From a bacterium (GTDB lineage: Bacteria > Patescibacteriota > Dojkabacteria > SC72): a stretch of DNA of 64,000 bases. Positions 1-64,000 of the stretch are shown here, piece after piece. How positions within the stretch are numbered: position 1 is the stretch's first letter; every line of letters begins with the position of its first letter. Below the pieces are notes generated by a model. That model did not search any database and had not been told where the DNA came from. It saw nothing but the letters and a program-made list of their open reading frames with translations. The position numbers were made by a program, and so were the translations under genes. Location of the stretch: contig JAIORF010000102.1 in assembly GCA_021108295.1 (NCBI GenBank), positions 226,681-290,680 of the forward strand. Direction: 5' to 3'.

Positions 1-64
1 TAAAAAAGCTATTTTTATCTGGTATATTATATTAATCATATTTAATCTTATTAAAATAGTCTGA

Positions 65-376
65 ATGAAAAGCACAACCAAGAGTTACAATCTTAATTTA
101 TCAATAACAATAGGTGTTGCTCCTCATCATTTGTCTGATGATGTTGCTATGCTTGATTTGTTAGTAGGTGTTGGAGATGAAAATGATTCAAAATACACGG
201 ATAAAGAGTTTAATAAAATGATTAAGGCAGGTAATGTGATTGTTGCGATGCTGGAAAATGATCCGATTGCTTATGCTGTAGTTAATAAAGGCTCGGTAGA
301 AGATATATATATTTCATATTCATTTAAAAATACAGAAGTTGAATCATTACTAAGAGAGTTTATTATTGAAAAATAG
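65..376 (+). CDS. hypothetical protein (103 aa)
   Basis: ORF in the six-frame track. I recognise no motifs in it. It sits at the window edge just upstream of a convergent gene. Confidence 0.3.
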   Translation: MKSTTKSYNLNLSITIGVAPHHLSDDVAMLDLLVGVGDENDSKYTDKEFNKMIKAGNVIVAMLENDPIAYAVVNKGSVEDIYISYSFKNTEVESLLREFIIEK

Positions 377-384
377 CAGGAAGG

Positions 385-1086
385 CTATTCTTCTCTCTCA
401 AATGATACGCTATAAGTCTGTACAATCGAACATTCTGCAATGTGTTCTTCGTAGGTTCTACTCTCAGTAGAGAGAGTCCCAGTATAAGTTTCTTCGTCAT
501 AGGTATTAATAATTCTATGCATCTTCGAAGTATCATAGATATGTAGTGTATCAACTGCTAAAAATTCTTCCATAGACGCAAATGAAGTTCCATTTCTTAG
601 TAAAAAAGTAGAGGTTGGTTCCCATAGGTTCCAGTCGAGCATTTCTTGACCACAATATAGATCGATTGAAGTATCAAAAGGATTCTTTTTAAGTGCTTCC
701 TCATTACAATATACCTCTTGTAGGTCTGTAGCATGTACTTGGGAAGGATCTTCTGAACTTACAAAGTTTGCAGTGTAATGATATTTGATCTCTTCTGGTC
801 CATGATGTGCTAGTTCTTCACACCAATCCCCTTCTAGGTCTACACATACTCCATTCCTATTAATATTTGAGTCATTTAAGATAAAGGAGTATTGAACATA
901 TACTTGACCACTCTCTTCGACTGTAGCTTCACCGAATATTTCAGTATCATCCGTTGTTATTGTATAGGTTATTTCGTTTTTTTTATTTTTTTTGTCTGAG
1001 GATGGGATTATAATGACAAAGAGTGCAATCAGTATTATGGCAAGAACAATTAGAATTTTCTTGTGCTTCATTATTAATTGTAACAT
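385..1086 (-). CDS. hypothetical membrane-anchored or secreted protein
   Basis: 233-aa ORF with an N-terminal hydrophobic helix (KKILIVLAIILIALFVIIIP) followed by an acidic, Cys-containing extracytoplasmic region. I recognise no catalytic motif. Confidence 0.45.
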   Translation of the reverse strand: MLQLIMKHKKILIVLAIILIALFVIIIPSSDKKNKKNEITYTITTDDTEIFGEATVEESGQVYVQYSFILNDSNINRNGVCVDLEGDWCEELAHHGPEEIKYHYTANFVSSEDPSQVHATDLQEVYCNEEALKKNPFDTSIDLYCGQEMLDWNLWEPTSTFLLRNGTSFASMEEFLAVDTLHIYDTSKMHRIINTYDEETYTGTLSTESRTYEEHIAECSIVQTYSVSFEREE

Positions 1087-1148
1087 TGTTTTGTAGAATT
1101 ATTATATATGATTAAGTATATCAGATATTTGTAGTTGACAAGAAGGAA

Positions 1149-2303
1149 TTAAAGGTCAGAAAGTAGTTTGTCTGGATTGAGTAGATTGTATTCAATTTTA
1201 ACCTTAAGTATTTTCACTACCTTTCGGTTTAGTATTTCTAGATCTATATTTTCGTTCTTTACTTCTTCTACAATATATTTGTATACATCTTTTTGAATAG
1301 TTGGGTACTTGTTACTAAATTTACTGTAGATTAATATATCGTTTCCTGCAAGTAGGGCTTGTTTAGCGATTACCGTATGTTTTTCTATATTATCCAATGC
1401 ATCCATTTCCATATCGTCAGAGATTACAATACCTTCGTAGTTAAGATTGTCTATTAGTCTTTCATTGAGTATCTCATTGGATATGGTAGAGGGTTTAGAG
1501 TCAATATTAGGATATTGTATGTGTCCAACCATTAGAGCATTTACTTTGGTTTGTTCTAGCAATTTACTGAAGGGTTCTATATATTCGTTCCATTGGTTTC
1601 CCTTAATATTTACCACAGGGAGGTTGTAGTGAGAGTCTGGTGAGCTATTAGCGTGTCCTGGGTAGTGTTTGGGTACTGGTATTATTTCTGCTTGTGTATA
1701 CCCTTCTATACTTGAAATACTTTTTTGTAGTACTTCTTCCCTACTTCCTTTGTATACTCTGTCAGAGAGGAAGGAGTTTGTATTGGTGATGTATTCTACG
1801 ACTGGTGCTAGGTTCATATTTATTCCTAAGTTTTTGAGTATTTCTCCTCTCAGGAGAGCAATGTTGTATGCTTCTTGGGGGGTAGAGATAGAGGTTTGGG
1901 ATTTGGTTAGTGTCTTACTCCATTTGATTCTTGCTACACTTCCTCCTTCTTGGTCTATGGAGATGAGGAGTGGTATTGGATTTGTATTTTGTATTTGGTT
2001 TGTGAGTTGTTTAAGTTGTTTTTCAGTAGTAATATTTTTACCTAAGAGTAGTACCCCTCCTAGGTGAGTGTCTTGGAAGAATTGTTTAGTTTGGGTATTG
2101 ATGGTAGTTCCGTCGAAGCCGAAGATGAATAGTTGCCCTACTTTTTGTTCAATGGTCATTTTGTTTAGTATTACCTCTTCTATTGGTTTAAGGGGGATAG
2201 AGGTTGGGTCGAATGGTTTGTAGCTAGGTAGAAAGGATTGTGGGAATATGAGGAAGGTTAGAAGGAAGAGAAAGGTGAGGAATGGTTTGTAGAAGTTTTT
2301 CAT
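1149..2303 (-). CDS. glycoside hydrolase family 3 beta-N-acetylhexosaminidase-like (NagZ-type), secreted
   Basis: It has an N-terminal signal-like hydrophobic segment. It carries GH3 N-terminal domain signatures: HLGGVLLLG resembles the GGVILF motif, KHYPGH resembles KHFPGHG, and there is a downstream acidic D-D/E stretch (ISDDMEMDAL). Confidence 0.6.
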   Translation of the reverse strand: MKNFYKPFLTFLFLLTFLIFPQSFLPSYKPFDPTSIPLKPIEEVILNKMTIEQKVGQLFIFGFDGTTINTQTKQFFQDTHLGGVLLLGKNITTEKQLKQLTNQIQNTNPIPLLISIDQEGGSVARIKWSKTLTKSQTSISTPQEAYNIALLRGEILKNLGINMNLAPVVEYITNTNSFLSDRVYKGSREEVLQKSISSIEGYTQAEIIPVPKHYPGHANSSPDSHYNLPVVNIKGNQWNEYIEPFSKLLEQTKVNALMVGHIQYPNIDSKPSTISNEILNERLIDNLNYEGIVISDDMEMDALDNIEKHTVIAKQALLAGNDILIYSKFSNKYPTIQKDVYKYIVEEVKNENIDLEILNRKVVKILKVKIEYNLLNPDKLLSDL

Positions 2304-2367
2304 GTTTAAGTATATATCATTTTGAGTAGGTTGATTAACAAAGGCTTTTTAATTATAATTAAACATT

Positions 2368-2829
2368 ATGGGGGAAACAGACAGTGAACTAAAAGCTTTT
2401 TGTAAAGGATGTGAGCATGAGAGTAAAAGATTCAACACTTCATTTTATAAAGATGATCCACTTTTGACTAGTATTGAGCAATGGGGTAAAGGAAAGTGGT
2501 TGCAATGTAGGTTCTATCAATTACTGGCTGATTCAGACATTAATTGTGGACCAGACAGTTTTATATTTCATCCGAAGGAAAATCCTGATACTGTGATAAA
2601 ACTTTATCATACTGCTACAAAAGAGAGGATTGAAGGATATCAAAGGTTAACGCTTGATATGGGAAGAATCCTTTCAAAAGGGAGATTAGAGATTGGAGGG
2701 AATGAGTTTACAATTAGGGTGAATCCCATTGATGAAGTAGTTTCTTTATCAAATGGTTGTGTATGTGCAGTTTCTCGGTATATCCCCTTTCAAAACGAGA
2801 AGGATCGAGTAGATTCAACATATTACTGA
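2368..2829 (+). CDS. hypothetical protein (153 aa, several Cys)
   Basis: ORF of plausible coding composition. I recognise no family. Confidence 0.35.
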   Translation: MGETDSELKAFCKGCEHESKRFNTSFYKDDPLLTSIEQWGKGKWLQCRFYQLLADSDINCGPDSFIFHPKENPDTVIKLYHTATKERIEGYQRLTLDMGRILSKGRLEIGGNEFTIRVNPIDEVVSLSNGCVCAVSRYIPFQNEKDRVDSTYY

Positions 2830-2937
2830 CATGATAAATACAATGGAGAATTGTGAATTTCTTTAGGTGAATAATAAGTGAAGTGACAACTATTTCACAT
2901 TGACTATGAATTATAATTAGAGATATACTTCTACAGT

Positions 2938-3618
2938 ATGATTAAGCTCACAGACATCACAAAGGTATATGGTAAGGGTTCTAATGCTTTTCAAGCACTA
3001 AGGGATATTGACTTAGAGATTGGTAAAGGGGAGTTTGTTGCCATTATGGGGGCTTCTGGTAGTGGTAAGTCTACCCTTATGAATATCCTTGGTGTACTAG
3101 ATACCCCTACTTCAGGACAGTATTTCTTTAATAGTGAGAGTGTTGAAGGGTTTAGGGATAGTAAATTGGCTGATTTTAGGAATATGACGGTTGGTTTTGT
3201 GTTTCAGCGATTTAATCTCTTAAACAATATGTCTGTATTTGAGAATGTCGCATTACCTGCTAGATATGCAGGGCTTAGGGATATTAAGAGTAAGGTTGCT
3301 GAGAGTTTAGGGACAGTTGGGATAGAGGATAAGCAGAAGAATATGGCTAATGAGTTGTCTGGTGGTGAGATGCAGAGGGTTGCTATGGCTAGGGCTCTCA
3401 TTATGTCTCCAAGCATAATTATGGCTGATGAGCCTACGGGTAATTTGGATAGTAAGACTGGTGTAGAGATTATGGAGTTAATAGCAGGATTGCATAGGAA
3501 GGGGCATACCATTATCTTAGTTACTCATGATAGGTATGTTGCTAATTATGCAGATCGTATTCTTGAGATAAAGGATGGTGTTATTGTTAAGGATTACGAA
3601 AGGAGTAAAGAATTATGA
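2938..3618 (+). CDS. ABC transporter ATP-binding protein (MacB/LolD-like)
   Basis: It has Walker A (GASGSGKST), the ABC signature (LSGGEMQRVAMARAL) and Walker B (IIMADEPTGNLD). Its stop overlaps the start of the downstream permease gene. Confidence 0.9.
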   Translation: MIKLTDITKVYGKGSNAFQALRDIDLEIGKGEFVAIMGASGSGKSTLMNILGVLDTPTSGQYFFNSESVEGFRDSKLADFRNMTVGFVFQRFNLLNNMSVFENVALPARYAGLRDIKSKVAESLGTVGIEDKQKNMANELSGGEMQRVAMARALIMSPSIIMADEPTGNLDSKTGVEIMELIAGLHRKGHTIILVTHDRYVANYADRILEIKDGVIVKDYERSKEL

Positions 3619-4895
3619 AAGAGGTAAAAAGATTTTTACAAAACATTCGGTTTTCACTTCAGGGTCTTGGTAGTAACAAGATGACTAGTTTTCTTACCTT
3701 ATTGGGTATTGTCATAGGTATTGGGTCTGTAATTGGTCTTATGAGTCTTGGTCAGGGTACACAGGAGAGTATTGTTAGTGATCTGGAGGATTTGGGTACG
3801 GATATTGTTACAATTAGTGCTGGAGCGAATATGTATGATAGTCCCGTTATGTCTGAGAACGCTGATGAGAAGGATTTCAATCAGGGTTTGCAAGAGAAGT
3901 ATAGTGTGGTTGATGAGAGTATCAAATTAACAATAGATGATTACAATTTCTTGGGTGAAGAAGGTATAGAGAATGTAAGGGATGTTTCTTTTACAATCAT
4001 TTCGTTGCAGGATATATATTTAGAGGATGAGGAGAGTGCAGAGTCTTACTCTGTAGTTGGTACCAATACTGATTTGTTTGATATTTATAACTTTGAGTGT
4101 GAGTCTGGTAGTGGGTTTGTACAGGCCGATATTGATGAGGGTAATCTTGTTGCTGTAGTTGGTTCTGAGGTTTTAGAGGAATATGTGGTGGGTGTAGGTG
4201 ATGTTCTTAATATTGGTGGTGTAGAGTTTGAGGTTGTGGGTGTTTTGGTTGAGCAGGAGGATTCTTTGTTGGGTAGTTCTCCTAGTGTAGAGATTTATAT
4301 TCCATTCTCCGTAGTTGATGAGATTGGTGGTGATTCAGATTCAGAGATTCTTACAAGGATTATTCTAAGGGTTGAGGATGATGGGGTGTTGGATCAAACC
4401 ATCTTGGATATTGAGGAGCGTTTGATGGAGTTTAGGGATGTAGAGGAGATGGATTTCTCTATTTTTAGTATTCAGACGTTGGTTGATAGGGTTAGGAGTA
4501 TTACAGAGACTTTTACTTTACTTCTTACTGGTATTGCTGCTATTTCACTTTTAGTTGGGGGTATTGGTATTTCCAATGTTATGTTAATTACTGTGTCTCA
4601 GAGGACTAGGGAGATTGGTATTCGTAAGGCTGTGGGTGGTAGGAGGAGTGATATTTTAGTTCAGTTTTTGTCAGAGGCAGTATTTCTTACATTGATTGGG
4701 GGTGTGGTTGGTATGGGGTTTGGTATATTGATTGGGGATTTAGCAGAGAGGTTTTTAGGTCTTAGTGCTGTTATTACATTAGATTCAGTAATTCTAGCAG
4801 TGGGTATTTCAGTGGGTATTGGTATATTGTTTGGTATATTACCTGCTAACAAAGCTAGTAGGTTAAGTCCAATAGAGGCGTTGAGGTATGAGTAG
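3615..4895 (+). CDS. ABC transporter permease, FtsX/MacB-type
   Basis: 426 aa with an N-terminal TM helix, a large periplasmic domain and a C-terminal cluster of TM helices with FtsX-like topology. It is translationally coupled to the upstream ATPase by a 4-bp overlap. Confidence 0.85.
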   Translation: MKEVKRFLQNIRFSLQGLGSNKMTSFLTLLGIVIGIGSVIGLMSLGQGTQESIVSDLEDLGTDIVTISAGANMYDSPVMSENADEKDFNQGLQEKYSVVDESIKLTIDDYNFLGEEGIENVRDVSFTIISLQDIYLEDEESAESYSVVGTNTDLFDIYNFECESGSGFVQADIDEGNLVAVVGSEVLEEYVVGVGDVLNIGGVEFEVVGVLVEQEDSLLGSSPSVEIYIPFSVVDEIGGDSDSEILTRIILRVEDDGVLDQTILDIEERLMEFRDVEEMDFSIFSIQTLVDRVRSITETFTLLLTGIAAISLLVGGIGISNVMLITVSQRTREIGIRKAVGGRRSDILVQFLSEAVFLTLIGGVVGMGFGILIGDLAERFLGLSAVITLDSVILAVGISVGIGILFGILPANKASRLSPIEALRYE

Positions 4896-4922
4896 GTAGA
4901 TTTAATTTTAGGAGTTTATCTT

Positions 4923-5663
4923 ATGAACAAGAGAGTAGTAATTGGAAGTGTGGTAGTGATTGTGTTGTTGTTAGGAATATTTCTAATTGTTCGTTCTAGT
5001 GATGGGTTTAGTTTGTCTTCGTCTCCCAAGACTACTTCTAAGAGTGTAGGTATTGAGTTAGCTCAAGAGGGGTATATTTCTACTTGGGTATATAGTTCGG
5101 ATGATGGTAGTGTTCATATTAGGTTCTTACCAAATATTAATTTATCTTTAGTTAGTGAGGATTATTCAATTATTCCTACTTCAGTAGAGATTGTTAATGC
5201 TGGGTTTAGTAAAGCACCTAAGGTTGGTAGTTCTTTGAGGTTGTACCCTACTACTTTGTCTAGAGAGGAGACTTGTTTGGGTAATTATTACGAGGGTTGT
5301 GATAGTCCTCTTACAATGGAGGAGTTGGTAGATATGGGTGATAGTGGAACTTTTGTAGTGTCTGAGTCTCCTACTACCTATGGTGAGGTTCCTGAGTATT
5401 TGGGGTCTATTGATTTTTCTATTTATCTTCTTGATGTAGGTAGTTATGATCATGGTGTGATAATGGAGAGGGATGGTACTTTCGATAGTTCTAAGATGTT
5501 GGAGTATAGTGGTATTAGTCTTTCTGATCTTGATTGTACTATTGAGTTTGATGTTGTTGTTAAGCTTAGTGATGGTACACAGGTTAGTAAGCATTTTAAA
5601 GGGGATATTGAGGGTTCTTCTTTAGTAGAGATGTCTTATCAAGGGGAGTTGGGGGTGGAGTAG
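4923..5663 (+). CDS. hypothetical secreted or membrane-anchored protein, possibly ABC-associated
   Basis: 246 aa with an N-terminal TM or signal segment (VVIGSVVVIVLLLGIFLIV). It lies immediately downstream of the ABC pair on the same strand. It has no HlyD-like motifs. Confidence 0.45.
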   Translation: MNKRVVIGSVVVIVLLLGIFLIVRSSDGFSLSSSPKTTSKSVGIELAQEGYISTWVYSSDDGSVHIRFLPNINLSLVSEDYSIIPTSVEIVNAGFSKAPKVGSSLRLYPTTLSREETCLGNYYEGCDSPLTMEELVDMGDSGTFVVSESPTTYGEVPEYLGSIDFSIYLLDVGSYDHGVIMERDGTFDSSKMLEYSGISLSDLDCTIEFDVVVKLSDGTQVSKHFKGDIEGSSLVEMSYQGELGVE

Positions 5664-5709
5664 TGTTGCAAAGTTAGGGGGAGGAAGTCTGTTCTGAAGT
5701 GATTTGTTC

Positions 5710-6492
5710 TTACTCTATTAAATTACCATTTGCCAAGGTCGTTTCTAGTAAGGTTATAACTAGATAGGCCGATGCCATACCTACGAGTAACGGAATATTA
5801 TGCTTCATGCTTTTAGTAGAATGTGTTGTACGAACATTCCGGATTAATCTTGAATTATTAAGACCTCTGAAAAAATCTTTACTTAATCCTCCGAAGCTTA
5901 ATTTAAGCTTCCCGTCATTTTTTTCGTCAATAAGTATTTGTAACTGAGTTCCAATCTCCTTAGAAGCTAAGTCTGGATGTAAATTTAATATAGCACTAAG
6001 AAGAGAATTGGCATTTGAGCATAACCCTTCTGGAGATTTATCATCAAAGGAGGTTTGAAGTGCCTTGAGTAACGAATAAATATGGTTCAGTGAAGGTATT
6101 CTCCCTACTTCTTCAATAAGCCATTTGGGTACTAATTTATGATCCCCTTCTAATTGTTCAAGTCGTACTAACGCTGTACACTTCGCGATTTCTATAGGTA
6201 CAAAGATATGATTACTTAATAGCCCCTCTGTTTTCCCGTTTCTTATTGCTTGTGTCATTCTTTCTTTGTAATGCACAATATTCTTCTGATCATTACGAAC
6301 ATCGAATACAGCTAGAAAATCTTTAATAATGAAATCTGGTAATCCGATGTCTTTGAATAACATTCCTAGATTTGCAGACCACATCATAATCTCTTTTCTA
6401 TCAGGAAATGGTTCAGTTTTAAGATAATTTATCAGATAATTATCTATATTCTCAAGTTGCTCTTTATATCTTTGGATTTGTAATTTAGTCAT
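5710..6492 (-). CDS. hypothetical protein with a C-terminal TM helix and an Rx5H (HEPN-like) motif
   Basis: The ORF track extends to 6546. The likely start is MTKLQ at 6492, 2 nt after the stop of the upstream gene. There is a C-terminal hydrophobic helix (IPLLVGMASAYLVITLL). The RNVRTTH motif fits Rx4-6H. I cannot assign a family. Confidence 0.4.
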   Translation of the reverse strand: MTKLQIQRYKEQLENIDNYLINYLKTEPFPDRKEIMMWSANLGMLFKDIGLPDFIIKDFLAVFDVRNDQKNIVHYKERMTQAIRNGKTEGLLSNHIFVPIEIAKCTALVRLEQLEGDHKLVPKWLIEEVGRIPSLNHIYSLLKALQTSFDDKSPEGLCSNANSLLSAILNLHPDLASKEIGTQLQILIDEKNDGKLKLSFGGLSKDFFRGLNNSRLIRNVRTTHSTKSMKHNIPLLVGMASAYLVITLLETTLANGNLIE

Positions 6493-7036
6493 CAGATTCC
6501 TCTCCATCTTTGAAGTATTTATATGTTGAATCGCCCTTCTCGTCAAAAAGTATGTATATTCCTAATTGATAAGCAAAATCTCCATCCCTTTTTGTGAACA
6601 ATTTCAACTTTTCTATATCAAATTCTTCGGGATTAACTTCTTTATCTTTATCATCGATAGTAATCTTTAACGTTCCATTTGATTTGTTATTATCCTTCTT
6701 CACTTCGATTACTAACAAGTTTTCTTTTGTTCCTCTTTTGTGAATTATAATATCTGGGAAAACTGTTGAACCTTTCACGTCATTGAAAGGGACTTTATTT
6801 TCGGTTTTAATAAAGGGGAGTCTTTTAGGTGTTGGTTCACTTCCAAATCTATTGTATTCACAATCAATATGGAAGTAAGAAAAGGAGGTGTCTTTACTAA
6901 GTATTGTAGCTAATCGGTGAGATATTGTTCTTTCATTAACGTCAAGAGTAAAAAGATTGGATTCGTTTTTAAGCTCTTCACAAGCTCTTCGAACGGCATC
7001 TTTTATTTTTTCATCATCCATATTTAGTCCCTTCAT
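6485..7036 (-). CDS. small PD-(D/E)xK-like nuclease-fold protein (putative)
   Basis: 183 aa. It carries the motif FPDIIIHKRGTKENLLVIEVKK, which is a PD-x14-EVK arrangement typical of restriction-endonuclease-like folds. It is translationally coupled to the downstream gene. Confidence 0.4.
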   Translation of the reverse strand: MKGLNMDDEKIKDAVRRACEELKNESNLFTLDVNERTISHRLATILSKDTSFSYFHIDCEYNRFGSEPTPKRLPFIKTENKVPFNDVKGSTVFPDIIIHKRGTKENLLVIEVKKDNNKSNGTLKITIDDKDKEVNPEEFDIEKLKLFTKRDGDFAYQLGIYILFDEKGDSTYKYFKDGEESDD

Positions 7037-7468
7037 AGAGTAACTATATCAAGAATTTTGAAAATTTAACAGAGTTTGTATGTAATCCTGCTTTCTTTCT
7101 TCATAATGTCATTGAAAGGATGTAAAATATTCAAGAAGTTAAGGTAAGTAACCACTACCTTCTTATCATGCAGTTTAAGTTGGTCTAGTATGTCTATGAT
7201 ACAAGTGAAGATATAATGGGTTGTGTATATGTAATGATTTAACCTACTGATGACGATTGGTATATGGAACCCAATATTGTTTTGTTGAAGATGAAGACGA
7301 TGTCAATGATATTAAAAGTGGAGACAAGATAACTGTCCAAGGACAAGTAGAAGGATTTGATTTATTCAACATAGAGGTTGAAGAGTGTAATATTATATAA
7401 GTTCTACGGACTCTCTGGTGGGGGGAACTCTTCTCCCCATGGACAACTTTTTTGTAGTATAATCAGCT

Positions 7469-8203
7469 ATGCAAAAGAAATATGACAATATCCTTCTGAA
7501 AATTGGTATCGCTTTAGTGTGGAGTATCTGTCTTTATTTCTTTTTTTCCTATATATTTGACCTACTGGTAGAGAAACTTACGTTATCCCAAAGTTCTTTG
7601 ATAATTGATTCTCTCAAAGTTTTAATATCTTTTCCTACTGCTTTACTTATTGCAATACTCTTATTTAAAGAAGAAATCCGAGACCGAATCTTGAATATAA
7701 AATTTACCAAAGTAGGCAATATGGAAGCCGAATTTGGGAAGCAGGGGAAGGAAGTAAGCGAAGCTCAAGATCAAATAGAAAAAGAGACAAAGCACGAAGG
7801 CTTAGTAGTAAATGATGGGCAGATCCAGGTTTCCAAGGAAGCCTTAGAGAATATCGCAAAAGATTTTGATAGCAAGGATAATAAAATAAAAGAGTTTGTG
7901 GAGCTTGCAAGTATTCTCCAAATTCGGGCTCAAAAATTCGAGTTTGCATTTTTAAGCCAATATCTGGTTACTAATTCTCGATTAGCTATTCGTTGGTGCA
8001 AAAAAGAAAATCGTTTTAAGAAAAAAGACTTTTTAAACAACTATATTTTACCCGTGAAAGTTCGAAATGAAGGATTGGAAAAAGAGGTTATTTTTGATAC
8101 TTTAGTAGATGCGGGTCTTATTCAGAAGATTAAAAACGAAGATTTTACAATTTCTGTTAAGGGAGTTCGGTTCTTAGAATTCATTGGTTTGAAGGCACAG
8201 TAG
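7469..8203 (+). CDS. hypothetical membrane protein (2 N-terminal TM helices plus a charged, coiled cytoplasmic domain)
   Basis: 244-aa ORF. The TM segments lie around residues 10-30 and 45-66. The remainder is Lys/Glu-rich. I recognise no family. Confidence 0.4.
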   Translation: MQKKYDNILLKIGIALVWSICLYFFFSYIFDLLVEKLTLSQSSLIIDSLKVLISFPTALLIAILLFKEEIRDRILNIKFTKVGNMEAEFGKQGKEVSEAQDQIEKETKHEGLVVNDGQIQVSKEALENIAKDFDSKDNKIKEFVELASILQIRAQKFEFAFLSQYLVTNSRLAIRWCKKENRFKKKDFLNNYILPVKVRNEGLEKEVIFDTLVDAGLIQKIKNEDFTISVKGVRFLEFIGLKAQ

Positions 8204-8333
8204 ATGAAGAGTAATATATTACAGCTTCTTTCTAACTAAAGTTTGCTTCTCGAAGTTATGAGTTAATTTATGAACTAGGGAGGGGTATAAGCTTTAACGG
8301 TGTATATGGAGGAATGTTTATAAACATTGGTAT

Positions 8334-9122
8334 ATGATTACAAAAGAACTACATACACAAATTCAAAACTTAGATACTAAGTATTGGGATCGACGAGTGT
8401 CTTTTGCTTTTGATAAAATCAACACCTATAAAAAGCTTGCAAACAAATCTCCCTTCATCATAGATCTCTATACTTCATATTTACAGTTGATTGAGATATT
8501 CTTGCTAAACACATTGTCCTTATTGAAGTTGAGCTGGGTAATTGTGTTTATTAAAAATCACGAGTTAAGAGACTTAGTAAAAAAAACGTTTTATAAAGAT
8601 TATTCAAAAAAACGTTTTGATAGAGAACTTATATCCAATTTAATTAACAATCTAGTTCTTGGAAAGAAGGGTACTGTTAGGTTAAAAGATCGAAAGGGAA
8701 AACTATCTTCATATTCTATGTTTCTACAAGAAGTCATTACAGATTATTTAGCAGACTACGATTTGCTAAATGCTTTTAAACATGGATATAGGGTACAAGG
8801 ATCTGGTGAGAATAGTATCAGTATCACTCCAACAGGCTCAACCAAGTCTTTTATACTTAGTGAATTCACGGCATCAATTGTGTATCTTTCTAAGGAGAAG
8901 CAGACTATTTATGAAATGAGTGTTGCATTTAACTATGAAAGAATTTACTTAAAAAGCCAATACCTAATTAATATGTTAGAAAATATGAAGGAAATTGAAA
9001 GTGCAATTTATGGGAAAAGACCAATCACTACTTTGAATCATTTTATCATAACCGATAAGGCTAAAATAAGAAGTTCTTTTGGAGTTTCTAGATGGAAAAC
9101 TCCTAAATATGAAATTAATTAA
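8334..9122 (+). CDS. hypothetical protein (262 aa)
   Basis: Soluble ORF immediately upstream of tRNA-His. I recognise no motifs. Confidence 0.4.
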   Translation: MITKELHTQIQNLDTKYWDRRVSFAFDKINTYKKLANKSPFIIDLYTSYLQLIEIFLLNTLSLLKLSWVIVFIKNHELRDLVKKTFYKDYSKKRFDRELISNLINNLVLGKKGTVRLKDRKGKLSSYSMFLQEVITDYLADYDLLNAFKHGYRVQGSGENSISITPTGSTKSFILSEFTASIVYLSKEKQTIYEMSVAFNYERIYLKSQYLINMLENMKEIESAIYGKRPITTLNHFIITDKAKIRSSFGVSRWKTPKYEIN

Positions 9123-9168
9123 CAATGAAAGAATCACAGAAGGATATTTCGGACAGCGATTTAACACA

Positions 9169-9246
9169 TGGGGTGGATGATGGGGCTTGAACCCACAACC
9201 CTCGGTTCCACAAACCGATGCTCTAACCAGTTGAGCTACATCCACC
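9169..9246 (-). tRNA. tRNA-His (anticodon GTG) with encoded G-1 and CCA
   Basis: Reverse complement reads G-GTGGATG TA GCTC AACTGGTTA GAGC A TCGGT TTGTGGA ACCGA GGGTT GTGGG TTCAAGC CCCAT CATCCAC C CCA. This folds as a cloverleaf with anticodon GUG and an extra 5' G paired to C73. Confidence 0.8.
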
Positions 9247-9277
9247 ATAACCTGTCATTATATCACAAAAATATACC

Positions 9278-9735
9278 CTACTCCTTAAGATAATCTTCTA
9301 ATTCCTTCTCCCAACTAAGTAAACTCCTCTTACTAACATCAGACAACTTCATACCCAAAGCCTCCTCAAAAGACACCCACTTAAAATCTTGATGCTCAAA
9401 AGAAAGTCTTACCTTCTCTGTATCTGATTTATACAAACCAACTAACCTAATATATGGAATCCCCTTATATCTAGAAGAAGTAGCCATATCACTCATATAG
9501 GACACAAGAGGTCTTAAAGGATAAACAAATATACCAGCCTCTTCCATTACCTCCCTCTCTATTGCATCTCCTAGATCCTGACCAATATCAAGCTTACCAC
9601 CTGGGATTTCCCAAAGATTAGCCTCATGAACATCATCCTTACTTCTTTGTATTAGGAGTATCTTTGATTTAAAAAGAACAATAGCTCTTACTACGAGAAG
9701 AACTCTTGGTCTAGATTCAATAGCTTTATTCATAC
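9278..9735 (-). CDS. NUDIX hydrolase
   Basis: It has a NUDIX box, GGKLDIGQDLGDAIEREVMEEAGI (GX5EX7REUXEEXGU). The ORF track extends the N-terminus to 9991. The likely start is MNKAIES at 9735. Confidence 0.7.
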
Positions 9736-9857
9736 TAAATATGATATCAGAAGATGTGTTGATTAGAAAGATACAGCCAATACACGAACCACAATGCACT
9801 ATAGGCCCTACTTGTGCTATAATTACACAATATATCAATGTTGTATAACTTGGTTTA

Positions 9858-10235
9858 TTGGCCTTCGAAAGAAGGTGCTCATTCAAAATAGAAGCAACAG
9901 AGGAGGAGAAGATGGAGAAAGGTGTATGGAATGGTATTGGAGTGATAGGAGTAGTAGCTGTAGGATTGGTATCTTTATTACTAGTCTGCAATACACCGCT
10001 TCACTTATCGAGTGGAGAATCCATACCAATCGCTTTACGGATTTTTATCTTTATCGCATGTGTAGTTTTTATAATAACAATATTTCGAGAAATAGGATTT
10101 TATTATTTGTATATCTTTAGCTGGCTAATAATCATTGGGATCTTCTTTATTAGTGAAGTTCCTACAGCCAGAATAGGGGAAGAAATGCAAGGATTAAGGG
10201 AGGCTCTTGAAATAATAAAAGCATATATTCAATAG
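9858..10235 (+). CDS. small hypothetical membrane protein
   Basis: 125 aa with 2-3 hydrophobic helices. Confidence 0.3.
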   Translation: MAFERRCSFKIEATEEEKMEKGVWNGIGVIGVVAVGLVSLLLVCNTPLHLSSGESIPIALRIFIFIACVVFIITIFREIGFYYLYIFSWLIIIGIFFISEVPTARIGEEMQGLREALEIIKAYIQ

Positions 10236-10251
10236 AAACAGGAGGAACAAA

Positions 10252-10524
10252 ATGATTACTGAATTAGGATTGATAAAGCTAGGGATTTGTCTGGAAGCGT
10301 TTTTCTATACCACCATTGCACTTGTTGGAAGCAAAAGAGGAGGGAAACTAGGAAAATCTATGTTCAGAATAGGTCTAATCAGTCTCTTGTTTCTCTTTGT
10401 ATGTCTTATGATGGAAGCTATTATATCTTCCGGTAGTCGGATACTGTACGTCCTCGTCGGACTACTAATATATAAGGCAGTGCTGAGCATCATCATAGCT
10501 TGGATATGGTTCAAGAAAACATAA
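10252..10524 (+). CDS. small hypothetical membrane protein
   Basis: 90 aa with three hydrophobic helices. It follows the previous small ORF on the same strand, with an RBS-like ggaggaac upstream. Confidence 0.35.
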   Translation: MITELGLIKLGICLEAFFYTTIALVGSKRGGKLGKSMFRIGLISLLFLFVCLMMEAIISSGSRILYVLVGLLIYKAVLSIIIAWIWFKKT

Positions 10525-10600
10525 CTTAAGCGAAGTAGATTAGACTCAACACTTTCTCTAGACCTTTTGGTCAATCTCCATTGAATCTGTTGCTTCTATT

Positions 10601-12382
10601 CTACTTCACAGTTACAGACTTAGCCAAATTCCTAGGCTTATCCACACTATTCCCTAAACTAAATGCTAAAAAGTAAGAAAGAAGTTGAAAAACAACCACA
10701 TTAGAAAGTGCAGACAATTCCTTACTCTTAACTACTGGTAAAAAGAAGTTAAAACACTCCTCTTTCCTAAACTTACTATCTCCTACCCCTACTGTATAAG
10801 CACCCCTTGCCCTTACCTCCTCTGTAGCAGAAAGCAAATCCTTACTACACATATCATCTGAAATAATGGTAAATACAGGAGTACCCTTCTCTATCAAAGC
10901 AATTACCCCATGCTTAAGCTCTCCTGCACTAAAACCCTCAAAATGTTTGTAAGAGATCTCCTTAATCTTAAGAGCACCCTCTAATGCAATGTATGAGTTC
11001 TGTTCCTTACCAAGTATGAAGAAGTGATTTCTATTCTTTATACTTCTTACTAACTTCTTAATATGATTAAATACCTTTTCTGTAAAATACTCTCTTAAAC
11101 CACTACTAAGGGACTCTACCTCTTCCCTAGCTCCTGTGTACTCTCCTACCATGCTTTTAGCTAGTAGATACCCAAATACACACTGAGAGGTGAAAACCTT
11201 TGTAGAGGCTACACAGATCTCAGGACCAGCATGGATTAAATAGGGTAAATCTGACATACGATGTATGGTAGAACCCTCTACGTTGATAATGCTGGCTATA
11301 GTACAACCCAACTCTTTAGCATACTCTAAAACTTCTATGGTATCTGCAGTCTCCCCACTCTGGGAAACAGCTATTATTAAATCATCTTTCTTAAGAATTG
11401 GAAAGTAAGAAGCAAAATCATACGGTCTTACATCTAATACATCTATATTTGAGATAGTTCTAAGGTAGTAAGCAATCTGTCCTGAAGCAAAACCAGCAGT
11501 ACCTGCTCCTGTTATGTATATACGTTTAGCTTTCTTAATTATATCTATCAGTGGTTTTAGATCATCTAGTTTATAATTAACTGCTTTAAGTATGGTATCT
11601 TGTTGTTCTAGAATCTCTTTGAGCATAAAATGGTCATATTTACCCTTAGAGATATCTTCTACCTTACTATTTAGTTTTGTAATTTTGTATTTCTTCTCCT
11701 TGCCAGTTTTAGAGTCGTATATTTTAAATTTGTTCCCCTTTATTTCTATTAAATCAAGATTGTCGAAAAATACCACATCTTTTGTATATTTAGTAAAAGC
11801 TAGTGCATCAGAAGCTAGGAAGAGTTCATCTTTTCCAATACCTAGGGCTAATGGAGAGCCGTTCTTAACGGCTATTATATGATTGTCTTCCTTACTGTCT
11901 AGTACAATGATGGTATTTCTTCCCTCAAGCATATTGAACGCTTTTCTTACACTGTCTCTAAAAGTTTCATCTTTTTTCGTTTGTTGTTCTATCAATCTGA
12001 CTATTACCTCTGTATCTGTTTGTGTTTTGAAGGTGTATTTTTTCTTTTCTAACATTTTCTTTAAGGTAGAGTAGTTTTCTACAATACCGTTTTGGGCTAG
12101 TATGAAGTCTTTGGTTGTAGAGATATGGGGGTGAGCATTGGTCATGGTGACTCCTCCGTGTGTTGCCCATCTGGTGTGTCCTATGGCGCATGAGGTTTTG
12201 GGTAGTGGTAGCATAGAGAGTTTTGTTTTTATTTCTCCTATTTCTTTGAATATTTTAATTTGGTTTTTGTCTTGTACTGCTATACCCCATGAGTCATAGC
12301 CTCTGTATTCGAGTGTTTTAAGCCCTTCTAGTACAATCTTAGATGAGTTTTGTTTACCGCTGTAGCCTACTATTCCGCACAT
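10601..12382 (-). CDS. glmS: glutamine--fructose-6-phosphate aminotransferase (isomerising)
   Basis: The N-terminus is MCGIVGY, which carries the N-terminal Cys nucleophile. It has a class-II glutaminase domain and two SIS domains with matching motifs (GHTRWATHG, SQSGETADT). The protein ends KPRNLAKSVTVK, similar to the canonical AKSVTVE C-terminus. Confidence 0.92.
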   Translation of the reverse strand: MCGIVGYSGKQNSSKIVLEGLKTLEYRGYDSWGIAVQDKNQIKIFKEIGEIKTKLSMLPLPKTSCAIGHTRWATHGGVTMTNAHPHISTTKDFILAQNGIVENYSTLKKMLEKKKYTFKTQTDTEVIVRLIEQQTKKDETFRDSVRKAFNMLEGRNTIIVLDSKEDNHIIAVKNGSPLALGIGKDELFLASDALAFTKYTKDVVFFDNLDLIEIKGNKFKIYDSKTGKEKKYKITKLNSKVEDISKGKYDHFMLKEILEQQDTILKAVNYKLDDLKPLIDIIKKAKRIYITGAGTAGFASGQIAYYLRTISNIDVLDVRPYDFASYFPILKKDDLIIAVSQSGETADTIEVLEYAKELGCTIASIINVEGSTIHRMSDLPYLIHAGPEICVASTKVFTSQCVFGYLLAKSMVGEYTGAREEVESLSSGLREYFTEKVFNHIKKLVRSIKNRNHFFILGKEQNSYIALEGALKIKEISYKHFEGFSAGELKHGVIALIEKGTPVFTIISDDMCSKDLLSATEEVRARGAYTVGVGDSKFRKEECFNFFLPVVKSKELSALSNVVVFQLLSYFLAFSLGNSVDKPRNLAKSVTVK

Positions 12383-12424
12383 ATGTATGTGTTTAATCAA
12401 GTTATTGTATATGGGGAAATTACT

Positions 12425-12565
12425 GACTACCTTTTTGTATATTTGTAGGTAATCTTTAGGATAGTAATATATCCTAGGAGTATCCGCTGATATTTCGATA
12501 GCTCCTTCCTCGTAGTAATGTATTTCTCATTACCCAGCCGCTTAACTGTATTAATGTTCCCTAAG
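12425..12565 (-). ncRNA. glmS ribozyme-like 5' leader (putative)
   Basis: The minus-strand leader of glmS reads ..UUAAGCGGCUGGGUAAUG..UACGAGGAAGGAGCUAUCGAAAUAUCAGCGGAUACUCCUAGGAUA..CCUAAAGAUUACC. This matches the conserved glmS ribozyme core (AGCGCCAGAACU, then GACGAGGA, then AUCGAA..CGGCGGAUGCCUCC, then UAAGG). The boundaries are approximate. Confidence 0.55.
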
Positions 12566-12657
12566 TAACGTTACAGGATGTGTAAATTGGTGTCAAATAT
12601 TGAAACTATTCTAAAAACACGCTATCATGGACTATTAATTTAATTATTTATACATAT

Positions 12658-13212
12658 ATGAGTATTGCACTAGTAATTGTAGTAGTGGTACTAGTAGTTT
12701 TAGGGGGATTTTTAATATCTCTTTACAACAGACTAGCTACACAGAGACTTGTTGTTCATGAGGCTGAGGCAGATATTGAGACATTCCTTAAGCAAAGATA
12801 CGATATGATTCCAAATCTTGTTGAGATTGTTAAGGGGTATGCTAAGCATGAGAAGGAGACTTTTGAGAGTGTTATTGCTATGAGGAGTAAGGCTATGGCA
12901 GCAGGTACTTTGGATGAGAAGATGGCTATGGAGAAGCAGTTGACTGCAGGTGTTATGAAAATCTTTGCTGTAGCAGAGAGTTATCCAGAGCTTAAAGCAA
13001 ATGAGAACTTTAAAGAGTTACAAGCAAGTCTTAAGGGTTTAGAAGAGAATATTCAGAAGTCTAGAAGGTTTTACAATGGTACTGTTAGAGATTTCAATAC
13101 AGTCATTGCAGTATTCCCAAACAGTTTAATTGCTGGAATTATGGGTTACAAGGCTATGCCTTTCTTTGAAGCTGATGAAGAGGAGAAGAAGAACGTCAAG
13201 ATTAAGTTCTAA
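12658..13212 (+). CDS. lemA: LemA family protein
   Basis: It has an N-terminal TM helix and the LemA signature region (DMIPNLVEIVKGYAKHEKETFESV, MRSKA, ESYPELKANENF). Confidence 0.8.
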   Translation: MSIALVIVVVVLVVLGGFLISLYNRLATQRLVVHEAEADIETFLKQRYDMIPNLVEIVKGYAKHEKETFESVIAMRSKAMAAGTLDEKMAMEKQLTAGVMKIFAVAESYPELKANENFKELQASLKGLEENIQKSRRFYNGTVRDFNTVIAVFPNSLIAGIMGYKAMPFFEADEEEKKNVKIKF

Positions 13213-13221
13213 GCTATTTAT

Positions 13222-14943
13222 ATGAAGAAGCATTTTTTAATTGCACTATTGTTTCTGTGTAGTGTATTTGTAGTTCCTACTTTTGCACAGGATATTACAG
13301 TCGAGCATATCTCTGAGTTTAATAGTGAGATTGTGATTAATGAGGATGCTAGTATAGATATTGTAGAGGAGATACATTATGTATTCTCTGAGAGTAGGCG
13401 TGGAATATTTTGGACATATCCTGTGGATTACAGTGTACAGGGTTTTAAGAGAGCTACTAGTTTTAAGATGAATGATATCTACTACTACCCTGTTAATGAT
13501 CCAAGTCTCAAGGAGTCGGAATATGAGAGAATTAGTAATACTGGGGGGTGGGCAGAATACAAAATAGGTGAGGAGGATGTGTATCTTTTGGGTGAGTATG
13601 TTTATGTAGTTGATTATACTATCAAGGATGTAGGTGTTTCCTATTTCGATGATCATGATGAGATATATCTAAATATCATTGGCCCTGGTTGGGAAGTCCC
13701 TATTCTAACATCTACTGCTACTATTACTACTCCTGTAGAGGATACCAACCGTGTGTGTTACACAGGTCCTGAGGGTTCTTCTGCAAGTGATTGTACTATT
13801 GTAAATACAGACAATGGTATGGTGATTTCTACTGATACTATGTTGGATTCGTTAAGTGCTTTTACACTTGTTTTAGCTTTTCCAGTAGGTACTATCGAGG
13901 ATCATACAGCTGGTATGTGGTTACAGCTTCTTATTGCTAATTTGGGTATATTAATACCTGTTCCTGTGATCTTTATATTGTTTAAGAAATCGAAGGATTG
14001 GAAAAACAAAAAAATTACAATTATACCTCACTACGATGCTCCAGAAGGTCTAGATCCTATGCTTACAGGTCATGTTTTTCTGAAGAAGTATGATCAGAAG
14101 CATTTAACAGCATTAATTATATGGATGGCTGTTAAGGGATATCTTTCAGTAGAGAGAGAGGGTAAGAAGAACTTCCTAAACAAAGAGGTTGAGAGTGTTG
14201 AGGGTGAGAGTAATTACATTGTGAAGTTGTTTGATGCTATGTTTAGTAAAAAGGACAGGGTTGAAGTTACTAAGATGCCTATTAGCTTTTCTAGTAAAAT
14301 ACCTACAATTGTTAGTTCAGTAAGTTCATTAGTTACCACGAAAGGTTATATTGAGAAAGAGAGGGTAGATAGGAAGAATATGTTAACAATATTGGGTGGT
14401 ATTATTGCAGGGTTTTCATTTTTTACTATTATGCCTCTTCTCATGGTCTATGCTGCTGTTGGTACTGCTTGGGGTATCATCGTAAGTGGTTTAGCTATGG
14501 TCATTACTGGTACTAAGATAGATGTTCGTGGTGTAGAGGGTAATAAGTTGTATTACAAGTTACTTGGTCTTAAGATGTATATTAATACTGCAGAGAAGCA
14601 TAGGATAGAGTTTCATAATGATCCTGAGAAGTTTAGGGGTGTATTTGAGACATTGCTCCCCTACGCTATTATCTTTGGTTTAGAGAAGAAGTGGGCAGAG
14701 GAGTTTAAGGAGTTGTACAAAGACACACAACCAAGTTGGTACAAGGGGGATTACAATACCTTTACTCCATATCTAATGACTAGGTCTATAAGTAGTCTTA
14801 GTAGAGGGGTAAAAGCAGCTAACACGAAAGCTTATGGTAGTAGTTCTGGGTATAGATCTAGTGGATGGTCTTCTGGAGGCTCAGGATTTAGTGGTGGTTC
14901 TTCAGGAGGAGGTGGTGGTGGTTCTGGTGGTGGTAGTTGGTAG
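13222..14943 (+). CDS. DUF2207-like membrane protein (LemA partner)
   Basis: It has a signal peptide, a large extracellular domain, central TM helices and a C-terminal Gly/Ser-rich tail (GGSSGGGGGGSGGGSW), which is typical of DUF2207 proteins. LemA is encoded immediately upstream. Confidence 0.65.
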   Translation: MKKHFLIALLFLCSVFVVPTFAQDITVEHISEFNSEIVINEDASIDIVEEIHYVFSESRRGIFWTYPVDYSVQGFKRATSFKMNDIYYYPVNDPSLKESEYERISNTGGWAEYKIGEEDVYLLGEYVYVVDYTIKDVGVSYFDDHDEIYLNIIGPGWEVPILTSTATITTPVEDTNRVCYTGPEGSSASDCTIVNTDNGMVISTDTMLDSLSAFTLVLAFPVGTIEDHTAGMWLQLLIANLGILIPVPVIFILFKKSKDWKNKKITIIPHYDAPEGLDPMLTGHVFLKKYDQKHLTALIIWMAVKGYLSVEREGKKNFLNKEVESVEGESNYIVKLFDAMFSKKDRVEVTKMPISFSSKIPTIVSSVSSLVTTKGYIEKERVDRKNMLTILGGIIAGFSFFTIMPLLMVYAAVGTAWGIIVSGLAMVITGTKIDVRGVEGNKLYYKLLGLKMYINTAEKHRIEFHNDPEKFRGVFETLLPYAIIFGLEKKWAEEFKELYKDTQPSWYKGDYNTFTPYLMTRSISSLSRGVKAANTKAYGSSSGYRSSGWSSGGSGFSGGSSGGGGGGSGGGSW

Positions 14944-14949
14944 TATTTC

Positions 14950-16314
14950 TTAGAACCTTTTGTATAGTTTACTTTCTTTGAGCTTTTCTATTAGTTTCTT
15001 ACCGTCTGTATCAGACTCTATCCAGAAGAGAGGGGTGTTACTGAAGAATTCCTTTGAAAAGTTGTATACGTCGTCAAGGGTAATCTTTAATGCTTCTTTT
15101 CTTGCTTTATTAAATTCAAAGATGTCTCTATTTTCAATTAATGCGACTCCCTTTTGTTCTGCATAGGAACTTTTGTATGGTATTGTTCTAGGGAATATGT
15201 AGGTACTAACCCTTGATTGAAACCATATTTTCCCTTCTTTACTGTCTAAGAATTTCTTAAGATCTTTCTCAAGAAGGTTGTTGACTGCAGAGAGGACTTT
15301 TTCAAAGTTCTTAGGTTGAGTGGATACTTCATACCCTACTACTCTTTGACTGAAGCTTGAACCGAACTTACTAGACATGTGAGCAGAGTAGATTAGTCCT
15401 AGTTCCTCTCTTAGGGTATCGTGAGATATTTTTCGCATAAGAGACCTGAAGAGGTATTCTAATCCTTGTGCTTTGTAGTCTAGTTTGTCTTTTCTCTTTA
15501 TTGTCATTAGTATTGCTAGATATATTCCCTCTATTTGTTCATCTTGGAAGTGGTTTATTCTTTTGTCGGTAGTTATAGGTGTGTGTGGAGTTTGAATCTC
15601 TTTGGGGGTTTGGTTGTAGATATTCACAATATTTTCTATTTCTTCTTTATGACTTGGTAATAGTTCTTGTCCTGTTTGTAGGGTGATTAGGATATTTTCT
15701 GGTACAAATTGTGTTTGAAAGAATGTTTGTAGGTGTTGTGGTTGGATAGTTTCGATGTCTTTTTTCTCCCCTAGTATAGTGTGTGTGAAGCCGTTGTTTT
15801 TGTTGTCGTAAAGAAACTTACTGAATTGGTAGTGTCTGTCGTGTTTGTTTTTGTTTGTGTGTGATTGTTCAGCTAGTATTATTTGTCTTTCTTTTTCAAT
15901 GTATTTTGTGATGTTTTCTATTGGGTAATCTAGCATAGATTTTATTCTTAAGTTTATCCTGCTTGATCCGTCTTGGTTTCCGTAGGCGTATAGGTACATA
16001 TATTTTTGTGAGGTGGATGCGTTAGCGAAGATTGCTGGTTCGTCTTTGTTTCCTGATTCGAATTCGTCTATTTCAAATTTTGTTTTGAGTAGTTTGTTGG
16101 GGTTCCCTGCTATCATGTGTTCTAGAAAGTGTGCAGTGCCGTGTGGGAGATTAAGGGTTGTTTCAAAGGTGCTTCCTGCTCTTATTATTACAGTTAGTAC
16201 GTAGTCTGTGCTAGAGGGGTGCAGGGCGTGCATTAGTTTAATGCCGTTGTTAAATTGGTAGGTGGTGTGTTGAATTTTTGTTAGGCTGTCTGTGAATTGG
16301 TGTATTTTTTTCAT
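14950..16314 (-). CDS. M16 family zinc metallopeptidase (insulinase-like)
   Basis: It has the inverted zinc motif HGTAHFLEH (HxxEH) near the N-terminus. It is 454 aa. Confidence 0.75.
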   Translation of the reverse strand: MKKIHQFTDSLTKIQHTTYQFNNGIKLMHALHPSSTDYVLTVIIRAGSTFETTLNLPHGTAHFLEHMIAGNPNKLLKTKFEIDEFESGNKDEPAIFANASTSQKYMYLYAYGNQDGSSRINLRIKSMLDYPIENITKYIEKERQIILAEQSHTNKNKHDRHYQFSKFLYDNKNNGFTHTILGEKKDIETIQPQHLQTFFQTQFVPENILITLQTGQELLPSHKEEIENIVNIYNQTPKEIQTPHTPITTDKRINHFQDEQIEGIYLAILMTIKRKDKLDYKAQGLEYLFRSLMRKISHDTLREELGLIYSAHMSSKFGSSFSQRVVGYEVSTQPKNFEKVLSAVNNLLEKDLKKFLDSKEGKIWFQSRVSTYIFPRTIPYKSSYAEQKGVALIENRDIFEFNKARKEALKITLDDVYNFSKEFFSNTPLFWIESDTDGKKLIEKLKESKLYKRF

Positions 16315-16384
16315 AGTTGTTGTTTTAAAAGGTATAGAGGGAGGTTGTTCCTCCCCCTATTGTACCTAATTTAAGAGTTTTTTG

Positions 16385-19300
16385 TTACTCTTCTTGCTTG
16401 TTACTTAGTATTACGTATGTTGTGGTAACACCTAGTGCAAGGATTATTAGTAGGATGTACCAGTATTTTTGCCAGAAGTTTCTCGTGTCAATTCCTGCTA
16501 TATCGAATTGTGTTTCGTCTTGGTCTTCTGATACTGTTACAGCGAGTACGTCTCCTATGTCAATGTTTTTAGGTAGGTTTTCTGAGTCTACAGAGATGTT
16601 GTAGTCTCCTGGGCATAGGTATGTTTCCCAGTAGCCGTTTTCGTCTGTAGTTATTTCTTTTACCGTAATTTCATTGTCGTTGTATGGTATGAAGATTTTG
16701 AGGGATATATTAGCTAGTGCTTTCTCATTGTCTTCTTTTTCACCATTTTTGTTTTTGTCTATGTACAGATATCCAAAGAGTTTCTTAGTTGTCTCGCAGC
16801 TGTTTATTCTGTCTAAGAGTCCTTGTATGTCGTCGTCACTACCTAGTACCTCGTCGTCTGGTACGTAGGAGTCTGCTAGGAGGGCATCTCCACTTCCTGT
16901 ACCGTCTGCATAGTATCTGTAGTCTCCTGTACCTGCTACATCTCCTTCTGGAGGGGCATCTACCGTTATATCGAAGCTGTCAGTTCCAATGTCTCCGTCT
17001 GTATCGATTACAGTTACTGTACATGTGTATGTCCCTTCTGTTGTAGGATCAAATGTTGTTGTATCTGTAGTTCCTGTGCAGTCATCGCTCCAGAGGTATG
17101 TGAATGGTGCGTTACCGTCAGTTAGAGTAGTTGTGAGTGTTATTGGGTCGTCTCCTTCTACTGCAGTGTTTGTACCTTGTATTGTAATTGTTGGTGCGTT
17201 GTTTGATACAGTGATCTCTATTGTGTAATCATCACATTCTCCTTCTCCTTGATCAACATCAGATTCACATACTTCAAATTGTGCAAAGTATGTTCCTTCA
17301 TTGATGTAGGTGTGTGCGAATGTGAGTGTTTCTCCTGGTATGTCTGTTGTATCATCAAAGCTTGCTGTTCCTTCTGGAAGGAAGGAGTATGTCCAAGGTG
17401 CATCATCTGCATGTTCTTCTCCACTAGCATATGTCATGTAGCTTGGGTCTGAGAATACAGCTTCGAAATTTATTGTTTCTCCTTCTGTGATAGCTATTGC
17501 ATCTGATGTGAAGGAGTCAATAATTGGAGCTACGTTAGTGATAGTGATGGTTAGTGTTTCTTCTGGACTTGGATTTCCTGCTAGGTCTTCTGCATGGTAT
17601 GTGATGGTGTATACTCCTTCTGGTATGTAGAAGGTGTCTATAGTTAGAATATCTTCGCCAAAGTATGCTAGGGCATATTCTTTGACTAAGTCAGAGATAT
17701 TTATAGTTTCTGATAAACCAGAGAGAGCTTTTGTATCAAAGAATGTACCTAGATCAACATTCGAAAGTTCATAGTGTACATTTTGAAGTCCGGTTTCATC
17801 TGTAACTTCAGCTAGTACATCTGGAATATTGTCTCCTTCTTCAAGGTCTAGGGTATCAATAATATCTTCTATCTCAGGTGGTGTGTCATCGTATGTTATT
17901 TGACAACTACCTTCTAAAGTTTCTGCTGATAAAGCCCATTCTGATATGTTTCCTGCTTTATCAATTGTTCTAACTGCAAATCCGTATGTTCCTTCATTTG
18001 GTGTCCAACTGCCATTGTATTCAAAGATTGATTCATCGAATCTTCTCTCGTCAATTCCTTGACTCCCATTTGGTGCGTTGAAGGATGAGTATTCGTAGTA
18101 ATCAAAGTTTGTATCTGTACTATCATCCCAATCTGGATGCATCCCTTGTATTGGTGAGTAGGCTCCACATTCGAAGACTATACTGTGATCTGAGCGTAGT
18201 AGTCTGCGTAAGCCAGATGGTGTGTCAGGTACAGTATTGTCTACAGTTATAGTTATTACATGCTCTGAATCTCCATCGAGTTCCCTATTTCCTGCTAGAT
18301 CTCTAGCTGCTAATCTGATTTGATATTCTCCATCAGGATATCCTGTTGTATCCCAAGTATAGATGACTGTTTCACCGAATTCAGGGCCATATACTGTTTC
18401 TTGCTCTAATCGTAGAGAGAAATCGTGTACATCTACTCCTCCTGGGTATATTGATATGTTGTAGTGACTTAGGTTTGTGTCTGTGACAAATCCGGAAATA
18501 TCTACCACTCCTTTTACAAAGTCATTATCAGCAGGATCTGTTATACCTACTACTGGAGCAATTGTGTCTACTACGAAGTGTAATCCTAAGACATCTCTAA
18601 ATTGATGTATAGAAGGAATATCTTTTCTGATAGCGTTGTCATATACATGGTGTGCCATGTAGTATTCTCCATCTTGGAGTGATGCTATACAGTTAGTAAA
18701 TTCTATCCTTTCTGATGTTTCATTGTATGTAACACCATTTAGATGTACTAAGTTTGGTTCACTTCTCCAACTGCAGTATGCTAGTTTTCCATCATTACTA
18801 AATCCAAAGCTTCCATCATCTTGTGCCTGAAAGATTACGAATGAATCTTTGAGTAATTCAGATGAAGGTAGATCGTCAGTGTATGATCCGGTGAATGTAA
18901 GTTGACCAATATTGTTTACAAATGTAATCGGATCTGTGACAACATCAATTTCTGCACCATCTTTATATTGTATATATGTTGCTCTTGGAGCTACAGTATC
19001 AACAAAGAGATCTTGTGTTATGGTTGTAGTATTTTCTGCATTGTCTGTTATAACTGCTGTAATAGTGTGTTGACCATCTGGAATGTCTATAGAAAATACT
19101 GATTCCCAAGCATTTCCTAATATTGTAGTTGTACTTGGTATTCCATCAATAGTTACTAAGACTGATGCTACTCCACTACGTTCGTCGTCTGCAAGTCCTT
19201 CTATTGTAGGAAGATCTTCGTTAATAATCCATTCAGTGATGTGATACACAGTTCCATTGTTTGAGTTAACCATCCTTATTGAATCAATACTTCCGGCAGG

Positions 19301-22300
19301 ATCTATTGAGTCCATAGTTATTTTTCTTGCATCGGCCCAGACTCCTACATTTCCTGCAAGGTCAACGCCTCTTACTTGCCAGTAGAATGTAATATTATCA
19401 TTGTGTACATCTCTATATTTTACAGTTCTAGTTGTTTCATATATCAGATCACAAAATCCTTCTGCTGTAGGATTGTTCCAACAGCTTCTGTAGTCATAGT
19501 GTTCAACATCTGTAGCATCAGTATCCCAAGTTTGTCTAACAATTGTGTCGTTTGTAAAGTAGTTATCAATTGGAGATGTTAATTCTACTATTGGAGGAGT
19601 TGTGTCAATTGTAATAGTTATATCAGTAGCTCTACTCCAATTTTTAGCTAGATCTCTACCTTGAGCTCTCAGACGATATACTCCATCTACTGCTGGATCA
19701 AAGGTGTAGCTGTAACTGGTGTCTTGAGAGTTATTGTTATATCCTGAGTTCCATGTTTCTCCTTCTAATTTCCATTTAAACCTAAAATTGTTCATGGTTT
19801 CATTTGTATGAGCACTTAGTAGGACTGGAGTATTGTGAAGACTGTCATCATCTGGTGTGTCCCAAGTTATAACAGCAGGTGTTGTATCTATATTAAATGG
19901 TCCGTAGTGTGCTGTAGAAGTGATGTTTCCTACATTGTCCATGGTTCTAATATTAAACCACCATTGTCCGTCTGTTAGTGCTGAACTTGTTACAGTGTTC
20001 TCACTTGCGTCTAGCCAGTTTGATGGATCAATAGCAGGGGTTTCTTCTGTGTTAGAGAAAGAGTAGTAATAACCTGCAATTCCACTTAATCCGTAATCAT
20101 CTGCTCCAGAGAAGGCTACTTCAATGGTATTGTCTTTTGAATATTCATCTACTTCATGACTTGAGCTAAATGTTGTAGGGTCCTGTGGGGCTTGCATATC
20201 CCATGTGAATGAGTCTGAGCGTCCAACCCCAGGTCTTATGTGTACTTGATCCCATGCATATGGAGTTACGGTATATTCTACTCCATTTCTAAATGTTGAA
20301 TATGGATATGGCCCTGGATAGGTCCACATATTAGTCCCTAGTACTCTATGGAAACTTCTTGGATTGATATATCTTGTCCAGTTCCAAAATCCTGGCATAT
20401 TGTTCCAGTAGTAATTATCTGTACCTCTTTGTATAGTGAGTTTTACAGATGAAATATCACTTACAGTATCATGTGCCTTTCCAATAATCTCTCCAAAGGG
20501 TACCCATGTTTGTGGACCATAGAAATCTTCTTGAACAAGGACTTTAACACTTGGGAGTTTTGCATCTACGGTTCTTCCTAATTGTGTACCCTCTCCAGTA
20601 TTCCCTGCATTATCAGTTACCCTGACATTGATAGATAAGGTTTCTGCATCTTGCAATCGTCCAATACGAAATGTACAGAATCTCCGGTGATAGTCTCCTG
20701 CGTACCAATTGATACCATCTAAAGTATATTCACATGATCTTCCATTTATCCCTGAAAGGGAGTCTTTAACTCTTGCACTTCCAGAGAAGCCTGTAAATCC
20801 ATTTACATATTTATCTACATAGTCCATAGTAAGATGTATTGTTCCTACTTTAGGTTCTGTAGTATCAAATGTGATATTTGTCATGACTGGACTCTGTTCT
20901 TCATTCCCTAGAGCATCAAATGCCGATGCCTTTATATCAAAAGTTCCATCTTGTACGGGTGTCCAAACGTATGACCAGTTAAAAGGTGTTGGACTAATAG
21001 ATACAGCTGGATTTAGTATCGTTGTTATTGGTTTCCATTCTGTTTCATGAGATGGTTTGTAGTAAAGATTTACACCTTTAACATGACTAAACTTGTCAAC
21101 TGAGTATCCAGATATTTTAATTGGAGAGTTAAATACTCCATTTGAGATATCTGGTCTAAATGTAGATACAGGAGCACTGTTATCAACAGTTAGCTCTACC
21201 CAATCTACAGAATCGTTTATTACCTCTGGATCACTTATTACAGGTGCTTCATTAGGGTCTTTATTCCCGGCTTTGTCTCTAGCTTCTAGCTTTATTGTAT
21301 ATACTCCATCATCCACTCCAGTGGTATCCCAATCAAATGTTGGTAATACAACAGGTCCATCATTATATACGGTTTGTGGACCAGCAATTGTTGTACCTAA
21401 AGCATCAACTACTACGAACCAGTAATGTGAAAGATTTAGGTCTGAAACTTCCCCTTCTATTGTTTGTAAACCTGCAACTATATTTCCATCGTCGTGTGAT
21501 GCTACTTCAACTTTTGGAGGAATACTGTCAAGTATTATCTGACAGCTACCTGCTAATGATTCTTCTGTTAAAGCCCATGCTGATGCATTTCCTGCTTCAT
21601 CAACTGCTCTTACTGCATATCCATACATCCCATCTGTAGGGGCTACCCAACTATTAACAAATTCTGAAGTGTAAAAGACCTCTTCGTCTAGTCCTTGGGC
21701 TCCACCAGGGTGGAAAGAGGAATATTCATAGTGACTTAAATCACCTTCTGGATTATTGTCCCAATCAGGGATTAATGCTTGTCTAGGAGAGTAGTCTCCA
21801 CAAGCGTAAATATCTCCATCATGATCTCTCCATTCTAGACCTATTGGTCTAGCTGGTGCTGTATTATCAACTGTAATCTTTACTTCGTCTGTTCTGGCCC
21901 AGTTCCCTGCAATATCTTTACCCGCTGCATAGAAGTAGTAATCTCCATCATCCATTACATAGCTAGGATCGCCTCCCCATCTTTCTGCATCTAGAGTGTT
22001 TAAGCTCCAATTAAAGACAGTTCCATTGTCATAAACATAATGATATCGTCTATCTGGTGAGACATTGGAGTAAGTTTGTCCTTCTGCTCTCCACCAGAAG
22101 TTAATGTAGTCTAAATCTTCAGTTCCAGTAGCTTGTAAATCTACAATGCCAGCGTGTAATGAATCAATTACTGGTGAGTCTAGTGTAATTGTTGGTCTTG
22201 TTCTATCATATGTAACTTTACAGTCATTACTCCAATCAGAAACAGCATCAACACTCTCGTCTAAAATGCTATTGCTATCTATATCTACCCAAGCTCTTAC

Positions 22301-23461
22301 TCTAGTATTCCATTCTCCCTCTGTTCCTTCTGAACTACCGAAAGATGAAAACGGAGTGTAATTATTTGTGTATGTACCTCCATCTGTTGTCCAAGTACCA
22401 CTTTCTGGCACCATCCATTCTCTTTGATACAAGACATTTGCTGGAGCATTTAGTAGCTCCCAGTTTTGTGAGATTCTCCCTCCATTTCCATAAGTTGGAT
22501 AGTCTCCATTTGTAGTTGAACCGCAAGCTAGATCTACTGGTCTTTCTCCTGGTGTAGCTGATTTAGACCTTATATTCCAACCAAGGTTTGTAGGTGCAAG
22601 GATACGTATTGTATCTTCAGTACCAGCAGCATCAACAGCCTCTTGTATTGTGTCATAGCAGTATGTATCACTTCCAACTAATTCTACCGTACAGGTAGCG
22701 TTTACTTCTGTAGTTCCCTCAGTTATTCCTGCAGGTATACTTGGTACCACTATATAGATTGTAAAATGATTTAACCCTTCTATCTCTACAATATCTCCTT
22801 CTATGCTCACCCCTTCTTCTATCTCTGTACCACCATCTAATAGGTCACTCCTACTCTCTGCGTACACAACATCTACATCATTTGATGTAGTAGGAAGTGT
22901 GAGATCATACTCATAAGTACCATCTACCATATCCGTAGTAATATCATAAGCAGTGTTTGAGATAGCACCAAGTACTTCTACTTCTTCCTGTGTAAGAATA
23001 ATTTCATTAATTGTTAGATAACCACTTTCTTCTGGTAATTGGGTAAAGGATAAAGAAACAGCACCATTTTGTGGTGCCATGTATACTTCTCCTAAAACCA
23101 CTACATCGCTTGTAGTGGAGCTACTTCCATTCTCTATCCAAATGGGTCCTGTAGATATCCCCTCGTCTAATATATCCTCTGATTCGTCAAGAGGAGGTAT
23201 GAGAGCATCTAATATGTCTACTGATTCTTCTAATGGGATTGTTCCAACAACATCCAATATCTCTTCTACTTCATCTGAAGGTAGAGTTTCAACTTCCTCT
23301 TCAACAAGAAGATTTTCAACAACCTCTGTGTGAGGTAATTGATCTATTTCCTCTGCAATTACAATCGCAGGGAAGAATACACTGGAAGTTAATATGGATA
23401 ATAGGAGCAGAACATTGGGAACCGAGGCAGATAATTTAATGATGGCTTTCTTAATTTTCAT
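16385..23461 (-). CDS. giant cell-surface protein (2358 aa) with Ig-like, PKD-like and Cna-B-like domains and a C-terminal TM anchor
   Basis: It has an N-terminal signal or TM segment. There are many about 100-aa Ig-like repeats with a recurring D-G-x-Y...A-x-D-x-AGN motif and ITVDNT(A/V)P linkers. Two about 120-aa paralogous inserts are present. A PKD-like segment reads NNAPTITIQG...FTYLWSDD. A Cna-B/SdrD-like domain reads GYLYIDKNKNGEKEDNEKALANISLKIF...DENGYWE. The C-terminal TM helix plus charged tail is YWYILLIILALGVTTTYVILSNKQEE. Confidence 0.8.
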   Translation of the reverse strand: MKIKKAIIKLSASVPNVLLLLSILTSSVFFPAIVIAEEIDQLPHTEVVENLLVEEEVETLPSDEVEEILDVVGTIPLEESVDILDALIPPLDESEDILDEGISTGPIWIENGSSSTTSDVVVLGEVYMAPQNGAVSLSFTQLPEESGYLTINEIILTQEEVEVLGAISNTAYDITTDMVDGTYEYDLTLPTTSNDVDVVYAESRSDLLDGGTEIEEGVSIEGDIVEIEGLNHFTIYIVVPSIPAGITEGTTEVNATCTVELVGSDTYCYDTIQEAVDAAGTEDTIRILAPTNLGWNIRSKSATPGERPVDLACGSTTNGDYPTYGNGGRISQNWELLNAPANVLYQREWMVPESGTWTTDGGTYTNNYTPFSSFGSSEGTEGEWNTRVRAWVDIDSNSILDESVDAVSDWSNDCKVTYDRTRPTITLDSPVIDSLHAGIVDLQATGTEDLDYINFWWRAEGQTYSNVSPDRRYHYVYDNGTVFNWSLNTLDAERWGGDPSYVMDDGDYYFYAAGKDIAGNWARTDEVKITVDNTAPARPIGLEWRDHDGDIYACGDYSPRQALIPDWDNNPEGDLSHYEYSSFHPGGAQGLDEEVFYTSEFVNSWVAPTDGMYGYAVRAVDEAGNASAWALTEESLAGSCQIILDSIPPKVEVASHDDGNIVAGLQTIEGEVSDLNLSHYWFVVVDALGTTIAGPQTVYNDGPVVLPTFDWDTTGVDDGVYTIKLEARDKAGNKDPNEAPVISDPEVINDSVDWVELTVDNSAPVSTFRPDISNGVFNSPIKISGYSVDKFSHVKGVNLYYKPSHETEWKPITTILNPAVSISPTPFNWSYVWTPVQDGTFDIKASAFDALGNEEQSPVMTNITFDTTEPKVGTIHLTMDYVDKYVNGFTGFSGSARVKDSLSGINGRSCEYTLDGINWYAGDYHRRFCTFRIGRLQDAETLSINVRVTDNAGNTGEGTQLGRTVDAKLPSVKVLVQEDFYGPQTWVPFGEIIGKAHDTVSDISSVKLTIQRGTDNYYWNNMPGFWNWTRYINPRSFHRVLGTNMWTYPGPYPYSTFRNGVEYTVTPYAWDQVHIRPGVGRSDSFTWDMQAPQDPTTFSSSHEVDEYSKDNTIEVAFSGADDYGLSGIAGYYYSFSNTEETPAIDPSNWLDASENTVTSSALTDGQWWFNIRTMDNVGNITSTAHYGPFNIDTTPAVITWDTPDDDSLHNTPVLLSAHTNETMNNFRFKWKLEGETWNSGYNNNSQDTSYSYTFDPAVDGVYRLRAQGRDLAKNWSRATDITITIDTTPPIVELTSPIDNYFTNDTIVRQTWDTDATDVEHYDYRSCWNNPTAEGFCDLIYETTRTVKYRDVHNDNITFYWQVRGVDLAGNVGVWADARKITMDSIDPAGSIDSIRMVNSNNGTVYHITEWIINEDLPTIEGLADDERSGVASVLVTIDGIPSTTTILGNAWESVFSIDIPDGQHTITAVITDNAENTTTITQDLFVDTVAPRATYIQYKDGAEIDVVTDPITFVNNIGQLTFTGSYTDDLPSSELLKDSFVIFQAQDDGSFGFSNDGKLAYCSWRSEPNLVHLNGVTYNETSERIEFTNCIASLQDGEYYMAHHVYDNAIRKDIPSIHQFRDVLGLHFVVDTIAPVVGITDPADNDFVKGVVDISGFVTDTNLSHYNISIYPGGVDVHDFSLRLEQETVYGPEFGETVIYTWDTTGYPDGEYQIRLAARDLAGNRELDGDSEHVITITVDNTVPDTPSGLRRLLRSDHSIVFECGAYSPIQGMHPDWDDSTDTNFDYYEYSSFNAPNGSQGIDERRFDESIFEYNGSWTPNEGTYGFAVRTIDKAGNISEWALSAETLEGSCQITYDDTPPEIEDIIDTLDLEEGDNIPDVLAEVTDETGLQNVHYELSNVDLGTFFDTKALSGLSETINISDLVKEYALAYFGEDILTIDTFYIPEGVYTITYHAEDLAGNPSPEETLTITITNVAPIIDSFTSDAIAITEGETINFEAVFSDPSYMTYASGEEHADDAPWTYSFLPEGTASFDDTTDIPGETLTFAHTYINEGTYFAQFEVCESDVDQGEGECDDYTIEITVSNNAPTITIQGTNTAVEGDDPITLTTTLTDGNAPFTYLWSDDCTGTTDTTTFDPTTEGTYTCTVTVIDTDGDIGTDSFDITVDAPPEGDVAGTGDYRYYADGTGSGDALLADSYVPDDEVLGSDDDIQGLLDRINSCETTKKLFGYLYIDKNKNGEKEDNEKALANISLKIFIPYNDNEITVKEITTDENGYWETYLCPGDYNISVDSENLPKNIDIGDVLAVTVSEDQDETQFDIAGIDTRNFWQKYWYILLIILALGVTTTYVILSNKQEE
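17867..18244 (-). repeat. intragenic repeat copy 2 (paralogue of the 21506-21871 domain)
   Basis: Same as copy 1. Coordinates were derived by counting residues and are approximate to within about 10 nt. Confidence 0.6.
21506..21871 (-). repeat. intragenic repeat copy 1 (about 120-aa domain, DNTAPARPIGLEW...GSCQIILDSIPPK) inside the giant protein gene
   Basis: Residues about 531-652 of the giant protein. They align along their full length with residues about 1740-1865 (DNTVPDTPSGLRR...GSCQITYDDTPPE), with conserved CG.YSP, PDWD, YYEYSSF, QG.DE, GTYG.AVR and AGN.S.WAL motifs. Confidence 0.6.
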
Positions 23462-23598
23462 AGTGTATATGAATTAAATTATTTGTAACATTCTAGTAAG
23501 ATTTTACAAATAAATGAAAATGAAGTCAATGTAGCCTTTTAAGGGCCTTAATTTATACTTTGTTAATTAATTGCTGAAGTTGGAGTCAATTATCTAAT

Positions 23599-24141
23599 TT
23601 ACACTACTACTTTATACAAAGAACAACCTAAATACCCCCCAATGATCCCAGTAATTAACTGCATATATCCCATACTTGAAAGAAATATTCTAGGTAAATT
23701 AAAATGATTTACGAAAATATATGCAAAGAGAAAAAGTAACAAAGCTTTACAAACACTACCAACCACAACACTTAAAAAACCAGCCCTAAGATACTTGATT
23801 AGCAATATGTATATTGCATTACCTATAAATATCACAGGTAAGAAATATATCAAAAAGAAAGTAGCTCCTCCAAAAAGAACACTACTACCAAAAGCTACTA
23901 CAGAAGGAAGAACTACAGAAGGAAGAGACTTCTTAAACCCTAGCTTAAGCACAGAGAATGTAAGAATCAGATTAACAACACTCCCCACTAAAAACTGTGG
24001 AGATTTAAGCAGTAGAGGTGCACAAACAGATAAACAGGTTAGTAATGTAACCTGAACCCACTCCTTCTTCAATACACTTATCAACCTACTACCATATATC
24101 TCAACACGTTTTAACATACTAAAGTGTATCATGAATATCAT
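23599..24141 (-). CDS. hypothetical polytopic membrane protein
   Basis: 180 aa with 4-5 hydrophobic helices. I recognise no family. Confidence 0.4.
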   Translation of the reverse strand: MIFMIHFSMLKRVEIYGSRLISVLKKEWVQVTLLTCLSVCAPLLLKSPQFLVGSVVNLILTFSVLKLGFKKSLPSVVLPSVVAFGSSVLFGGATFFLIYFLPVIFIGNAIYILLIKYLRAGFLSVVVGSVCKALLLFLFAYIFVNHFNLPRIFLSSMGYMQLITGIIGGYLGCSLYKVVV

Positions 24142-24164
24142 AGCTAGTCATACCTCTATCTTTA

Positions 24165-25043
24165 ATGATATATTTATCTATGGATCACCTAAAAGTCTGT
24201 GAGAAGATACTTAAGAGTAAGAAAGATACAGTATGTATGCTAGCACCCTCCTTTGTAGCAGACTACGAGTATCCGGACCTCATATACAGATTAAGAGCCT
24301 TGGGATTTGATAAGGTAGTGGAACTTACTTTTGGTGCTAAGATGACCAACCTAACCTACTACGCTATCCTCAAAGAAGATATTGATCGCACTTGGATAGC
24401 CTCTCCATGCCCTACCCTTGTAAACCTAGTTCGAAATAAATACCCTCACCTTATTAAAAACTTAATGCCTGCCCACTCTCCTATGGGTTGTATGTCCTTT
24501 GTTTGTCAAAAAGTTTACCCTAAACACAAACAGGTATTCATTGGACCATGTCTTACAAAGAAGATTGAAGCTCAAGAGCTTGGCACCATAGAGAGTGCGT
24601 TGACATACAAGGAGTTAGAGCAACTGTTTACCAAGTACAAAATTCCGGAGAAAGTGACTGACAGGAAGTATCTAAAGACATTTGATAAGTTCTACAACGA
24701 TTACACCAAGATATACCCAGTATCAGGAGGCCTATCCTCCACATTACATCACAATGAGATTCTAAAGAAGAAAGATATTCTAGTAGAGGAAGGTTTAGGG
24801 AATATAACGAAAATATTTGATGATTTTAAGGATGGGTGGTACAAAAAGTACAAATTCCTAGATTTACTTACATGTGATGGTGGCTGTCTTGGTGGTATAG
24901 GCATGGCTGGACACTTTCCAGTAAGTCAAAGAAAGAAGAGAATATATAAGTATAGAGACTATGCAAGACGTTATGAAAAAGATTTGGGCAGGGCTGGTAA
25001 GAAGATGCATGTAAAGGGTATTGATTTCACAAGAGATTTCTAA
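24165..25043 (+). CDS. [FeFe]-hydrogenase H-domain-like protein (minimal, 292 aa)
   Basis: It matches the three H-cluster motifs of Fe-only hydrogenase large subunits. L1 reads ASPCP (versus TSCCP). L2 reads GPCLTKKIE (MPCxxKxxE). L3 reads LLTCDGGCLGGIGM (MACxxGCxxGGGQ). It also has MLAPSF (versus xAPAVR), FGAKMT (versus FGADLT) and HSPMG. It has no N-terminal ferredoxin-like domains. Confidence 0.55.
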   Translation: MIYLSMDHLKVCEKILKSKKDTVCMLAPSFVADYEYPDLIYRLRALGFDKVVELTFGAKMTNLTYYAILKEDIDRTWIASPCPTLVNLVRNKYPHLIKNLMPAHSPMGCMSFVCQKVYPKHKQVFIGPCLTKKIEAQELGTIESALTYKELEQLFTKYKIPEKVTDRKYLKTFDKFYNDYTKIYPVSGGLSSTLHHNEILKKKDILVEEGLGNITKIFDDFKDGWYKKYKFLDLLTCDGGCLGGIGMAGHFPVSQRKKRIYKYRDYARRYEKDLGRAGKKMHVKGIDFTRDF

Positions 25044-25109
25044 GAGGCTTCCAATTGACAAAATATTCAGCTTTTATTAACATGTTACATTAAAATTATT
25101 GTTACTAAC

Positions 25110-25475
25110 ATGTCGACTACTAATAATACTGAAGGGGGAAATCACGAAAATATCCCTGATATATCAAAAATTACTTTAGGAGGGGTTGTTTTTGGCCAAG
25201 AAGCAGGTTGTGAAGTCGGGTTTTTGTCATTGGGATACCTAGGTGCTTCTCTTGGAGAACCCACATTTGTTGAATTTCTTCACCCTTTAGAGGCTGAGAA
25301 TGAAAAGGTGTTGAGAGCATTTCTTGCTTATTGTAAGGGGAAATATGGTGTTGAAAACATAGGGGCAGAGAATGGAGTGTTTTATGGTAAAGAGGTATAT
25401 ATAGGAGGGAAATCAGCTACTATGACTGCTGAGGAGTATAAAATAGCTCGAGAGTCTTTGAAGGAGATAGTTTAG
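25110..25475 (+). CDS. hypothetical protein (121 aa)
   Basis: ORF between the hydrogenase-like gene and the Mur ligase, on the same strand. I recognise no motifs. Confidence 0.3.
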   Translation: MSTTNNTEGGNHENIPDISKITLGGVVFGQEAGCEVGFLSLGYLGASLGEPTFVEFLHPLEAENEKVLRAFLAYCKGKYGVENIGAENGVFYGKEVYIGGKSATMTAEEYKIARESLKEIV

Positions 25476-25493
25476 ATTAATGGATATCGAGAA

Positions 25494-27077
25494 ATGAATA
25501 GATATGAGGTTGAGAGTGTAACAATCGTGGGTATAGGTGGTAGTGGTGCCTACTATATCGCTAAGTTCTTACTCCTTTGTGGTGTAAATGTAGTTGGTTT
25601 TGATCTTGAGCAAAGTAAGAGGACAGAGGAATTAGAAAAGATGGGTGCTTCGATTACTTACAGTAATCCTACGGAGGTTTTCGATACTTCTTACTTCATA
25701 TATACACACAGTCTTCCTGAGAAGATTAGGAAGGAGATACAGGTACTTAATTGTGATATTGATGGGTATGAGGTTGGCGAGATGTATAAGCATATTATGG
25801 ATGATTTTGAAGATGATCTGTTGAGTGGGAATCAGGTAGAGGCTTTTTTAGAGTCAGATATTGCTCCACTCTACTCTCTTAATTTAGATAATTTAAGATT
25901 GATTGGGGTTACAGGTACTGATGGTAAGACTACAACTTGTTCAATGATTCACCATATTCTTAAGAGGAATGGCTTTAAGCCTGCATTGATTAGTACGGTA
26001 TCAGCAATTATTGGGGATGAGGAGATTGATACCGGTTTCCATACTACAACCCCTACTTCTCAGGAACTTTTTAAATTGATTAATTTAGTATTGGAAGCTG
26101 GTTGTACACACTTAGTTTTGGAGACTACCTCTCAAGGTTTAGAACAGGGAAGGCTTGCTGGTCTTAAGTTTGATACAGTTGCCTATACCAATGTTACTGA
26201 TGAGCATTTAGATTACCACAAGACTTGGGATAGGTATCTTCATTCCAAGAGTCTTTTGATTAAGGAGCATACTAGTCCAGATACAGTCATTGTACTTAAT
26301 AGGGATGACAGGTCATATGATTACTTAAGTAGTATTTCAATGGGTAGGGATATGGATTACAGTATTAGCGAGAAGTCTGCGACTCTTTTTGTTAGGGGTA
26401 TTAAGAGTGGTAATGGTTTAGAGTTTAAATTGTTGGTTGGTAAAGAAAAGATTGATGTAGTGATTTCAATCTATGGTGCTTACAATATAAGTAACTTCTT
26501 AGCAGCTTGTGGTAGTTGTTTGAATGAGGATTTGGATTTGAAGGATATTGTAAATGGGATAGGAAGTTTTAAAACAGTAAAGGGAAGGATGGAGCTTATA
26601 CAAGAGAGTCCTTTTAAGGTGTTTGTAGATTTTGCACATACTGCTAATTCTACTAGGGAAGTTTTAGAGAGTGTAAGAAAGTTGACTAAGGGTAGAGTTA
26701 TACATGTATTTGGTTGTGCAGGAATGAGGGATCCTTCTAAGCGATTCCCTATGGGTAAGTTTTCTAATGAGTTGGCTGATATTACAGTATTGACTGCAGA
26801 GGATCCACGGAGTGAGGTTTTGAAAGATATTAATGATGAGATAGAGGTGGGATGGAGAGATGGGAGTAACAAGGAAGGTGAGTTAATTAGGTTTGATGAT
26901 AATACTCATAATGTAGAAGTTAGGAGGGATGCTATTGCTAGGGCTTTTGAGTTAGCTAAGAGTGGTGATCTTGTAGTTATTACTGGAAAGGCACATGAGA
27001 TGTCTCTTTGTTTTGGGAATGTAGAGCATGATTGGAATGATATTGAGGAGAGTAAGAGGTTGTTAACAATAGAGTAA
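25494..27077 (+). CDS. Mur ligase family protein (MurC-like N-terminus, UDP-N-acetylmuramate--amino acid ligase-like)
   Basis: The N-terminal Rossmann region is IVGIGGSGAYYIAKFLLLCGVNVVGFD. The central-domain P-loop is IGVTGTDGKTTT. It has TNVTDEHLDYH (TNIxxDHLDxHG) and a C-terminal domain ending FGCAGMRD. There is a roughly 90-aa insert between the N-terminal and central domains. Confidence 0.75.
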   Translation: MNRYEVESVTIVGIGGSGAYYIAKFLLLCGVNVVGFDLEQSKRTEELEKMGASITYSNPTEVFDTSYFIYTHSLPEKIRKEIQVLNCDIDGYEVGEMYKHIMDDFEDDLLSGNQVEAFLESDIAPLYSLNLDNLRLIGVTGTDGKTTTCSMIHHILKRNGFKPALISTVSAIIGDEEIDTGFHTTTPTSQELFKLINLVLEAGCTHLVLETTSQGLEQGRLAGLKFDTVAYTNVTDEHLDYHKTWDRYLHSKSLLIKEHTSPDTVIVLNRDDRSYDYLSSISMGRDMDYSISEKSATLFVRGIKSGNGLEFKLLVGKEKIDVVISIYGAYNISNFLAACGSCLNEDLDLKDIVNGIGSFKTVKGRMELIQESPFKVFVDFAHTANSTREVLESVRKLTKGRVIHVFGCAGMRDPSKRFPMGKFSNELADITVLTAEDPRSEVLKDINDEIEVGWRDGSNKEGELIRFDDNTHNVEVRRDAIARAFELAKSGDLVVITGKAHEMSLCFGNVEHDWNDIEESKRLLTIE

Positions 27078-27078
27078 A

Positions 27079-27894
27079 TTACTGTTCAATTATCCAAGGG
27101 ATAGCTCTGATATATCCTAACTCCTGGAGTTCTCTATACTTCTGGTTAGAGTCTTCTCTAGCATGTATTATTAATCGCCTGCCGTAATCTTTCATTAAGC
27201 TTTCTAAAGTATTTTGTATCTTCTCATGGCTCCAATTCATTCTTTCTAAATGTTTTAGGTCTACTGCTAGTCCTAGATTATTGAAATTTCTTATTTTAGA
27301 AAGAACTTGCATAGGATCTGTCATCCAAGATAGGTTGGTAGAGTATCTTGGACTTGAAAGAACTACATTCTCAATAAAAATTTTAATATTTAGCACTTTA
27401 GAGAAAGAATCTAATTCTGTAAGAACCTTCTGCTCTCTACTTGCTTGTCCCTGTGTAAGGAAAAAGATAATGTCTGGGTGAAATACAAAAGTGATTTCTT
27501 TATTCGGATTGTCTAGTCTTTGTTCAAGGATGTACTTTGCAATAAATTTTGATGGATCTGTGCTATCACCTTCTTTATAGTGTTTTCCCCCAGAATTAGG
27601 TTGATAATCTCCATACAGTTGCTGGTTAGTCGTTTTATTAAGAAAAGTTAGTAAGGCAGATCGTTGCAAATGGTTTGTTCTTAAAAGAAGTGCTGATAAG
27701 TCGTCTTGAAGTTCAATCTTGCCTCTTTCAGTAGATGAAGGTAAACAAAGGGAAGGATTCTGTTCCAGAGGGAGGGATTTCGAATAGTTAGATGTTTCTT
27801 GAAGATCTAACAACGAATTGGGAGCATGAAGTATGAGTAGATTTGTTCCTGTCTCTGTTTCTCTCAAAAAGAGATCTTGTGGATATTCAGACAT
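27079..27894 (-). CDS. xylose-isomerase-like TIM-barrel protein (sugar phosphate isomerase/epimerase or AP-endonuclease-2 fold), putative
   Basis: It has a weak motif pattern, VFHPD...IENV...GLAVDLKH...IHARED, reminiscent of the HPG / EN / DTxH metal-site series of that fold. It overlaps the upstream nucleotidyltransferase gene by 8 bp. Confidence 0.35.
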   Translation of the reverse strand: MSEYPQDLFLRETETGTNLLILHAPNSLLDLQETSNYSKSLPLEQNPSLCLPSSTERGKIELQDDLSALLLRTNHLQRSALLTFLNKTTNQQLYGDYQPNSGGKHYKEGDSTDPSKFIAKYILEQRLDNPNKEITFVFHPDIIFFLTQGQASREQKVLTELDSFSKVLNIKIFIENVVLSSPRYSTNLSWMTDPMQVLSKIRNFNNLGLAVDLKHLERMNWSHEKIQNTLESLMKDYGRRLIIHAREDSNQKYRELQELGYIRAIPWIIEQ

Positions 27895-28633
27895 ATTCCG
27901 AACCTTTTAATTTATTATATTCCTCAAGCGTATTGAAAGTGTAGTGTTTTGCTTCGGGCATATAGATACATTTACTAAGTAAATTCCCTTTTCTTGCTTG
28001 TTCGATTAAGTCGTTCTCTCCAAAGAAACCAATAAATTCATCGTTATTAAGTGTTTCCAGAAGGGTTTTACTAAATAGGAAGGTCCCAATATTATTATAG
28101 AACTTTGAAACTTTAGGAATATCCTCCGAATAGAATCTAATGCTTTGATTAATATTAACTCCAACAATGTTATCATCTTGATCACAAACAATTGGAAATG
28201 CCTGCGTTGCAGAGCATTTATTTGAGAGAACCAAAAGATTAGTATCTTTAGAAAATTTATTGAAAAAAGTATCTTTGAACATAAACTTTGTGTATGAATC
28301 ACCATTCTGACCTAGTAACACCTCTATTTCTGGGTGTTGTAGAAAACAGTTTTGAATGGATTTGCCATGACCTATTGGAGTTTTTTCATACACCAACTCT
28401 ATTTCGACGAGTTTTTTAAAGCTATTAATTTGTTTTAAAAATTCATCTTTCCTATAGCTGTAAGATATAAAGATTTTCTCGACATTTTGTTTAATTAATT
28501 TTCTTATATTTAATTCCAACATTGATTCATTGTCCTGAGTCCAAGGGATTAATGGTTTTGGTGTTTTATCTGTAAGAGGTTTAAGTCTTGACCCATGACC
28601 AGAACAAAATATATATGCAGAGAGATTGTGCAT
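27887..28633 (-). CDS. sugar-phosphate nucleotidyltransferase (NTP_transferase family)
   Basis: It has an N-terminal GxGxRLxPLTxxxPKPL motif (CSGHGSRLKPLTDKTPKPLIP). It is 248 aa. Confidence 0.65.
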   Translation of the reverse strand: MHNLSAYIFCSGHGSRLKPLTDKTPKPLIPWTQDNESMLELNIRKLIKQNVEKIFISYSYRKDEFLKQINSFKKLVEIELVYEKTPIGHGKSIQNCFLQHPEIEVLLGQNGDSYTKFMFKDTFFNKFSKDTNLLVLSNKCSATQAFPIVCDQDDNIVGVNINQSIRFYSEDIPKVSKFYNNIGTFLFSKTLLETLNNDEFIGFFGENDLIEQARKGNLLSKCIYMPEAKHYTFNTLEEYNKLKGSEYV

Positions 28634-30738
28634 TAATCCTTAATATACAATTTAGCATCTACTGCTACTACTTTATCCTCTGTTAACATTACAGGGTTAA
28701 TATCCATACTAATTATATGGGGGTATGATACTAACAATCTTTGGATATTCTCTAACATATCTAAAAGTTTTTCTTTTGCTAATGTTGGTCTCCCCCTATA
28801 TCCATCTACTATCATAGAAAGTCTTGTTTCACTGATAGCCTCCAACATATCTTCTCTATTAGTAGGGATTAGTACATGTTTGATATCTTTGTAAACCTCT
28901 GTATAAATGCCACCCTGACCTATTGCTAGAAGATGACCAAAACCTTTACCCTTGTCTTGATATATTTTACTATCCCCTTGTCTAGTAGCTCCTATGAAAA
29001 CCTCTGTATTACTCTTGACCATTTCTTGTATCAATATGTCTGGAGAGGTAGTACCTGTAACCTTAGAGATTGCTTCTCTTAGTTCATAGAACTTAGACTC
29101 AAACTCTGAAATGGTTCTAATGTCTAAGTGTACTGCCTTAAAGTCTGTCTTGTGTGCTAAATCCTTCGAGGTTGCTTTCATTACTACAGGAAACCTGTTT
29201 ATTGAAAACTCTATTGCATTTTCAATATGGGGGGTAATGATTTGTTCTGGTATCACAATATTGTGTTCTTTTAGAATACTTTCTGTAATATCATCAGGGA
29301 GTATGACTGCTTCTGAAGATAAGCATTCCTTTACCTTGTCTATGTGTTTTGCAGAGATTTTAATATCTTTTACCTCTACTACATCCTTTTTGGCGATATT
29401 GTTGTTGTATTTTACCAATTTACCAATTATCTCTATCGTCGCCTCTATGTTACTTGAGGTATATATGTTGTACTCCTTAAGAAGATTCACTCCGCTTTTA
29501 ATGTCGTGGTTACCCAAAAAACATGCAAAGATTGGTTTAGATGTTTTGTTTTGTATTTTAATAATGGCTCTGGCTGTACCTACAATGTCTGTAATGAGTT
29601 GTGGGGTAAGAATTACCAATATACTATCTACTTCCTTATCATCTTCACATATAGAAATTGCTTGTTCAAATCTGTCGGCTAATGCATCTCCTAGGAGATC
29701 AATAGGGTTTTTTACACTAGATGCGCTTGGTAGCTCCTTGAGTAACTTCTTCGTTGTTTTTTCTCCGAGTTCGGATAGGATAAGGCCATGTTTTTCTATA
29801 TTGTCAGTCGCTATGATACCTGGGCCTCCTGCATTGGATACAACTGCGATTTTTTTACCTCTAGGGATTCTTTCATTGCTAATTAATTTCATAATATTGT
29901 AAAGTTCTACAGAACTTTGGGCTTGTATAGCATTTCCTTTATTTATTGCTGTAGTGATTGTGTCATATGAGCTGACTAAGGATCCTGTATGGGATGATAT
30001 CGCTTCTACGGCTTTCTCAGAGCTTCCAGGTGCTATTACCACAAGAGGTTTCTTAGAGGCTTGTGCTAATTTCACAAATTCTTTACCATCTGAGAACTCT
30101 TCCATATAGAGTGCTATTGCTTTAGTATTCTCATCATTCTGAAACATTTCTATCAATTCATTTTCAAAAATATCTGCTTTATTACCAATTGATATGATAT
30201 GGGAGAATCCAAAGTTGTCCTCACATGCCATATCAAGTATGGCTGTACAAAGTGCTCCGGATTGAGAAATAAAGGCTATATCCCCACTACCTGGATTCTT
30301 CCTAGCAAAAGATAAGTTGATATTCTCGTTGTTGTTGATATATCCCAATGAGTTTGGACCAATTAGTCGTATATTTGCGTTTTTGAGTTTCTTAGCAATC
30401 CCTTCTTCTAGTAGCCTACCTTCTTTTCCTGTTTCTTTAAAGCCTGCAGATATGATGACTACAGATTTAACCTTTTTCTCAATACATTGATCAATTACCT
30501 CTTCTACTAGATGGGATGGGATGACAATACAGACTTGATCGAGGTCTTCTTCAATGGAGAGTATGGAAGGGTAAGATTTTCTACCTACGATTTCTTCATA
30601 TTTAGGATTTACTGGGTATACTTTACCATTGTATCCTCCACTAACAAGATTTTGAAGTATGATGGTTGATATTTTCTTTGGATTGGTTGATGCTCCAACT
30701 ATTGCAATCGATCGGGGATTTAAGATATCGGCATTCAT
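28633..30738 (-). CDS. acd: acetate--CoA ligase (ADP-forming), fused alpha/beta subunits
   Basis: It has an N-terminal CoA-binding domain (RSIAIVGASTNPKKIS...YPVNPKYEEI), a succinyl-CoA-synthetase-like ligase-CoA domain and a C-terminal ATP-grasp domain. It is 701 aa. Its start codon shares a base with the stop of the gene upstream of it (KorB, 30738-31592); the shared base is the gene boundary at 30738. Confidence 0.85.
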   Translation of the reverse strand: MNADILNPRSIAIVGASTNPKKISTIILQNLVSGGYNGKVYPVNPKYEEIVGRKSYPSILSIEEDLDQVCIVIPSHLVEEVIDQCIEKKVKSVVIISAGFKETGKEGRLLEEGIAKKLKNANIRLIGPNSLGYINNNENINLSFARKNPGSGDIAFISQSGALCTAILDMACEDNFGFSHIISIGNKADIFENELIEMFQNDENTKAIALYMEEFSDGKEFVKLAQASKKPLVVIAPGSSEKAVEAISSHTGSLVSSYDTITTAINKGNAIQAQSSVELYNIMKLISNERIPRGKKIAVVSNAGGPGIIATDNIEKHGLILSELGEKTTKKLLKELPSASSVKNPIDLLGDALADRFEQAISICEDDKEVDSILVILTPQLITDIVGTARAIIKIQNKTSKPIFACFLGNHDIKSGVNLLKEYNIYTSSNIEATIEIIGKLVKYNNNIAKKDVVEVKDIKISAKHIDKVKECLSSEAVILPDDITESILKEHNIVIPEQIITPHIENAIEFSINRFPVVMKATSKDLAHKTDFKAVHLDIRTISEFESKFYELREAISKVTGTTSPDILIQEMVKSNTEVFIGATRQGDSKIYQDKGKGFGHLLAIGQGGIYTEVYKDIKHVLIPTNREDMLEAISETRLSMIVDGYRGRPTLAKEKLLDMLENIQRLLVSYPHIISMDINPVMLTEDKVVAVDAKLYIKD

Positions 30739-31592
30739 TATTTAAAATCTTCTAGAAGTTTAGATATGTCATATTGTTTAACTTCGTCTACTAACTCTGT
30801 ACCTAAACCCTTTCTATTTTCTAATCTGTCGTAGAAGGTCGGTATCGATTTGTCTGTGTATATTATACCTGTTTTAATCTTTTCGTGCATAGAAATTATC
30901 TCTTTTGCTTTGTTTATAGTTGAAAGTGGTTTATCTAGTTTCTCAATTCTTTGTGCAAACCACTCAAGGGATGATTCTTTGTTGTAGGTAGGACATATTT
31001 GCATTATTTCAATTACACTACATCCTTTGTGTAATATTGCCTCTTTGAGAATCTCTGTAAGTTGAAGAGGATCCCCGGAGTATCCTCTTGCAAAGAAGCT
31101 TGGCTTACTACTAAATACAATCTCTCCTATACTCATTTCTCTTTCAGGTCTTCCGTCTGGAAGGCCGTACATTTTCTTACCTTCTGGTGTAGTAGCAGTG
31201 GCCTGTCCTGTTGTAAGGGCGAAGTTTTGGTTGTTGTGGATTAGGATTGTAATGTTGTAATTGCTTCGGATGGCGTGTATTAGATGATCTAACCCTTCGT
31301 GTAAACAGCCTCCATCTCCTATGGTGGCAAGTACTGTCATCTTTCTGTTTGCTAGGTGTGAACCTATGGCTAGTGGTATTGATCGACCATGTAGTCCTTT
31401 GAATGCGTTTACATTGATTTTATCGGCTCCGTTTCCACTACATCCTATGTCAAAGGTGACAAATGCCTGATTTGGGGTTATCTCTAGTTCTCCTAAAGCT
31501 TTTTTAATTGCGATATGGATTGCATAGTTACCACAGCCCATACACCATGTTGGTTTTACTTCTTTGTTGTATTGTGTAATTGGTATTGGCAT
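30738..31592 (-). CDS. 2-oxoacid:ferredoxin oxidoreductase beta subunit (TPP-binding)
   Basis: It has the TPP-binding GDGG motif (TIGDGGCLHEG) and N-terminal Cys motifs typical of POR/KOR beta subunits (WCMGCGNY). It is tightly coupled to the alpha gene, with a 1-nt gap. Confidence 0.85.
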   Translation of the reverse strand: MPIPITQYNKEVKPTWCMGCGNYAIHIAIKKALGELEITPNQAFVTFDIGCSGNGADKINVNAFKGLHGRSIPLAIGSHLANRKMTVLATIGDGGCLHEGLDHLIHAIRSNYNITILIHNNQNFALTTGQATATTPEGKKMYGLPDGRPEREMSIGEIVFSSKPSFFARGYSGDPLQLTEILKEAILHKGCSVIEIMQICPTYNKESSLEWFAQRIEKLDKPLSTINKAKEIISMHEKIKTGIIYTDKSIPTFYDRLENRKGLGTELVDEVKQYDISKLLEDFK

Positions 31593-31593
31593 A

Positions 31594-33294
31594 TTAGTTG
31601 TGCAAGAAATCTAAAATATCTTCTATAAAGAGTGGTCTTCCATCATATTTGAGTATTCTTTCAGGAATCTCAAACCCACTTTCTTGTTTAATTAGTTTCG
31701 CGAAGTCTCCTGTTTGATTGTTTTCTACAATTACAACCCTAGCTCCTTCCTCATGGAATTCGATTAGTCTTTCATATTTCAGAGGGTAAATATATTGGTA
31801 GTGTAAATATCCAATGTGTGAGTTGTCTTTTAGTATATCTCTTATGGTATTGCCTACACTCCCATATCCCACAAAAACAATTTCGGGGTTTTTATTTCCA
31901 AAATATAGTGGGTCTGGGATTTGCTCTCTTAATGTTTCTGTTTTTCTTAATCGTTTGTCAGACATTTCTACTACCTCATTAGATTGTTCTGTGCTCTCTC
32001 CAGTAATCTTATGCTCATCACTATTTTGTAAGTAGGTAGGGCTATCAGCAGATGGTATCCATCTGGGTGATATTCCACTGTCTGTTATTTCATACCTATT
32101 TTCGCCTGTTGTAATTCCTCTTTCAATCATAGTTGGTTTAGGTAGTTCTTTAATGTTAAAAATTGATTCTGCAATTTGTTTGTCTGTAAGAAGTATTACT
32201 GGTATCTGATATGTTTCTGCAATATTAAAGGCTTCCTGGGTAAGAGTGTAGGCATCTTGTGGGTCGCTTACTGAGAGGACACATCTACTAAACGCTCCAT
32301 GTCCTCCATGCACTGCAAGAGATATGTCTCCTGCTCCAGTCCATGTTGGTAGTCCAGTACCTGCTCCTGCTCTTTGTGCTAGTACAATGATTAGTGGGGT
32401 TTCTGAGATTCCTGCACATGATATTGTTTCGCACATTAGATCAAAGCCTCCTCCAGAGGTTACAGTCATTGCCCTAGTTCCCATATTCATACTTCCCATA
32501 GAGAGTTGTGCTGCAGTAATTTCGTTTTCTGCTTGTTTAATGAGTATGCCCGTTTCTTTGTAGGTGTCTCCAAGATATTTCAAGATTGATGTTGCAGGTG
32601 TCATTGGATATGCATAGAGTGCTCTACATCCTGCTGATATTGCGCCAAGGGATATTGCCTCATTGCCTGTGATATTAAGAGAGTCTTTCCATTTCTTGCT
32701 TGATTTAAATGTAAGTGGTTTGAGTATTTCCTTTTTAATTTGTTCAGAGTTGTAACCAGCTCTCACACACCTTATCTCTGCTCCTAAATCGATGTTTTTG
32801 TCTTTAAAGGTCTCTCTTACAATTTCTTCTAGTGGTTTAGTATCTAGTTCGAGAAGTTTCCAAATGAAGCCTAGTATTACCATATTTGCCATTATCTCTA
32901 TTCCTTCAACCTCTAGTGCCATTTTAACCGTGTCTAGGGATATTAAGGAGATATTGTTCTTTTCGATGTAGTCCTTTTCTTCTTGAGAGAGGTTTAGCTC
33001 TTCTTTGTTATATATTATTACACCATTTGGTGATACAGAAGGAAAATATTCGTGTATTGCGTCTATGTCTAGGACTGATAGGATGTCACAAGTCCTTGAG
33101 GACGAGGCTATTTCTTCTTGTGCTATGTCTATTTGGTATGAGGCCACTCCACCCTTTATTAGTGATGGGTATTCTCTGTATGCAAAGTTGCAAAGTCCAC
33201 TCTCTTTTATTGATTTACTTAGTATCTGTCCTAGTGTATTAATACCCTGTCCGGATTCTCCTCCAAATTTTACAATTAACCTTTGATTAGACAT
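31594..33294 (-). CDS. 2-oxoacid:ferredoxin oxidoreductase alpha subunit (fused gamma-alpha)
   Basis: The N-terminal gamma-type domain is FGGESGQGINTLGQIL. The alpha domain follows. It is 566 aa. It forms an operon with the beta subunit and acd. Confidence 0.85.
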   Translation of the reverse strand: MSNQRLIVKFGGESGQGINTLGQILSKSIKESGLCNFAYREYPSLIKGGVASYQIDIAQEEIASSSRTCDILSVLDIDAIHEYFPSVSPNGVIIYNKEELNLSQEEKDYIEKNNISLISLDTVKMALEVEGIEIMANMVILGFIWKLLELDTKPLEEIVRETFKDKNIDLGAEIRCVRAGYNSEQIKKEILKPLTFKSSKKWKDSLNITGNEAISLGAISAGCRALYAYPMTPATSILKYLGDTYKETGILIKQAENEITAAQLSMGSMNMGTRAMTVTSGGGFDLMCETISCAGISETPLIIVLAQRAGAGTGLPTWTGAGDISLAVHGGHGAFSRCVLSVSDPQDAYTLTQEAFNIAETYQIPVILLTDKQIAESIFNIKELPKPTMIERGITTGENRYEITDSGISPRWIPSADSPTYLQNSDEHKITGESTEQSNEVVEMSDKRLRKTETLREQIPDPLYFGNKNPEIVFVGYGSVGNTIRDILKDNSHIGYLHYQYIYPLKYERLIEFHEEGARVVIVENNQTGDFAKLIKQESGFEIPERILKYDGRPLFIEDILDFLHN

Positions 33295-33376
33295 GGATAA
33301 TTAGTTTAACCTTATATATGTTCAGATTATCATTTCAAATATTTTAAGTCAAAAGGATATATGTTAGAATATCGAC

Positions 33377-34342
33377 ATGTTAATAGATGAAAAGAAACTA
33401 AAAATTAAGTCAGGGGATGGTGGGGAGGGATTAATCTCTTTTGATAATCGAGGTAAGGCATATGGTGGAGATGGTGGGAATGGAGCTAATGTCATTATCG
33501 TTGGGAATGTAAATGTCTACGATCTTTCAAAGTTCGACTCTAATCATACTTACAAAGCAGATACTGGGGATAGGGGGCATACACATTGCAGACATGGTAA
33601 AGATGGTGAGCCTCTTAGATTGGAAGTCCCATTAGTCACAAAGGTTTACAATATGGAGGGAGAGGAATTGGTAAGTATAGAGGAAGATGGACAAGAATTT
33701 ACAATGTTAGTTGGAGGAGAGGGAGGATTGGGGAATTTCACATTGAGAGGAGAGGGCTGGGATGGTAAATTATCTAGAAAGAGAGCTACTCGAGGTGAGG
33801 AATTAGACATTAGGTTGGAACTAAATCTAAAAACAGAGGCTATCTTACTTGGTTATCCTAACGCTGGAAAGTCTAGTATTATTAACGCACTCACTAGAGC
33901 TAGGTACAAAGTTGCTTCCTATGAGTTTACTACTCTTGAACCACAGATGGGGGTTATGGATGGGTATATTAAGTTGATGGACTTGCCAGGACTAATTGAA
34001 GGTACTTCCGAGGGTAAAGGGGTTGGTACTAAGTTTCTTAAACATACGAAATATTCCCAATTACTTATCCATTGTATTAGTTTAGAGAATGAGGATTTGG
34101 TTGAGAAGTATGAGAGTATGCGAAAGGAGTTTAAGAAGATTTCCACTACACTCCATGACATGGAGGAGATAATCGTTTTGACTAAATCTGATATCGCTAC
34201 TCCAGAAGAGGCTGTAAGCAGGCAGAAAGAATTCAACAAGACGACAGGCAAGTCTGCCATTCTTCTGTCTACCTATTTAGAAGACTCGTTGGATATTCTC
34301 AAGAAGGAAATTAAATCCAGGTTAGATTCCCAGAAGAAGTAG
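33377..34342 (+). CDS. obg: GTPase Obg (short form lacking the C-terminal OCT/TGS domain)
   Basis: It has the Gly-rich Obg fold (GDGGNGANVII...GDRGHTHCRHGKDGEPLRLEVPLVTKVY). The G1 motif is GYPNAGKSS. G3 DLPG and G4 TKSD are present. Confidence 0.85.
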   Translation: MLIDEKKLKIKSGDGGEGLISFDNRGKAYGGDGGNGANVIIVGNVNVYDLSKFDSNHTYKADTGDRGHTHCRHGKDGEPLRLEVPLVTKVYNMEGEELVSIEEDGQEFTMLVGGEGGLGNFTLRGEGWDGKLSRKRATRGEELDIRLELNLKTEAILLGYPNAGKSSIINALTRARYKVASYEFTTLEPQMGVMDGYIKLMDLPGLIEGTSEGKGVGTKFLKHTKYSQLLIHCISLENEDLVEKYESMRKEFKKISTTLHDMEEIIVLTKSDIATPEEAVSRQKEFNKTTGKSAILLSTYLEDSLDILKKEIKSRLDSQKK

Positions 34343-35093
34343 AGTGCGTGCCCATATCTAATACCCGTTTAGCATTCCATCGCAAATCATCATTATCCAT
34401 CATTTTCTCTGAGACCCATATGAGATATTCTCTATCTATCTGCACTATTTCCTCCAGTGACTTCCCAGCATATTTACCAAATCGTATCGTTCTCATAACT
34501 TGTGGCTGTTTAGAGACAAGGATCATTTGTTCTGCAGAAAGCTTTGTATTCTCCAAGAGATAATTGAACAGATCTTTTAGGAAATATACATCACTTAATG
34601 CATCATGCTCTGTGGTATGATCCTTATCCTCTGTCTTGTAAAGTCCAAGGTAGTATCGTAAGAATTGTAATCTATAGCTTTCTAAATCAGCATTACCTTC
34701 TGTAAGAGCATTCCTTGCTACCTTAAGTGTACAAATACTGTTAGGTATCTCTATCCCTTGTTTAATCATCACTTCATTATCAAAAGCTGAGTTATGGGCA
34801 ATCCAAATATACTTCTTTGCAAGAAACTTAAGGTAATCTATTAAATCATCCCCCTTGTACTCTGGATCAATATTTTCTGTAGGCAGCGGTGTGTTTTCAA
34901 AATATTGTTTGTCTACAACCATCTCGGGAGTAATGTGATGTATAGACATAGCACCAAAAGATATCTTCTGCTTTGGTTTAATGAATATATTCATTTGAAT
35001 CTTTGGATCATCTGTCAAAAATGCTAGTTGCATTAAGTCCTTAGACTGGATATCCGTTGTTTCAGTATCATAGTAAAGAAATTTCTTTTTCAT
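34311..35093 (-). CDS. DnaQ-like 3'-5' exonuclease (DEDD family) with a C-terminal extension
   Basis: Exo I motif is YYDTETTD. Exo III is HDALSDV. The likely start is MKKKFLYY at 35093; the track ORF extends to 35114. The 3' end overlaps obg convergently by 32 bp. Confidence 0.7.
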   Translation of the reverse strand: MKKKFLYYDTETTDIQSKDLMQLAFLTDDPKIQMNIFIKPKQKISFGAMSIHHITPEMVVDKQYFENTPLPTENIDPEYKGDDLIDYLKFLAKKYIWIAHNSAFDNEVMIKQGIEIPNSICTLKVARNALTEGNADLESYRLQFLRYYLGLYKTEDKDHTTEHDALSDVYFLKDLFNYLLENTKLSAEQMILVSKQPQVMRTIRFGKYAGKSLEEIVQIDREYLIWVSEKMMDNDDLRWNAKRVLDMGTHSTSSGNLTWI

Positions 35094-35220
35094 ATGTATA
35101 GTATTGTACCACAAGCCTCACATACTCTGAATATACTTGAAATCTTCTTGTCTGTAGTGGCATAATAGAAATGTTGTAGTAAGTTTGATATAGGATATTT
35201 AAAATTGTTATTTCATTATT

Positions 35221-35757
35221 ATGGAAGTCCCAGAGGGTGGTAAGTTCCTGTTTTTCATTGTACCGGTGTTCGCTATTGTCATTATAGTGGTATTTCTGAT
35301 ATTTTCTAAGGGTTCACAGATCCCAAACTTAAATTCAGTAAGTATACAAGGGGAAGAGATTTTAGAGGATATCGATACCCAAGATTTAAATTTAGAGGAT
35401 ATAGAAGGAGAAAATGTTATGGAAAATATTGATTTTGATAAGTTAAAGATAGAAACCACTACAGAAGGGAGTGGTGTTGAGTGTGTATCAGGAGATGAAA
35501 TTTCAGTACACTACTCTGGTACATTAAGAGATGGCTCTAAGTTTGATAGCTCTTACGACAGAGGTGAGCCATTCTCATTCGTACTTGGAATTGGACAGGT
35601 GATACAGGGTTGGGATAATGGGGTTGTAGGAATGAAGGTTGGAGAGAAGAGAGTTTTGGAAATTCCTTCTTCAATGGCTTACGGTGAGTATGGTGTAGGC
35701 AGTATCCCTGGAAATGCTGGTTTAGTCTTTGAGGTAGAGCTCTTAGAGATTAACTAG
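35221..35757 (+). CDS. FKBP-type peptidyl-prolyl cis-trans isomerase, membrane-anchored
   Basis: It has an N-terminal TM helix. The FKBP domain is [54 protein letters not shown]. Confidence 0.85.
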
Positions 35758-37199
35758 AGCAATCCAAAAAACATAACTATTCCTAATGCTATCATCAGTA
35801 TTCCTGATATCAGATGCATCATTCTTACGTTGGTATTTCTCCAGTCAGTAACATCCCCAATATTCTTCGTCCCAAGAAATATTAATAGTGTGATGAGAAT
35901 CATTGGTAATACAAATATGAAGTTGTAGGTTAGTAGATATGGAACTGACTTAAGGAAGTCTAGGGTGGATAGCATACCTCCTAAGATTACATATGGGCCA
36001 ATAGTGCATGGGAGCAAGAAGAGCGTCACGAAGAGCCCCATACTAAATGCTCCAAGTGGTGATGTAATTCTGCTTACGAATTTCTTCATCTTAGGTCTTA
36101 GAAACATTGGCATCTCCGTGCCTGCAGTTCCTGGCCTATATTTAAAGTAGTCTTTTAATTCAAGTGTTCCAAGTATGAGTGCAACTATTGCCAACCCTTT
36201 ATAAAAGAGCTCTTTAAAGAGCGTAAGAGACTGGAGGAATTGGAAAGCTTTGATAATGAGAAAACCATAGAACATATACATTACAATTACGGCGAGAATG
36301 AATGCTAAGCCAGAGAACAGAATCTGTCTTCTATCTTTAGGATTATATGTAGAGATAGCGAGAAGCATGAGAAGAAGTACTGAGATCGCACATGGATTTA
36401 TAGAATCTGCTAACGCTAATCCTAATATTTTCGTAAGGGATATTGGTTCTTCACATACTACTTCTTCTTCATTATCACAAAACTCTGTATCATCATTTAT
36501 TTCTGCTTTAGTTTGAACTACATCCCCATTCCATTGAAGTACCCATCCATTAATACTTAATGCATGTTGATATGTTTCACTTCCTCCTGGATATTTTACA
36601 ATTTGTGGGGTTACAAGCTCTCCTTCTTGAATCTGAAGTGTCCAATCTGCTAGTTGATTTGTTAAAAATGAGACTATTTCTTTATTCTGAGCTTCTGAGA
36701 GAGTTGTTATACTCTTCCTTATCACCGCCCTATCCTTTCTATAGATTTTTGGATAACCTTTTAAGGTATTAAGCTCGAAGTCTTCTAATGGAACTCTGTC
36801 ATTTGGAAGGTGAAAAGTATTCGTGGTTGTGTTGGTAGATAAGCTTAGTTTAAGATTGTTTTTAATCTCTGAATCTCCAACTAAGATAGTTTCTTCGCCA
36901 AGGAAGAGTACTGGTATACCCATTCCAACACCATATTCATCGTTGTAATCTGTAATAAGGGTTGCATTCATTGACTCTTCGTATACCTCATATTCAATAA
37001 GTATGAAATTTGAGTTTTCCTCAAGTATTTCTTTAATATATGGTGAAGCTAATGAACAGTGAGGACACCCTATTCCTGTAAAATATGTCGCTATATTAAA
37101 TTGAGATGTTTCTTCTTGTGCGAAGATGTTGGTAGCTGTAAGAAGAAGTATGCTGAAAAAAAATGCTGTAAGTATTGTTTTTTGGAATAGATTTCTCAT
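35754..37199 (-). CDS. thiol:disulfide interchange protein, DsbD/CcdA family, with an N-terminal thioredoxin-like CxxC domain
   Basis: It has a signal peptide. The thioredoxin-like CPHC motif is [14 protein letters not shown]. The C-terminal CcdA-type TM domain has the conserved membrane Cys ([11 protein letters not shown]). It overlaps the start of the downstream helicase ORF. Confidence 0.75.
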
Positions 37200-37228
37200 A
37201 TTTAGAAATATATACTATCATATATCTC

Positions 37229-38386
37229 ATGAATCTTGAACTCTCAGAAAAACAAACGTCGATTTTGAATGAAATTCTTAAATGGAAAAAGGATCTTCCT
37301 ACTCAATCTGTCACACTTGGTGGCTATGCGGGTACTGGAAAAACTACACTCATGGGTCATCTTTCTAACACTTTAAGGGAGAAAGACAAGAAGTTGAAAA
37401 TTGCTTTCTGTAGCTACACGGGTAAGGCTGCTAGGGTTCTCCAGAGGAAACTTAAAGATACCAAGTCTATTTACGGGAATGATTATATTGGTACTATCCA
37501 TCGCCTCATCTATCGCCCTATACTAGATGATGATGGTGCAATTGTAGGTTGGGAAAAACTATCTCCCAAGGATTTTGCTTACGATATGATAGTTATCGAT
37601 GAGGCTAGTATGGTCACACAAAACATTTGGAACGATCTCCTTTCATTTAGTAAACCAATACTTGCGGTTGGAGATCATGGTCAACTTCCCCCTATTGAAG
37701 GTAAGTTTAATTTAATGGAACAGCCTGAGTTTAGGTTAGAAGAGATATATAGGCAGGAGGCCAACAATCCAATTATTATGGTATCTCAAATCGCTAGAAG
37801 ATATGGAGTAATTCCTATTCAAGATTTCTCAAGTTGTGTGAAGAAATTAGATAAAAGAGAAATTGATACTGGAGAATTTGTACAAGATTTGTTTGAAAGC
37901 TATGATAGTGATTCTATGGTCTTAGTTGGTTACAATAACTCTAGAGTTAGACTTAATCAGGGTATTAGACAACTTCTTGGGTTTGAATCTCCAGAACCTA
38001 GTATGGGTGACAGGGTTATCTGCCTAAAAAATAATCACTGGGAGGAAATTTTTAATGGAATGACAGGTACATTGGTAGATATATCTGAAGATGGGAAAAA
38101 ATACTTTGATGTTGAAATTGATTTGGATGAAGAAGATTACCCTTTCTTGGGGAAAGTGGTTAGGGAGCAATTTAATAGGGCAAAGACATTGTTTGAAGTC
38201 CCTGAAGGCGTAAATCTCTTTGATTTTGGCTATGCTTTGACTGTACACAAGGCACAGGGTTCTCAAGCAAAAAGAGTTGTAGTATTTGAAGAAAGATTCC
38301 GCCATATGGATGATGATATGTGGAGACGTTGGCTATATACTGCAGTGACTAGAGCTAGTGAAGAGTTGTATATAATAGGGGATTAA
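37229..38386 (+). CDS. RecD/Pif1-like SF1B ATP-dependent DNA helicase
   Basis: Walker A is GYAGTGKTT. Walker B / motif II is VIDEASMV. Motif III-like is AVGDHGQLPPI. The C-terminal UvrD_C_2-like segment is TVHKAQGSQAKRVVVFEE. The start is placed at MNLELSEKQ; the track ORF begins at 37175. Confidence 0.7.
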   Translation: MNLELSEKQTSILNEILKWKKDLPTQSVTLGGYAGTGKTTLMGHLSNTLREKDKKLKIAFCSYTGKAARVLQRKLKDTKSIYGNDYIGTIHRLIYRPILDDDGAIVGWEKLSPKDFAYDMIVIDEASMVTQNIWNDLLSFSKPILAVGDHGQLPPIEGKFNLMEQPEFRLEEIYRQEANNPIIMVSQIARRYGVIPIQDFSSCVKKLDKREIDTGEFVQDLFESYDSDSMVLVGYNNSRVRLNQGIRQLLGFESPEPSMGDRVICLKNNHWEEIFNGMTGTLVDISEDGKKYFDVEIDLDEEDYPFLGKVVREQFNRAKTLFEVPEGVNLFDFGYALTVHKAQGSQAKRVVVFEERFRHMDDDMWRRWLYTAVTRASEELYIIGD

Positions 38387-38431
38387 AAATAGTTCAACTT
38401 TTAATAATTAGTGATATAATTAGAGAGAATT

Positions 38432-39175
38432 ATGATAGTCAAGAACGCTAAACAAGAAAGGTTGTTGAGGGAGGCTGGAAAAATATCCTCTGATATATTA
38501 CGTACCTTAGGTAGTAATATTGATATTGGTATTACACCCCTACAACTAGAAGAATTAGCACAAAGAATGTGTAAGGAATATGGTGTAAAACCCTCCTTTA
38601 TGACAGTACCTGGATATAACTATGCTACATGCATATCAGTCAACGACTGTATTTTACACGGTATACCAAACGACACCCCCTTCAAGGAAAGCGACTTAGT
38701 TAAGATTGATTTTGGAATTGTGTACAAAAGATTCTGTACAGACCATTGTTGGACATGGGGTGTAGGTAAGATGACAAAAGAGGATAAAAGATTAATGGAA
38801 GCTGGGAGAGAAGCCACAGAAAATGGTTGTAAAATGGCTATCGCAGGGAACACAACTGGCGATATTTCTAATGCACTCTACTCTACTGCTACAAAGTATG
38901 GCTATACTACTCTAAAAGACTACGTGGCTCATGGTATTGGTAAAACACTCCATGAAAGACCACAAATTCTTTCATTTGGTGAACCGGGTACAGGAGAAAG
39001 ATTAAAAAATGGTATGGTTGTGTGTATTGAATGTCAGGTAGTGAGCTGTCCGGACACCCACATTAGTGACAATGGCTGGGACATTATGTCCTCTGATGGT
39101 TCTAATGGTAGTATGTATGAGTATATGGGTATAATTAGAGAGAAAGGTTTTGATAAGCTAACAGAGAGTTTTTAA
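38432..39175 (+). CDS. map: methionine aminopeptidase, type I
   Basis: It has the SVNDCILHGIP motif and conserved metal ligands (D, D, H, E, E pattern: FGIVYKRFCTDH, VAHGIG, CIECQ). Confidence 0.9.
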   Translation: MIVKNAKQERLLREAGKISSDILRTLGSNIDIGITPLQLEELAQRMCKEYGVKPSFMTVPGYNYATCISVNDCILHGIPNDTPFKESDLVKIDFGIVYKRFCTDHCWTWGVGKMTKEDKRLMEAGREATENGCKMAIAGNTTGDISNALYSTATKYGYTTLKDYVAHGIGKTLHERPQILSFGEPGTGERLKNGMVVCIECQVVSCPDTHISDNGWDIMSSDGSNGSMYEYMGIIREKGFDKLTESF

Positions 39176-39194
39176 AATATTAAGTATAAAATAT

Positions 39195-40112
39195 ATGTAT
39201 GATGTTGCAATAATAGGAAGTGGACCAGCAGGATATAGTGCTGGAATATACTCAAGTAGATACCAATTAAAAACCATAATATTTGGGAAAATGATGGGAG
39301 GGACATTGTCGCAAGCTCACAAAGTATGTAACTATCCAGGAATGCAAGATATTGCAGGAATGGATTTAAGTACAAAAATGCATGAACATGCACAAGCCAA
39401 TGGGTGCGAGATGAAATTTGAAAGTATTACTAGTGTAGAAAAGAAAGGAGACACCTTTCTATTACTCAGTGATAGTGGAAATACTTATGAAAGCAAAACT
39501 GTACTGCTCACTACAGGAACCGAGAGGACTAAACTTACAATCCCTAATGAGAAGAAATATCTTGGAAAGGGTCTCTCTTACTGTGCAACCTGTGATGGGA
39601 ATTTCTATAAAGATAAGACTGTTGGTGTAATTGGTGGAAGTAGTGCTGCTACAATGGCTGCTATAATGCTTAGTAATATAGCAAAGCAGGTCTACATCCT
39701 TTATCGAGGTAACGAGCTTAGAGGAGATCCTTCATGGAAAGAGCAAGTCCTCAAGACAGAAAATATACATGTATTACTATCAACCGTAGTTACAGACTTG
39801 CAAGGAGAAGAAAGGCTGGAGTCTCTTAAGCTGAGTAAGAAGTATAAAGAGAGTAATATATTGGATGTAGATGGAGTTTTTGTAGAGATTGGGAGCGAAC
39901 CCAACAAGGATTTACCAATATTGATGGGTATTGAGAGTGATGAGAAAGGATATTTGGAAGTAAATCAAGCACAAAGAGCCAATATTGACGGAATATGGGC
40001 AGCTGGTGATTGTACAACCAATTCTAATGGATTTAGACAGGTCGTAACTGCAGCCTCAGAAGGAGCTATAGCCGCTAATGATATATATCAATACTTAAAA
40101 GGTAGAAGTTAA
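39195..40112 (+). CDS. trxB: thioredoxin-disulfide reductase
   Basis: The FAD motif is GSGPAGYSAG. The redox-active site is CATCDG. The NADPH motif is GGSSAATMA. Confidence 0.85.
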   Translation: MYDVAIIGSGPAGYSAGIYSSRYQLKTIIFGKMMGGTLSQAHKVCNYPGMQDIAGMDLSTKMHEHAQANGCEMKFESITSVEKKGDTFLLLSDSGNTYESKTVLLTTGTERTKLTIPNEKKYLGKGLSYCATCDGNFYKDKTVGVIGGSSAATMAAIMLSNIAKQVYILYRGNELRGDPSWKEQVLKTENIHVLLSTVVTDLQGEERLESLKLSKKYKESNILDVDGVFVEIGSEPNKDLPILMGIESDEKGYLEVNQAQRANIDGIWAAGDCTTNSNGFRQVVTAASEGAIAANDIYQYLKGRS

Positions 40113-40597
40113 TCCTCTCTTGAATTAACAAAATCTACCCATTCTTGAAGATAATTGGAACTAGACCACATTTTTGGATCTCCAACATTAAACTCTACTC
40201 TACCACCGCTTCTTTCAACCACTTCAAACTCTGGGACAACCTTTGACCCATCTCTATCTCCACCCTTAGTAAACACATCGGGTTTTATTATTTCAATAGC
40301 TTCAACACAGTGAGTTGCTGTTAGATGTTCATGAATCACAACATAATCCACACCTTTTATTGTATCAATAATTTTTGCTCTATCCATAGCAGGCATGAAA
40401 GGCTTCCCATTTTTTGTAATAGCTCTTGTATCTCCATCTAAAACAACAACAAGTACATCTCCAAACTTCTTAGATTCTACAATTATTGAAGTATGACCAG
40501 GATGAAGAGGATCAAAAAAGCCAGAAGTAGCTACAATTGTTTTTCCTTGCAGTTTCTCTTTCCTTAATTTGGGGAAATCTTTTAGTGGAATAACCAT
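40109..40597 (-). CDS. cytidylyltransferase-like adenylyl/cytidylyltransferase (RfaE/HldE domain-II-like)
   Basis: It has the GxFDxxHxGH motif (SGFFDPLHPGH) and the downstream LVVVLDGD and FTKGGD signatures shared with D-beta-D-heptose-1-P adenylyltransferase and TagD-type enzymes. It is 162 aa. Confidence 0.6.
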   Translation of the reverse strand: MVIPLKDFPKLRKEKLQGKTIVATSGFFDPLHPGHTSIIVESKKFGDVLVVVLDGDTRAITKNGKPFMPAMDRAKIIDTIKGVDYVVIHEHLTATHCVEAIEIIKPDVFTKGGDRDGSKVVPEFEVVERSGGRVEFNVGDPKMWSSSNYLQEWVDFVNSRED

Positions 40598-40766
40598 ATT
40601 AATATATTTACAACTTATTTAATATTTAAGCAAAGAAGCTCTCTGATTGCAATACATATACCCTATATTTTTATCTATAATCATAAGTTAGCCTGTAGTT
40701 CAACCCTATATTTTCAAAAGATTGGCACAACGACACTTCATGTTACGAGAACTACAAGACATTTGT

Positions 40767-40821
40767 ATTATACAACCCGTTGTATATAATGGGGACACAA
40801 TACACAACCAATTGTATAAAC
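40767..40821. promoter_or_regulatory. two tandem NrdR-box-like palindromes upstream of nrdR-nrdD-nrdG
   Basis: Box 1 is ATTATACAACccgTTGTATATAAT (about 40767-40790). Box 2 is TACACAAccaaTTGTATA (about 40801-40818). Both are imperfect inverted repeats of ACAA..TTGT type with centres about 32 bp apart. They end immediately 5' of the nrdR ATG at 40823. Confidence 0.4.
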
Positions 40822-40822
40822 T

Positions 40823-41266
40823 ATGAAATGTCCATATTGCGCATGCACTACCTCTAAGGTAGTAGACAAGAGAGACAACAACGAAGAAGGCACCACTCGA
40901 AGAAGGCGACAATGTCTTAGGTGTGGTAGAAGGTATACAACATATGAGCGGATAGAGAAGATTGATATAAGTATTGAAAAACGAGATAGCTCTTTAGAAA
41001 ATTTTGATATAGAGAAACTTAAGAAAGGAATTCTTAAAGCAGTTGATACCGAAAGGATACCGATAGCCGATATCGACAAATTCTGTGAGGATGTAGAACG
41101 TCAAGTAATAGTAAGTCCCCAGCCACTTACATCTACACAGATAGGCAACATCGTATTGACTTGGTTAAAAACAAAAGACCCTTTAGCCTATATGAGATTT
41201 GCTTCTGTCTATCGCAATTTCGAATCTATTAGCGATTTCAAAAAAGAATTAGAAAAAATTAATTAA
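40823..41266 (+). CDS. nrdR: transcriptional repressor NrdR
   Basis: The N-terminal zinc ribbon is MKCPYCACTTSKVVDKR...RRRQCLRCGRRYTTYERIE. An ATP-cone domain follows. Confidence 0.9.
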   Translation: MKCPYCACTTSKVVDKRDNNEEGTTRRRRQCLRCGRRYTTYERIEKIDISIEKRDSSLENFDIEKLKKGILKAVDTERIPIADIDKFCEDVERQVIVSPQPLTSTQIGNIVLTWLKTKDPLAYMRFASVYRNFESISDFKKELEKIN

Positions 41267-41283
41267 ATTATTTATCTGCCCAC

Positions 41284-43368
41284 ATGCCTAACCCAAAATC
41301 CAGTACAACACCAAAAAGTGCTACAGTAAAATCCAAGGTTAAGAAAAGAGATGGCCGTATTGTTGATTTCAATAAAGAGCGTATAGAGTCCGGAGTATTT
41401 AAAGCCGCAGAAAGTGTGGGAGGGAAAGATAGGGCTAGAGCTAAAGATGTTGCCAACGAAGTAACCAAAAGGCTTTCAGAAAAATATAAAAACAAAGATA
41501 TTGTTACCACTATAGATATTGCAGATGTCGTACAAGAGACTCTGTTAGATATGGGGCATGGGAAAACTTCTGTTGCTTTTGAATTGTTCCTAGCTCTTCG
41601 AAACGAAATAAAAAACATCAACTCTTTGGTAGATGCAAACACCTTAATCCATAAATATATCAACATGGAGGACTGGAGGATTAAGGAGAATAGTAATATG
41701 GCATATTCTTGGCAAGGTCTGAATTTCCATATTTCTTCCACAGTTCAGGCCAACTATTGGCTACACAGTATATACCCAAAGAAAATTGGAAGTGCCCATA
41801 TCAATGCTGATATTCACATTCACGATCTTGGTATGCTTGCTACATATTGCTGTGGCTGGAGCCTAGAGGACTTGTTAGTTAAAGGATTTACTGGTGTCCC
41901 TGGTAAGATTGCTAGTTCTCCTGCAAAGCATCTTAGAACTGCTCTAGGGCAGGTAGTTAATTACCTTTATACTCTTCAGCACGAAGCTGCTGGCGCACAG
42001 GCATTTTCAAGCTTTGACACCTACCTAGCCCCATTTATTAGATACGATGACTTATCATACAAAGAGGTTAAACAAGCTATGCAAGAGTTTCTCTTCAATA
42101 TGAATATCCCAACTAGAGTTGGATGCCAAACTCCTTTTACCAATATCACTATGGATCTTAGACCACATGGGATGCTTGCTGATCAGGCTGTAATTATTGG
42201 TGGTAAGCCACAAAAGGAGACATATGGAGAATTCCAGAAAGAGATGGATATGATTAACAAAGCATTTTGCGAAGTTATGCTAGAGGGAGATTCACAAGGC
42301 AGACTTTTCTCTTATCCAATTCCTACATACAATTTGACAAAAGATTTCGAATGGGAGAATCCTAAATATGACCAGTTATGGGAAATGACGGCAAAGTACG
42401 GTATCCCCTACTTTAGCAATTTTATTAATTCCGATATGAGCCCCGACGATGCTAGATCTATGTGCTGCAGATTGCGCTTGGACAACAGGGTATTAAGAAA
42501 AAGGGGTGGTGGTATGTTTGGAGCAAATCCTCTTACTGGAAGCATTGGTGTTGTAACTATCAACATGGCAAGAATTGGATATCTTGCGAAGAATAGGAAA
42601 GAATATTTTGAGATGCTTGACCATTGGATGGATGTCTCAAAAAAGAGCTTAATGATTAAAAGAGAATTTGTAGAAAAATACATGAAAAAGGGACTTTATC
42701 CATACTCTAAGTTCTACCTAGCAGATGTTGCTAAGAGATTTAAAGGGGAATATTTCAAAAACCATTTTAGTACAATTGGCTTACTTGGTCTTAACGAATC
42801 AATAGTCAACTTTATGAAAGATGAAGATATTACCACTAAGAAAGGCCACAAATTCGGTGTTGAAGTTATGGACCATATGAGAGAGCGCCTAATGGATTAT
42901 CAAAACGAAACCAATCAACTCTTTAATCTGGAGGCCACTCCTGGAGAGAGTACAACATACAGATTTGCTAAAGCTGACAAGAAGAAGTATGAGGATATAA
43001 TTTGTGCTGCAGATATTGGCTCAACAAAAGCTATGGATCCTTACTACACCAACTCTTCTCAACTTCCAGTAGGATATACAAATGATGTATGGGAAGCTTT
43101 AGATTTACAAGACGACTTCCAAGTTAAATATACAGGAGGTACAGTTCTCCATATATTCTTGGGCGAAAAGATGCCAAGTATCGAAAGTACGAGAAGTTTC
43201 GTAAAAAAAATTGCTGAGAATTACACATTACCATACTTCTCTATCACCCCCACCTTTAGTGTATGTCCAAAGCATGGATATATTTCAGGAGAACATGAAT
43301 TCTGTCCAAAATGTGATGCTGCATTAGGATTTAAGGAGGGAATGGATTATATTACTGCCGAATATTAG
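41284..43368 (+). CDS. nrdD: anaerobic ribonucleoside-triphosphate reductase (class III), lacking the C-terminal glycyl-radical segment
   Basis: It has an N-terminal ATP cone (KVKKRDGRIVDFNKERI) and a conserved active-site CCRL (SMCCRLRLD). The C-terminal zinc ribbon is CPKHGY...CPKCD. The ORF ends at TAG 43366-43368, before the expected RVxGY glycyl-radical motif. Confidence 0.85.
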   Translation: MPNPKSSTTPKSATVKSKVKKRDGRIVDFNKERIESGVFKAAESVGGKDRARAKDVANEVTKRLSEKYKNKDIVTTIDIADVVQETLLDMGHGKTSVAFELFLALRNEIKNINSLVDANTLIHKYINMEDWRIKENSNMAYSWQGLNFHISSTVQANYWLHSIYPKKIGSAHINADIHIHDLGMLATYCCGWSLEDLLVKGFTGVPGKIASSPAKHLRTALGQVVNYLYTLQHEAAGAQAFSSFDTYLAPFIRYDDLSYKEVKQAMQEFLFNMNIPTRVGCQTPFTNITMDLRPHGMLADQAVIIGGKPQKETYGEFQKEMDMINKAFCEVMLEGDSQGRLFSYPIPTYNLTKDFEWENPKYDQLWEMTAKYGIPYFSNFINSDMSPDDARSMCCRLRLDNRVLRKRGGGMFGANPLTGSIGVVTINMARIGYLAKNRKEYFEMLDHWMDVSKKSLMIKREFVEKYMKKGLYPYSKFYLADVAKRFKGEYFKNHFSTIGLLGLNESIVNFMKDEDITTKKGHKFGVEVMDHMRERLMDYQNETNQLFNLEATPGESTTYRFAKADKKKYEDIICAADIGSTKAMDPYYTNSSQLPVGYTNDVWEALDLQDDFQVKYTGGTVLHIFLGEKMPSIESTRSFVKKIAENYTLPYFSITPTFSVCPKHGYISGEHEFCPKCDAALGFKEGMDYITAEY

Positions 43369-43395
43369 AATATTTAAATTATAACTGCTCAAGTT

Positions 43396-43518
43396 ATGAA
43401 GAAAGTTCAGAGACAAAGATGCGAGGTATACTCACGAGTTGTGGGATATATCAGACCTGTCAAGCAGTGGAATAAAGGGAAAGTCTCAGAGTTCCATGAC
43501 AGAAAGATGTTTGACTAA
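43396..43518 (+). CDS. 40-aa ORF encoding an NrdD-type glycyl-radical motif (EVYSRVVGYIRPVKQWNKGKVSEFHDRK), in frame with nrdD
   Basis: Translation is MKKVQRQRCEVYSRVVGYIRPVKQWNKGKVSEFHDRKMFD. It matches the conserved NrdD C-terminus (EVYSRVxGYxRPVxxWNxGKxxEFxxRK). It is in the same frame as nrdD but is separated from it by two in-frame stops (TAG 43366, TAA 43375). It ends 2 nt before the nrdG ATG. Confidence 0.6.
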   Translation: MKKVQRQRCEVYSRVVGYIRPVKQWNKGKVSEFHDRKMFD

Positions 43519-43520
43519 AT

Positions 43521-44204
43521 ATGTTAATAGCTGGTTTTGAAAAGAACTCATTACTAGACTACCCTAGTAAGATTGCATCTATTGTATTTACCTATGGATG
43601 CAATCTCAGATGTGGTTACTGTCACAACCCCGAGTTGGTTACAGAGCCTTGTAAAAAAGATGCGATTATAGCCGAGGATATGGTTCTTACTTACCTCAAA
43701 AAGCGCAAGGGTTTAATTGATGCTTTAGTGATTACAGGGGGCGAACCTACACTACAATCTGACTTAATCCCCTTTATCAAAAAAGTTAAAAGTCTAAATC
43801 TGTTAGTTAAGCTTGATACCAATGGAGTATTAGACAGTATTGTTAAGGAGATAATAGGGTTAGACATAGTAGACTACTGGGCAATGGATATCAAATACCC
43901 TCAAGAATATTACGAAGAGTATGATATAGATACTAAATCAATTAGGCGTAGTATTGATATGATTATGGATAGTGGAAAGGATTATGAATTTAGAACCACC
44001 TATGTCAAAGGCCTACATACCATAGAAGACGCCAACGGCATTGGAGAGATGATTACAGGGTGTAAGAACTACTACATACAGAACTTTAGAAAGGGAAAAA
44101 CCATAGATCCTACACTAGATAGAAGCAATTCCTTTACAGAAGGAGAGTTAGAAGCTATTAAAAAGATTGTCACTCCCTATGTAGATCGTGTAGCTATAAG
44201 ATAG
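43521..44204 (+). CDS. nrdG: anaerobic ribonucleotide reductase activating protein (radical SAM)
   Basis: It has the CxxxCxxC cluster (CNLRCGYCHN) and the Gly-rich SAM motif (VITGGEPT). It is 227 aa. Confidence 0.85.
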   Translation: MLIAGFEKNSLLDYPSKIASIVFTYGCNLRCGYCHNPELVTEPCKKDAIIAEDMVLTYLKKRKGLIDALVITGGEPTLQSDLIPFIKKVKSLNLLVKLDTNGVLDSIVKEIIGLDIVDYWAMDIKYPQEYYEEYDIDTKSIRRSIDMIMDSGKDYEFRTTYVKGLHTIEDANGIGEMITGCKNYYIQNFRKGKTIDPTLDRSNSFTEGELEAIKKIVTPYVDRVAIR

Positions 44205-44324
44205 CCTTCATACCACCCACCTCTCTCTGATTTATAGAATCTCACTCTCCAACAATCTGTATGCTATTGTACACATAGGTAGAGATGTTATATACTTGGA
44301 GATATAAATTATATTTCAAAAGTT

Positions 44325-44702
44325 ATGGCAGAAACAACAACTGCAAAGAGTGCGGAAAAGGTTTATACCTTGGAAGACATTAAGTTTAATGAAGAGAATA
44401 AGACAATGGCAATACTAGGATGTATTCCTATTGTTGGTTTAATTCTTCTTTTCACAGAAAAGGATGATAAATTTGTAAGATATATGAGTGCACAGTTTGT
44501 TATTGCAGCATTAGTCTCAGTAGCATTATCAATACTTGTTGTTATTCCTATATTAGGAATACTTATAGCTATTGCATCATTCTTCTATGGAATTGTAATA
44601 TTTGTAATGATGATTATGGCAATGGTTAAAGTTTCAAATGGAGAAAGATACGACCTACCTGTAATTTCTGAGTATGCTCTTAAACTTATGGCTAAGATTT
44701 AA
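44325..44702 (+). CDS. small membrane protein (DUF4870-like topology)
   Basis: 125 aa with two long hydrophobic helices. The motif MAILGCIPIVGLILLF recalls the DUF4870/YIP-like family. Confidence 0.35.
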   Translation: MAETTTAKSAEKVYTLEDIKFNEENKTMAILGCIPIVGLILLFTEKDDKFVRYMSAQFVIAALVSVALSILVVIPILGILIAIASFFYGIVIFVMMIMAMVKVSNGERYDLPVISEYALKLMAKI

Positions 44703-44791
44703 TCGTTTGTTATCATAGACATACCTAAAAAAGGGAGGATTTCTCCCTTTTTTGTTTTCATAATCTATGGTAAAATCTCATCAAGTGGTAT

Positions 44792-44868
44792 CGGGGAATA
44801 GTTCAGATGGCTAGAACGCTGCTTTTGGGAAGCAGAGGTCGCAGGTTCGAGTCCTGTTTCCCCGACCA
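44792..44868 (+). tRNA. tRNA-Pro (anticodon TGG)
   Basis: CGGGGAA TA GTTC AGATGGCTA GAAC G CTGCT TTTGGGA AGCAG AGGTC GCAGG TTCGAGT CCTGT TTCCCCG A CCA. This is a full cloverleaf with an encoded CCA. Confidence 0.85.
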
Positions 44869-44968
44869 ATATAACTCCAGATGAAAAACCTTCTTTAGAA
44901 CTTGACTCCATAATTACATTTAGAGTATATTAAAAATATACTAAGTTGTTATTTCATTTCCAAAAGAA

Positions 44969-45352
44969 ATGCTGGACGATTTAATAAAAACGATAGGGCC
45001 AGTGAGAAATGCCCTAAATCAAGACCAAACTCCAAACAAATCAGGAGGTGAGACAAATAATACTTTCCAAATAGAAACAGAAAGGGACGAAACCCTACAC
45101 AATGCAACAAAGGATCAGGTGATAGCTGGGCAGAATTCAACTAGCTCTGATAATTCCTTTATGACTTTATCCAAAGGTGAAGATTTTATACAAGTTGCTC
45201 ATTCAGATAAAGGATTCGTTGTTCAATACAAAAAAGACGGCAAACAATTTGAAGCAAAAGAAGTTTTATCAAAAGAAAAAACGGGAAAGTTATGCGTAAG
45301 TTTTTACAATGAAGAAAACTTAAAGGGGGTGGCTAACTGGAGTGACTTTTAG
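44969..45352 (+). CDS. hypothetical protein (127 aa)
   Basis: ORF inside the cassette flanked by the two tRNA-Pro copies. It is hydrophilic. I recognise no family. Confidence 0.35.
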   Translation: MLDDLIKTIGPVRNALNQDQTPNKSGGETNNTFQIETERDETLHNATKDQVIAGQNSTSSDNSFMTLSKGEDFIQVAHSDKGFVVQYKKDGKQFEAKEVLSKEKTGKLCVSFYNEENLKGVANWSDF

Positions 45353-45414
45353 TTACTATAAATCTCCAAAACCCCAGCATAATTACCATATTTTATTTAA
45401 TTCTTTATATAATC

Positions 45415-46347
45415 ATGACAGACAAACAAAATGTCCCGGTAACGAGTGAGCCCGTGGCAAACAGCCCAGTAACAGACGCCCCAGCAGTCGACTCAGTTTC
45501 AGAGCCTAAGGGGAAAAAATCAAAGGTATGGCTCATTGTACTTATCATCGTCCTCATCTTACTATGCCTTGGTATTAGTGCAATAGTATTCTTTGTTAGA
45601 AATATGTCCACGGATACAATTTCAGATCTCTCCGATACCAACGAACAAGTAGACGAAATTGATGAGTCGACAGATACTACAAACCTCAGTGAAAGCTCTG
45701 ATCTGGCAGGGAAGTGGGTAGATGTATATTCTGAATCTGGACAAGGAAGTAAAAATACAAAAATATTTCAGATAGACCGGGACAACAGCAATGGATGGCA
45801 GATTATCTATACATTCGCAGGAAGCTCGGATACTTCGACATTATCTATTGATTCGACTTCCCCACCTTTAACTTATGGAACTACTGTAGTCGACCATGTA
45901 TATGAGAATGGCGAGGTCAGCCTAGATGAAGATGGTCCTTACTATCTTACGATTGCAACAGACGACGATTCTTCTTGGACAATACAGATAAAACAACTTA
46001 TGAACGATCAAATACTAACAAACGTCCTAGACGATAGCACAGGAGAATGGGCCGATATATTGTCAGACGAAGGAATCGGAAGTCAAAACACAGAGGTTTT
46101 CCAAATCAGCAAAGATAATAGTAAAGGGTGGGAAATCGTCTACACATTCCAAGGAAGTTCTGACACCTCAACCTTGTACATTGAATACGTTGTTCCAGAG
46201 TTGACTTACGGTACAACCGTAGTTGAATATGTATACGAAGGTGGAACATTTACTTTCGACGAAACCACGACAGGTTCATACTATTTGAGAATTGGGACTG
46301 ATGACAACTCATCCTGGACAGTAGAAATCCGACAACTTCTGGACTAG
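45415..46347 (+). CDS. hypothetical membrane-anchored protein with an internal tandem duplication
   Basis: It has an N-terminal Pro/Ser-rich segment followed by a TM helix (VWLIVLIIVLILLCLGISAIVFFV). Two about 100-aa repeats follow, at residues about 103-200 and about 209-310. These are W(V/A)D..S..G.GS.NT..FQI..DNS.GW.I.YTF.GSSDTSTL.I....P.LTYGTTVV..VYE.G....DE...YYL.I.TDD.SSWT..I.QL. Confidence 0.5.
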   Translation: MTDKQNVPVTSEPVANSPVTDAPAVDSVSEPKGKKSKVWLIVLIIVLILLCLGISAIVFFVRNMSTDTISDLSDTNEQVDEIDESTDTTNLSESSDLAGKWVDVYSESGQGSKNTKIFQIDRDNSNGWQIIYTFAGSSDTSTLSIDSTSPPLTYGTTVVDHVYENGEVSLDEDGPYYLTIATDDDSSWTIQIKQLMNDQILTNVLDDSTGEWADILSDEGIGSQNTEVFQISKDNSKGWEIVYTFQGSSDTSTLYIEYVVPELTYGTTVVEYVYEGGTFTFDETTTGSYYLRIGTDDNSSWTVEIRQLLD

Positions 46348-46368
46348 TTTAAAACCATATGTTCTTTT

Positions 46369-46444
46369 GCTAAGTACAGTTCAGATAGTAAGGACGCTAC
46401 GTTTGGGGGACAGAGGTCAGGTTCAAGTCTTATTTGCCCCACCA
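46369..46444 (+). pseudogene. degenerate tRNA-Pro-like copy (tRNA pseudogene or att-like remnant)
   Basis: GCTAAGTACAGTTCAGATAGTAAGGACGCTACGTTTGGGGGACAGAGGTCAGGTTCAAGTCTTATTTGCCCCACCA aligns with the bona fide tRNA-Pro at 44792 along the D-arm to the CCA. The aligned blocks include AGTTCAGAT, ACGCT, TTTGGG, CAGAGGTC, AGGTTCaAGTC and CCCC-ACCA. The acceptor 5' strand is absent. The anticodon and T stems are broken. Confidence 0.5.
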
Positions 46445-46450
46445 ACACAA

Positions 46451-47485
46451 TTACTTCTCAACATTCTCTATCTCTATCCCACCCTTCAATAATATCTGGT
46501 TCATTCTCTTTACTGTCTCTACTGCTTCAGTACCATTCGCATACTCTGATAAGTAGCGGAAGTAACGCCGTATAATCTCTTGCTTTGCAGCTTCTCTACA
46601 CACACTATCATCTACAATCCCTGTAGCTGCCATATTTACCCCCATATCGGTTGGAGATTTATAATTTATCACATTCCCTCCAGATATCCTCTTTAGAATA
46701 CTCCTAAGTATTCTAAAGTTCACTATATCCCTATCATAATTAACTGCCAATATGTTGTATGCCTCTTTATGAAATGGGTCTATCATATTTATATCACCAA
46801 TATCTGCAGTAGCCGCTTCATAAGCAAGATTTATTGGGTGATTTAAAGACAAGTTCCAGATAGGAAATGTCTCAAACTTAGTATAACCAACCTCAACTCC
46901 CCCCCTATACTCATGATAAATCTGACTTAAGCACACACCCATTTTCCCAGAGCCTCCACCAGGTCCTGTTACAACAACTAACTTCTTCTTAGTTTCAATC
47001 TTAGACTGCTTAGGGAGATTTAAAAGTACACTCTCCATATTTGTAGAATATTCTGGAATTACATTATGAAGAAATGTAACAATCCCCATCTTTTCCAACC
47101 TGCTCTTAAATATCTCAACCCTCTGCTCATCCGTGTAACGTGTTATAACAACATTCTTAATCCCCATTCCATAATTCCTTAAGCTATCTATCTCCTTAAT
47201 GGCTTGATCATCATATGCCAATCCTGTATCACCTCGTATCTTCCCCTTTTCAATATCTTGTGCACTTATACAATAGATTATCTCTAAATCACCCAACTCT
47301 TTTAGAAGTTGTAATTTTGTATCAGGCCTATATCCAGGCAAAACCCTTACCGCATGCCTGTCATTAATTAATTTCCCACCAAACTCTAGATAAAGTTTAT
47401 CATACTGATCTAAACGCTCCGTAAGTTTTTTCTTCTGGGCTTCTAAATATTTATTTGTATCAAACCCCTGTTTTTGAGTATCCAT
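46451..47485 (-). CDS. UPF0371/DUF1846-like protein (apparently C-terminally short)
   Basis: It has the motifs LYLEFGGK, RVLPGY.PD.KLQLL, VVTGPGGGSGKMG (P-loop-like), KFETFPIWNL.LNHPINLAYEAATAD, SPTDMGVNM and EAAKQEIIRRY. I recognise these from memory as the UPF0371 family. The start is placed at MDTQKQGF; the track ORF extends to 47569. The stop abuts the tRNA-like remnant. Confidence 0.4.
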   Translation of the reverse strand: MDTQKQGFDTNKYLEAQKKKLTERLDQYDKLYLEFGGKLINDRHAVRVLPGYRPDTKLQLLKELGDLEIIYCISAQDIEKGKIRGDTGLAYDDQAIKEIDSLRNYGMGIKNVVITRYTDEQRVEIFKSRLEKMGIVTFLHNVIPEYSTNMESVLLNLPKQSKIETKKKLVVVTGPGGGSGKMGVCLSQIYHEYRGGVEVGYTKFETFPIWNLSLNHPINLAYEAATADIGDINMIDPFHKEAYNILAVNYDRDIVNFRILRSILKRISGGNVINYKSPTDMGVNMAATGIVDDSVCREAAKQEIIRRYFRYLSEYANGTEAVETVKRMNQILLKGGIEIENVEK

Positions 47486-47686
47486 AATGGTGTTGTATGG
47501 TAAAAATAAAAAAGAGAGTTTTTTTTTCATAGTTCTTAAACTATAAAAACCCTCTTTAACAAAAACCATGAAAAGTATAGCATACTCTTCTGTACAACGT
47601 AAGCAATATATAGATCATCGCAATGCTTGACTTGGTGCCCCTTATATATATACTATAAATATACTATATACAATTGAAAGAGATTA

Positions 47687-49870
47687 ATGAAAATATGCTG
47701 CCCTCCTAAAATCTTTCTCGTACTGTTTTTTATTCCACTAACACTGCTTTGTGTTCTAAGACCAATACCTCTACAAGCTGCCAGCACATCAATAGTTATT
47801 AATGAGATTGTGGGGAACCCCTCAGGTTCTGAGCCACTTAATGAATGGATTGAATTATACAATTCATCAAGTAACGAAGTGAATATGGCCGACTGGATAT
47901 TAACAGACCTTGATACCTCTGCCTCTGGAAGAGGTACCTCCTTGTACCATGATGGAGTTTTTATATTCCCACCTCTTATCGTTCCACCGGGTGGCTATGT
48001 CCTCGTTTCTGTTGGGGCACATGCAAATGGACAGGGCTACTATAATAATGATTATCACTTTGATTTCGCTTCGGGAGATTACACTTCCACCTTATACTGG
48101 GGACGAACCTCCGGTGGCCTAAACAACGCTGGTGAACAAATTGTTTTACTTGAACCAATTGATGGCATACTCCCTATTTATGACGATACAAACAACTACA
48201 TAAGAGGTACTTTAGTTGATTTTGTTACTTACGGAGGCATGGCATCCAGTGGTAATAACAATATTGCAATCGATGCAAACGCTAATGGTGTAATTGATGG
48301 AGATGAATACCCTGGAGGTACTGATTTTACCAATATTCAATCTGAAAGAGCACATGAACCAGGAACAAATTCTGACGATTCTTCCATAGCACTTGATCCA
48401 AACGGTGATGATCAAGATGGTAGTTCAGACTGGCAAGATATCACTGCTGGATTTGCCACACCTGGAACTTCTAATGACGGAAGTACCGGACCAAGCTCAA
48501 ACACCTTGTATGAAGAACAGTCGGGCCTAATTATCAACGAAATCGTATATAATCAGGCAGGTGGAGATGCTTGGCTGAATGAAGATGACGAACAGATTGA
48601 GCTATACAATCCAACAACGGAGCCAATTTATATTGGGAATTGGGCAATTACCGACTTAAAGACAGCTACAAGTGGTGGTAACCATGACACATACGACTAC
48701 AACTATCATGATCATGTTTTTATTTTCCCTGGGTTACTTGTTCCACCCCAAGGTTTCGTTGTTCTTAATTTAGGCCTGGAGAGACCACAAAGCGATTGGA
48801 GTTTCGAAGGTGATAATATGGTGACTATATATTGGGGACGTGACAGATGTATTCTCAATGACGATGGTGATGAAGTTGTCCTATTGAGTCCCATTGATTA
48901 CACAACCCCCGTCTACAACGATACTACGAATGTGTTGAGGGGGAATATCCTTGATGTAGTTATCTACAATTCCATAGGCTCTAATGATGGGAATGATATT
49001 ATAATTGATTCTAACGGAGACAATGATGGCGACGACCCTGGTGAGCATGCTGCTGGAGGATTTCTTAACAATCACACTGCCGCAACCCACACCGGCACCT
49101 CGCTAACAGGAGATGAAGAATCTATTGCTTTACATCACAACGGGGAGGATTCTGACAGTGATTCTTTTTGGTCAGTAGAAACACTTTCTACCTATTTATC
49201 AACTACACAACAATCAGCCACAAGACCTGTAAGTGGGGACATCTTTACATTTTACGGAGATGGTATAAGCATTGGGGCAAGAAACGATCAGCCAATTTCA
49301 ATCATTACGGTTGCAAATACTGCTATTGACCAAACAGGGGATGTAAATGTTCATGAAATTGGTGATAGAATTCAATATACGATTACATTGGAGAATTCTG
49401 GGGACAAAGAAGATGGGATTAGCTTTGAAATCGATACACCCTCACGCACAACCTATGTTTCATCTTCTGCAACTTCAGGAGTTCTCACTATGAATGGCGA
49501 CACACTCAACTGGACAGGATTAGTACCACGCACTAATCCAGTTACCCTCTATATGTACGTCGACATTGCATCAGATGACTCCCACAGCGGTGTCGTTAGT
49601 AGCCAAGGTATTGCCAGCTTTGATGGACAAGGTAATAATACCCAAAACACAACTTCTCTCTCAGATGATCCCGATACTCCCGACCAAGATGATGCTACTG
49701 TATTGGGAGTAGCAGACGATGGGGATAGTGGCTCAACAGAGACACTTAGTAGTACAGGGATTAACCAAATTGGACATATAAACTTTGCAAGATTACTAAT
49801 ACTGTTTTCTACACTAAGTCTTGCTATATCTCTGAGGTGGAAAGTAGAAATACCCTCCTCTTTTACTTAG
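47687..49870 (+). CDS. secreted lamin-tail-domain (LTD) x2 plus DUF11-like repeat surface protein with a C-terminal sorting-signal-like tail
   Basis: It has a signal peptide. Two LTD-like modules are present: SIVINEIVGNPSGSEPLNEWIELYNSS...WILTDLD, and LIINEIVYNQAGGDAWLNEDDEQIELYNPT...WAITDLK. A DUF11-like segment reads VANTAIDQTGDVNVHEIGDRIQYTITLENSGD. The C-terminus reads LSSTG, then a hydrophobic stretch (ARLLILFSTLSLAISL), then RWK. Confidence 0.65.
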   Translation: MKICCPPKIFLVLFFIPLTLLCVLRPIPLQAASTSIVINEIVGNPSGSEPLNEWIELYNSSSNEVNMADWILTDLDTSASGRGTSLYHDGVFIFPPLIVPPGGYVLVSVGAHANGQGYYNNDYHFDFASGDYTSTLYWGRTSGGLNNAGEQIVLLEPIDGILPIYDDTNNYIRGTLVDFVTYGGMASSGNNNIAIDANANGVIDGDEYPGGTDFTNIQSERAHEPGTNSDDSSIALDPNGDDQDGSSDWQDITAGFATPGTSNDGSTGPSSNTLYEEQSGLIINEIVYNQAGGDAWLNEDDEQIELYNPTTEPIYIGNWAITDLKTATSGGNHDTYDYNYHDHVFIFPGLLVPPQGFVVLNLGLERPQSDWSFEGDNMVTIYWGRDRCILNDDGDEVVLLSPIDYTTPVYNDTTNVLRGNILDVVIYNSIGSNDGNDIIIDSNGDNDGDDPGEHAAGGFLNNHTAATHTGTSLTGDEESIALHHNGEDSDSDSFWSVETLSTYLSTTQQSATRPVSGDIFTFYGDGISIGARNDQPISIITVANTAIDQTGDVNVHEIGDRIQYTITLENSGDKEDGISFEIDTPSRTTYVSSSATSGVLTMNGDTLNWTGLVPRTNPVTLYMYVDIASDDSHSGVVSSQGIASFDGQGNNTQNTTSLSDDPDTPDQDDATVLGVADDGDSGSTETLSSTGINQIGHINFARLLILFSTLSLAISLRWKVEIPSSFT

Positions 49871-50528
49871 GGAAAGCTTCAATCACAATACGTCCATCAT
49901 CCGATCCTGCGAGAGTACATGTATACAAGGTTAGCCTGCTCTTTTCTGTTTGCTTCTCTATTTCCATTTGGTCTGGCTCTACAACATAGATATTCTTAAC
50001 AACATATATATACATCACATGATTCCAAACAATTTTGATTTCATCATCCACTTCCAACTTATCAATATTATAAAAAGGAGACTTTCTTCTTGTACTATCT
50101 ACTGTCAGCCCAAGTTCTTGCCTATGTGCTGTCAAAAGAAAGTTCCCCACCTTCTCTGGATCCCCCATTTCAGGGAATTTGTGATATACCCCTAGAGACA
50201 AGACTTCCTCGCCACCTTCAAAGATCTCCTCAAACAAATCTATCTTGGGAATAATAATCCAATTCTTTTCAATAAATTCTTCTTCCATACTACCTACCTC
50301 AACCCCATTATCAATCACGGAGATATTCGATACCTCCTTTGGAAGAGGCATCATAATTGATGGAGACATAATTAACACCATCAAATAGATTCCTATCAAC
50401 AAACTCACTAAGGATGCAAATATTAAAAATCTACGAAGTCTAAAGGCGTTTTTATTAATTAGAGCCCTCACTTTCCTAACAAGAATATTATTGGAACTTT
50501 CCCTAAGGTAGGTCTCTGTTGTTTCCAA
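49863..50528 (-). CDS. sortase (class B/E-like transpeptidase)
   Basis: It has an N-terminal TM helix. The catalytic His is LLTAHRQ. The TLxTC motif is LTLYTCT. The conserved Arg is SDDGRIVIEAFP. It is convergent with, and overlaps by 8 bp, the 3' end of the LTD protein gene. The track ORF start overlaps rsmI by about 60 bp. Confidence 0.75.
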   Translation of the reverse strand: METTETYLRESSNNILVRKVRALINKNAFRLRRFLIFASLVSLLIGIYLMVLIMSPSIMMPLPKEVSNISVIDNGVEVGSMEEEFIEKNWIIIPKIDLFEEIFEGGEEVLSLGVYHKFPEMGDPEKVGNFLLTAHRQELGLTVDSTRRKSPFYNIDKLEVDDEIKIVWNHVMYIYVVKNIYVVEPDQMEIEKQTEKSRLTLYTCTLAGSDDGRIVIEAFPK

Positions 50529-51172
50529 ACACTAATTGGTTGTGTGATAATTTTTTCATTTTCTCCATTAACTTCAATTCCCAAACAAAGGATTGTGTCC
50601 TCTGGTAGTTCAAGTAGGGCCTTAAACATACCCTCATTTCTATATGGGGCTTCTATAAATATCTGGGTTCCTTCACCTTTGTATACTCGATGGAGTAATT
50701 TGTTTAAATCCCTTTTTCTTTTGTTTGATTTCCGTGCTAAGTACCCATTGAAGGTAAACTTCTCTGCGTATAATCCGCTTGCCATCAATGTAAGCAATAT
50801 GGAAGATGGGCCAATCATTGGTACCACTTCTATATCCAGTTTCTGACAAAGCATTACTACATCCTCTCCAGGATCAGCAATACATGGAGTTCCTGCATCA
50901 GTCATTAGGCCCATATCATTACCTACCATTAGAGGCTGAATTAGGTCCTGTATTTCTTCCTCTTTGGAGTGCTCATCATATATTCCCATCTCTATCTCTT
51001 GTATCGGGATATTGAGTTTAATACTAGAAAGATATGCTCTAGCAACCTTTGGTGTTTCTACAATGAAGTGTTTGAGATTACCCACAATCTTTATATCCAT
51101 TGGCAATATCGCACTATTGAAATCATCTCCTGATATTGGTGTTGGTATTAAGTAAAGTTTCCCTTTATTCAT
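50468..51172 (-). CDS. rsmI: 16S rRNA (cytidine1402-2'-O)-methyltransferase
   Basis: It has the tetrapyrrole-methylase fold motifs GKLYLIPTPI and LMTDAGTPCIADPG. It is 234 aa. Confidence 0.8.
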   Translation of the reverse strand: MNKGKLYLIPTPISGDDFNSAILPMDIKIVGNLKHFIVETPKVARAYLSSIKLNIPIQEIEMGIYDEHSKEEEIQDLIQPLMVGNDMGLMTDAGTPCIADPGEDVVMLCQKLDIEVVPMIGPSSILLTLMASGLYAEKFTFNGYLARKSNKRKRDLNKLLHRVYKGEGTQIFIEAPYRNEGMFKALLELPEDTILCLGIEVNGENEKIITQPISVWKQQRPTLGKVPIIFLLGK

Positions 51173-52995
51173 TAATATGTTCTATCAAATTTACTATCTA
51201 TCTCCCCTATTCTCATTTTCCATACAATTGGTCTTCCATGAGGGCATGAGTAGGGATTCTCACAATCTAGTAGGTTGTAGTATATATCCTTCATAAGTGG
51301 AACCTCTAATCTTTGTCCAGCCCTAATACTGGCATGACAAGCCATAGTAGCTACCACATCCATTTTAAGCCTATCTAAGTCTTTCTTACTGTCCTCAATA
51401 TCCATATGTGTGATATCTTCAAAGAGTTTAGTGATATCTGCATGCACAAATTCCACAGGAATAGATTTAACAATCAATTTATCCTTCTTAATTTCAATAT
51501 CAAAACCGAGATTGTTTATCATACCCTTGTTCTCCTCTAAAAATTCAATGTCGGAGTGTGTAATACCCATCTCAGTTGGGACTAAGAGGTTTTGAATATC
51601 GGTATTCTTAATTTCTACACTCTTAGAAAGTTTCTCAAAGGTAATTCTCTCTGCTGCAGCGTGTTGATCTATCATCCATATCTCATCTTCAAATTCTACA
51701 ATGATATATTTCTTAAATATTTGATAAAAAGAGAAAACCTCCTCTTTTTTGTAATCCTTGCCTTCTTCTTTAGACTCTAGGAAAGATGTTTGTATACCGA
51801 TATCAGATGCGCCTAATGGTTTGGAGTCTTTTAATATAGCTTCACTGAACTTCAAGCTATCTTTTACTGTACCACCCTTAGAAAAGGAAATGTTCTTAGA
51901 TGTAGTGTAATCCTTTGGCTTTCTAGAGAAGTCGGGAGTGTATTGAGCTTTACTATCATCCTTCCCAACATCTTTGTAGCTTACAAGATTTTCTATAGCT
52001 TTGGACACTGCCTGTTCTACAGCAGAGAATACTCTATATGGGTTTAAGAATTTCACCTCTTCTTTCCTTGGATGAATATTTACATCTACCAGTTCTGGAT
52101 TAATATTAACTGCAATTAGGAAAGGGACTTTCTCTCCATGGGGAATATATCGCTCATAGCCCTGTATTACAGCTCTAGCAATCCCATTGTCCCATACGCT
52201 TCTTCCATTCACAAAGATATGTTGAAACTTAGTTCTTTTCTTGTGATCTGATGGATGTGCAGTTAGACCAGAGACCTTAATACCATTACCTTCAAAAAAC
52301 ACTTCTTTCATCCTATCTACAAAATCTTGTTTAAGTACCTCTTTTACTCTACCTTTCTCCAATATTCCAGCATTTGCTTCTTTAGATAGAAGATTAATGA
52401 CCTGTTTGTCATCTTTAAAAAATTCGAAGTGAATATTGGGATATATCAGGAAGTAAGAAGTTAGCATATCTAGGATGTGCCTGTACTCTGTCTGTGTTGT
52501 TTTAAGATATTTCTTCCTTACTGGTATATTCTCAAAAATGTTCTCTACCTTTACTACAGTACCACTCTCTCTAGGAGCACTACTAATTCTTTGCTGTGAG
52601 TCAGTACTAAACGATATCTTGTTACCGACCTTCTCCCCCTCATACTTTGATGTCATACTAACCTTAGAGACTGCTACAATGGTAGAGAGTGCTTCCCCTC
52701 TAAACCCCATACTTAGCAAAGTATTAAGATCATCCATATCGGACAACTTAGTAGTAGTATGTGCTAAGAATATGTCAGAGAGATTCTCCTTGGGAATACC
52801 TACTCCATTATCACTTACTTCAATGAGTGACATACCTCCATCCCTCACTTTGATTGTAATCTTGGTAGCTCCTGCATCAATACTGTTGTCTAGTAGCTCC
52901 TTTACAATGGATGAGGGTCTTTCGATAACCTCTCCCGCTGCTATCTGATTTATCACTTCCTTTGTAAGTTTATTAAGCTGTAATTTCTTTTTCAT
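51172..52995 (-). CDS. mutL: DNA mismatch repair protein MutL
   Basis: It has an N-terminal GHKL ATPase (IAAGEVIERPSSIVKELLDNSIDAGAT, DNGVGI, GFRGEAL). The C-terminal dimerisation domain has the endonuclease-type motifs. It is 607 aa. Confidence 0.9.
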   Translation of the reverse strand: MKKKLQLNKLTKEVINQIAAGEVIERPSSIVKELLDNSIDAGATKITIKVRDGGMSLIEVSDNGVGIPKENLSDIFLAHTTTKLSDMDDLNTLLSMGFRGEALSTIVAVSKVSMTSKYEGEKVGNKISFSTDSQQRISSAPRESGTVVKVENIFENIPVRKKYLKTTQTEYRHILDMLTSYFLIYPNIHFEFFKDDKQVINLLSKEANAGILEKGRVKEVLKQDFVDRMKEVFFEGNGIKVSGLTAHPSDHKKRTKFQHIFVNGRSVWDNGIARAVIQGYERYIPHGEKVPFLIAVNINPELVDVNIHPRKEEVKFLNPYRVFSAVEQAVSKAIENLVSYKDVGKDDSKAQYTPDFSRKPKDYTTSKNISFSKGGTVKDSLKFSEAILKDSKPLGASDIGIQTSFLESKEEGKDYKKEEVFSFYQIFKKYIIVEFEDEIWMIDQHAAAERITFEKLSKSVEIKNTDIQNLLVPTEMGITHSDIEFLEENKGMINNLGFDIEIKKDKLIVKSIPVEFVHADITKLFEDITHMDIEDSKKDLDRLKMDVVATMACHASIRAGQRLEVPLMKDIYYNLLDCENPYSCPHGRPIVWKMRIGEIDSKFDRTY

Positions 52996-53027
52996 ACAAC
53001 ATATTGTAACACAACTGAAGTGTAGAT

Positions 53028-55016
53028 ATGTTAAAATTAGAGATGATTAAGAACAATTTCAAGCTACAATCAAAATACAAACCTTCTGAGGATCAATCTA
53101 AGGTAATTTCTCAATTAGGGGATGGTCTTGAGAAAGAAAACACAAAACAAACATTGCTTGGTGTAACTGGTTCAGGAAAAACCTTTGTGATGGCTAATCT
53201 CATTGAGCAGTACAACAAACCTACTTTGGTACTTTCTCACAACAAGACTCTGGCGGCACAGCTGTATGAGGAGTTTAAGGAGTTCTTTCCAAACAATGCT
53301 GTTAAATATTTTGTATCCTACTACGATTACTACCAACCAGAGGCATATGTTCCTTCTAAAGATCTCTACATTGAAAAAGAATCTCAGGTGAATGACGAGA
53401 TAGAGGCGATGAGGTCTAGTGCAATGAATGCGTTGCTTAATAGGACGGATACTGTAGTGGTTGCTTCTGTGTCTTGTATTTACAATATTGGTAGTCCAGA
53501 GAACTACAAGAACAAGGCTATCTATCTCAATATTGGTCAGAGTATTAATCTTGATACTCTTGCAAGACAGCTTATATTCATGAGATATGAACGAAGTACA
53601 TATGATTTAGAGAGAAAAGGGTTTAGGATATCGGGGGATAATGTGGAAATATATATGCCATATGATGAGTACCCCGTAAGAATTGAGTTCTGGGGTAACG
53701 AGATTGATGCTATTTCTAAAATACATCCAATTACAAGACAGAAGGTTGAGGAGTTAAAAGAGTTGGATGTTTTTCCAGCTACACCTTTGGTGTTTGAAAG
53801 AGAGAAGATATTGGATGCGGTAGAGAGGATAAAGGGGGATTTAGAGAAGCGAGTAGATTTTCTTAAGAATATTGGGAAGTTGGTAGAGGCTCAAAGGTTA
53901 GAAGAAAAGACTATGTATGATTTAGAAATGCTTAGGGAGGTTGGATATTGTAAGAGTATGGAGAACTACTCCATCTACTTTGATGGTAGGAGTACAGGAG
54001 AACCTCCTTTTTCACTTCTTGATTACTTTCCCAAAGATTATCTTCTCTTAATTGATGAGAGCCATATCACTATTCCTCAGGTTGGTGGTATGTACAATGG
54101 GGATAGGGCAAGGAAAACCAATTTGATTGAGTACGGTTTTAGATTGCCAAGTGCATATGATAATAGGCCTCTTAATTTCGAAGAGTTTAGAGATAGACAG
54201 AGTAATACCATATATTTCTCTGCTACTCCTAATGAGTGGGAGTTAAGGGATAGTAATAAGCGTATAAGTGAATTACTAACTCGACCTACTGGTTTACTCG
54301 ACCCTGTTATCGATGTAAGACCTACAGAGAACCAAATAGATGATGTAATTAGTGAGATTGGTAAGAATGTAGAGAAGGGACAGAGGGTAATTGTAACAAC
54401 TTTGACCAAGAAGATGTCAGAAGATCTCACCGACTATCTCAAGGAATTAAATATCAAGGTACAGTATCTTCACTCCGATATTGATACTGTAGAGCGTGTA
54501 GAGATTCTTAGGAATTTAAGACTTGGTAAGTATGATGTGGTTGTAGGTATTAATCTTCTTAGAGAGGGTATTGATCTTCCAGAGGTTTCACTAGTACTCA
54601 TCTTGGATGCAGACAAGGAGGGTTTCCTTAGATCCAAGACCAGTTTAGTTCAAACCATCGGGAGAGCCGCTAGACATGTAGAGGGTAGAGTCATCTTGTA
54701 CGCAGACAAGGAGACGGACAGTATGAGGTATGCTATAGAAGAGACCAATCGTAGACGAGAGTATCAGATGGAGTACAACAAGGAGCACGGGATTACTCCA
54801 AAGAGTATAGAGAAAGAGATTAGGGATTCGTTAGTAGAGAAAGAGAAATTAGAGGATAGGTCTGTAGAGTTTGATATCAAAGCTCTTTCAGAGAAGCAGA
54901 AGAGGTTACTAATTAAGGATTTAGACTCTAAGATGTTGTTTGCTGCTTCTAACTTACAGTTTGAGAAGGCAGCAGATTTAAGAGACCGAATTAAAGATAT
55001 TAAATTAAGTATATAA
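53028..55016 (+). CDS. uvrB: excinuclease ABC subunit B
   Basis: It has Walker A (GVTGSGKTF), helicase motifs and the C-terminal UVR domain (ASNLQFEKAADLRDRI). It is 662 aa. Confidence 0.92.
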   Translation: MLKLEMIKNNFKLQSKYKPSEDQSKVISQLGDGLEKENTKQTLLGVTGSGKTFVMANLIEQYNKPTLVLSHNKTLAAQLYEEFKEFFPNNAVKYFVSYYDYYQPEAYVPSKDLYIEKESQVNDEIEAMRSSAMNALLNRTDTVVVASVSCIYNIGSPENYKNKAIYLNIGQSINLDTLARQLIFMRYERSTYDLERKGFRISGDNVEIYMPYDEYPVRIEFWGNEIDAISKIHPITRQKVEELKELDVFPATPLVFEREKILDAVERIKGDLEKRVDFLKNIGKLVEAQRLEEKTMYDLEMLREVGYCKSMENYSIYFDGRSTGEPPFSLLDYFPKDYLLLIDESHITIPQVGGMYNGDRARKTNLIEYGFRLPSAYDNRPLNFEEFRDRQSNTIYFSATPNEWELRDSNKRISELLTRPTGLLDPVIDVRPTENQIDDVISEIGKNVEKGQRVIVTTLTKKMSEDLTDYLKELNIKVQYLHSDIDTVERVEILRNLRLGKYDVVVGINLLREGIDLPEVSLVLILDADKEGFLRSKTSLVQTIGRAARHVEGRVILYADKETDSMRYAIEETNRRREYQMEYNKEHGITPKSIEKEIRDSLVEKEKLEDRSVEFDIKALSEKQKRLLIKDLDSKMLFAASNLQFEKAADLRDRIKDIKLSI

Positions 55017-55020
55017 ATAT

Positions 55021-55800
55021 ATGTTTGAATTTCTTAAAGGTAAAACACGCTATGCTCTAGCACTTGGCTCAGGTGGAGCTAAGGGTTTTGTACATATTGG
55101 TGTAATCAAAGCCCTTGAAGAGCTAGATATTGAAATCACCCATATTGGTGGTACCAGTATTGGTGCTCTAATTGGAGGAATGTATGCACTGTGGGGAAAT
55201 ATCTCTCAAGTTGAGACTATCTTTGTTGGATATGATACAAAACGATTACTTCAAATTTTTGGCAGTGATGTTGGGTTACTAAACGGCGTACTTAAAGGGG
55301 ACGCTTTTATGGAAGAGTTAGAAAAGTATGTTGGTAATGCCAGTATTTCCGATTGTGCGATCCCTTTTATAGCAGTTAGTGTAAATATTCTAACAGGAGA
55401 GAAAGTTTATCATACTTCAGGGCTACTTAAAGATGCAATGAGGGCTAGTTCTTCTATCCCTCTTGTTTTCAAACCTTTCGAAAACAATGGTAGATATCTA
55501 GTAGATGGGGCTCTTGCTGAGAGTGTCCCTGTACATGCCGTTAAGAGTATTGGAGGGAGGAAGGTTCTTGGAGTAAATGTTCAGGGGTTATTTGAGGATG
55601 ATGGTAAGAAACTTAATATTGCAGAGTTATCAAATAGGATATATTTAACAAATTTATATCATATTGCACAGAAGGATTTAGAATCTGCAAACAAGAAACT
55701 GTTTATCAATATCAAGAACAATTCTCTGAAGAAGATGGTAGAGAAGAGGGTTGAATACATTGATATGGGGTATAAAGAAACTCTTCGGTTATTCAAGTAA
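55021..55800 (+). CDS. patatin-like phospholipase
   Basis: The oxyanion motif is GSGGAKG. The nucleophile elbow is GTSIG. The Asp dyad is LVDGAL. It is 259 aa. Confidence 0.8.
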   Translation: MFEFLKGKTRYALALGSGGAKGFVHIGVIKALEELDIEITHIGGTSIGALIGGMYALWGNISQVETIFVGYDTKRLLQIFGSDVGLLNGVLKGDAFMEELEKYVGNASISDCAIPFIAVSVNILTGEKVYHTSGLLKDAMRASSSIPLVFKPFENNGRYLVDGALAESVPVHAVKSIGGRKVLGVNVQGLFEDDGKKLNIAELSNRIYLTNLYHIAQKDLESANKKLFINIKNNSLKKMVEKRVEYIDMGYKETLRLFK

Positions 55801-56665
55801 ATATTGATAATTGTCTCTCTGGTTCATACTTAACTCTTTTGTTTTGAAAATTGTATTTCTTCTTGATATTTCTAATCTTAATATAGAAAGCATCTCTATA
55901 AACCTTTTCTACAAAAGCACCTTTATACATCCTCTCATACTTAGGTAGAAGTAAAGGGTATTCTTTTTTTAGAAATTTAAATACTTTTTCTTTTGTGTCT
56001 CCCTTTAGATTAAGGATAGCGGGTAGTACAAAGTCTATACCTGTCTCCTTAGCATTCTTAAATATATATTCTAAACTCTCCACATCATCTGTGATATATG
56101 GGAATATTGGCATCATTAGTATACCTGTACCTGCTTTAGTCTCTTTTTTAATTCTCTCTAGCATATTAAATCTTTTAATTGTTGGTGGAGAGTATGGTTC
56201 GAACTTTTTACGTTTTTTTTCTTCTTTAAAGGCAATACTGGATGCAATATTTACTACGGTTTTTTCAGACAGTTCTTTTATCAACTCTATATCTCTTAGT
56301 ATAAGGTCTGATTTAGTACATATACATATTGGGTTTTCATACTTAATCATTAGTTTAAGGATCTTAGGCATTAGTTCTAATTTCTTTTCTATTGGTTGGT
56401 ATGTGTCTGTTACTCCCCCAATATTTATCACTTCTCCTTTCCAGTTTCTAGAGGTTAGTTGTTTTTCTAAAACCTCTACTATATTTTCTTTGTAGTAGAT
56501 ATCATTGAAAAAGTCTTTTGAGTCTAAGTATTTATGTGAGTATTGAGCAAAGCAGTATATACAGTTGTGTTTACATCCTCTGTATATGTTTAGATCATAT
56601 TTGTATGGTAGGTAGTTAGATTTGAGTTTGTGTAGGGCTGTTTTTGATTGGAGAGGTTTGTACAT
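55793..56665 (-). CDS. radical SAM protein, SPL/DNA-photolyase-like (COG1533-type)
   Basis: It has an N-terminal CxxxCxxC (YRGCKHNCIYCFA). Its length and composition are typical of the spore-photoproduct-lyase-like family. It is 290 aa. Confidence 0.55.
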   Translation of the reverse strand: MYKPLQSKTALHKLKSNYLPYKYDLNIYRGCKHNCIYCFAQYSHKYLDSKDFFNDIYYKENIVEVLEKQLTSRNWKGEVINIGGVTDTYQPIEKKLELMPKILKLMIKYENPICICTKSDLILRDIELIKELSEKTVVNIASSIAFKEEKKRKKFEPYSPPTIKRFNMLERIKKETKAGTGILMMPIFPYITDDVESLEYIFKNAKETGIDFVLPAILNLKGDTKEKVFKFLKKEYPLLLPKYERMYKGAFVEKVYRDAFYIKIRNIKKKYNFQNKRVKYEPERQLSIFT

Positions 56666-56688
56666 AGGGTATTATATCACTCCACAGA

Positions 56689-56970
56689 CTACTTCTTACC
56701 TTTTCTTTTTATTAGTAGAATGATCTGATAGAGGAGTAATCCAAATATTCCTCCTAGGATTAAACCTAGTGCTCCGAAGATGATTACTGTAACTATAATG
56801 AGTCCTATTGAACCGAATATTGCGTCAAATCCAGAGAGTTCTGCCATTTGTGTTGGGAACCAGAATTGGAGACCATACATTACCGAAAGGATTGCTCCAC
56901 CAACAGCCCCTATTACAATCACTAGGAAATTCTTCCCAGCTTTTTTAATTAATGATTCCTTTTTTTTCAT
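56689..56970 (-). CDS. small membrane protein (93 aa)
   Basis: It has two or three hydrophobic helices and a Lys-rich C-terminus. Confidence 0.35.
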   Translation of the reverse strand: MKKKESLIKKAGKNFLVIVIGAVGGAILSVMYGLQFWFPTQMAELSGFDAIFGSIGLIIVTVIIFGALGLILGGIFGLLLYQIILLIKRKGKK

Positions 56971-56974
56971 TTAT

Positions 56975-57778
56975 CTAATTACAAAATTTAATCCAACTAT
57001 CCAAATTTCTATTCTTTAGTATACCAGAGTATTTATTATTAATCGCTTCTGAGCAAAAATCGTCTAAGTTTATATCGTTATCTGTATATTCTACCTGGAA
57101 TACTGGCTTGTTTGCATCAATGAATGGTTTGAAGTCATCACAGAAGTTCCATATATGGCAGTCTTCTAGTAGAGCCCAGTCGTAGTGTTCTATTAGGTCT
57201 TCTACTTGATCAGGGTTGTTTTTCAAACCAATGCACATGTTTCTTAGGTGTACTTGTTTGGATATCCATATGTTAAATTCAAGTTGTTCTTCATAGGTTA
57301 TATTAAATCCTGTGTCTTCCATATATCCTTCTATATTGTCTGGTTCTATAGCATCACATCCTTTTTCTTTAGCAAGATCAAATCTTTTCTCAAGGGTATG
57401 GCTAAAGAGTTTGTAGTTAGATATATCTAGCCATCTTTCTCCTTCCCATCCTTCGTATTCTTGTCCTAGGACTTCTTTAGGGAAGAGTTCTGCATCATCA
57501 CGGTAGTCTTCCCATGCTCCTACGTTGATGTAGCAGATTACTTTCTTACCTTCTTTGTGTAGTTGAGTTATTGTTTCTTTTGGTGTTTCAAAGAGGTCTA
57601 TATCGTAGATATCCGCTTCTATACTCATATCTATTGGATAGGCAGAGAGTTGCCATTGTAGTGTGTTTCCTATCTGTGGGGACCAGTAGTTAGTTTCTTT
57701 CTCCTTAGTGTAGAGAAGAATACTGCCTAGTATGGAGAGGGTTAGGAGGATTATTAGGGTTGTTTTTAGGTGTTTCAT
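56975..57778 (-). CDS. putative glycoside hydrolase family 114-like (TM1410-type) secreted glycosidase
   Basis: It has a signal peptide. The motifs ICYINVGAWEDYRDD and GCDAIEPDN resemble the GH114 (endo-alpha-1,4-polygalactosaminidase) core. It is 267 aa. Confidence 0.4.
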   Translation of the reverse strand: MKHLKTTLIILLTLSILGSILLYTKEKETNYWSPQIGNTLQWQLSAYPIDMSIEADIYDIDLFETPKETITQLHKEGKKVICYINVGAWEDYRDDAELFPKEVLGQEYEGWEGERWLDISNYKLFSHTLEKRFDLAKEKGCDAIEPDNIEGYMEDTGFNITYEEQLEFNIWISKQVHLRNMCIGLKNNPDQVEDLIEHYDWALLEDCHIWNFCDDFKPFIDANKPVFQVEYTDNDINLDDFCSEAINNKYSGILKNRNLDSWIKFCN

Positions 57779-58290
57779 TGTATTGATTTCGTGAAGTCGG
57801 TTACAATCTCAATTTCGTGTCCTTGGAGAGTGTTGTTTCCTCCAAATTCTAGAGTCCCTTTTACAAACTCGCCGTTTAGAACTGTTGGGAGCCAGAGCTC
57901 ATCACCATCCCACATCAAATCGTATGGTATTTCATCTACATTAAACCATTGAGGCTTCATCTCTTCGCTTTCTGAGGGTTCATTATCCCAATTCTCAGTT
58001 AGATAGACATGTGTCAGTTGATTCCAGTCTGTATTATCAGGGCATGTGAATGTTAGTTCAGCTACTTTCTGAAGGTCTAGTACATATACTCCAATTTCTT
58101 CTTGTGCTTCTCTTCTTGCTCCTTGTTCAATTGTTTCTTCTATCTTGTCTCCTACCTTTCCACCTACTCCATTCCATTTGTTAATGCCGAAGCCTCTTTT
58201 CTTCATAGCGAGGCATACTTCAGATATCTTTCCTTTGTTTTTCTTTATAAGGAAGACAATAGTTACATCACGAAATTTTTCTATACTCAA
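57775..58290 (-). CDS. NUDIX hydrolase (MutT-like)
   Basis: It has a NUDIX box, GGKVGDKIEETIEQGARREAQEEIGV. Confidence 0.7.
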   Translation of the reverse strand: MSIEKFRDVTIVFLIKKNKGKISEVCLAMKKRGFGINKWNGVGGKVGDKIEETIEQGARREAQEEIGVYVLDLQKVAELTFTCPDNTDWNQLTHVYLTENWDNEPSESEEMKPQWFNVDEIPYDLMWDGDELWLPTVLNGEFVKGTLEFGGNNTLQGHEIEIVTDFTKSIQ

Positions 58291-58576
58291 TTTGTTAATT
58301 TGTGAAAAGTTATTTAAGTCTCTTTATCTCTTTTGCATTCTTCTTTGTAATTACCTTTGTTCCTGTCTTCTTCTCAATTTCTTTTCTAGCATTACCAGCA
58401 ATCTCACCACCATCTTTCGCTATATCCTTACTTTGTTTAAAGTCTGTTGGTTGTTTTGTTTTTCATTGGTATATTTTAACATAGCTGTATTGAGTTATAC
58501 ATTGAATAAGAGGGTAGTTCATTAGGATTTAACACTTCTGATTTATTAATCCCCCTATATATTGTAAAATACTCTT

Positions 58577-60034
58577 ATGGGACAAAGAGTGATCACTAAA
58601 ACAGACTTCATGTCATATCTAGATGCTCCACGTCATTTGTGGGCAATAAAGCATGGGAAAATGAGTAAGAAAGAAATAGGAGCTTACCTTGGCCATCTCT
58701 ATGAACAGGGATATATGGTTGAAGAACTTGCAGTACAATATATTAAGGAACATCTAATTCCTCAGTACAAAGTAGCAAACGAGGATATATTACTCCAGCT
58801 ATCACAGACTGAAGAGCCTACAAATGATGCAGATGGTCGCTATGAAGCACGTACAGACTTACTCATTAAAAACCCTACTACAAATAAATGGGATATGTAT
58901 GAGGTTAAGTCTTCTACTAAGGTAGATAAAAAACATAAGTATGATGTAACCTTTCAGTCATTGGTATTTGAAAAGCATTACGATCTTGGTGATATCTATA
59001 TCCTTCATCTCAACAAAGAATATTTTAGAGATGGTGAGATTTCTCTTGAGGAGTTGTTTGTTGCAGAGAATGTTACAGAGGTTGTAGAAGAGTTAAAAGA
59101 TGAGGTAAAACAAAAGAGGTATGAAGCATATCTAATGGTAGAGACTGAAAATATTGAAGATGTAGAGAAGTGTATACGTCCTAAGAAGTGTCCCTGTATT
59201 GAATTGTGTCATCCTAACCTACCTGAGTACTCAATATTTGATATTAATAATCTTACTCGCAGTGAGAGGAAGGTAAGAGAGCTTCTGGAGGATGGTGTAC
59301 TGGATATTATGGATGTTCCAAAGGATCTACCTTTGTCTGAGAAGCAGAGACTTCAGGTAGATGTTGCTCAATCGGGAGAGACAACTATTATGGATGTAGA
59401 GATCAGGGAGTCTTTGGATGAGCTTGTTTATCCTTTGTATTTCTTAGATTATGAGACTTTCAATCCTGCAATTCCTATGTATGATGGGTACAAGCCTTAT
59501 GATCAGATGCCTTTTCAATATTCTGTGCATGTACTTAAATCTCCTGGTTCAGAGTTAGAGCATTATGAGTTTGTAGAGACAGAGGCTATTGACCCTATTC
59601 CTAAGATGTTTGATTCTTTAGAGAGTGTGATTGGTAGAGAGGGTTCTATTATTGTCTGGAACAAGTCGTTTGAGGCTACTGTTAATACTCGTGTGGGTGA
59701 GATTCATACTCGTTTTAAAGAGTTTGGAGAGAGTATGAATAGTAGGATGTATGATCTTATGGTTATCTTTAGGGATCCTTTGTATGCAGATCCTAAGTTT
59801 AAGGGGAGTTATTCTATTAAGAAGGTTTTGCCTGTATTAGTTCCAAATCTTTCTTATGATGGTTTAGATATTGGAGAGGGTTCTGTAGCTATGGCTAGTT
59901 GGAATGAGATGGTTTATGGAGAGGGGAAGGATAGGGAGAAGGTAAAGAAAGATTTGTTAAAGTATTGTGAGTTAGATACTTTGGCTATGGTTAGGATATG
60001 GGAGGGGTTGGTGAAGACAATCTCTCAAATCTGA
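58577..60034 (+). CDS. PD-(D/E)xK (Cas4/RecB-like) nuclease fused to a DUF2779-like RNase-H-fold domain
   Basis: The N-terminal nuclease motif is D...YEVKSS (TDLLIKNPTTNKWDMYEVKSS). A Cys cluster, CIRPKKCPCIELC, is present. The C-terminal YFLDYETFNPAIP...PFQYSVH is characteristic of the DUF2779 family as I recall it. Confidence 0.45.
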   Translation: MGQRVITKTDFMSYLDAPRHLWAIKHGKMSKKEIGAYLGHLYEQGYMVEELAVQYIKEHLIPQYKVANEDILLQLSQTEEPTNDADGRYEARTDLLIKNPTTNKWDMYEVKSSTKVDKKHKYDVTFQSLVFEKHYDLGDIYILHLNKEYFRDGEISLEELFVAENVTEVVEELKDEVKQKRYEAYLMVETENIEDVEKCIRPKKCPCIELCHPNLPEYSIFDINNLTRSERKVRELLEDGVLDIMDVPKDLPLSEKQRLQVDVAQSGETTIMDVEIRESLDELVYPLYFLDYETFNPAIPMYDGYKPYDQMPFQYSVHVLKSPGSELEHYEFVETEAIDPIPKMFDSLESVIGREGSIIVWNKSFEATVNTRVGEIHTRFKEFGESMNSRMYDLMVIFRDPLYADPKFKGSYSIKKVLPVLVPNLSYDGLDIGEGSVAMASWNEMVYGEGKDREKVKKDLLKYCELDTLAMVRIWEGLVKTISQI

Positions 60035-60117
60035 ACTATCTCTCATGCCTTCTTTTTCTTATAACATTAACGTTTCTACCTATTACTTTGCTTAAACAAT
60101 TTTGATATAATAAAGTT

Positions 60118-61566
60118 ATGAAAATAAGTTCATTATTCAATCTTAATAAAAGTCAATTCGAATTGGATTTTGTTGATATTGATATCGAACATGATACTCC
60201 CCTTTTTCTTGATCCTTTTCTAATTTCAAGACGTTCTGATTCTCATTCTCAGATGGTAAATGCAACAATTAAGAACTACTTCCAACACTTAATTAGTTTA
60301 ATCAAAACAGGAAACCTTAATGATGCTAAAGGAATCTTTAAACACCTCGATGAACCTAATGATACTTGTTTTGGTTTCTCGCATGATACACCTTGTGGGA
60401 ATGGGATTGGTCCAATCAATCAAGATGACATACTTCAAAGCATAATTAATAGTAAAGCTATAGAATCTGGACTCGTTGAGGATCTTGAAGATACGGCGAT
60501 ATTTATTGAAGGAATTGGGAAAGATAAAGTCTCAGATATGACAACACAAATCATCCGAAAAGATCTTTTACAATATACTAGAGATCAATGTAACCTTTGG
60601 GATATTCCACTCACAAACAACGTTCCAAGTGGATTTTTTTGGGATATTACAAGTAAATCATGGAAACAGACATTCACAACTCGTTTAGTTGCAGATAATA
60701 AAGCTTTTTTATTAATTCCAAAATATTTGGTCTCTTATTATAAAGATTTTATTGATCAACAATATCACCAACATTTCATTTTGAATTATTTACAGGCAGA
60801 GCATCTAGAAAACAATACTAGTTTAGTTCACACAAAAAAACTGAAAAGTGGGGGAATTACAAGACGAGTCCATAAAAAAGATCTAAAAGATTCCGAAGCA
60901 CCCTTAACAAAAGAATATCTCAGAGATTTTACTAAAAAACATCCTGAGATCTTCCAGTACTTTCAGGAAAGGAAAATGGCTACTATATCCTCTTTGACTA
61001 ATTCCGAACTTACAAAAGAGAATTTGTCTCAAGTTGTAGATTTTTTACTATCAGAACTTAATAAAATTACTCCAGGACAAAAGGATGCAAATAAGTATCA
61101 TAATTTAATGATTGGAATCTTAGAATTGGTTTTCTATCCTGATTTGATGAATCCGATAAAGGAAACTAACATACATAAAGGAAGAAAACGTATTGATATT
61201 GTATTCGATAATGGCGCTGACGCGGGATTCTTCCACAGATTACATGATATTCATAAAATCGTCTCTAGCTTTATATTAATTGAATGCAAAAACTTTTCTT
61301 CAGATCTTACCAACCCAGAGTTGGATCAGTTGATTGGGCGATTTGGCGTGAATCGTAGTAAGTTTGGCTTTCTACTATGTAGACATCTAGGTGATACCAA
61401 ACTGTTTACAGAACGCTGCAAGGATACATGGAATGACAAACACGACCTTATACTCCCACTTACTGATGTTGACATTAAAAATATGTTAATAGGAATAAAA
61501 AAGGATAATCTAACCGTTATACAAGATTTATTACAAAAAAAGGCACGAGAGATTATGATGTCATAA
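60118..61566 (+). CDS. putative restriction endonuclease (PD-(D/E)xK core) of an R-M cassette
   Basis: 482 aa. The candidate catalytic motif is RIDIVFD-x19-ILIECKN (D...ExK). It is the first of three co-directional, tightly spaced genes ending with a C5-MTase. Confidence 0.4.
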   Translation: MKISSLFNLNKSQFELDFVDIDIEHDTPLFLDPFLISRRSDSHSQMVNATIKNYFQHLISLIKTGNLNDAKGIFKHLDEPNDTCFGFSHDTPCGNGIGPINQDDILQSIINSKAIESGLVEDLEDTAIFIEGIGKDKVSDMTTQIIRKDLLQYTRDQCNLWDIPLTNNVPSGFFWDITSKSWKQTFTTRLVADNKAFLLIPKYLVSYYKDFIDQQYHQHFILNYLQAEHLENNTSLVHTKKLKSGGITRRVHKKDLKDSEAPLTKEYLRDFTKKHPEIFQYFQERKMATISSLTNSELTKENLSQVVDFLLSELNKITPGQKDANKYHNLMIGILELVFYPDLMNPIKETNIHKGRKRIDIVFDNGADAGFFHRLHDIHKIVSSFILIECKNFSSDLTNPELDQLIGRFGVNRSKFGFLLCRHLGDTKLFTERCKDTWNDKHDLILPLTDVDIKNMLIGIKKDNLTVIQDLLQKKAREIMMS

Positions 61567-61606
61567 TTATATGGTATTATTGTGAAATAAGTTCAAAAAA
61601 GATTTT

Positions 61607-62590
61607 ATGCTTAATAAAGACATTTTACATATTGTCGCCGAGACCTTACATCCAACTACAGAGATTTCTTTAGAAACATTAACCCAAATATTTGAGGGTA
61701 TAATTCTTGACAAAAAGAAATTTAACCATGCTTATTTGACACTTTATATGTACGAGAAGTTTTGCAAAACAAGAGACGTTCAAACACGAAAGACTTCTGC
61801 AAGAGATTTTGAAGACTTTGTTGCAGCAATTTCAAATGGAGAAATTGCAGATAGCTCAACGAGACACAACAGTAACAATCACGACATTCTTGTTGAAAAT
61901 AAAGCAATCACAGAATGGGTTATAAACAATAAAAGAGAGAAGGCTGATATCAATTATCCTAACAACTATAGCATTACTATAAAAACACTTGTTGAAAGTA
62001 ATAAAGAAATTAATATGGGTGCTTTTGAAAAAACAGCTTTATTCGCCGAATTTGGAGTAGTTCAATATTTAGAAGAAAGAAGAAGTTCTACTAAAGGCAC
62101 TGGCCTTGGTTCAAAACCTCAATTATTTAAACTTTTATCTATCCTTCAGAGTAATGGATCTTGGGACAATTTTGCTAATCGTTTTATAAATATGGCAAAA
62201 CACATCTACTCTGACGATATTATCGTATTTATAAAAAGTGAAAAACACCCACTTATTTATTTAATCAGTTCAGACATTTTTAATAAAAAGATGGCTGAAG
62301 CTGTTCAAAGCCCTCAAAGCTTTATCAACATTGTTAATCGTTGGGAAGGAAATAACATTCGAATGAATAGAGACTCTATACTGCATAAAGTAATTCCTCT
62401 TCAACTTAATTTTAGTTATCTGAACAAACATATTATTTCTCAAATAAATACAAACCTCTCTACTATTACAAAAAACTTTGTTTTATATATTGAAGATAAT
62501 CATAATAAGGAAATTTACAAACAAGAGATTTTTGAATTGTGCGAAGAAACGTTGTCTGGTATCGATAATAAATTGTCCGAATTAATTTAA
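61607..62590 (+). CDS. hypothetical protein in the R-M cassette (possible second REase subunit or specificity/control factor)
   Basis: 327 aa. I recognise no motifs. It lies 40 bp downstream of the putative REase gene and 2 bp upstream of the MTase. Confidence 0.35.
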   Translation: MLNKDILHIVAETLHPTTEISLETLTQIFEGIILDKKKFNHAYLTLYMYEKFCKTRDVQTRKTSARDFEDFVAAISNGEIADSSTRHNSNNHDILVENKAITEWVINNKREKADINYPNNYSITIKTLVESNKEINMGAFEKTALFAEFGVVQYLEERRSSTKGTGLGSKPQLFKLLSILQSNGSWDNFANRFINMAKHIYSDDIIVFIKSEKHPLIYLISSDIFNKKMAEAVQSPQSFINIVNRWEGNNIRMNRDSILHKVIPLQLNFSYLNKHIISQINTNLSTITKNFVLYIEDNHNKEIYKQEIFELCEETLSGIDNKLSELI

Positions 62591-62592
62591 CT

Positions 62593-63609
62593 ATGAAAAT
62601 AATTTCTCTTTTTGCAGGTTGTGGAGGGTTAGACTTAGGCTTAAAGGACTATGGGCATAATCTCATATGGGCAAACGACAATGACAAGAATTGTGTTGAA
62701 ACATATGAAAAGAACATTAGTCAGAGAATTATCTTAAAAGACATTTACGATTTGGATATTGATTCCATTCCAAAAGGTGATGTTGTTGTTGGAGGTTTCC
62801 CCTGTCAAGGATTTTCAATAGCAAATCCCTATCGAACCGTAGAAGATAAAAGGAATTTATTGTTTGTACCAATGGCAGAGATAATCAAATCCAAGAGACC
62901 TAAATATTTCATTGGAGAGAACGTTCAAGGGTTAACAAATACCGGTGGATACGAGACATCGGCAGACAAGAAGAATAAAACTGGTCGAATGTTTAAACTT
63001 GTATTAAGAGAATTTTCTAACTCTGGATATAAAGTGTTTTGGGAAATAATTGACGTTAGCAAATTAGGTGTCCCTCAAAAAAGAAAAAGAATAATAATTT
63101 TTGGTATAAGAAAAGATTTATTTGACAAAAGAGTTCCCAAACTCTTTTACTCTGATACAGAAGCTCAGGTAAAAACCATTCGTGATGCTATCTCTGACTT
63201 ACCAAAAGATTTCTCTGATACAATCCCCAATCATACAGGCACTAAACACAAGGTTAAAATCAATGGATATATTGGTAACAGAGCCACAAAATGGGATGAA
63301 CCTTCTCCTACTATTGTTGGGCGAGGTGGTGGAACAGGTGGACCAGTTATAATCCCACATCCAGATCTACATAGAAGATTAAGTATAAGAGAGTGTGCAA
63401 GAATCCAAACATTCCCAGATGATTTTATATTCCAAGGTAGTAATAGCTCACAATATCGTCAAATCGGAAACGCTGTGCCTGTTAAACTTGGTTATTATCT
63501 CGGAAGACTTCTAGATGATTATGATAACAAAAACACCTCTGGAGAGAATTTTATTGAGTTCAAAGAGTTTCTCGACAATACTTACGAAAGAGAACTTTTC
63601 TCAAAATAA
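62593..63609 (+). CDS. DNA (cytosine-5)-methyltransferase
   Basis: Motif I is ISLFAGCGGLDLGL. Motif IV is GGFPCQGFS. Motif VI is ENVQGL. Motif X is QIGNAVP. It is 338 aa. Confidence 0.88.
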   Translation: MKIISLFAGCGGLDLGLKDYGHNLIWANDNDKNCVETYEKNISQRIILKDIYDLDIDSIPKGDVVVGGFPCQGFSIANPYRTVEDKRNLLFVPMAEIIKSKRPKYFIGENVQGLTNTGGYETSADKKNKTGRMFKLVLREFSNSGYKVFWEIIDVSKLGVPQKRKRIIIFGIRKDLFDKRVPKLFYSDTEAQVKTIRDAISDLPKDFSDTIPNHTGTKHKVKINGYIGNRATKWDEPSPTIVGRGGGTGGPVIIPHPDLHRRLSIRECARIQTFPDDFIFQGSNSSQYRQIGNAVPVKLGYYLGRLLDDYDNKNTSGENFIEFKEFLDNTYERELFSK

Positions 63610-63626
63610 ACTGCCTAATTCTAATT

Positions 63627-63700
63627 TGGTTGCGGGACATAGACTCGAACTATGATTCTCGGCTTCAAAGGCCGGCGTCCTACCATTAGACGATCCCGCA
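63627..63700 (-). tRNA. tRNA-Gln (anticodon TTG)
   Basis: Reverse complement reads TGCGGGA TC GTCT AATGGTA GGAC G CCGGC CTTTGAA GCCGA GAATC ATAGT TCGAGTC TATGT TCCCGCA A CCA. It has a U1:A72 pair, as in bacterial tRNA-Gln. Confidence 0.8.
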
Positions 63701-63767
63701 TTAATTTGTAATTATACTACAAAACACCCATATTGAAAAAATATCACTTACAAAGTAATCTTAAGTA

Positions 63768-64000
63768 ATGAAAAAGAAACCAAAAGATAAAGAAGTCCTC
63801 TTTAAAACTAAAGACAGTAACCTAAAGAAAACAAGAAACAAAAGAAGAAGAAAAGGACTCCTACAAAAGATTAACACTAGAAAAATACTCTTCTACACTA
63901 CAATACTACTCATCTGTATAAGTACTGTATTTGGACTAATAAAGATACTCACTAAAACAACCATAGACGAAGAAACTAAAGTTGAAACAATACTAGGACT
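63768..64000 (+). CDS. hypothetical protein, 5' partial (runs off the window)
   Basis: The ATG at 63768 opens MKKKPKDKEVLFKTKDSNLKKTRNKRRRKGLLQKINTRKILFYTTILLICISTVFGLIKILTK... This is a basic N-terminus followed by a TM helix. No stop appears before the window end. Confidence 0.3.
   Translation, partial: MKKKPKDKEVLFKTKDSNLKKTRNKRRRKGLLQKINTRKILFYTTILLICISTVFGLIKILTKTTIDEETKVETILG

Follow-up and report, generated by a model that had tools for sequence, protein, structure and literature searches.

The interval on the 3′ side of tRNA-His contains one coherent unit, an operon of two overlapping minus-strand genes that runs from 7021 to 5710 (Table 1; positions are those of the window, the whole 64-kb stretch of DNA that was analyzed). 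Sequence comparison assigns the product of the first gene to the PD-Lambda-3_A family, and the second gene encodes a protein with an all-helical predicted structure and a conserved RNx4H motif placed as in HEPN RNases. On balance we lean, by a little over even, toward the view that the pair is a pared-down, free-standing counterpart of PD-λ-3, acting in abortive infection or in the manner of a toxin-antitoxin module, and lying within a mosaic accessory region. The sequence-only reading had put forward four neighboring genes as a candidate anti-phage or abortive-infection system. That candidacy survives for the minus-strand pair only, where a PD-(D/E)xK-type protein and an Rx4-6H protein reproduce the make-up ("Nuclease, HEPN") listed for the PD-λ-3 system of E. 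coli ECOR28 (PADLOC PD-Lambda-3; Vassallo 2022, supplement).

Table 1. Features of the interval beside tRNA-His, with the PD-λ-3 operon taken as an example (last line, coordinates in locus L085)
Feature	Position	Strand	Basis
260-aa all-helical protein gene, RNx4H (HEPN-type) motif	5710..6492	-	motif conservation, AF2 model
8-nt overlap ATGACTAA, stop of first gene / start of second	6485..6492	-	read from sequence
PD-Lambda-3_A family protein gene, 178 aa	6485..7021	-	PADLOC, BLASTP, motif alignment
tRNA_anti-like OB-fold C-terminal remnant (pseudogene fragment)	7254..7400	+	six-frame translation, Pfam PF12869
244-aa orphan gene, two N-terminal hydrophobic helices and long charged region	7469..8203	+	
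262-aa protein gene, homologues only in mobile-element backbones	8334..9122	+	
tRNA-His(GTG), 3′ end toward the block	9169..9245	-	ARAGORN, Rfam
Example PD-λ-3 operon, Enterobacter plasmid NZ_CP043384.1, locus L085	4926-7684		

The minus-strand operon and its two proteins

In public gene calls the upstream gene starts at its second methionine codon, 7021, and an AAGGGA Shine-Dalgarno-like stretch lies ahead of this ATG; the alternative start at 7036 would give a protein of 183 aa. The product matches the PADLOC PD-Lambda-3_A profile (PDLC03986) over residues 12–120 with an E value of 4.8e-24. In a BLASTP comparison with the PD-λ-3 operon of plasmid NZ_CP043384.1 (L085) it is also 44% identical to component A (E = 4e-24), and this component A scores 2.3e-100 itself. 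The family is patchily distributed, with 467 of 185,579 species representatives in bacteria and archaea carrying a member. The earlier statement that none of the four proteins matches a nameable family was wrong for the frame at 6485–7036. With a recognized PD-λ-3 component as one half, the pair is undescribed only in part; the partner family was previously unannotated.

An alignment of 28 sequences revealed that the upstream protein keeps all residues invariant in the family (E30, R31, H35, D53, E55, P89, D90, E106, and K108), and these include the PD-(D/E)xK signature (E30, P89-D90, and E106-x-K108). The nuclease motif noticed earlier is thus real, with a spacing of PD-x15-EVK rather than PD-x14-EVK. 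A VRR-NUC profile (4qbl) covers the same PD...ExK region, with a non-significant E value of 0.84; a restriction-endonuclease-like alpha/beta fold of the PD-(D/E)xK type is predicted for this protein from the motifs and this match.

The two genes had been described as separated by 2 nt. They overlap instead by 8 nt (ATGACTAA on the minus strand), and a Shine-Dalgarno-like stretch, GGAGAGGA, is found within the first gene, 5–12 nt upstream of the ATG of the second. Translational coupling, proposed from the supposed 2-nt spacing, therefore remains plausible on the strength of the overlap and this internal stretch.

The 260-aa product of the downstream gene belongs to a small family of ~83 representatives for which Pfam has no model. 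The RNVRTTH sequence that had been singled out is present as residues 218–224; in an alignment of 60 homologues R218 never varies, and at least 90% of the sequences have N219 and H224. Neither motif is a chance match, given that PD...ExK is invariant or near-invariant in 28 aligned homologues and RNx4H in 60. An AF2 model calculated from the 60-sequence alignment is all-helical (pLDDT 89.6) and places RNx4H where the penultimate helix ends and the loop into the last helix begins; this last helix (residues 235–255, pLDDT above 90) directly follows the conserved motif. The Rx4-6H motif of HEPN domains has the same helix-end/loop position, with a polar residue after the arginine (Anantharaman et al. 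2013, PMC3710099). Rx4-6H is conserved in the 260-aa family, also with a polar residue after the arginine, and in the model the last helix occupies the position of HEPN helix 4. A Foldseek comparison of the model with PDB and BFVD returned no significant match. By analogy with HEPN domains, the 260-aa protein is a putative metal-independent RNase.

Genomic neighborhoods and proposed function

Homologues of both proteins recur in defense neighborhoods, within restriction-modification operons of type I or type IIG. Of the seven informative loci for the HEPN-like family, four show a link to restriction-modification genes: the gene immediately follows hsdM in L087, lies within hsdM...hsdS-hsdR operons in L091 and L112, and comes immediately after a type IIG enzyme in L004. 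One of these loci, L091, also carries a PD-Lambda-3_A-family gene (E = 6e-43) two genes downstream of the HEPN-like gene, which is a co-occurrence independent of the one in the window. Such pairing is rare (two of seven HEPN-like contexts), and the HEPN-like family is absent from the best 80 A-family loci. Among 80 loci, the A gene has HsdS as an immediate neighbor in 16 and HsdM in 7, and the closest A homologue (62% identity, L113) is flanked by hsdM and a GIY-YIG/DUF4357 gene. These contexts suggest, therefore, that a conserved A module takes varied nuclease partners.

An abortive-infection role for the pair is plausible. We infer an anti-phage phenotype in which the HEPN-like protein would be the effector, a metal-independent RNase that stops translation once activated, and the PD-Lambda-3_A-like protein would be its conserved partner, either sensing phage nucleic acid or restraining the effector until infection. 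Should both proteins depend on a restriction-modification complex, of which the window has none, the pair could be inert here.

A broader proposal, which we regard as possible but somewhat doubtful, is that PD-Lambda-3_A is a widespread portable sensor/adaptor that plugs into type I complexes or pairs with interchangeable effector nucleases. The partners concerned are a Hypoth_Ymh HEPN protein and Mrr in PD-λ-3, GIY-YIG/DUF4357 in L113, and the RNx4H family in the window and in L091. If this proposal were true, the operon in the window would be the minimal free-standing form, and the RNx4H proteins would constitute a new HEPN effector family guarding restriction-modification systems.

We also considered whether the pair might be no more than leftover cargo of a type I restriction-modification operon, with both genes normally serving, as PrrC does, as second-line partners in physical association with an Hsd complex, and here non-functional or decaying after loss of the Hsd genes. 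Both families are found mostly between hsdM and hsdS or hsdR; a location inside an hsdMSR operon is seen only in the homologous loci L087, L091, L112, and L113, and the 64-kb window has no HsdM, HsdS, or HsdR homologue. The adjacent intergenic region holds a gene remnant, and a neighboring gene resembles mobile-element debris. Against such decay, both open reading frames are intact with every conserved residue kept, and the 8-nt overlap and Shine-Dalgarno-like stretch are retained. The same arrangement is present in several independent assemblies of the organism (100% identical sequence), and PD-λ-3 functions from a plasmid clone that lacks Hsd genes. We therefore consider the leftover-cargo explanation unlikely.

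Slightly less probable again is an exchange of roles, with the PD-(D/E)xK-type protein as a DNase effector and the 260-aa protein serving as a helical adaptor with no catalytic activity or as a membrane protein anchored by its tail. The last helix had earlier been read as a terminal transmembrane segment, and its hydrophobicity is indeed borderline (1.74 on the Kyte-Doolittle scale, 19-residue window), but it forms the confidently predicted last helix of the AF2 model, which gives no support to a membrane effector. An invariant R218 and near-invariant N219 and H224, at the spacing and position typical of HEPN, would also be hard to explain for a scaffold.

Returning to the favored reading of a minimal PD-λ-3-like module, its interest lies partly in component A, which with its 467 species representatives is far more widespread than full PD-λ-3 and is often wired into type I operons. 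The operon indicates that component A can partner a different, previously unannotated family with a HEPN-type motif and that the system has a two-gene version from which the Mrr-like third gene is missing. Such a compact pair is well suited to study of whether component A serves as sensor, antitoxin, or nuclease. With the RNx4H proteins, the HEPN effectors associated with restriction-modification gain a further candidate family; the advance is incremental and introduces no new principle.

The plus-strand genes and the tRNA-His setting

The four open reading frames of the sequence-only reading (6485–7036, 5710–6492, 7469–8203, and 8334–9122) are all present, and ARAGORN and Rfam confirmed the tRNA-His beside them. 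The stretch from 7037 to 7468 is gene-free and contains a broken open reading frame, as had been noticed; its plus-strand translation matches positions 104–140 of the 146 in the PF12869 profile (E = 1.4e-4, slightly under the gathering score). Searches of Pfam, NCBIfam, and PHROGs with the four proteins gave nothing above noise, and PDB sequence searches with single proteins and family profiles gave no significant match. Within 5600–9300, Rfam families at a permissive threshold and a search for tandem repeats recovered the tRNA alone, and promoter and terminator consensus sites showed no enrichment in the block.

The 244-aa protein has the two N-terminal hydrophobic segments ascribed to it. 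It forms a singleton cluster in a collection of 15 billion proteins, matches nothing above noise in Pfam, NCBIfam, PADLOC, PHROG, or PDB, and is absent from the loci that bear homologues of its neighbors. Its gene probably lies outside the system formed by the pair. The 262-aa protein had been called soluble, but it contains one strongly hydrophobic segment at about residues 52–74. Only three homologues were found (71–73% identity), and each is encoded with a Replic_Relax gene on one side and DUF2958, ArdC-like, and XRE genes on the other, beside exchangeable restriction-modification cargo of type I or type III. The 262-aa gene is likely what remains of an element that had inserted at tRNA-His. 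Scans of viral contigs and tblastn searches of phages and plasmids found nothing for either plus-strand protein. A weak similarity of the 262-aa protein to a 196-aa RNKFVH protein in L087 (E = 0.015) is unsubstantiated because the four available homologues are too alike.

A metagenome scan with GlmS yielded four relatives (GlmS 54–70% identical). The glmS-tRNA-His linkage is kept in all four, and the genes 3′ of the tRNA are unrelated and different in each, with a type III restriction-modification system beyond tRNA-His in one; given how distant these relatives are, the comparison does not reach strain level. The possibility of an accessory island at tRNA-His finds support in the variable content but not in the marks of integration, as no Pfam integrase match was obtained among the four open reading frames and no att-like direct repeat involving 9169–9245 was found.

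Treating the four genes as one block did not withstand comparison. It is very improbable that 5710–9122 encodes a single undescribed defense system made up of a nuclease, an Rx5H membrane effector, a 2-TM protein, and a soluble protein, and we rejected this candidate because the families do not co-occur. None of the 80+ loci examined that carry homologues of the pair's genes has the plus-strand genes, and the homologues of the 262-aa protein lie in three loci that lack all of the remaining three genes. Transcription of the two halves is divergent, with a pseudogene remnant in the 430-bp gap between them, and what had been taken for a membrane helix ends the AF2 model as its terminal helix. The genes do adjoin one another in a variable tRNA-flanking spot, and the identical four-gene arrangement recurs in other assemblies of the same organism, but these carry the same sequence (100% identity) and so do not represent independent conservation. 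A housekeeping nuclease or regulator pair was also rejected, in view of the patchy distribution and the restriction-modification neighborhoods.

Comparison with PD-λ-3 and other HEPN systems

PD-λ-3 behaves as an abortive-infection (Abi) system and has been validated only in E. coli; the literature searched gave no mechanism for it and no statement of defense by components A and B alone. The operon described here resembles PD-λ-3 in that a homologue of component A, recognized as such by PADLOC PDLC03986, comes first and a protein of ~260 aa, encoded on the same strand, directly follows it. In the L085 operon this second position is taken by component B, a 267-aa Hypoth_Ymh (TIGR02391) HEPN protein with RNPLAH near its C terminus, and in both proteins an RNx(3-4)H motif lies ~40 residues from the C terminus. 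The likeness is confined to size, position, and RNx(3-4)H layout, and the 260-aa protein belongs to a separate family from component B: it has no PADLOC or Pfam match at E ≤ 1, BLASTP against component B found nothing, and hhalign of the 60-sequence profile against component B gave a probability of 0.2. The pair also lacks the third gene of PD-λ-3, which encodes a 477-aa protein with Mrr_cat and a beta-propeller-like region. Beyond 5710 there is a convergent 246-aa open reading frame (4923–5663) with no Mrr_cat match, and phmmer with component C matched L085 alone among the fetched loci. The genes overlap by 8 nt here, whereas they are 21 nt apart in PD-λ-3, and the host is an uncultured low-GC bacterium as opposed to an enterobacterial plasmid.

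Among HEPN systems, a comparison with HEPN/MNT and further two-gene HEPN toxin-antitoxin modules (such as SO_3166/SO_3165, PDB 5yep and 7ae2) shows that the partner here is no nucleotidyltransferase (MNT) and that the HEPN-like protein is twice the size, with an extra N-terminal helical domain. A second comparison is with the PrrC anticodon nuclease, which sits inside the EcoprrI hsdMSR operon (Anantharaman et al. 2013, PMC3710099). Unlike PrrC, the 260-aa protein has no ABC-ATPase N-terminal domain, and its partner, in a window with no restriction-modification genes, is not an Hsd complex but a small PD-(D/E)xK-type protein. Its homologues nevertheless resemble PrrC-type second-line nucleases in their location, either within hsdM-hsdS-hsdR operons or immediately behind a type IIG enzyme, and in carrying Rx4-6H with a polar residue after the arginine. 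The logic expected here, as for PrrC, would be that of a latent RNase set free on infection.

An overlapping gene pair and its A-like member

The four open reading frames and the tRNA-His(GTG) named in the sequence-only reading are all in place (table), the genes being annotated in GenBank as hypothetical proteins K8R14_03970-03985. The two on the minus strand, read there as 2 nt apart, overlap by 8 nt (6485-6492, ATGACTAA), and direct reading finds GGAGAGGA just 5′ of the second start codon. In most public annotations the A-like gene begins at 7021 and encodes 178 aa. Neither Rfam families nor tandem repeats were found within the block. On balance we favor reading 7021 to 5710 as a translationally coupled, two-gene abortive-infection module resembling the PD-λ-3 anti-phage system, in which the HEPN-like protein would act as RNase effector and the PD-Lambda-3_A-like protein as conserved partner, either sensing foreign nucleic acid or restraining the effector.

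Coordinates of features in the window and in comparison loci (own numbering)
Locus	Feature	Position	Strand	Remark
Window	HEPN-like gene	5710-6492	minus	260 aa
Window	A-like gene	6485-7036	minus	183 aa
Window	tRNA_anti-like OB-fold gene, C-terminal remnant	7254-7400	plus	inside 430-bp gap
Window	G-rich hairpin-like stretch, then T-run	about 7419-7441		3′ of OB-fold remnant
Window	TATAAT to ATG	7458-7471	plus	
Window	244-aa gene	7469-8203	plus	
Window	262-aa gene	8334-9122	plus	
Window	tRNA-His(GTG)	9169-9245	minus	
Window	glmS	10601-12400		
Window	glmS ribozyme/riboswitch	12415-12553	minus	Rfam RF00234, 62 bits, E = 6e-12
Window	Giant ORF	16385-23461	minus	2358 aa
L087	Gene directly downstream of HEPN-like member	3157-3747		196 aa
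L092	Mobile-element backbone	1-14532		
L093	Mobile-element backbone	1-9699		
L094	Mobile-element backbone	1-5606		
L100	Type III restriction-modification system, 3′ of tRNA-His	4113-8266		ResIII + N6_N4_Mtase
L101	VRR-NUC protein, 3′ of tRNA-His	3543-4802		419 aa
L113	GIY-YIG (faint)/DUF4357 protein	2525-3391		288 aa

The A-like protein, without a match in Pfam or NCBIfam, matches the PADLOC PD-Lambda-3_A model (E = 4.8e-24) and is 44% identical to component A of an Enterobacter PD-λ-3 operon (L085; E = 4e-24). It keeps every residue invariant in a 28-sequence alignment (E30, R31, H35, D53, C54, E55, Y56, N57, R58, P89, D90, H94, E106, and K108), a set that forms a PD-(D/E)xK-type signature; its motif is PD-x15-EVK, one residue longer than the PD-x14 spacing first reported. 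For the fold, the one hint is a VRR-NUC match across the PD...ExK stretch that falls short of significance.

The family is patchy, occurring in 467 of 185,579 species representatives from bacteria and archaea. Among its 80 best loci the immediate neighbor is HsdS in 16 and HsdM in 7, with occasional YhcG, DUF4411, Cap4-nuclease, and ORF6N genes, and neither PD-λ-3 B nor C occurs in any of the 80. Component A is thus a portable module whose partners vary and which is frequently built into type I restriction-modification operons. The closest homolog of the A-like gene (62% identity) lies between hsdM and the GIY-YIG/DUF4357 gene that follows it inside a type I operon (L113), an arrangement suggesting that effectors are swapped beside the A module. 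Members of one alphaproteobacterial group, mainly Bradyrhizobium, have the A-family gene beside a gene for a TPP-dependent enzyme and not beside restriction-modification genes (upstream neighbors in L047, L056, L060, L064, L068, L070, L071, L073, L074, L076, L081, and L083), a context that appears vertically inherited and non-defense-looking.

The HEPN-like partner

A word-indexed search with the 260-aa protein returned a single non-self homolog (38% identity), whereas an exhaustive HMMER search returned 83 representatives, mostly of 250-280 aa. Seven loci were informative for this family: the window, where the partner is the A-family gene, L004, L087, L091, L112, and two others. Restriction-modification genes are linked in 4 of the 7 and absent from two. 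The HEPN-like gene lies directly 3′ of a 1015-aa type IIG enzyme (L004), immediately 3′ of hsdM with hsdS farther downstream (L087), directly before hsdS and hsdR (L112), or in the order hsdM, 83 aa, HEPN-like, 128 aa, A-family (E = 6e-43), hsdS, DUF3644, hsdR (L091), the last bringing both families together in a second, independent locus. The adjoining 196-aa protein of L087 has RNKFVH near its C-terminus and is possibly the product of a second HEPN-like gene between that hsdM and hsdS; it matches the window's 262-aa protein weakly (E = 0.015). That the pair are orphaned accessory genes of a lost type I operon would fit such linkage, and we hold this to be possible but unlikely; no Hsd gene is present in the 64-kb window.

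Across 60 aligned sequences R218 never varies, and R215, N219, and H224 occur in at least 90% of members, giving the signature LNNSR-(L/I)-IRN-x4-H. The family, previously unannotated, carries this HEPN-type motif, has no Pfam family, and includes a single member that touches Abi_2 (E = 8e-4). The AF2 model built with this alignment is confident and all-helical (pLDDT 89.6, pTM 0.81), with R218-N219 at the end of helix 205-222, H224 in the next loop, and a final helix at 235-255. The Rx4-6H motif sits at exactly such a position, with a polar residue following the arginine (Anantharaman et al. 2013, PMC3710099). A Foldseek search with the model gave no significant match. Fold-search support being mixed, we use the label HEPN-like for this protein, with good evidence from the motif and only suggestive evidence from the fold. 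The supposed transmembrane helix is the terminal helix of the model, and its hydropathy is borderline (1.74); that the protein is non-catalytic or membrane-located, with the small nuclease as effector, seems to us doubtful, a shade more so than the orphaned-operon account.

Divergent genes and the tRNA-His flank

Only three homologs of the 262-aa protein were found (71-73% identity), all in a conserved mobile-element backbone that comprises Replic_Relax, a 177-aa gene, the 262-aa homolog, DUF2958, small genes, and an XRE HTH, with an ArdC-like gene in L092 only. Its cargo varies by sample, with type I restriction-modification and AAA_13 in L092 and type III restriction-modification in L093. 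The 244-aa protein, with two transmembrane segments and a charged region, is a singleton without a match anywhere searched. A perfect TATAAT ends 5 nt 5′ of its ATG and no Shine-Dalgarno is present, which suggests an mRNA whose leader is very short or absent. The OB-fold remnant with its hairpin-like stretch points to an earlier rearrangement in the interval separating the divergent genes. A single four-gene system, as originally proposed, is highly improbable, because its halves are transcribed divergently around that remnant and the three loci with 262-aa homologs lack the other three genes.

The glmS-tRNA-His linkage is kept in relatives whose GlmS is 54-70% identical, and beyond the tRNA 3′ end these carry unrelated genes, among them a type III system (L100), a VRR-NUC protein (L101), and genes of no known identity with an SNase (L095). 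Of the accessory island suggested at this tRNA, the variable cargo is borne out among distant relatives, while neither an integrase nor an att-like repeat was found. The flank behaves as a variable cargo spot across these distant, not strain-level, relatives and may be a recurrent defense hotspot in the lineage. A glmS ribozyme/riboswitch lies directly upstream of glmS, and a giant ORF a few kb from the block.

Relation to PD-λ-3 and PrrC

Enterobacter plasmid NZ_CP043384.1 (L085) carries a genuine PD-λ-3 operon whose three genes cover 2759 bp, the span also listed for PD-λ-3 as cloned from ECOR28 (Vassallo et al. 2022). They encode component A (159 aa; PADLOC E = 2e-100), component B (267 aa; Hypoth_Ymh/TIGR02391 HEPN; PADLOC E = 1e-179; motif RNPLAH), and component C (477 aa; Mrr_cat plus a beta-propeller-like region). 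The window pair contains an A homolog and lacks B and C, the 260-aa protein having no similarity to B by BLASTP, PADLOC, or hhalign, and it is not to be classified as PD-λ-3. The likeness is architectural: in both, the A gene comes first, and the ~260-aa protein encoded next has its RNxH site toward the C-terminus. For the favored two-gene module, A-family membership, motif conservation, the model, the overlap, and the neighborhoods are shown; RNase activity, the part played by each protein, and the phenotype are inferred. The pair offers a compact set for dissecting component A's role. PrrC, the HEPN anticodon nuclease of the EcoprrI hsdMSR operon, differs in having an ATPase domain, absent from the window's HEPN-like protein, and restriction-modification genes nearby, absent around the pair; the pair nevertheless resembles such restriction-modification-linked HEPN "second-line" nucleases.

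What the first reader, a model, noticed from the sequence alone, without database searches (positions are those of the whole stretch)
24165..25043. Minimal [FeFe]-hydrogenase H-domain homologue lacking the proton-relay cysteine and all accessory Fe-S domains
The 292-aa protein retains the four Cys ligands of the H-cluster [4Fe-4S] subsite. These lie in the conserved contexts (S)PCP, GPCLTKKIE and TCDGGCLGGIG. The first Cys of the canonical TSCCP motif is proline here (ASPCP); that Cys is the proton-transfer residue in CpI-type enzymes. There are no N-terminal ferredoxin-like domains. No hydE, hydF or hydG maturase genes are visible nearby. This combination points to a sensory or regulatory role, a Nar1-like non-catalytic role, or an otherwise atypical hydrogenase rather than a standard H2-evolving enzyme. 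The gene sits close to (about 3.6 kb upstream of) the ferredoxin-dependent oxidoreductase and acd block, so a role in disposing of reduced ferredoxin is still conceivable.
Basis: partly seen in the sequence, partly recalled or inferred. Interest (0 to 1): 0.6.

Follow-up and report, generated by a model that had tools for sequence, protein, structure and literature searches.

The report
Ultraminimal [FeFe] hydrogenase in a CPR bacterium
This small gene encodes a stripped-down hydrogen-producing enzyme of a type described in 2024 only from tiny symbiotic archaea; here it is in a tiny symbiotic bacterium, beside a conserved vitamin-transporter-like membrane protein nobody has explained.

Summary
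The ORF (24165/24180-25043, 292/287 aa) is an H-domain-only [FeFe]-hydrogenase homologue. Its four [4Fe-4S]H cysteines are invariant, Pro replaces the proton-relay Cys (CpI C299), there are no accessory Fe-S domains, and the 64-kb window has no hydE/F/G.

It is not an orphan oddity. It belongs to a radiation of about 280-aa enzymes. The closest relatives (55-81% identity) are Dojkabacteria/WS6 (CPR bacteria). The next tier (39-50%) is DPANN archaea, the lineages in which Greening et al. (Cell 2024) defined "group E" ultraminimal hydrogenases and showed one to bind the H-cluster and evolve H2.

All [2Fe]-pocket residues are conserved. The whole canonical proton pathway is replaced, as in sensory group C, whose H-domains are the nearest multidomain relatives.

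Genomic linkage to 2-oxoacid:ferredoxin oxidoreductase (an operon in DPANN, 0.4-8 kb away in Dojkabacteria) supports fermentative H2 evolution. A sensory or Nar1-like role is not supported.

How the cofactor is made without HydEFG remains open.

The parts
24165..25043 (+). hydA: H-domain-only, group E-type ultraminimal [FeFe] hydrogenase (292 aa; likelier start at 24180 gives 287 aa). Ligand Cys codons: C82 24408-24410, C129 24549-24551, C237 24873-24875, C241 24885-24887. Pro81 (CpI C299 position): 24405-24407.
23599..24141 (-). TM180: divergently transcribed six-helix membrane protein with an ECF-transporter S-component fold and unknown substrate. Conserved immediate upstream partner of minimal hydA genes.
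31594..33294 (-). 2-oxoacid:ferredoxin oxidoreductase alpha subunit (gamma-alpha fusion, 566 aa): the probable source of the low-potential electrons.
   Evidence: TIGR03710 518.5 bits, above cutoff 482.75; PF01558 + PF01855
30738..31592 (-). 2-oxoacid:ferredoxin oxidoreductase beta subunit (TPP and [4Fe-4S], 284 aa). Two-subunit OFOR type with no delta/ferredoxin subunit.
   Evidence: PF02775 + PF12367; NF008820/TIGR02177 below cutoffs; homologues lie directly upstream of hydA in 9 of 43 DPANN loci
28633..30738 (-). ADP-forming acetyl-CoA synthetase (Acd, 701 aa): the ATP-yielding step after OFOR.
   Evidence: PF13380, PF13607, PF13549; TIGR02717 478.5 bits, below its domain cutoff

Best explanation
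The gene encodes a monomeric, H-domain-only [FeFe] hydrogenase of the group E 'ultraminimal' type, here in a CPR bacterium (most likely Dojkabacteria/WS6). Shown: the protein has the H-domain fold with the group A loops deleted. It keeps the four Cys that bind the [4Fe-4S]H subcluster, one of them bridging to [2Fe]H, and every residue known to hold the [2Fe] subcluster and its CN ligands. It lacks accessory Fe-S domains and the entire canonical proton pathway (CpI C299, E279, E282, R286 and S319 are P, Y, I, D and M here). Inferred: the solvent-exposed [4Fe-4S]H takes electrons directly from a reduced ferredoxin, or possibly straight from the [4Fe-4S] of the two-subunit OFOR. Those electrons come from 2-oxoacid (pyruvate) oxidation. 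The H-cluster reduces protons to H2, regenerating the oxidised carrier, so acyl-CoA can be turned into acetate plus ATP by Acd. Protons must arrive by a non-canonical route. The invariant Tyr at the F417 position (Y184), proposed as an alternative relay in TmHydS, and the invariant Tyr at the E279 position (Y65) are candidates. How the [2Fe] subcluster is made or acquired without HydEFG is unknown. The conserved S-component-like neighbour TM180 is functionally tied to the enzyme in some way not yet defined.
For: Family and fold. Closest relatives are about 280-aa proteins of Dojkabacteria (55-81% identity), then of Pacearchaeota, Woesearchaeota, Nanoarchaeota and Iainarchaeota (39-50%). These are the taxa, size and architecture of group E (average 286 aa), whose member Fm held 4.2 Fe per protein, bound [2Fe]adt, gave H-cluster FTIR bands and was bidirectional with a bias to H+ reduction (PMC11216029). 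In the NJ tree Dojkabacteria are monophyletic in 56 of 60 bootstraps, lie inside the minimal radiation next to the DPANN clade, and group C-like sensory sequences sit at the base. Nearest multidomain relatives have group C architectures. Pocket table: A230, P231, S232, C300, P301, S323, P324, P354, C355, K358, E361, G421, G422, C499 and C503 are conserved in 38 Dojkabacteria, 42 DPANN and 12 group C-like sequences; position 299 is never Cys. Loop deletions relative to group A. Linkage to OFOR: an OFORalpha-OFORbeta-hydA operon with 4-nt overlaps in DPANN, with OFORbeta directly upstream in 9 of 43 loci and within 5 kb in 16 of 43; Acd-OFOR lies 0.4-8 kb away in most Dojkabacteria loci with enough sequence. 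Anaerobic lifestyle: NrdD/NrdG. The protein is basic (pI 9.3), as expected for docking an acidic donor. Strong purifying selection: 60-80% identity with 78 invariant columns among Dojkabacteria.
Against: No activity data exist for any bacterial member or for any member with Pro at position 299. In prototypical enzymes, replacing C299 by anything but Asp abolishes or severely impairs activity, and M497L fails to integrate [2Fe]H properly (PMC10055695); this protein has P81 and L235. The pocket (P/G/L/Y at positions 299/353/497/417) is that of low-activity sensory enzymes. No HydE/F/G is in the window or within 10 kb of any of 85 related loci. No ferredoxin gene is in the window. I could not retrieve the characterised Fm sequence, so identity to it, and its residue at position 299, are not established. 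Synteny within Dojkabacteria also includes housekeeping genes such as dCMP deaminase and CTP synthase, so proximity to OFOR in this lineage alone is weak evidence. The tree is neighbour-joining only, and the clade 'Dojkabacteria + DPANN excluding all group C-like sequences' got 21 of 60 bootstraps.
Confidence: 0.65

Rival explanations
1. It is a [4Fe-4S]-only protein in vivo: an apo-hydrogenase that never receives a [2Fe] subcluster because the organism has no HydEFG. It would then act as a small redox or Fe-S protein, functionally analogous to Nar1/NARFL.
For: No HydE/F/G in the 64-kb window or in about 20 kb around each of 85 related loci. Most archaeal genomes with group E also lack maturases (PMC11216029). 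P81, G127 and L235 replace three residues important in prototypical enzymes.
Against: Residues whose only known role is to hold the [2Fe] subcluster and H-bond its CN ligands (A230, P231, S232, P324, K358, E361, G421-G422) are invariant over more than 100 sequences from two domains of life. There is no N-terminal Cys cluster as in Nar1. A group E enzyme from a closed genome that lacks maturases binds [2Fe]adt and is active. Eukaryotes that lack maturases still make active enzymes (cited in PMC11216029).
Confidence: 0.17
2. It is an H2 sensor or regulator: a stand-alone sensory H-domain that signals through a partner protein, perhaps TM180.
For: The closest multidomain relatives are group C sensory or regulatory proteins with PAS, sigma-54 activator or histidine-kinase domains. 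The pocket substitutions match those of sensory enzymes: Pro about 10% at position 299, Gly 51% at 353, Tyr at 417.
Against: No PAS, kinase, HTH or C-terminal FeS (PF04060) domain is present. No regulator recurs among the flanking genes. The operon with OFOR in DPANN suggests metabolic rather than regulatory coupling. Fm is biased to H+ reduction, unlike TmHydS. CPR genomes have very few regulators (general knowledge).
Confidence: 0.08
3. It works in the H2-uptake direction, feeding electrons from host-derived H2 to ferredoxin for reductive 2-oxoacid synthesis by OFOR.
For: [FeFe] hydrogenases and OFORs are reversible in principle. Fm shows both H2 oxidation and H+ reduction currents. Episymbionts live in H2-rich anoxic consortia (general knowledge).
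Against: Fm is clearly biased to H+ reduction. The linked Acd is ATP-yielding in the acetate-forming direction, and no carbon-fixation genes are in the window.
Confidence: 0.07

Closest known systems
Group E ultraminimal [FeFe] hydrogenases of DPANN archaea (Greening et al., Cell 2024, PMC11216029; e.g. 'Fm' from Ca. Forterrea multitransposorum)
   Same: About 280-290 aa, H-domain only, condensed loops, a single [4Fe-4S], all H-cluster ligands, non-canonical proton-pathway residues, usually no HydEFG, genomic association with 2-oxoacid:ferredoxin oxidoreductase. 39-50% identity to DPANN members, and adjacent to them in the tree.
   Different: The host is a bacterium (Dojkabacteria/CPR), whereas group E was described as archaeal and that paper never mentions Patescibacteria. 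Pro is fixed at position 299 (mostly Val in DPANN) and Gly at 353 (mostly Ser or Ala in DPANN). OFOR lies kilobases away on the opposite strand rather than in an operon. An S-component-like membrane protein is the constant neighbour (30 of 36 loci, against 1 of 41 in DPANN).
Group C sensory [FeFe] hydrogenases (HydS, e.g. Thermotoga maritima TmHydS)
   Same: Nearest multidomain relatives by profile score. Same pocket pattern: non-Cys at 299, Gly at 353, Tyr at 417 and Tyr at the E279 position. Canonical proton pathway absent.
   Different: No N-terminal Fer4 domain, no C-terminal PF04060 Fe-S motif, and no PAS, kinase or sigma-54 domain. The metabolic gene context is different.
Chlamydomonas reinhardtii HydA1 (group A, M1 type), previously the smallest characterised [FeFe] hydrogenase
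   Same: H-domain only with no F-clusters. It takes electrons directly from ferredoxin at a surface-exposed [4Fe-4S]H.
   Different: HydA1 is 457 residues (per PMC11216029). It has TSCCP with the relay Cys, M353/M497 and the full proton pathway, and it depends on HydEFG. About 18% identity in the structural alignment.
Nar1/NARFL (eukaryotic cytosolic Fe-S assembly, hydrogenase-like)
   Same: Fe_hyd_lg_C homology. Retains the [4Fe-4S]H cysteines and functions without HydEFG.
   Different: By general knowledge, Nar1 has an extra N-terminal Cys cluster and is eukaryotic. Here there is no N-terminal cluster and the [2Fe]-pocket residues are strictly conserved.
ECF-transporter S-components (RibU, ThiT, BioY, PanT, FolT, CbiM) and the solitary BtuM, for the neighbour TM180
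   Different: No detectable sequence similarity to any Pfam or PDB S-component. No EcfA/EcfT genes in the window. The substrate is unknown, and there is no invariant Cys or His.

Membership tests
Group E ultraminimal [FeFe] hydrogenase | H-domain only, about 286 aa, no accessory Fe-S cluster domains | tested here: met
   287/292 aa. PF02906 is the only domain, covering residues 23-244. No ferredoxin motif. Median length is 284.5 aa in Dojkabacteria and 284 aa in DPANN.
Group E ultraminimal [FeFe] hydrogenase | All H-cluster-ligating cysteines present, with [2Fe]-pocket residues retained | tested here: met
   C82, C129, C237 and C241 are invariant. A27, P28, S29, P106, K132, E135, G188 and G189 are invariant.
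Group E ultraminimal [FeFe] hydrogenase | Condensed loops relative to group A enzymes | tested here: met
   The alignment with a canonical group A repeat shows four deletions, including one of about 45 residues. Foldseek query-normalised TM-scores are 0.67-0.77.
Group E ultraminimal [FeFe] hydrogenase | Phylogenetic placement with DPANN group E sequences, sister to group C | tested here: inconclusive
   Next-closest relatives are minimal enzymes of Pacearchaeota, Woesearchaeota, Nanoarchaeota and Iainarchaeota. The NJ tree places the Dojkabacteria clade (56 of 60 bootstraps) beside them with group C-like sequences basal. However, the published reference sequences (Fm, Na) could not be obtained, the method was NJ only, and the joint clade had 21 of 60 support.
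Group E ultraminimal [FeFe] hydrogenase | Archaeal (DPANN) host, as originally circumscribed | tested here: not met
   The window and its closest relatives are Dojkabacteria/WS6 bacteria. This is a taxonomic circumscription, not a biochemical criterion.
Group E ultraminimal [FeFe] hydrogenase | Binds [2Fe]adt to form an H-cluster and catalyses H2/H+ interconversion | not testable with these tools
   Needs anaerobic expression, semisynthetic maturation, FTIR and H2 assays, as done for Fm.
Prototypical group A [FeFe] hydrogenase | TSCCP motif with the relay Cys (C299) and the E279/S319/E282/R286 proton pathway; M353 and M497 | tested here: not met
   Positions 299, 279, 319, 282 and 286 are P81, Y65, M101, I68 and D72. 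M353 is G127 and M497 is L235.
Group C sensory [FeFe] hydrogenase (HydS) | N-terminal [4Fe-4S] domain plus C-terminal Fe-S motif and a PAS or other signalling domain | tested here: not met
   All are absent from the query and present in relatives P0142, P0146, P0150, P0155, P0158 and P0175.
Nar1/NARFL-like | Additional N-terminal Cys cluster; eukaryotic CIA pathway context | tested here: not met
   There is no N-terminal Cys motif; C12 and C24 are not conserved. The context is prokaryotic.
HydEFG-dependent maturation system | hydE, hydF and hydG present in the genome | tested here: inconclusive
   Absent from the 64-kb window and from the roughly 20-kb neighbourhoods of 85 related loci.
ECF-transporter S-component (for TM180) | Six-helix S-component fold | tested here: met
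ECF-transporter S-component (for TM180) | Sequence membership of a known S-component family; partner EcfA/A'/T module | tested here: not met
   No Pfam, NCBIfam or PDB sequence match. The only ABC ATPase in the window pairs with a MacB/FtsX permease. A solitary mode like BtuM is possible.

The most novel reading that the evidence does not exclude
The S-component-like membrane protein TM180 is a dedicated uptake or capture protein for something the hydrogenase needs. The most radical version is a pre-formed [2Fe] subcluster precursor, or another H-cluster building block, scavenged from the host. That would explain how maturase-less CPR (and perhaps DPANN) episymbionts obtain an active H-cluster. 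The evidence does not exclude this. TM180 stays glued to minimal hydA genes, divergent or overlapping in an operon, across lineages whose hydA is only 37-42% identical and whose other neighbours differ. The organisms lack HydEFG nearby. By general knowledge, apo-[FeFe] hydrogenases can be activated in living cells by externally supplied synthetic [2Fe] complexes. A less radical version is that TM180 tethers the hydrogenase to the membrane. A parallel untested idea is that HydA docks directly on the ferredoxin-less two-subunit OFOR to form a 2-oxoacid:H+ oxidoreductase.
Probability: 0.08. Interest if true: 0.9.

Novelty: new member of a known kind. Interest (0 to 1): 0.45.

Why it matters
If the assignment holds, group E ultraminimal hydrogenases are not an archaeal speciality. 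They are shared by the two great radiations of ultra-small symbionts, CPR bacteria and DPANN archaea. That implies inter-domain gene transfer, and it makes H2 a likely fermentation end product of Dojkabacteria, which are otherwise described as having extremely minimal metabolism (PMC7304191). The bacterial clade provides dozens of natural variants of a 33-kDa H2 catalyst with a fixed Pro at the proton-relay position. These are useful for dissecting alternative proton routes and for engineering small hydrogenases. The conserved S-component-like partner gives a concrete, testable handle on an open question raised by the 2024 work: how these organisms assemble an H-cluster without HydE, HydF and HydG.

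Tried and rejected
(1) I tried to obtain the biochemically characterised Fm and Na sequences. The paper's supplements are not held. A homology search seeded with an Iainarchaeota homologue returned no hit named Forterrea, and cluster look-ups gave only generic names; VVB76289.1 '[uncultured archaeon]' may belong to a CABM* assembly, but that is unverified. No direct identity to Fm can be quoted.

(2) The search for related loci with the most divergent alignment (A3) failed for lack of a conserved stretch. It was repeated with A4.

(4) My first neighbour-distance table mislabelled overlapping upstream genes as downstream. This was corrected after reading the ORFs and recomputed.

(5) The promoter/terminator scan around the divergent 23-47 nt intergenic region was at chance level (9 found against 7.8 +/- 2.7 expected), so no inference was drawn.

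(7) The 121-aa ORF downstream (25110-25475) was considered as a partner. It has no family hit and is absent from other loci except the identical contig, so I rejected it as a conserved partner.

(8) I rejected synteny within Dojkabacteria as proof of OFOR coupling, because dCMP deaminase and CTP synthase are equally conserved neighbours. The OFOR argument rests on the independent DPANN operons.

(9) The radical SAM/SPASM neighbour in DPANN was checked as a possible HydE/HydG. It is TIGR04084 (AF0577 family), not a known maturase, and is absent from Dojkabacteria loci.

(10) P0122 (4,122 aa, 14 matched stretches) turned out to be a eukaryote-like model of seven tandem group A hydrogenases with flavodoxin and FAD domains. 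I used it only as an outgroup.
Full report
THE OBSERVATION

The ORF at 24165-25043 (+) exists and encodes 292 aa. An identical protein annotated in NCBI (P0001, 'hypothetical protein K8R14_04040 [bacterium]') starts at Met6, and several homologues begin 'MDHL...'. The real start is therefore probably nt 24180, giving 287 aa.

Pfam finds one domain, Fe_hyd_lg_C (PF02906), at E = 1.1e-36 over profile positions 4-244 of 245. NCBIfam's best model is the group B monomeric hydrogenase TIGR04105. It scores far below the cutoff (126 against 450 bits) because only the H-domain part of the model (positions 216-458 of 462) is matched.

phmmer against PDB sequences finds only [FeFe] hydrogenases. The alignment with CpI places A79-S80-P81-C82-P83 against T297-S298-C299-C300-P301, and G127-P128-C129-x-x-K132-x-x-E135 against M353-P354-C355-x-x-K358-x-x-E361.

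An AlphaFold2 model built on 27 homologues is confident (pLDDT 86.4, pTM 0.86). In the PDB it matches only hydrogenase H-domains, with query-normalised TM-scores of 0.67-0.77.

- There is no ferredoxin-like domain.
- No hydE, hydF or hydG is anywhere in the window. The only radical-SAM proteins are NrdG and an Rv2578c-family protein, and the GTPase is Obg.
- An Acd-OFORbeta-OFORalpha block lies on the minus strand, starting 3.6 kb downstream.

WHAT IT BELONGS TO

The protein is one of a large, tightly conserved family, with 1,384 hits at E <= 1e-5 in the 90%-clustered database. The best hits are all 268-307 aa, carry only PF02906, and where named come from candidate division WS6 / Dojkabacteria. 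Among 27 of them, 78 columns are invariant, including S80-P81-C82-P83 and the four ligand cysteines.

An exhaustive profile search of 1.84 billion cluster representatives returns about 25 further minimal (250-316 aa) representatives. After those come 550-880-aa proteins whose H-domain begins near residue 66-70. These longer proteins have an N-terminal Fer4 domain, the H-domain, the PF04060 Fe-S motif, and a PAS, sigma-54-activator or histidine-kinase domain. That is the sensory/regulatory 'group C' architecture.

A scan of one genome per GTDB species found 527 loci. The top tier (55-81% identity) is Dojkabacteria. The next tier (39-50% identity, same length) is Pacearchaeota, Woesearchaeota, Nanoarchaeota and Iainarchaeota.

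Greening et al. (Cell 2024, PMC11216029) describe exactly this set as 'group E' ultraminimal [FeFe] hydrogenases. They are monomeric and H-cluster-domain only, with an average length of 286 residues, condensed loops and no accessory clusters. They are found in Iainarchaeota, Micrarchaeota and Nanoarchaeota and are sister to bacterial group C.

One member, Fm, contained 4.2 Fe per protein, incorporated [2Fe]adt and gave H-cluster FTIR signatures. It was bidirectional with a clear bias to proton reduction. That paper does not mention Patescibacteria. I found no paper in the library that describes the Dojkabacteria protein.

A neighbour-joining tree of 77 sequences over 275 columns was rooted on a canonical group A repeat. 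It gives a Dojkabacteria clade in 56 of 60 bootstraps, inside the minimal radiation and next to the DPANN clade, with group C-like sequences at the base. Support for 'Dojkabacteria + DPANN excluding all group C-like sequences' is only 21 of 60. One reason is that a 352-aa Fer4+H-domain protein (P0145), which I had labelled group C-like, falls inside the minimal radiation. I therefore file the protein as a bacterial member of the group E radiation. Whether it is formally group E or a sister lineage needs a proper ML tree with the published reference sequences, which I could not obtain.

THE ACTIVE SITE

I tabulated CpI-numbered positions in 38 Dojkabacteria, 42 DPANN, 22 other minimal and 12 group C-like sequences.

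Conserved everywhere are the cluster ligands (C300, C355, C499, C503) and the residues that surround and hydrogen-bond the [2Fe] subcluster: A230, P231, S232, S323, P324, P354, K358, E361, G421 and G422.

The canonical proton pathway is absent everywhere:
- Position 299 is Pro in 38 of 38 Dojkabacteria. In DPANN it is Val 21, Pro 8, Thr 7, Ala 5 and Asn 1. In group C-like sequences it is Pro 5, Ala 3, Ser 2, Asn 1 and Thr 1. It is never Cys.
- E279 is Tyr almost universally.
- E282, R286 and S319 are hydrophobic or variable.
- M353 is Gly in Dojkabacteria and group C, and Ser or Ala in DPANN.
- M497 is Leu.
- F417 is Tyr.

This matches the literature on sensory enzymes. Cys occupies position 299 in only 17% of them, against Ala at about 43% and Pro at about 10%. 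Gly occupies position 353 in about 51%. The Tyr at position 417 has been proposed as an alternative proton relay in TmHydS (PMC10055695). Proton routes are held to differ between groups (PMC10407848).

Strict conservation of the [2Fe]-binding residues argues that a complete H-cluster is bound. The alignment with a group A sequence also shows the four loop deletions, one of about 45 residues, that make the protein small.

GENOMIC CONTEXT AND MECHANISM

In DPANN loci the hydrogenase gene often follows OFORalpha and OFORbeta on the same strand with 4-nt start/stop overlaps. Examples are L084 (7657-9183, 9180-10004, 10001-10849) and L073. OFORbeta is directly upstream in 9 of 43 loci and within 5 kb in 16. 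Greening et al. already noted this adjacency.

In Dojkabacteria the Acd-OFORbeta-OFORalpha block is on the opposite strand, 0.4-8 kb away, in most loci with enough sequence. The window follows this pattern.

Dojkabacteria also keep dCMP deaminase and CTP synthase next to the gene. Proximity within this lineage alone is thus ordinary synteny, and the functional argument rests on the independent archaeal operons.

The OFOR here is the two-subunit type without a ferredoxin-like delta subunit. No ferredoxin gene is in the window. The hydrogenase is basic (pI 9.3). NrdD/NrdG mark an anaerobe.

The most economical mechanism has four steps, none of which has been demonstrated:
1. 2-oxoacid oxidation by OFOR reduces a ferredoxin encoded elsewhere, or transfers electrons directly.
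2. The exposed [4Fe-4S]H accepts the electrons.
3. The H-cluster makes H2.
4. Acd converts acyl-CoA to acid plus ATP.

A CONSERVED, UNEXPLAINED PARTNER

The divergently transcribed 180-aa ORF at 23599-24141 has no Pfam, NCBIfam or PDB sequence match, and its only sequence homologues are 'hypothetical' proteins.

It lies within 700 nt upstream of hydA in 30 of 36 Dojkabacteria loci. At gaps of 150 nt or less, 22 are divergent and 4 co-directional. It is the most frequent immediate neighbour in an unbiased census (32 loci).

The link survives outside the syntenic block. In L034, L035, L037 and the archaeal L057 it is co-directional and abuts or overlaps hydA, while the other neighbours differ.

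I also ran the test in reverse, starting from distant TM180 homologues found by sequence alone. P0420 (39% identical) overlaps by 14 nt the start of a 261-aa minimal hydrogenase in L086. P0421 overlaps a hydA N-terminus in L089. P0418 lies 2.8 kb from one in L087. Both of the overlapping hydrogenases are only 37-42% identical to ours and also have Pro at position 299.

No EcfA/T module is in the window, and no Cys or His is invariant. Greening et al. list an uncharacterised 'hyd6TM' next to archaeal group A1 hydrogenases in figure legends only. Whether it is the same family could not be tested.

The function of TM180 is unknown. Uptake of a cofactor or precursor, or membrane tethering of the hydrogenase, are hypotheses only.

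VERDICT

The protein is a new, bacterial member of a recently described kind. The main uncertainties are whether an enzyme with Pro at position 299 is catalytically competent, how the [2Fe] subcluster is supplied, and the identity of the direct electron donor. Interest is moderate.

The points that go beyond the 2024 description are the extension to CPR bacteria, which implies CPR-DPANN gene exchange, and the hydA/S-component-like module.

Noticed in passing
L043:4694-5809, L048:10940-12070, L061:5859-6980; also L049, L058, L060, L063, L067, L069, L070, L071, L074: In 12 DPANN loci a ~375-aa radical SAM/SPASM protein of the uncharacterised TIGR04084 (AF0577) family lies immediately downstream of the group E hydA on the same strand (276-317 bits against a cutoff of 225). 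A U32-family protein is often upstream (9 loci). It is not HydE or HydG. It could be a candidate alternative maturase or merely clade synteny. It is absent from Dojkabacteria loci.
   Followed up: partly
L084:7657-10849; L073:7679-10816: DPANN archaea carry OFORalpha-OFORbeta-hydA as a three-gene unit with 4-nt start/stop overlaps and no ferredoxin gene in between. This is compatible with a physical OFOR-hydrogenase complex. The adjacency itself was already noted by Greening et al. 2024.
   Followed up: partly
window 16385-23461 (-): A giant 2,358-aa ORF with an N-terminal hydrophobic segment, a C-terminal transmembrane-like tail and highly acidic repeats, lying about 140 nt from the stop codon of the TM180 gene on the same strand. 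It is probably a CPR cell-surface or attachment protein. A similar >2,000-aa Ig-like-domain protein follows TM180 in L087 and L088.
   Followed up: no
window 25110-25475 (+): An acidic 121-aa ORF (pI 4.8) between hydA and murE with no family match. It is found only in the identical contig L001. Other Dojkabacteria have a dCMP deaminase and CTP synthase at this position.
   Followed up: partly
L078 (contig DAOTCN010000001.1, 389 kb, labelled Candidatus Paceibacterota bacterium): A minimal hydrogenase from a MAG labelled as a CPR bacterium nests inside the archaeal DPANN clade (42% identity to the query). This is either a further inter-domain transfer or a mislabelled or mis-binned genome. Several loci labelled 'uncultured Candidatus Saccharibacteria' (binchicken assemblies) carry Dojkabacteria-type genes and synteny, so those labels look generic.
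   Followed up: no
P0122 (4,122 aa; one search hit 2): A predicted protein with seven tandem group A hydrogenase large+small-subunit units, followed by flavodoxin and FAD-binding domains. It is probably a eukaryotic gene-model fusion or a tandem array. Used only as an outgroup.
   Followed up: partly
window 41284-44204 (+): Anaerobic ribonucleotide reductase NrdD (694 aa, with ATP-cone) and its activase NrdG (TIGR02495), confirming an obligately anaerobic lifestyle. A thioredoxin-reductase-like gene lies at 39195-40112.
   Followed up: yes
L086:4137-5986: In a distant lineage the operon reads MntP-like manganese efflux pump (PF02659), then the TM180 homologue, then a 261-aa minimal hydrogenase, all co-directional and tightly packed.
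   Followed up: no
window 61607-63609 (+): A C-5 cytosine DNA methyltransferase (62593-63609) preceded by an unannotated 327-aa ORF. This may be a restriction-modification pair.
   Followed up: no

What the first reader, a model, noticed from the sequence alone, without database searches (positions are those of the whole stretch)
43300..43525. nrdD is split: the glycyl-radical tail lies in a separate in-frame 40-aa ORF between nrdD and nrdG
The main NrdD ORF (41284-43368) contains the ATP cone, the catalytic CCRL and the C-terminal zinc ribbon. It stops at TAG 43366, just before where every class III RNR carries its RVxGY glycyl-radical loop. After a second in-frame stop (TAA 43375), the same reading frame restarts at ATG 43396. 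It then encodes MKKVQRQRCEVYSRVVGYIRPVKQWNKGKVSEFHDRKMFD, a near-consensus NrdD glycyl-radical C-terminus, and ends 2 nt before the nrdG start. Two stops within 12 nt argue against a simple sequencing error. All other genes in the window end on TAA or TAG, so recoding of these codons is unlikely. Two readings remain. One is a recently pseudogenised nrdD. The other is a functional two-piece enzyme, a trans-supplied 'spare-part' glycyl-radical peptide analogous to the GrcA/YfiD peptide for pyruvate formate-lyase. The second reading would be unusual for class III RNR.
Basis: seen in the sequence. Interest (0 to 1): 0.7.

Follow-up and report, generated by a model that had tools for sequence, protein, structure and literature searches.

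The report
Two-piece anaerobic ribonucleotide reductase, detached radical peptide
This bacterium, and many other uncultivated bacteria, archaea and phages, encode the radical-carrying tail of the anaerobic DNA-precursor enzyme as a separate 40-residue mini-protein, a layout that the reviews I read say is known only for pyruvate formate-lyase.

Summary
nrdD (41284-43368) stops just after its zinc ribbon. A 40-aa ORF (43396-43518) carries the glycyl-radical motif, and nrdG follows. It is neither an assembly error nor a pseudogene. All 120 closest NrdD homologues (71-100% identity, Candidatus Dojkabacteria/WS6) end the same way, with a conserved acidic tail. The peptide search found 106 clusters, all stand-alone 40-70 aa proteins. 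Of 160 related loci, 93 are split. Among the 76 distinct ones the small ORF lies in frame +0, +1 or +2 relative to nrdD (23/30/23). Gaps run from -137 to +813 nt. SD-like motifs precede 40 of 76 small ORFs. In three loci nrdG sits between the two genes. This excludes readthrough. Between the window and its closest relatives, synonymous sites differ at 0.49-1.07 per site and non-synonymous sites at 0.065-0.23. Best reading: a two-subunit class III RNR whose radical sits on a separately translated peptide activated by NrdG. Two further findings: one relative has a fused nrdD plus an extra radical-peptide gene, and 63 of 80 viral contigs carry an orphan peptide gene with no nrdD nearby. I found no description of this in the literature searched. 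A 2026 review says spare-part proteins are known only for formate-lyases. No biochemistry was done.

The parts
39195..40112 (+). Thioredoxin-reductase-like flavoprotein (305 aa, CATC motif). It is conserved upstream of the nrd cluster in relatives and is a possible reductant supply.
   Evidence: Pfam Pyr_redox_2, E 5.7e-46. Same synteny in L244-L247. A role in RNR reduction is inferred only.
40823..41266 (+). nrdR, the transcriptional regulator of RNR genes (147 aa), directly upstream of nrdD.
   Evidence: TIGR00244 139 bits against a cut-off of 124.65. Pfam Zn_ribbon_NrdR plus ATP-cone.
41284..43368 (+). nrdD large (catalytic) subunit, 694 aa. It has the ATP cone (aa 18-92), the barrel, the finger loop M393-C394-C395 (nt 42460-42468) and the zinc ribbon C661/H664/C674/C677 (nt 43264-43314). 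It has no glycyl-radical loop.
   Evidence: PF13597 E 2.3e-181. NF006126 1021.6 bits against a cut-off of 548, matching profile positions 3-650 of 684 only. C394 and C395 are invariant in alignment A2. No RVxGY motif in the ORF or in any of its 120 closest homologues.
43315..43365 (+). C-terminal tail of the large subunit after the zinc ribbon (DAALGFKEGMDYITAEY). It is lineage-conserved and acidic and is absent from fused NrdDs.
   Evidence: In 119 Dojkabacteria-type homologues the tail follows D-[AS]-E-x-G-Y-x-[DE]-G-M-x-F-x-E. Mean net charge is -3.55 and 98% are negative. The tail lies in the 22-residue insertion relative to fused enzymes. AF2 pLDDT is 55-57.
43366..43395 (+). Split site: stop TAG 43366-43368, in-frame TAA 43375-43377, and a 27-nt spacer (43369-43395) with no SD-like motif.
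   Evidence: The closest relative L001 has the same 27-nt, in-frame layout with a diverged spacer sequence. This organism uses SD-like motifs at only 4 of 51 ORFs.
43396..43518 (+). Stand-alone glycyl-radical peptide gene (40 aa). It has a basic head MKKVQRQR, the core CEVYSRVVG(17)YIRPVKQWNKGK, and the predicted radical glycine G17 at nt 43444-43446.
   Evidence: PF13597 positions 532-562 of 562, E 2.6e-10. TIGR02487 positions 548-579 of 581. The peptide search returned 106 clusters, all small stand-alone proteins. At least 150 clusters at 50% identity exist. G17 is invariant in A4. Against close relatives pN is 0.065-0.23 and pS 0.49-1.07.
43521..44204 (+). nrdG, the radical-SAM activase (227 aa, CxxxCxxC at aa 26-33). 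It starts 2 nt after the peptide stop codon.
   Evidence: TIGR02495 NrdG2 173.4 bits against a cut-off of 131.15. Pfam Radical_SAM.

Best explanation
The locus encodes a working class III (anaerobic) ribonucleotide reductase built from two separately translated polypeptides plus its activase.

The 694-aa NrdD large subunit supplies the ATP cone, the catalytic barrel with the thiyl-radical cysteine loop (MCCRL) and the zinc ribbon. The 40-aa peptide supplies the beta-hairpin whose tip glycine (G17) carries the stable radical, together with the following helix.

Inferred mechanism:
- NrdG uses SAM to abstract a hydrogen from G17 of the peptide, either free or already docked.
- The peptide sits in the barrel where the C-terminus of a fused NrdD sits and passes the radical to C394 or C395.
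- The conserved acidic tail of the large subunit and the basic head of the peptide help hold the two together.
- Oxygen cleaves a glycyl-radical chain at the glycine, so a detached peptide makes the vulnerable part a cheap, replaceable unit. This is the same logic as GrcA/YfiD for pyruvate formate-lyase, but here it is built into the enzyme.

Shown here: the split is real, ancient, under selection, independently translated, and recurrent across lineages. Inferred: radical formation on the peptide, docking, exchange after damage, and the selective advantage.
For: Lineage-wide conservation:
- All 120 best homologues of the large ORF (71-100% identity, Candidatus Dojkabacteria/WS6) end 13-17 residues after CPxC and lack RVxGY. 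This includes the intein-bearing versions of 1007-1024 aa.
- Their tail is a conserved motif, not decaying sequence.

The peptide is a gene family:
- The peptide search returned 106 clusters, all 40-70 aa stand-alone proteins.
- In an unfiltered search of 1.84 billion representatives, the best 150 hits are all 41-149 aa. The 147 of them new to the session all begin with a start-codon residue and none contains a barrel motif.

Independent translation:
- In 76 distinct split loci the small ORF is in frame +0, +1 or +2 in 23, 30 and 23 cases. Gaps run from -137 to +813 nt.
- The nrdD stop codon is TAA, TAG or TGA in 55, 12 and 9 cases.
- SD-like motifs precede 40 of 76 small ORFs.
- nrdG lies between the two genes in L047, L092 and L094.
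- Within Dojkabacteria the frame also varies: window and L001 +0, L081 and L002 +1, L003 +2.

Selection:
- Over the 35-codon core, the window against L001 gives pS 0.85 and pN 0.065. Against L003 it gives pS 1.07 and pN 0.14.

Intermediate state:
- L038 has an intact fused nrdD followed 16 nt later by an 85-aa radical-peptide gene. The two are 90% identical in DNA over the radical region. L038's tree neighbour L043 is split, and L043 and L074 both carry the same peptide type.

Action in trans:
- 63 of 80 IMG/VR loci, and the 38.5-kb ANMV-1 virus, carry only a radical-peptide gene. No NrdD barrel or NrdG was found in the DNA held.

Model:
- In an AF2 model of large subunit plus peptide, the peptide segment has pLDDT 84-88. 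It forms a hairpin at 704-709 and 712-715 with G711 at the tip, then a helix. The split-site insertion has pLDDT 55-57. The best PDB matches are class III RNRs.
Against: - There is no biochemical, transcript or proteomic evidence for the peptide or for activity of the two-piece enzyme.
- The AF2 alignment was built from fused homologues, so the docked pose is partly imposed.
- I could not inspect whole genomes, so a second, fused nrdD or another RNR class elsewhere in this genome is not excluded.
- This organism has no SD-like motif before the small ORF. The same is true of 47 of its 51 ORFs, so this is not specific.
- The replaceable-part rationale is an inference by analogy with GrcA.
- The NJ tree that suggests several independent fissions is rough.
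Confidence: 0.85

Rival explanations
1. Recently pseudogenised nrdD: a nonsense mutation cut off the radical tail and the downstream ORF is a decaying remnant.
For: Two in-frame stops lie close together, and the small ORF is in the same frame as nrdD in this window.
Against: - The truncation point and a conserved tail motif are shared by all 120 closest homologues, down to 71% identity.
- The split site carries a 22-residue insertion relative to fused enzymes. It is not a point stop in collinear sequence.
- The peptide core shows far fewer non-synonymous than synonymous differences.
- nrdG and nrdR are intact.
Confidence: 0.02
2. Assembly or sequencing artefact: the real gene is contiguous.
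For: None beyond the a priori possibility in a metagenome-derived sequence.
Against: - The identical 694-aa protein occurs on 2 contigs and is held by four sources (NCBI, JGI, Logan, ENA).
- 93 independently assembled loci show the same architecture with different spacers and frames.
Confidence: 0.01
3. Translational recoding makes one fused polypeptide, by stop-codon readthrough, ribosome hopping or frameshifting.
For: In this window and in L001 the small ORF is in frame and only 27 nt downstream.
Against: - Readthrough would have to pass two different stops, TAG and TAA.
- Across 76 distinct loci the frames are evenly spread (23/30/23). Gaps reach 813 nt, some ORFs overlap nrdD, some have nrdG in between, and 40 of 76 have SD-like motifs.
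- Rfam finds no structured element in the window apart from three tRNAs and the glmS ribozyme.
Confidence: 0.03
4. The peptide is purely a spare part or regulator for another, intact NrdD or other glycyl-radical enzyme encoded elsewhere, and the adjacent truncated NrdD is inactive or has another role.
For: - L038 shows that a fused NrdD and an extra radical-peptide gene can coexist.
- Phage copies act on a partner that is not encoded next to them.
Against: - In Dojkabacteria no fused version appeared among the 120 best homologues.
- The large subunit keeps all catalytic and allosteric motifs, and some relatives carry an intein.
- The peptide gene sits next to the truncated nrdD in most split loci, followed by nrdG.
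- The peptide matches NrdD-type profiles only, not the PFL-type Gly_radical or GrcA models.
Confidence: 0.05
5. Intervening mobile element: the gene was split by an intron, intein or homing endonuclease and is repaired by splicing, as in phage T4 nrdD.
For: Some Dojkabacteria NrdD large subunits do carry an intein (PF14890), but it lies inside the large ORF. Phage nrdD genes split by introns or homing endonucleases are documented (PMC3653736).
Against: - The spacer is 27 nt.
- There is no Rfam intron hit.
- The tail (17 aa) and the head (8 aa) are too short to be split-intein halves.
- The spacer varies freely in length and frame among relatives.
Confidence: 0.01

Closest known systems
GrcA/YfiD of E. 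coli and Y06I of phage T4 (autonomous glycyl radical cofactors, spare parts for pyruvate formate-lyase)
   Same: A small stand-alone protein carries a glycyl-radical loop that is presumably activated by the partner's radical-SAM activase and works in trans with a large catalytic subunit. Phage-borne orphan copies exist in both systems. One relative, L038, has the true spare layout of an intact enzyme plus an extra peptide gene.
   Different: - Sequence family: the peptide matches only NrdD profiles, not PF01228 or GrcA models.
- Partner enzyme: class III RNR, not PFL.
- In the window the large subunit has no loop of its own, so the peptide is obligate rather than a repair part.
- Size: 40 aa against about 127 aa.
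- Reviews state that spare parts are known only for formate-lyases (PMC13450708; PMC8683613).
Canonical fused class III RNR NrdD-NrdG (phage T4, E. coli, Thermotoga maritima, Prevotella copri)
   Same: It shares the same barrel, finger-loop cysteine, zinc ribbon, RVxGY loop sequence and NrdG activase. The AF2 model matches PDB entries 8p23, 9dca, 4u3e, 4coi and 1h79.
   Different: In fused enzymes the radical glycine lies 11 residues after the last CxxC in 111 of 119 cases. Here a stop codon, a spacer and a new start lie in between, which adds 22 residues of tail plus head.
Split class II RNR NrdJa/NrdJb
   Same: The RNR catalytic polypeptide is naturally divided into two adjacent genes. The C-terminal piece carries a zinc-finger-containing functional module, and the N-terminal piece has an extra C-terminal element thought to mediate association (PMC9669993).
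   Different: It is a different RNR class that depends on B12. The detached piece carries reducing cysteines, not the radical. The same paper does not mention any split class III enzyme.
Class I RNR alpha/beta architecture
   Same: The stable radical is stored on a separate, smaller polypeptide and passed to the cysteine of the catalytic subunit.
   Different: The small subunit is unrelated (ferritin-like, tyrosyl or metal radical) and radical transfer is long-range. This is a conceptual parallel only, from general knowledge.
Phage nrdD genes split by group I introns or homing endonucleases (T4; Aeromonas phage phiAS4)
   Same: nrdD is annotated as more than one ORF.
   Different: Those splits are interruptions by mobile elements or unexplained recent breaks in single phages (PMC3653736). 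Here the break is a conserved gene boundary at one structural position across phyla.

Membership tests
Class III ribonucleotide reductase (NrdD/NrdG) | NrdD catalytic barrel domain | tested here: met
   PF13597 E 2.3e-181. NF006126 1021.6 bits against a cut-off of 548. The AF2 model matches class III RNR structures at E about 1e-30.
Class III ribonucleotide reductase (NrdD/NrdG) | Finger-loop cysteine that becomes the thiyl radical | tested here: met
   M393-C394-C395-R-L is present. C394 and C395 are invariant in 142 aligned homologues.
Class III ribonucleotide reductase (NrdD/NrdG) | C-terminal zinc ribbon next to the radical loop | tested here: met
   C661, C674 and C677 are invariant and H664 nearly invariant. 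All are on the large ORF.
Class III ribonucleotide reductase (NrdD/NrdG) | Glycyl-radical motif RVxGY on the same polypeptide as the barrel | tested here: not met
   The motif is absent from the 694-aa ORF and from all 120 closest homologues. It is present on the separate 40-aa ORF, with G17 invariant.
Class III ribonucleotide reductase (NrdD/NrdG) | Dedicated radical-SAM activase NrdG encoded alongside | tested here: met
   TIGR02495 173.4 bits against a cut-off of 131.15. It starts 2 nt after the peptide gene.
Class III ribonucleotide reductase (NrdD/NrdG) | Formation of a glycyl radical and NTP reduction | not testable with these tools
   This needs anaerobic reconstitution, EPR and an activity assay.
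GrcA/YfiD autonomous glycyl radical cofactor family | Sequence membership in the PFL-type Gly_radical domain or GrcA models | tested here: not met
   Pfam and NCBIfam scans of the peptide return only NrdD-type models. There is no PF01228 or GrcA hit at E up to 0.1.
GrcA/YfiD autonomous glycyl radical cofactor family | Small stand-alone protein consisting essentially of a glycyl-radical loop | tested here: met
   40 aa in the window. The peptide search found 106 clusters of 40-70 aa, and the best 150 representative clusters are 41-149 aa.
GrcA/YfiD autonomous glycyl radical cofactor family | The partner enzyme has its own radical loop, and the small protein replaces it after oxygen cleavage | tested here: not met
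   The window's NrdD and its 120 closest homologues lack the loop. This layout is met only in relative L038, which has a fused nrdD plus an extra peptide gene.
GrcA/YfiD autonomous glycyl radical cofactor family | Phage-encoded orphan copies, as with T4 Y06I | tested here: met
   This holds for relatives, not for the window. 63 of 80 IMG/VR loci, L161-L163 and ANMV-1 carry the peptide gene with no barrel or NrdG in the DNA held.
Intron-, intein- or homing-endonuclease-split nrdD | Intervening self-splicing RNA, intein halves or an endonuclease gene at the break | tested here: not met
   The spacer is 27 nt. Rfam gathering-threshold scans find only three tRNAs and the glmS ribozyme in the window. 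The tail and head are 17 and 8 aa.
Programmed readthrough or frameshift gene | Fixed frame relation and conserved recoding site between the two ORFs | tested here: not met
   Frames +0, +1 and +2 occur in 23, 30 and 23 loci. Gaps run from -137 to +813 nt and all three stop codons are used.

The most novel reading that the evidence does not exclude
In a large set of anaerobic lineages (CPR bacteria, DPANN archaea, Halanaerobiales, spirochaetes, Aquificota, Elusimicrobia and others), class III RNR is a two-component enzyme with a consumable, exchangeable glycyl-radical subunit of 40-90 aa. It arose more than once by duplication of the radical tail followed by its loss from the large gene. Phages and archaeal viruses exploit this by carrying only the radical peptide as an auxiliary gene, which re-arms the host's reductase during infection. 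This would be the first spare-part or exchangeable-radical system outside pyruvate formate-lyase.
Probability: 0.55. Interest if true: 0.9.

Novelty: new variant of a known kind. Interest (0 to 1): 0.8.

Why it matters
Glycyl-radical enzymes are destroyed by oxygen at the radical glycine. The field has asked whether spare-part proteins like GrcA exist for enzymes other than pyruvate formate-lyase. PMC8683613 raises the possibility, and the 2026 review PMC13450708 says none have been identified.

- A natural class III RNR with its radical loop on a separate 40-aa peptide answers that question in principle.
- It gives a minimal natural substrate for NrdG. That makes it possible to study activation, docking, radical transfer and exchange with a synthesisable, isotope-labelled peptide.
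- It changes annotation. The large ORFs look truncated, the small ORFs are often not called (L244-L247), and viral mini-genes have been read as complete reductases, as for ANMV-1.
- It suggests a new kind of viral auxiliary gene that supplies only the consumable part of a host enzyme.
- It bears on how ultra-small anaerobes economise on an essential, oxygen-sensitive enzyme.

Tried and rejected
- Alignments A1 and A2 were discarded. In A1, MAFFT placed the short peptides against an internal CEVM segment. In A2, it aligned the large-subunit tail 'xGY' to the radical 'VGY' of fused proteins. Only A3 was used for AF2. It holds the window concatenation, 119 fused homologues and 26 peptides, and I checked it locally first.
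- I considered the tail GY as a vestigial or alternative radical site and rejected it. It lies 4 residues after CxxC, not 11. It lacks the Arg-Val context. It is absent from many split lineages, such as the spirochaete CPYDH type and L020, L025 and L099.
- The promoter and terminator scan of 40500-44500 found nothing above shuffled background and no + strand terminator between nrdD, the peptide gene and nrdG.
- AF2 coordinates are not exposed, so I could not measure the Gly-Cys distance.
- Tail and head charges are opposite on average but do not correlate locus by locus (Spearman -0.09).
- A second 'radical motif' in L029 and L102 is a false positive in FtsZ.
- PHROGs has no family for the one viral peptide tested (L161).
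- Literature searches for a split or stand-alone class III radical domain found nothing.
I could not test whole genomes for a second RNR or look for cultured hosts.


Full report
**Observation.** The sequence is as described. A 694-aa ORF (41284-43368) ends at TAG 43366-43368. An in-frame TAA follows at 43375-43377. ATG 43396 opens a 40-aa ORF in the same frame that ends 2 nt before nrdG (43521-44204). nrdR (40823-41266) lies directly upstream.

Profile searches show a clean division. Large-ORF residues 17-680 cover positions 3-650 of the 684-position NCBIfam model NF006126 (1021.6 bits, cut-off 548). Peptide residues 7-40 cover positions 649-682. The ATP cone, the MCCRL finger loop and the C/H/C/C zinc ribbon are on the large ORF. 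The only RVxGY motif is on the peptide. NrdG matches TIGR02495 at 173 bits (cut-off 131).

Seven of 51 long ORFs in the window end in TGA. The code is standard, which does not weaken the observation.

**Not an error and not a pseudogene.** The identical large protein occurs on two contigs and is held by NCBI, JGI, Logan and ENA. All 120 best homologues (71-100% identity) are named Candidatus Dojkabacteria or candidate division WS6 wherever a source names them. They are 632-699 aa long, or 1007-1024 aa with an intein. Every one ends 13-17 residues after the last CPxC without a radical motif.

Their tails follow a conserved motif, D-[AS]-E-x-G-Y-x-[DE]-G-M-x-F-x-E, with mean net charge -3.55. 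Decay would not preserve this. Relative to fused enzymes the split site is a 22-residue insertion (tail plus peptide head), not a stop codon in collinear sequence. In fused homologues the radical glycine lies 11 residues after CxxC in 111 of 119 cases.

**The peptide is a gene family.** A search with the 40-aa peptide returned 106 clusters. All are 40-70 aa stand-alone proteins with an almost invariant core, CEVYSRVVGYIRPVxQWNxGKxxE...R. An unfiltered HMMER search of 1.84 billion representatives gave 3206 hits at E ≤ 0.001. The best 150 are all 41-149 aa. The 147 of them new to the session all start with a start-codon residue and none contains the barrel-end motif. No curated NCBIfam or Pfam model exists for the stand-alone form, because the peptide matches only full-length NrdD models. 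Gene callers often miss it. In L244-L247 the apparently empty 161 nt between nrdD and nrdG hold a 45-aa radical-peptide ORF.

**Independent translation, not recoding.** I fetched 160 related loci and classified them with a script.
- 93 are split (76 distinct), 62 are fused, and 6 could not be resolved.
- In the distinct split loci the small ORF is in frame +0, +1 or +2 in 23, 30 and 23 cases.
- The gap ranges from -137 to +813 nt, with a median of 42.
- The nrdD stop is TAA, TAG or TGA in 55, 12 and 9 cases.
- 40 of 76 small ORFs have an SD-like motif.
- In three loci (L047, L092, L094; the named ones are Halanaerobiales) nrdG lies between nrdD and the peptide gene.

Within Dojkabacteria the frame varies as well: the window, L001 and L246 are +0, L081 and L002 are +1, and L003 is +2. 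The window has no SD-like motif before the peptide, but only 4 of its 51 ORFs have one.

Over the 35-codon core, synonymous differences are at or near saturation and non-synonymous ones are few. The window against L001 gives pS 0.85 and pN 0.065. Against L003 it gives pS 1.07 and pN 0.14.

**Distribution and origin.** Split loci carry names from many groups:
- CPR bacteria: WS6, Uhr-, Falkow-, Shapiro-, Azam-, Moranii- and Paceibacteria.
- DPANN archaea: Woese- and Pacearchaeota.
- Others: Halanaerobiales, Leptospirales and Spirochaetota, Aquificota, Elusimicrobiales, Goldiibacteriota, Hippea and Thermodesulfobacteriota.

Thermoanaerobacter, Thermoanaerobacterium, Caldanaerobacter, Syntrophomonas and some CPR are fused. 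A rough NJ tree of the barrel region places split forms in several clades interleaved with fused ones. The clades have distinct tail and head architectures:
- An acidic tail with a basic head.
- A CPYDH...EEL type.
- Helix-rich tails with helix-rich heads in Elusimicrobia and Hippea.
- Peptides with their own CxxC...CxxC.

L038 is an intermediate. It has an intact fused nrdD followed 16 nt later by an 85-aa peptide gene. The radical region of that gene is 86/96 nt identical to the C-terminus of the fused gene. L038's neighbour in the tree, L043, is split, and L043 and L074 both carry the same own-zinc-ribbon peptide type. This fits a route in which the tail is duplicated and then lost from the large gene, probably more than once. 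That route is an inference.

**Viruses.** Following one peptide hit (P0226) led to phage-like contigs with endolysin-like peptidase, DNA-repair exonuclease, DNA methyltransferase and Sak4-like genes. A scan of IMG/VR with a peptide alignment gave at least 570 confirmed hits. Of the best 80 loci, 63 have a short stand-alone radical-peptide ORF with no NrdD barrel and no NrdG within about 6 kb. This was checked by tblastn and by an HMM of fused NrdD. Eleven loci carry fused phage NrdDs.

Neighbouring genes include baseplate, head-tail adaptor, major tail, replication initiator and helicase-loader genes.

In GenBank, the 38.5-kb ANMV-1 archaeal virus has a 144-aa 'anaerobic ribonucleoside triphosphate reductase' (AJP62049.1). 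It consists of a zinc-ribbon-like segment plus the radical loop. There is no barrel and no activase anywhere in the record. The original paper read this ORF as an oxygen-sensitive ribonucleotide reductase (PMC4372165). Orphan viral copies are hard to explain unless the peptide works in trans with a host large subunit.

**Model.** An AF2 model of large subunit plus peptide joined through their natural tail and head has mean pLDDT 82.8 and pTM 0.79. The peptide segment has pLDDT 84-88 and forms a hairpin (704-709 and 712-715) with the glycine at the tip, followed by a helix. The split-site insertion has pLDDT 55-57. The best PDB matches are class III RNRs.

**Mechanism.** The best-supported reading is a two-subunit class III RNR. 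The radical glycine sits on a separately translated peptide that NrdG activates and that docks where the fused C-terminus normally sits. The likely benefit, by analogy with GrcA, is that the oxygen-vulnerable part is a cheap, replaceable unit. Radical formation, docking, exchange and the benefit are all inferred.

**Comparison with what is known.** The system works like GrcA/YfiD and T4 Y06I but is not a member of that family, because it shows no PFL-type Gly_radical match. In the window the peptide is obligate rather than a spare. Split class II RNRs (NrdJa/NrdJb) are known, and the same analysis does not mention split class III enzymes (PMC9669993). A June 2026 review states that formate-lyases are the only glycyl-radical enzymes with identified spare-part proteins (PMC13450708). 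A 2021 paper raises their existence for other enzymes as a possibility (PMC8683613). Six further literature searches found no description. The library searched is incomplete, so prior notice elsewhere cannot be excluded.

**Verdict.** It is a new variant of a known kind and of high interest. It gives a direct experimental handle on glycyl-radical activation and repair, and it points to an unrecognised viral auxiliary gene.

Noticed in passing
L161-L163; L164-L243 (IMG/VR); L250 = KP703175.1 25525-25959 (-): Orphan NrdD-type glycyl-radical mini-genes (40-144 aa) are common in phage and archaeal-virus contigs. No NrdD barrel or NrdG lies within the DNA held: 63 of the 80 best IMG/VR loci, and the whole 38.5-kb ANMV-1 record. 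The ANMV-1 ORF was published as a complete 'oxygen-sensitive ribonucleotide reductase'.
   Followed up: partly
L038 2899-5136 and 5153-5410: Patescibacteria UBA2193 has an intact fused nrdD plus an adjacent 85-aa stand-alone radical peptide with its own CxxC...CxxC. The two are 90% identical in DNA over the radical region. This is a true spare-part layout and a likely intermediate towards the split form.
   Followed up: partly
P0008, P0012, P0020, P0022, P0059, P0088-P0096 and others: Some Dojkabacteria NrdD large subunits are 1007-1024 aa and most of these carry an intein (PF14890) inside the large ORF. They still end in the same GRD-less tail.
   Followed up: no
L244-L247, 4586-4746: Gene calls from NCBI, ENA and Logan leave a 161-nt gap between nrdD and nrdG that contains a 45-aa radical-peptide ORF (L246 4604-4741). 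The window's own peptide is on record in JGI and Logan but not in NCBI. The small gene is systematically under-annotated.
   Followed up: yes
window 43315-43365 and 43396-43419: The large-subunit tail is a conserved acidic motif (net charge about -3.5). The peptide head is basic (about +2.9). This suggests an electrostatic docking pair. The charges do not co-vary locus by locus.
   Followed up: partly
L047, L092, L094; L224: Gene order varies. In three loci (the named ones are Halanaerobiales) the order is nrdD, nrdG, then the peptide gene. In one viral contig the peptide gene lies directly upstream of a GRD-less 1029-aa nrdD.
   Followed up: no
P0354, P0392: Two small proteins contain the radical-loop motif twice in tandem (for example ...CEVYSRVVGYLSPVSHWNEGKKEEWEVYSRVVGYLSPVSHWN...). 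These may be real internal duplications or assembly artefacts.
   Followed up: no
window 12415-12553 (-) and 10601-12400 (-): A glmS ribozyme (Rfam RF00234, 62 bits) sits directly upstream of a GlmS-like gene with GATase and SIS domains.
   Followed up: no
window, whole: SD-like motifs precede only 4 of 51 long ORFs. Stop codon use is TAA 27, TAG 17 and TGA 7. GC content is 36.4%. The window also encodes a pyruvate:ferredoxin oxidoreductase subunit and an ADP-forming acetyl-CoA synthetase-like protein, which fits a fermentative anaerobe.
   Followed up: partly
window 16385-23461 (-): A very large ORF of 2358 aa was not examined.
   Followed up: no
window 39195-40112 (+): A thioredoxin-reductase-like gene is conserved next to the nrd cluster, also in L244-L247. 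With the CC finger loop, this hints at a thioredoxin-dependent rather than formate-dependent class III RNR. This was not tested.
   Followed up: no
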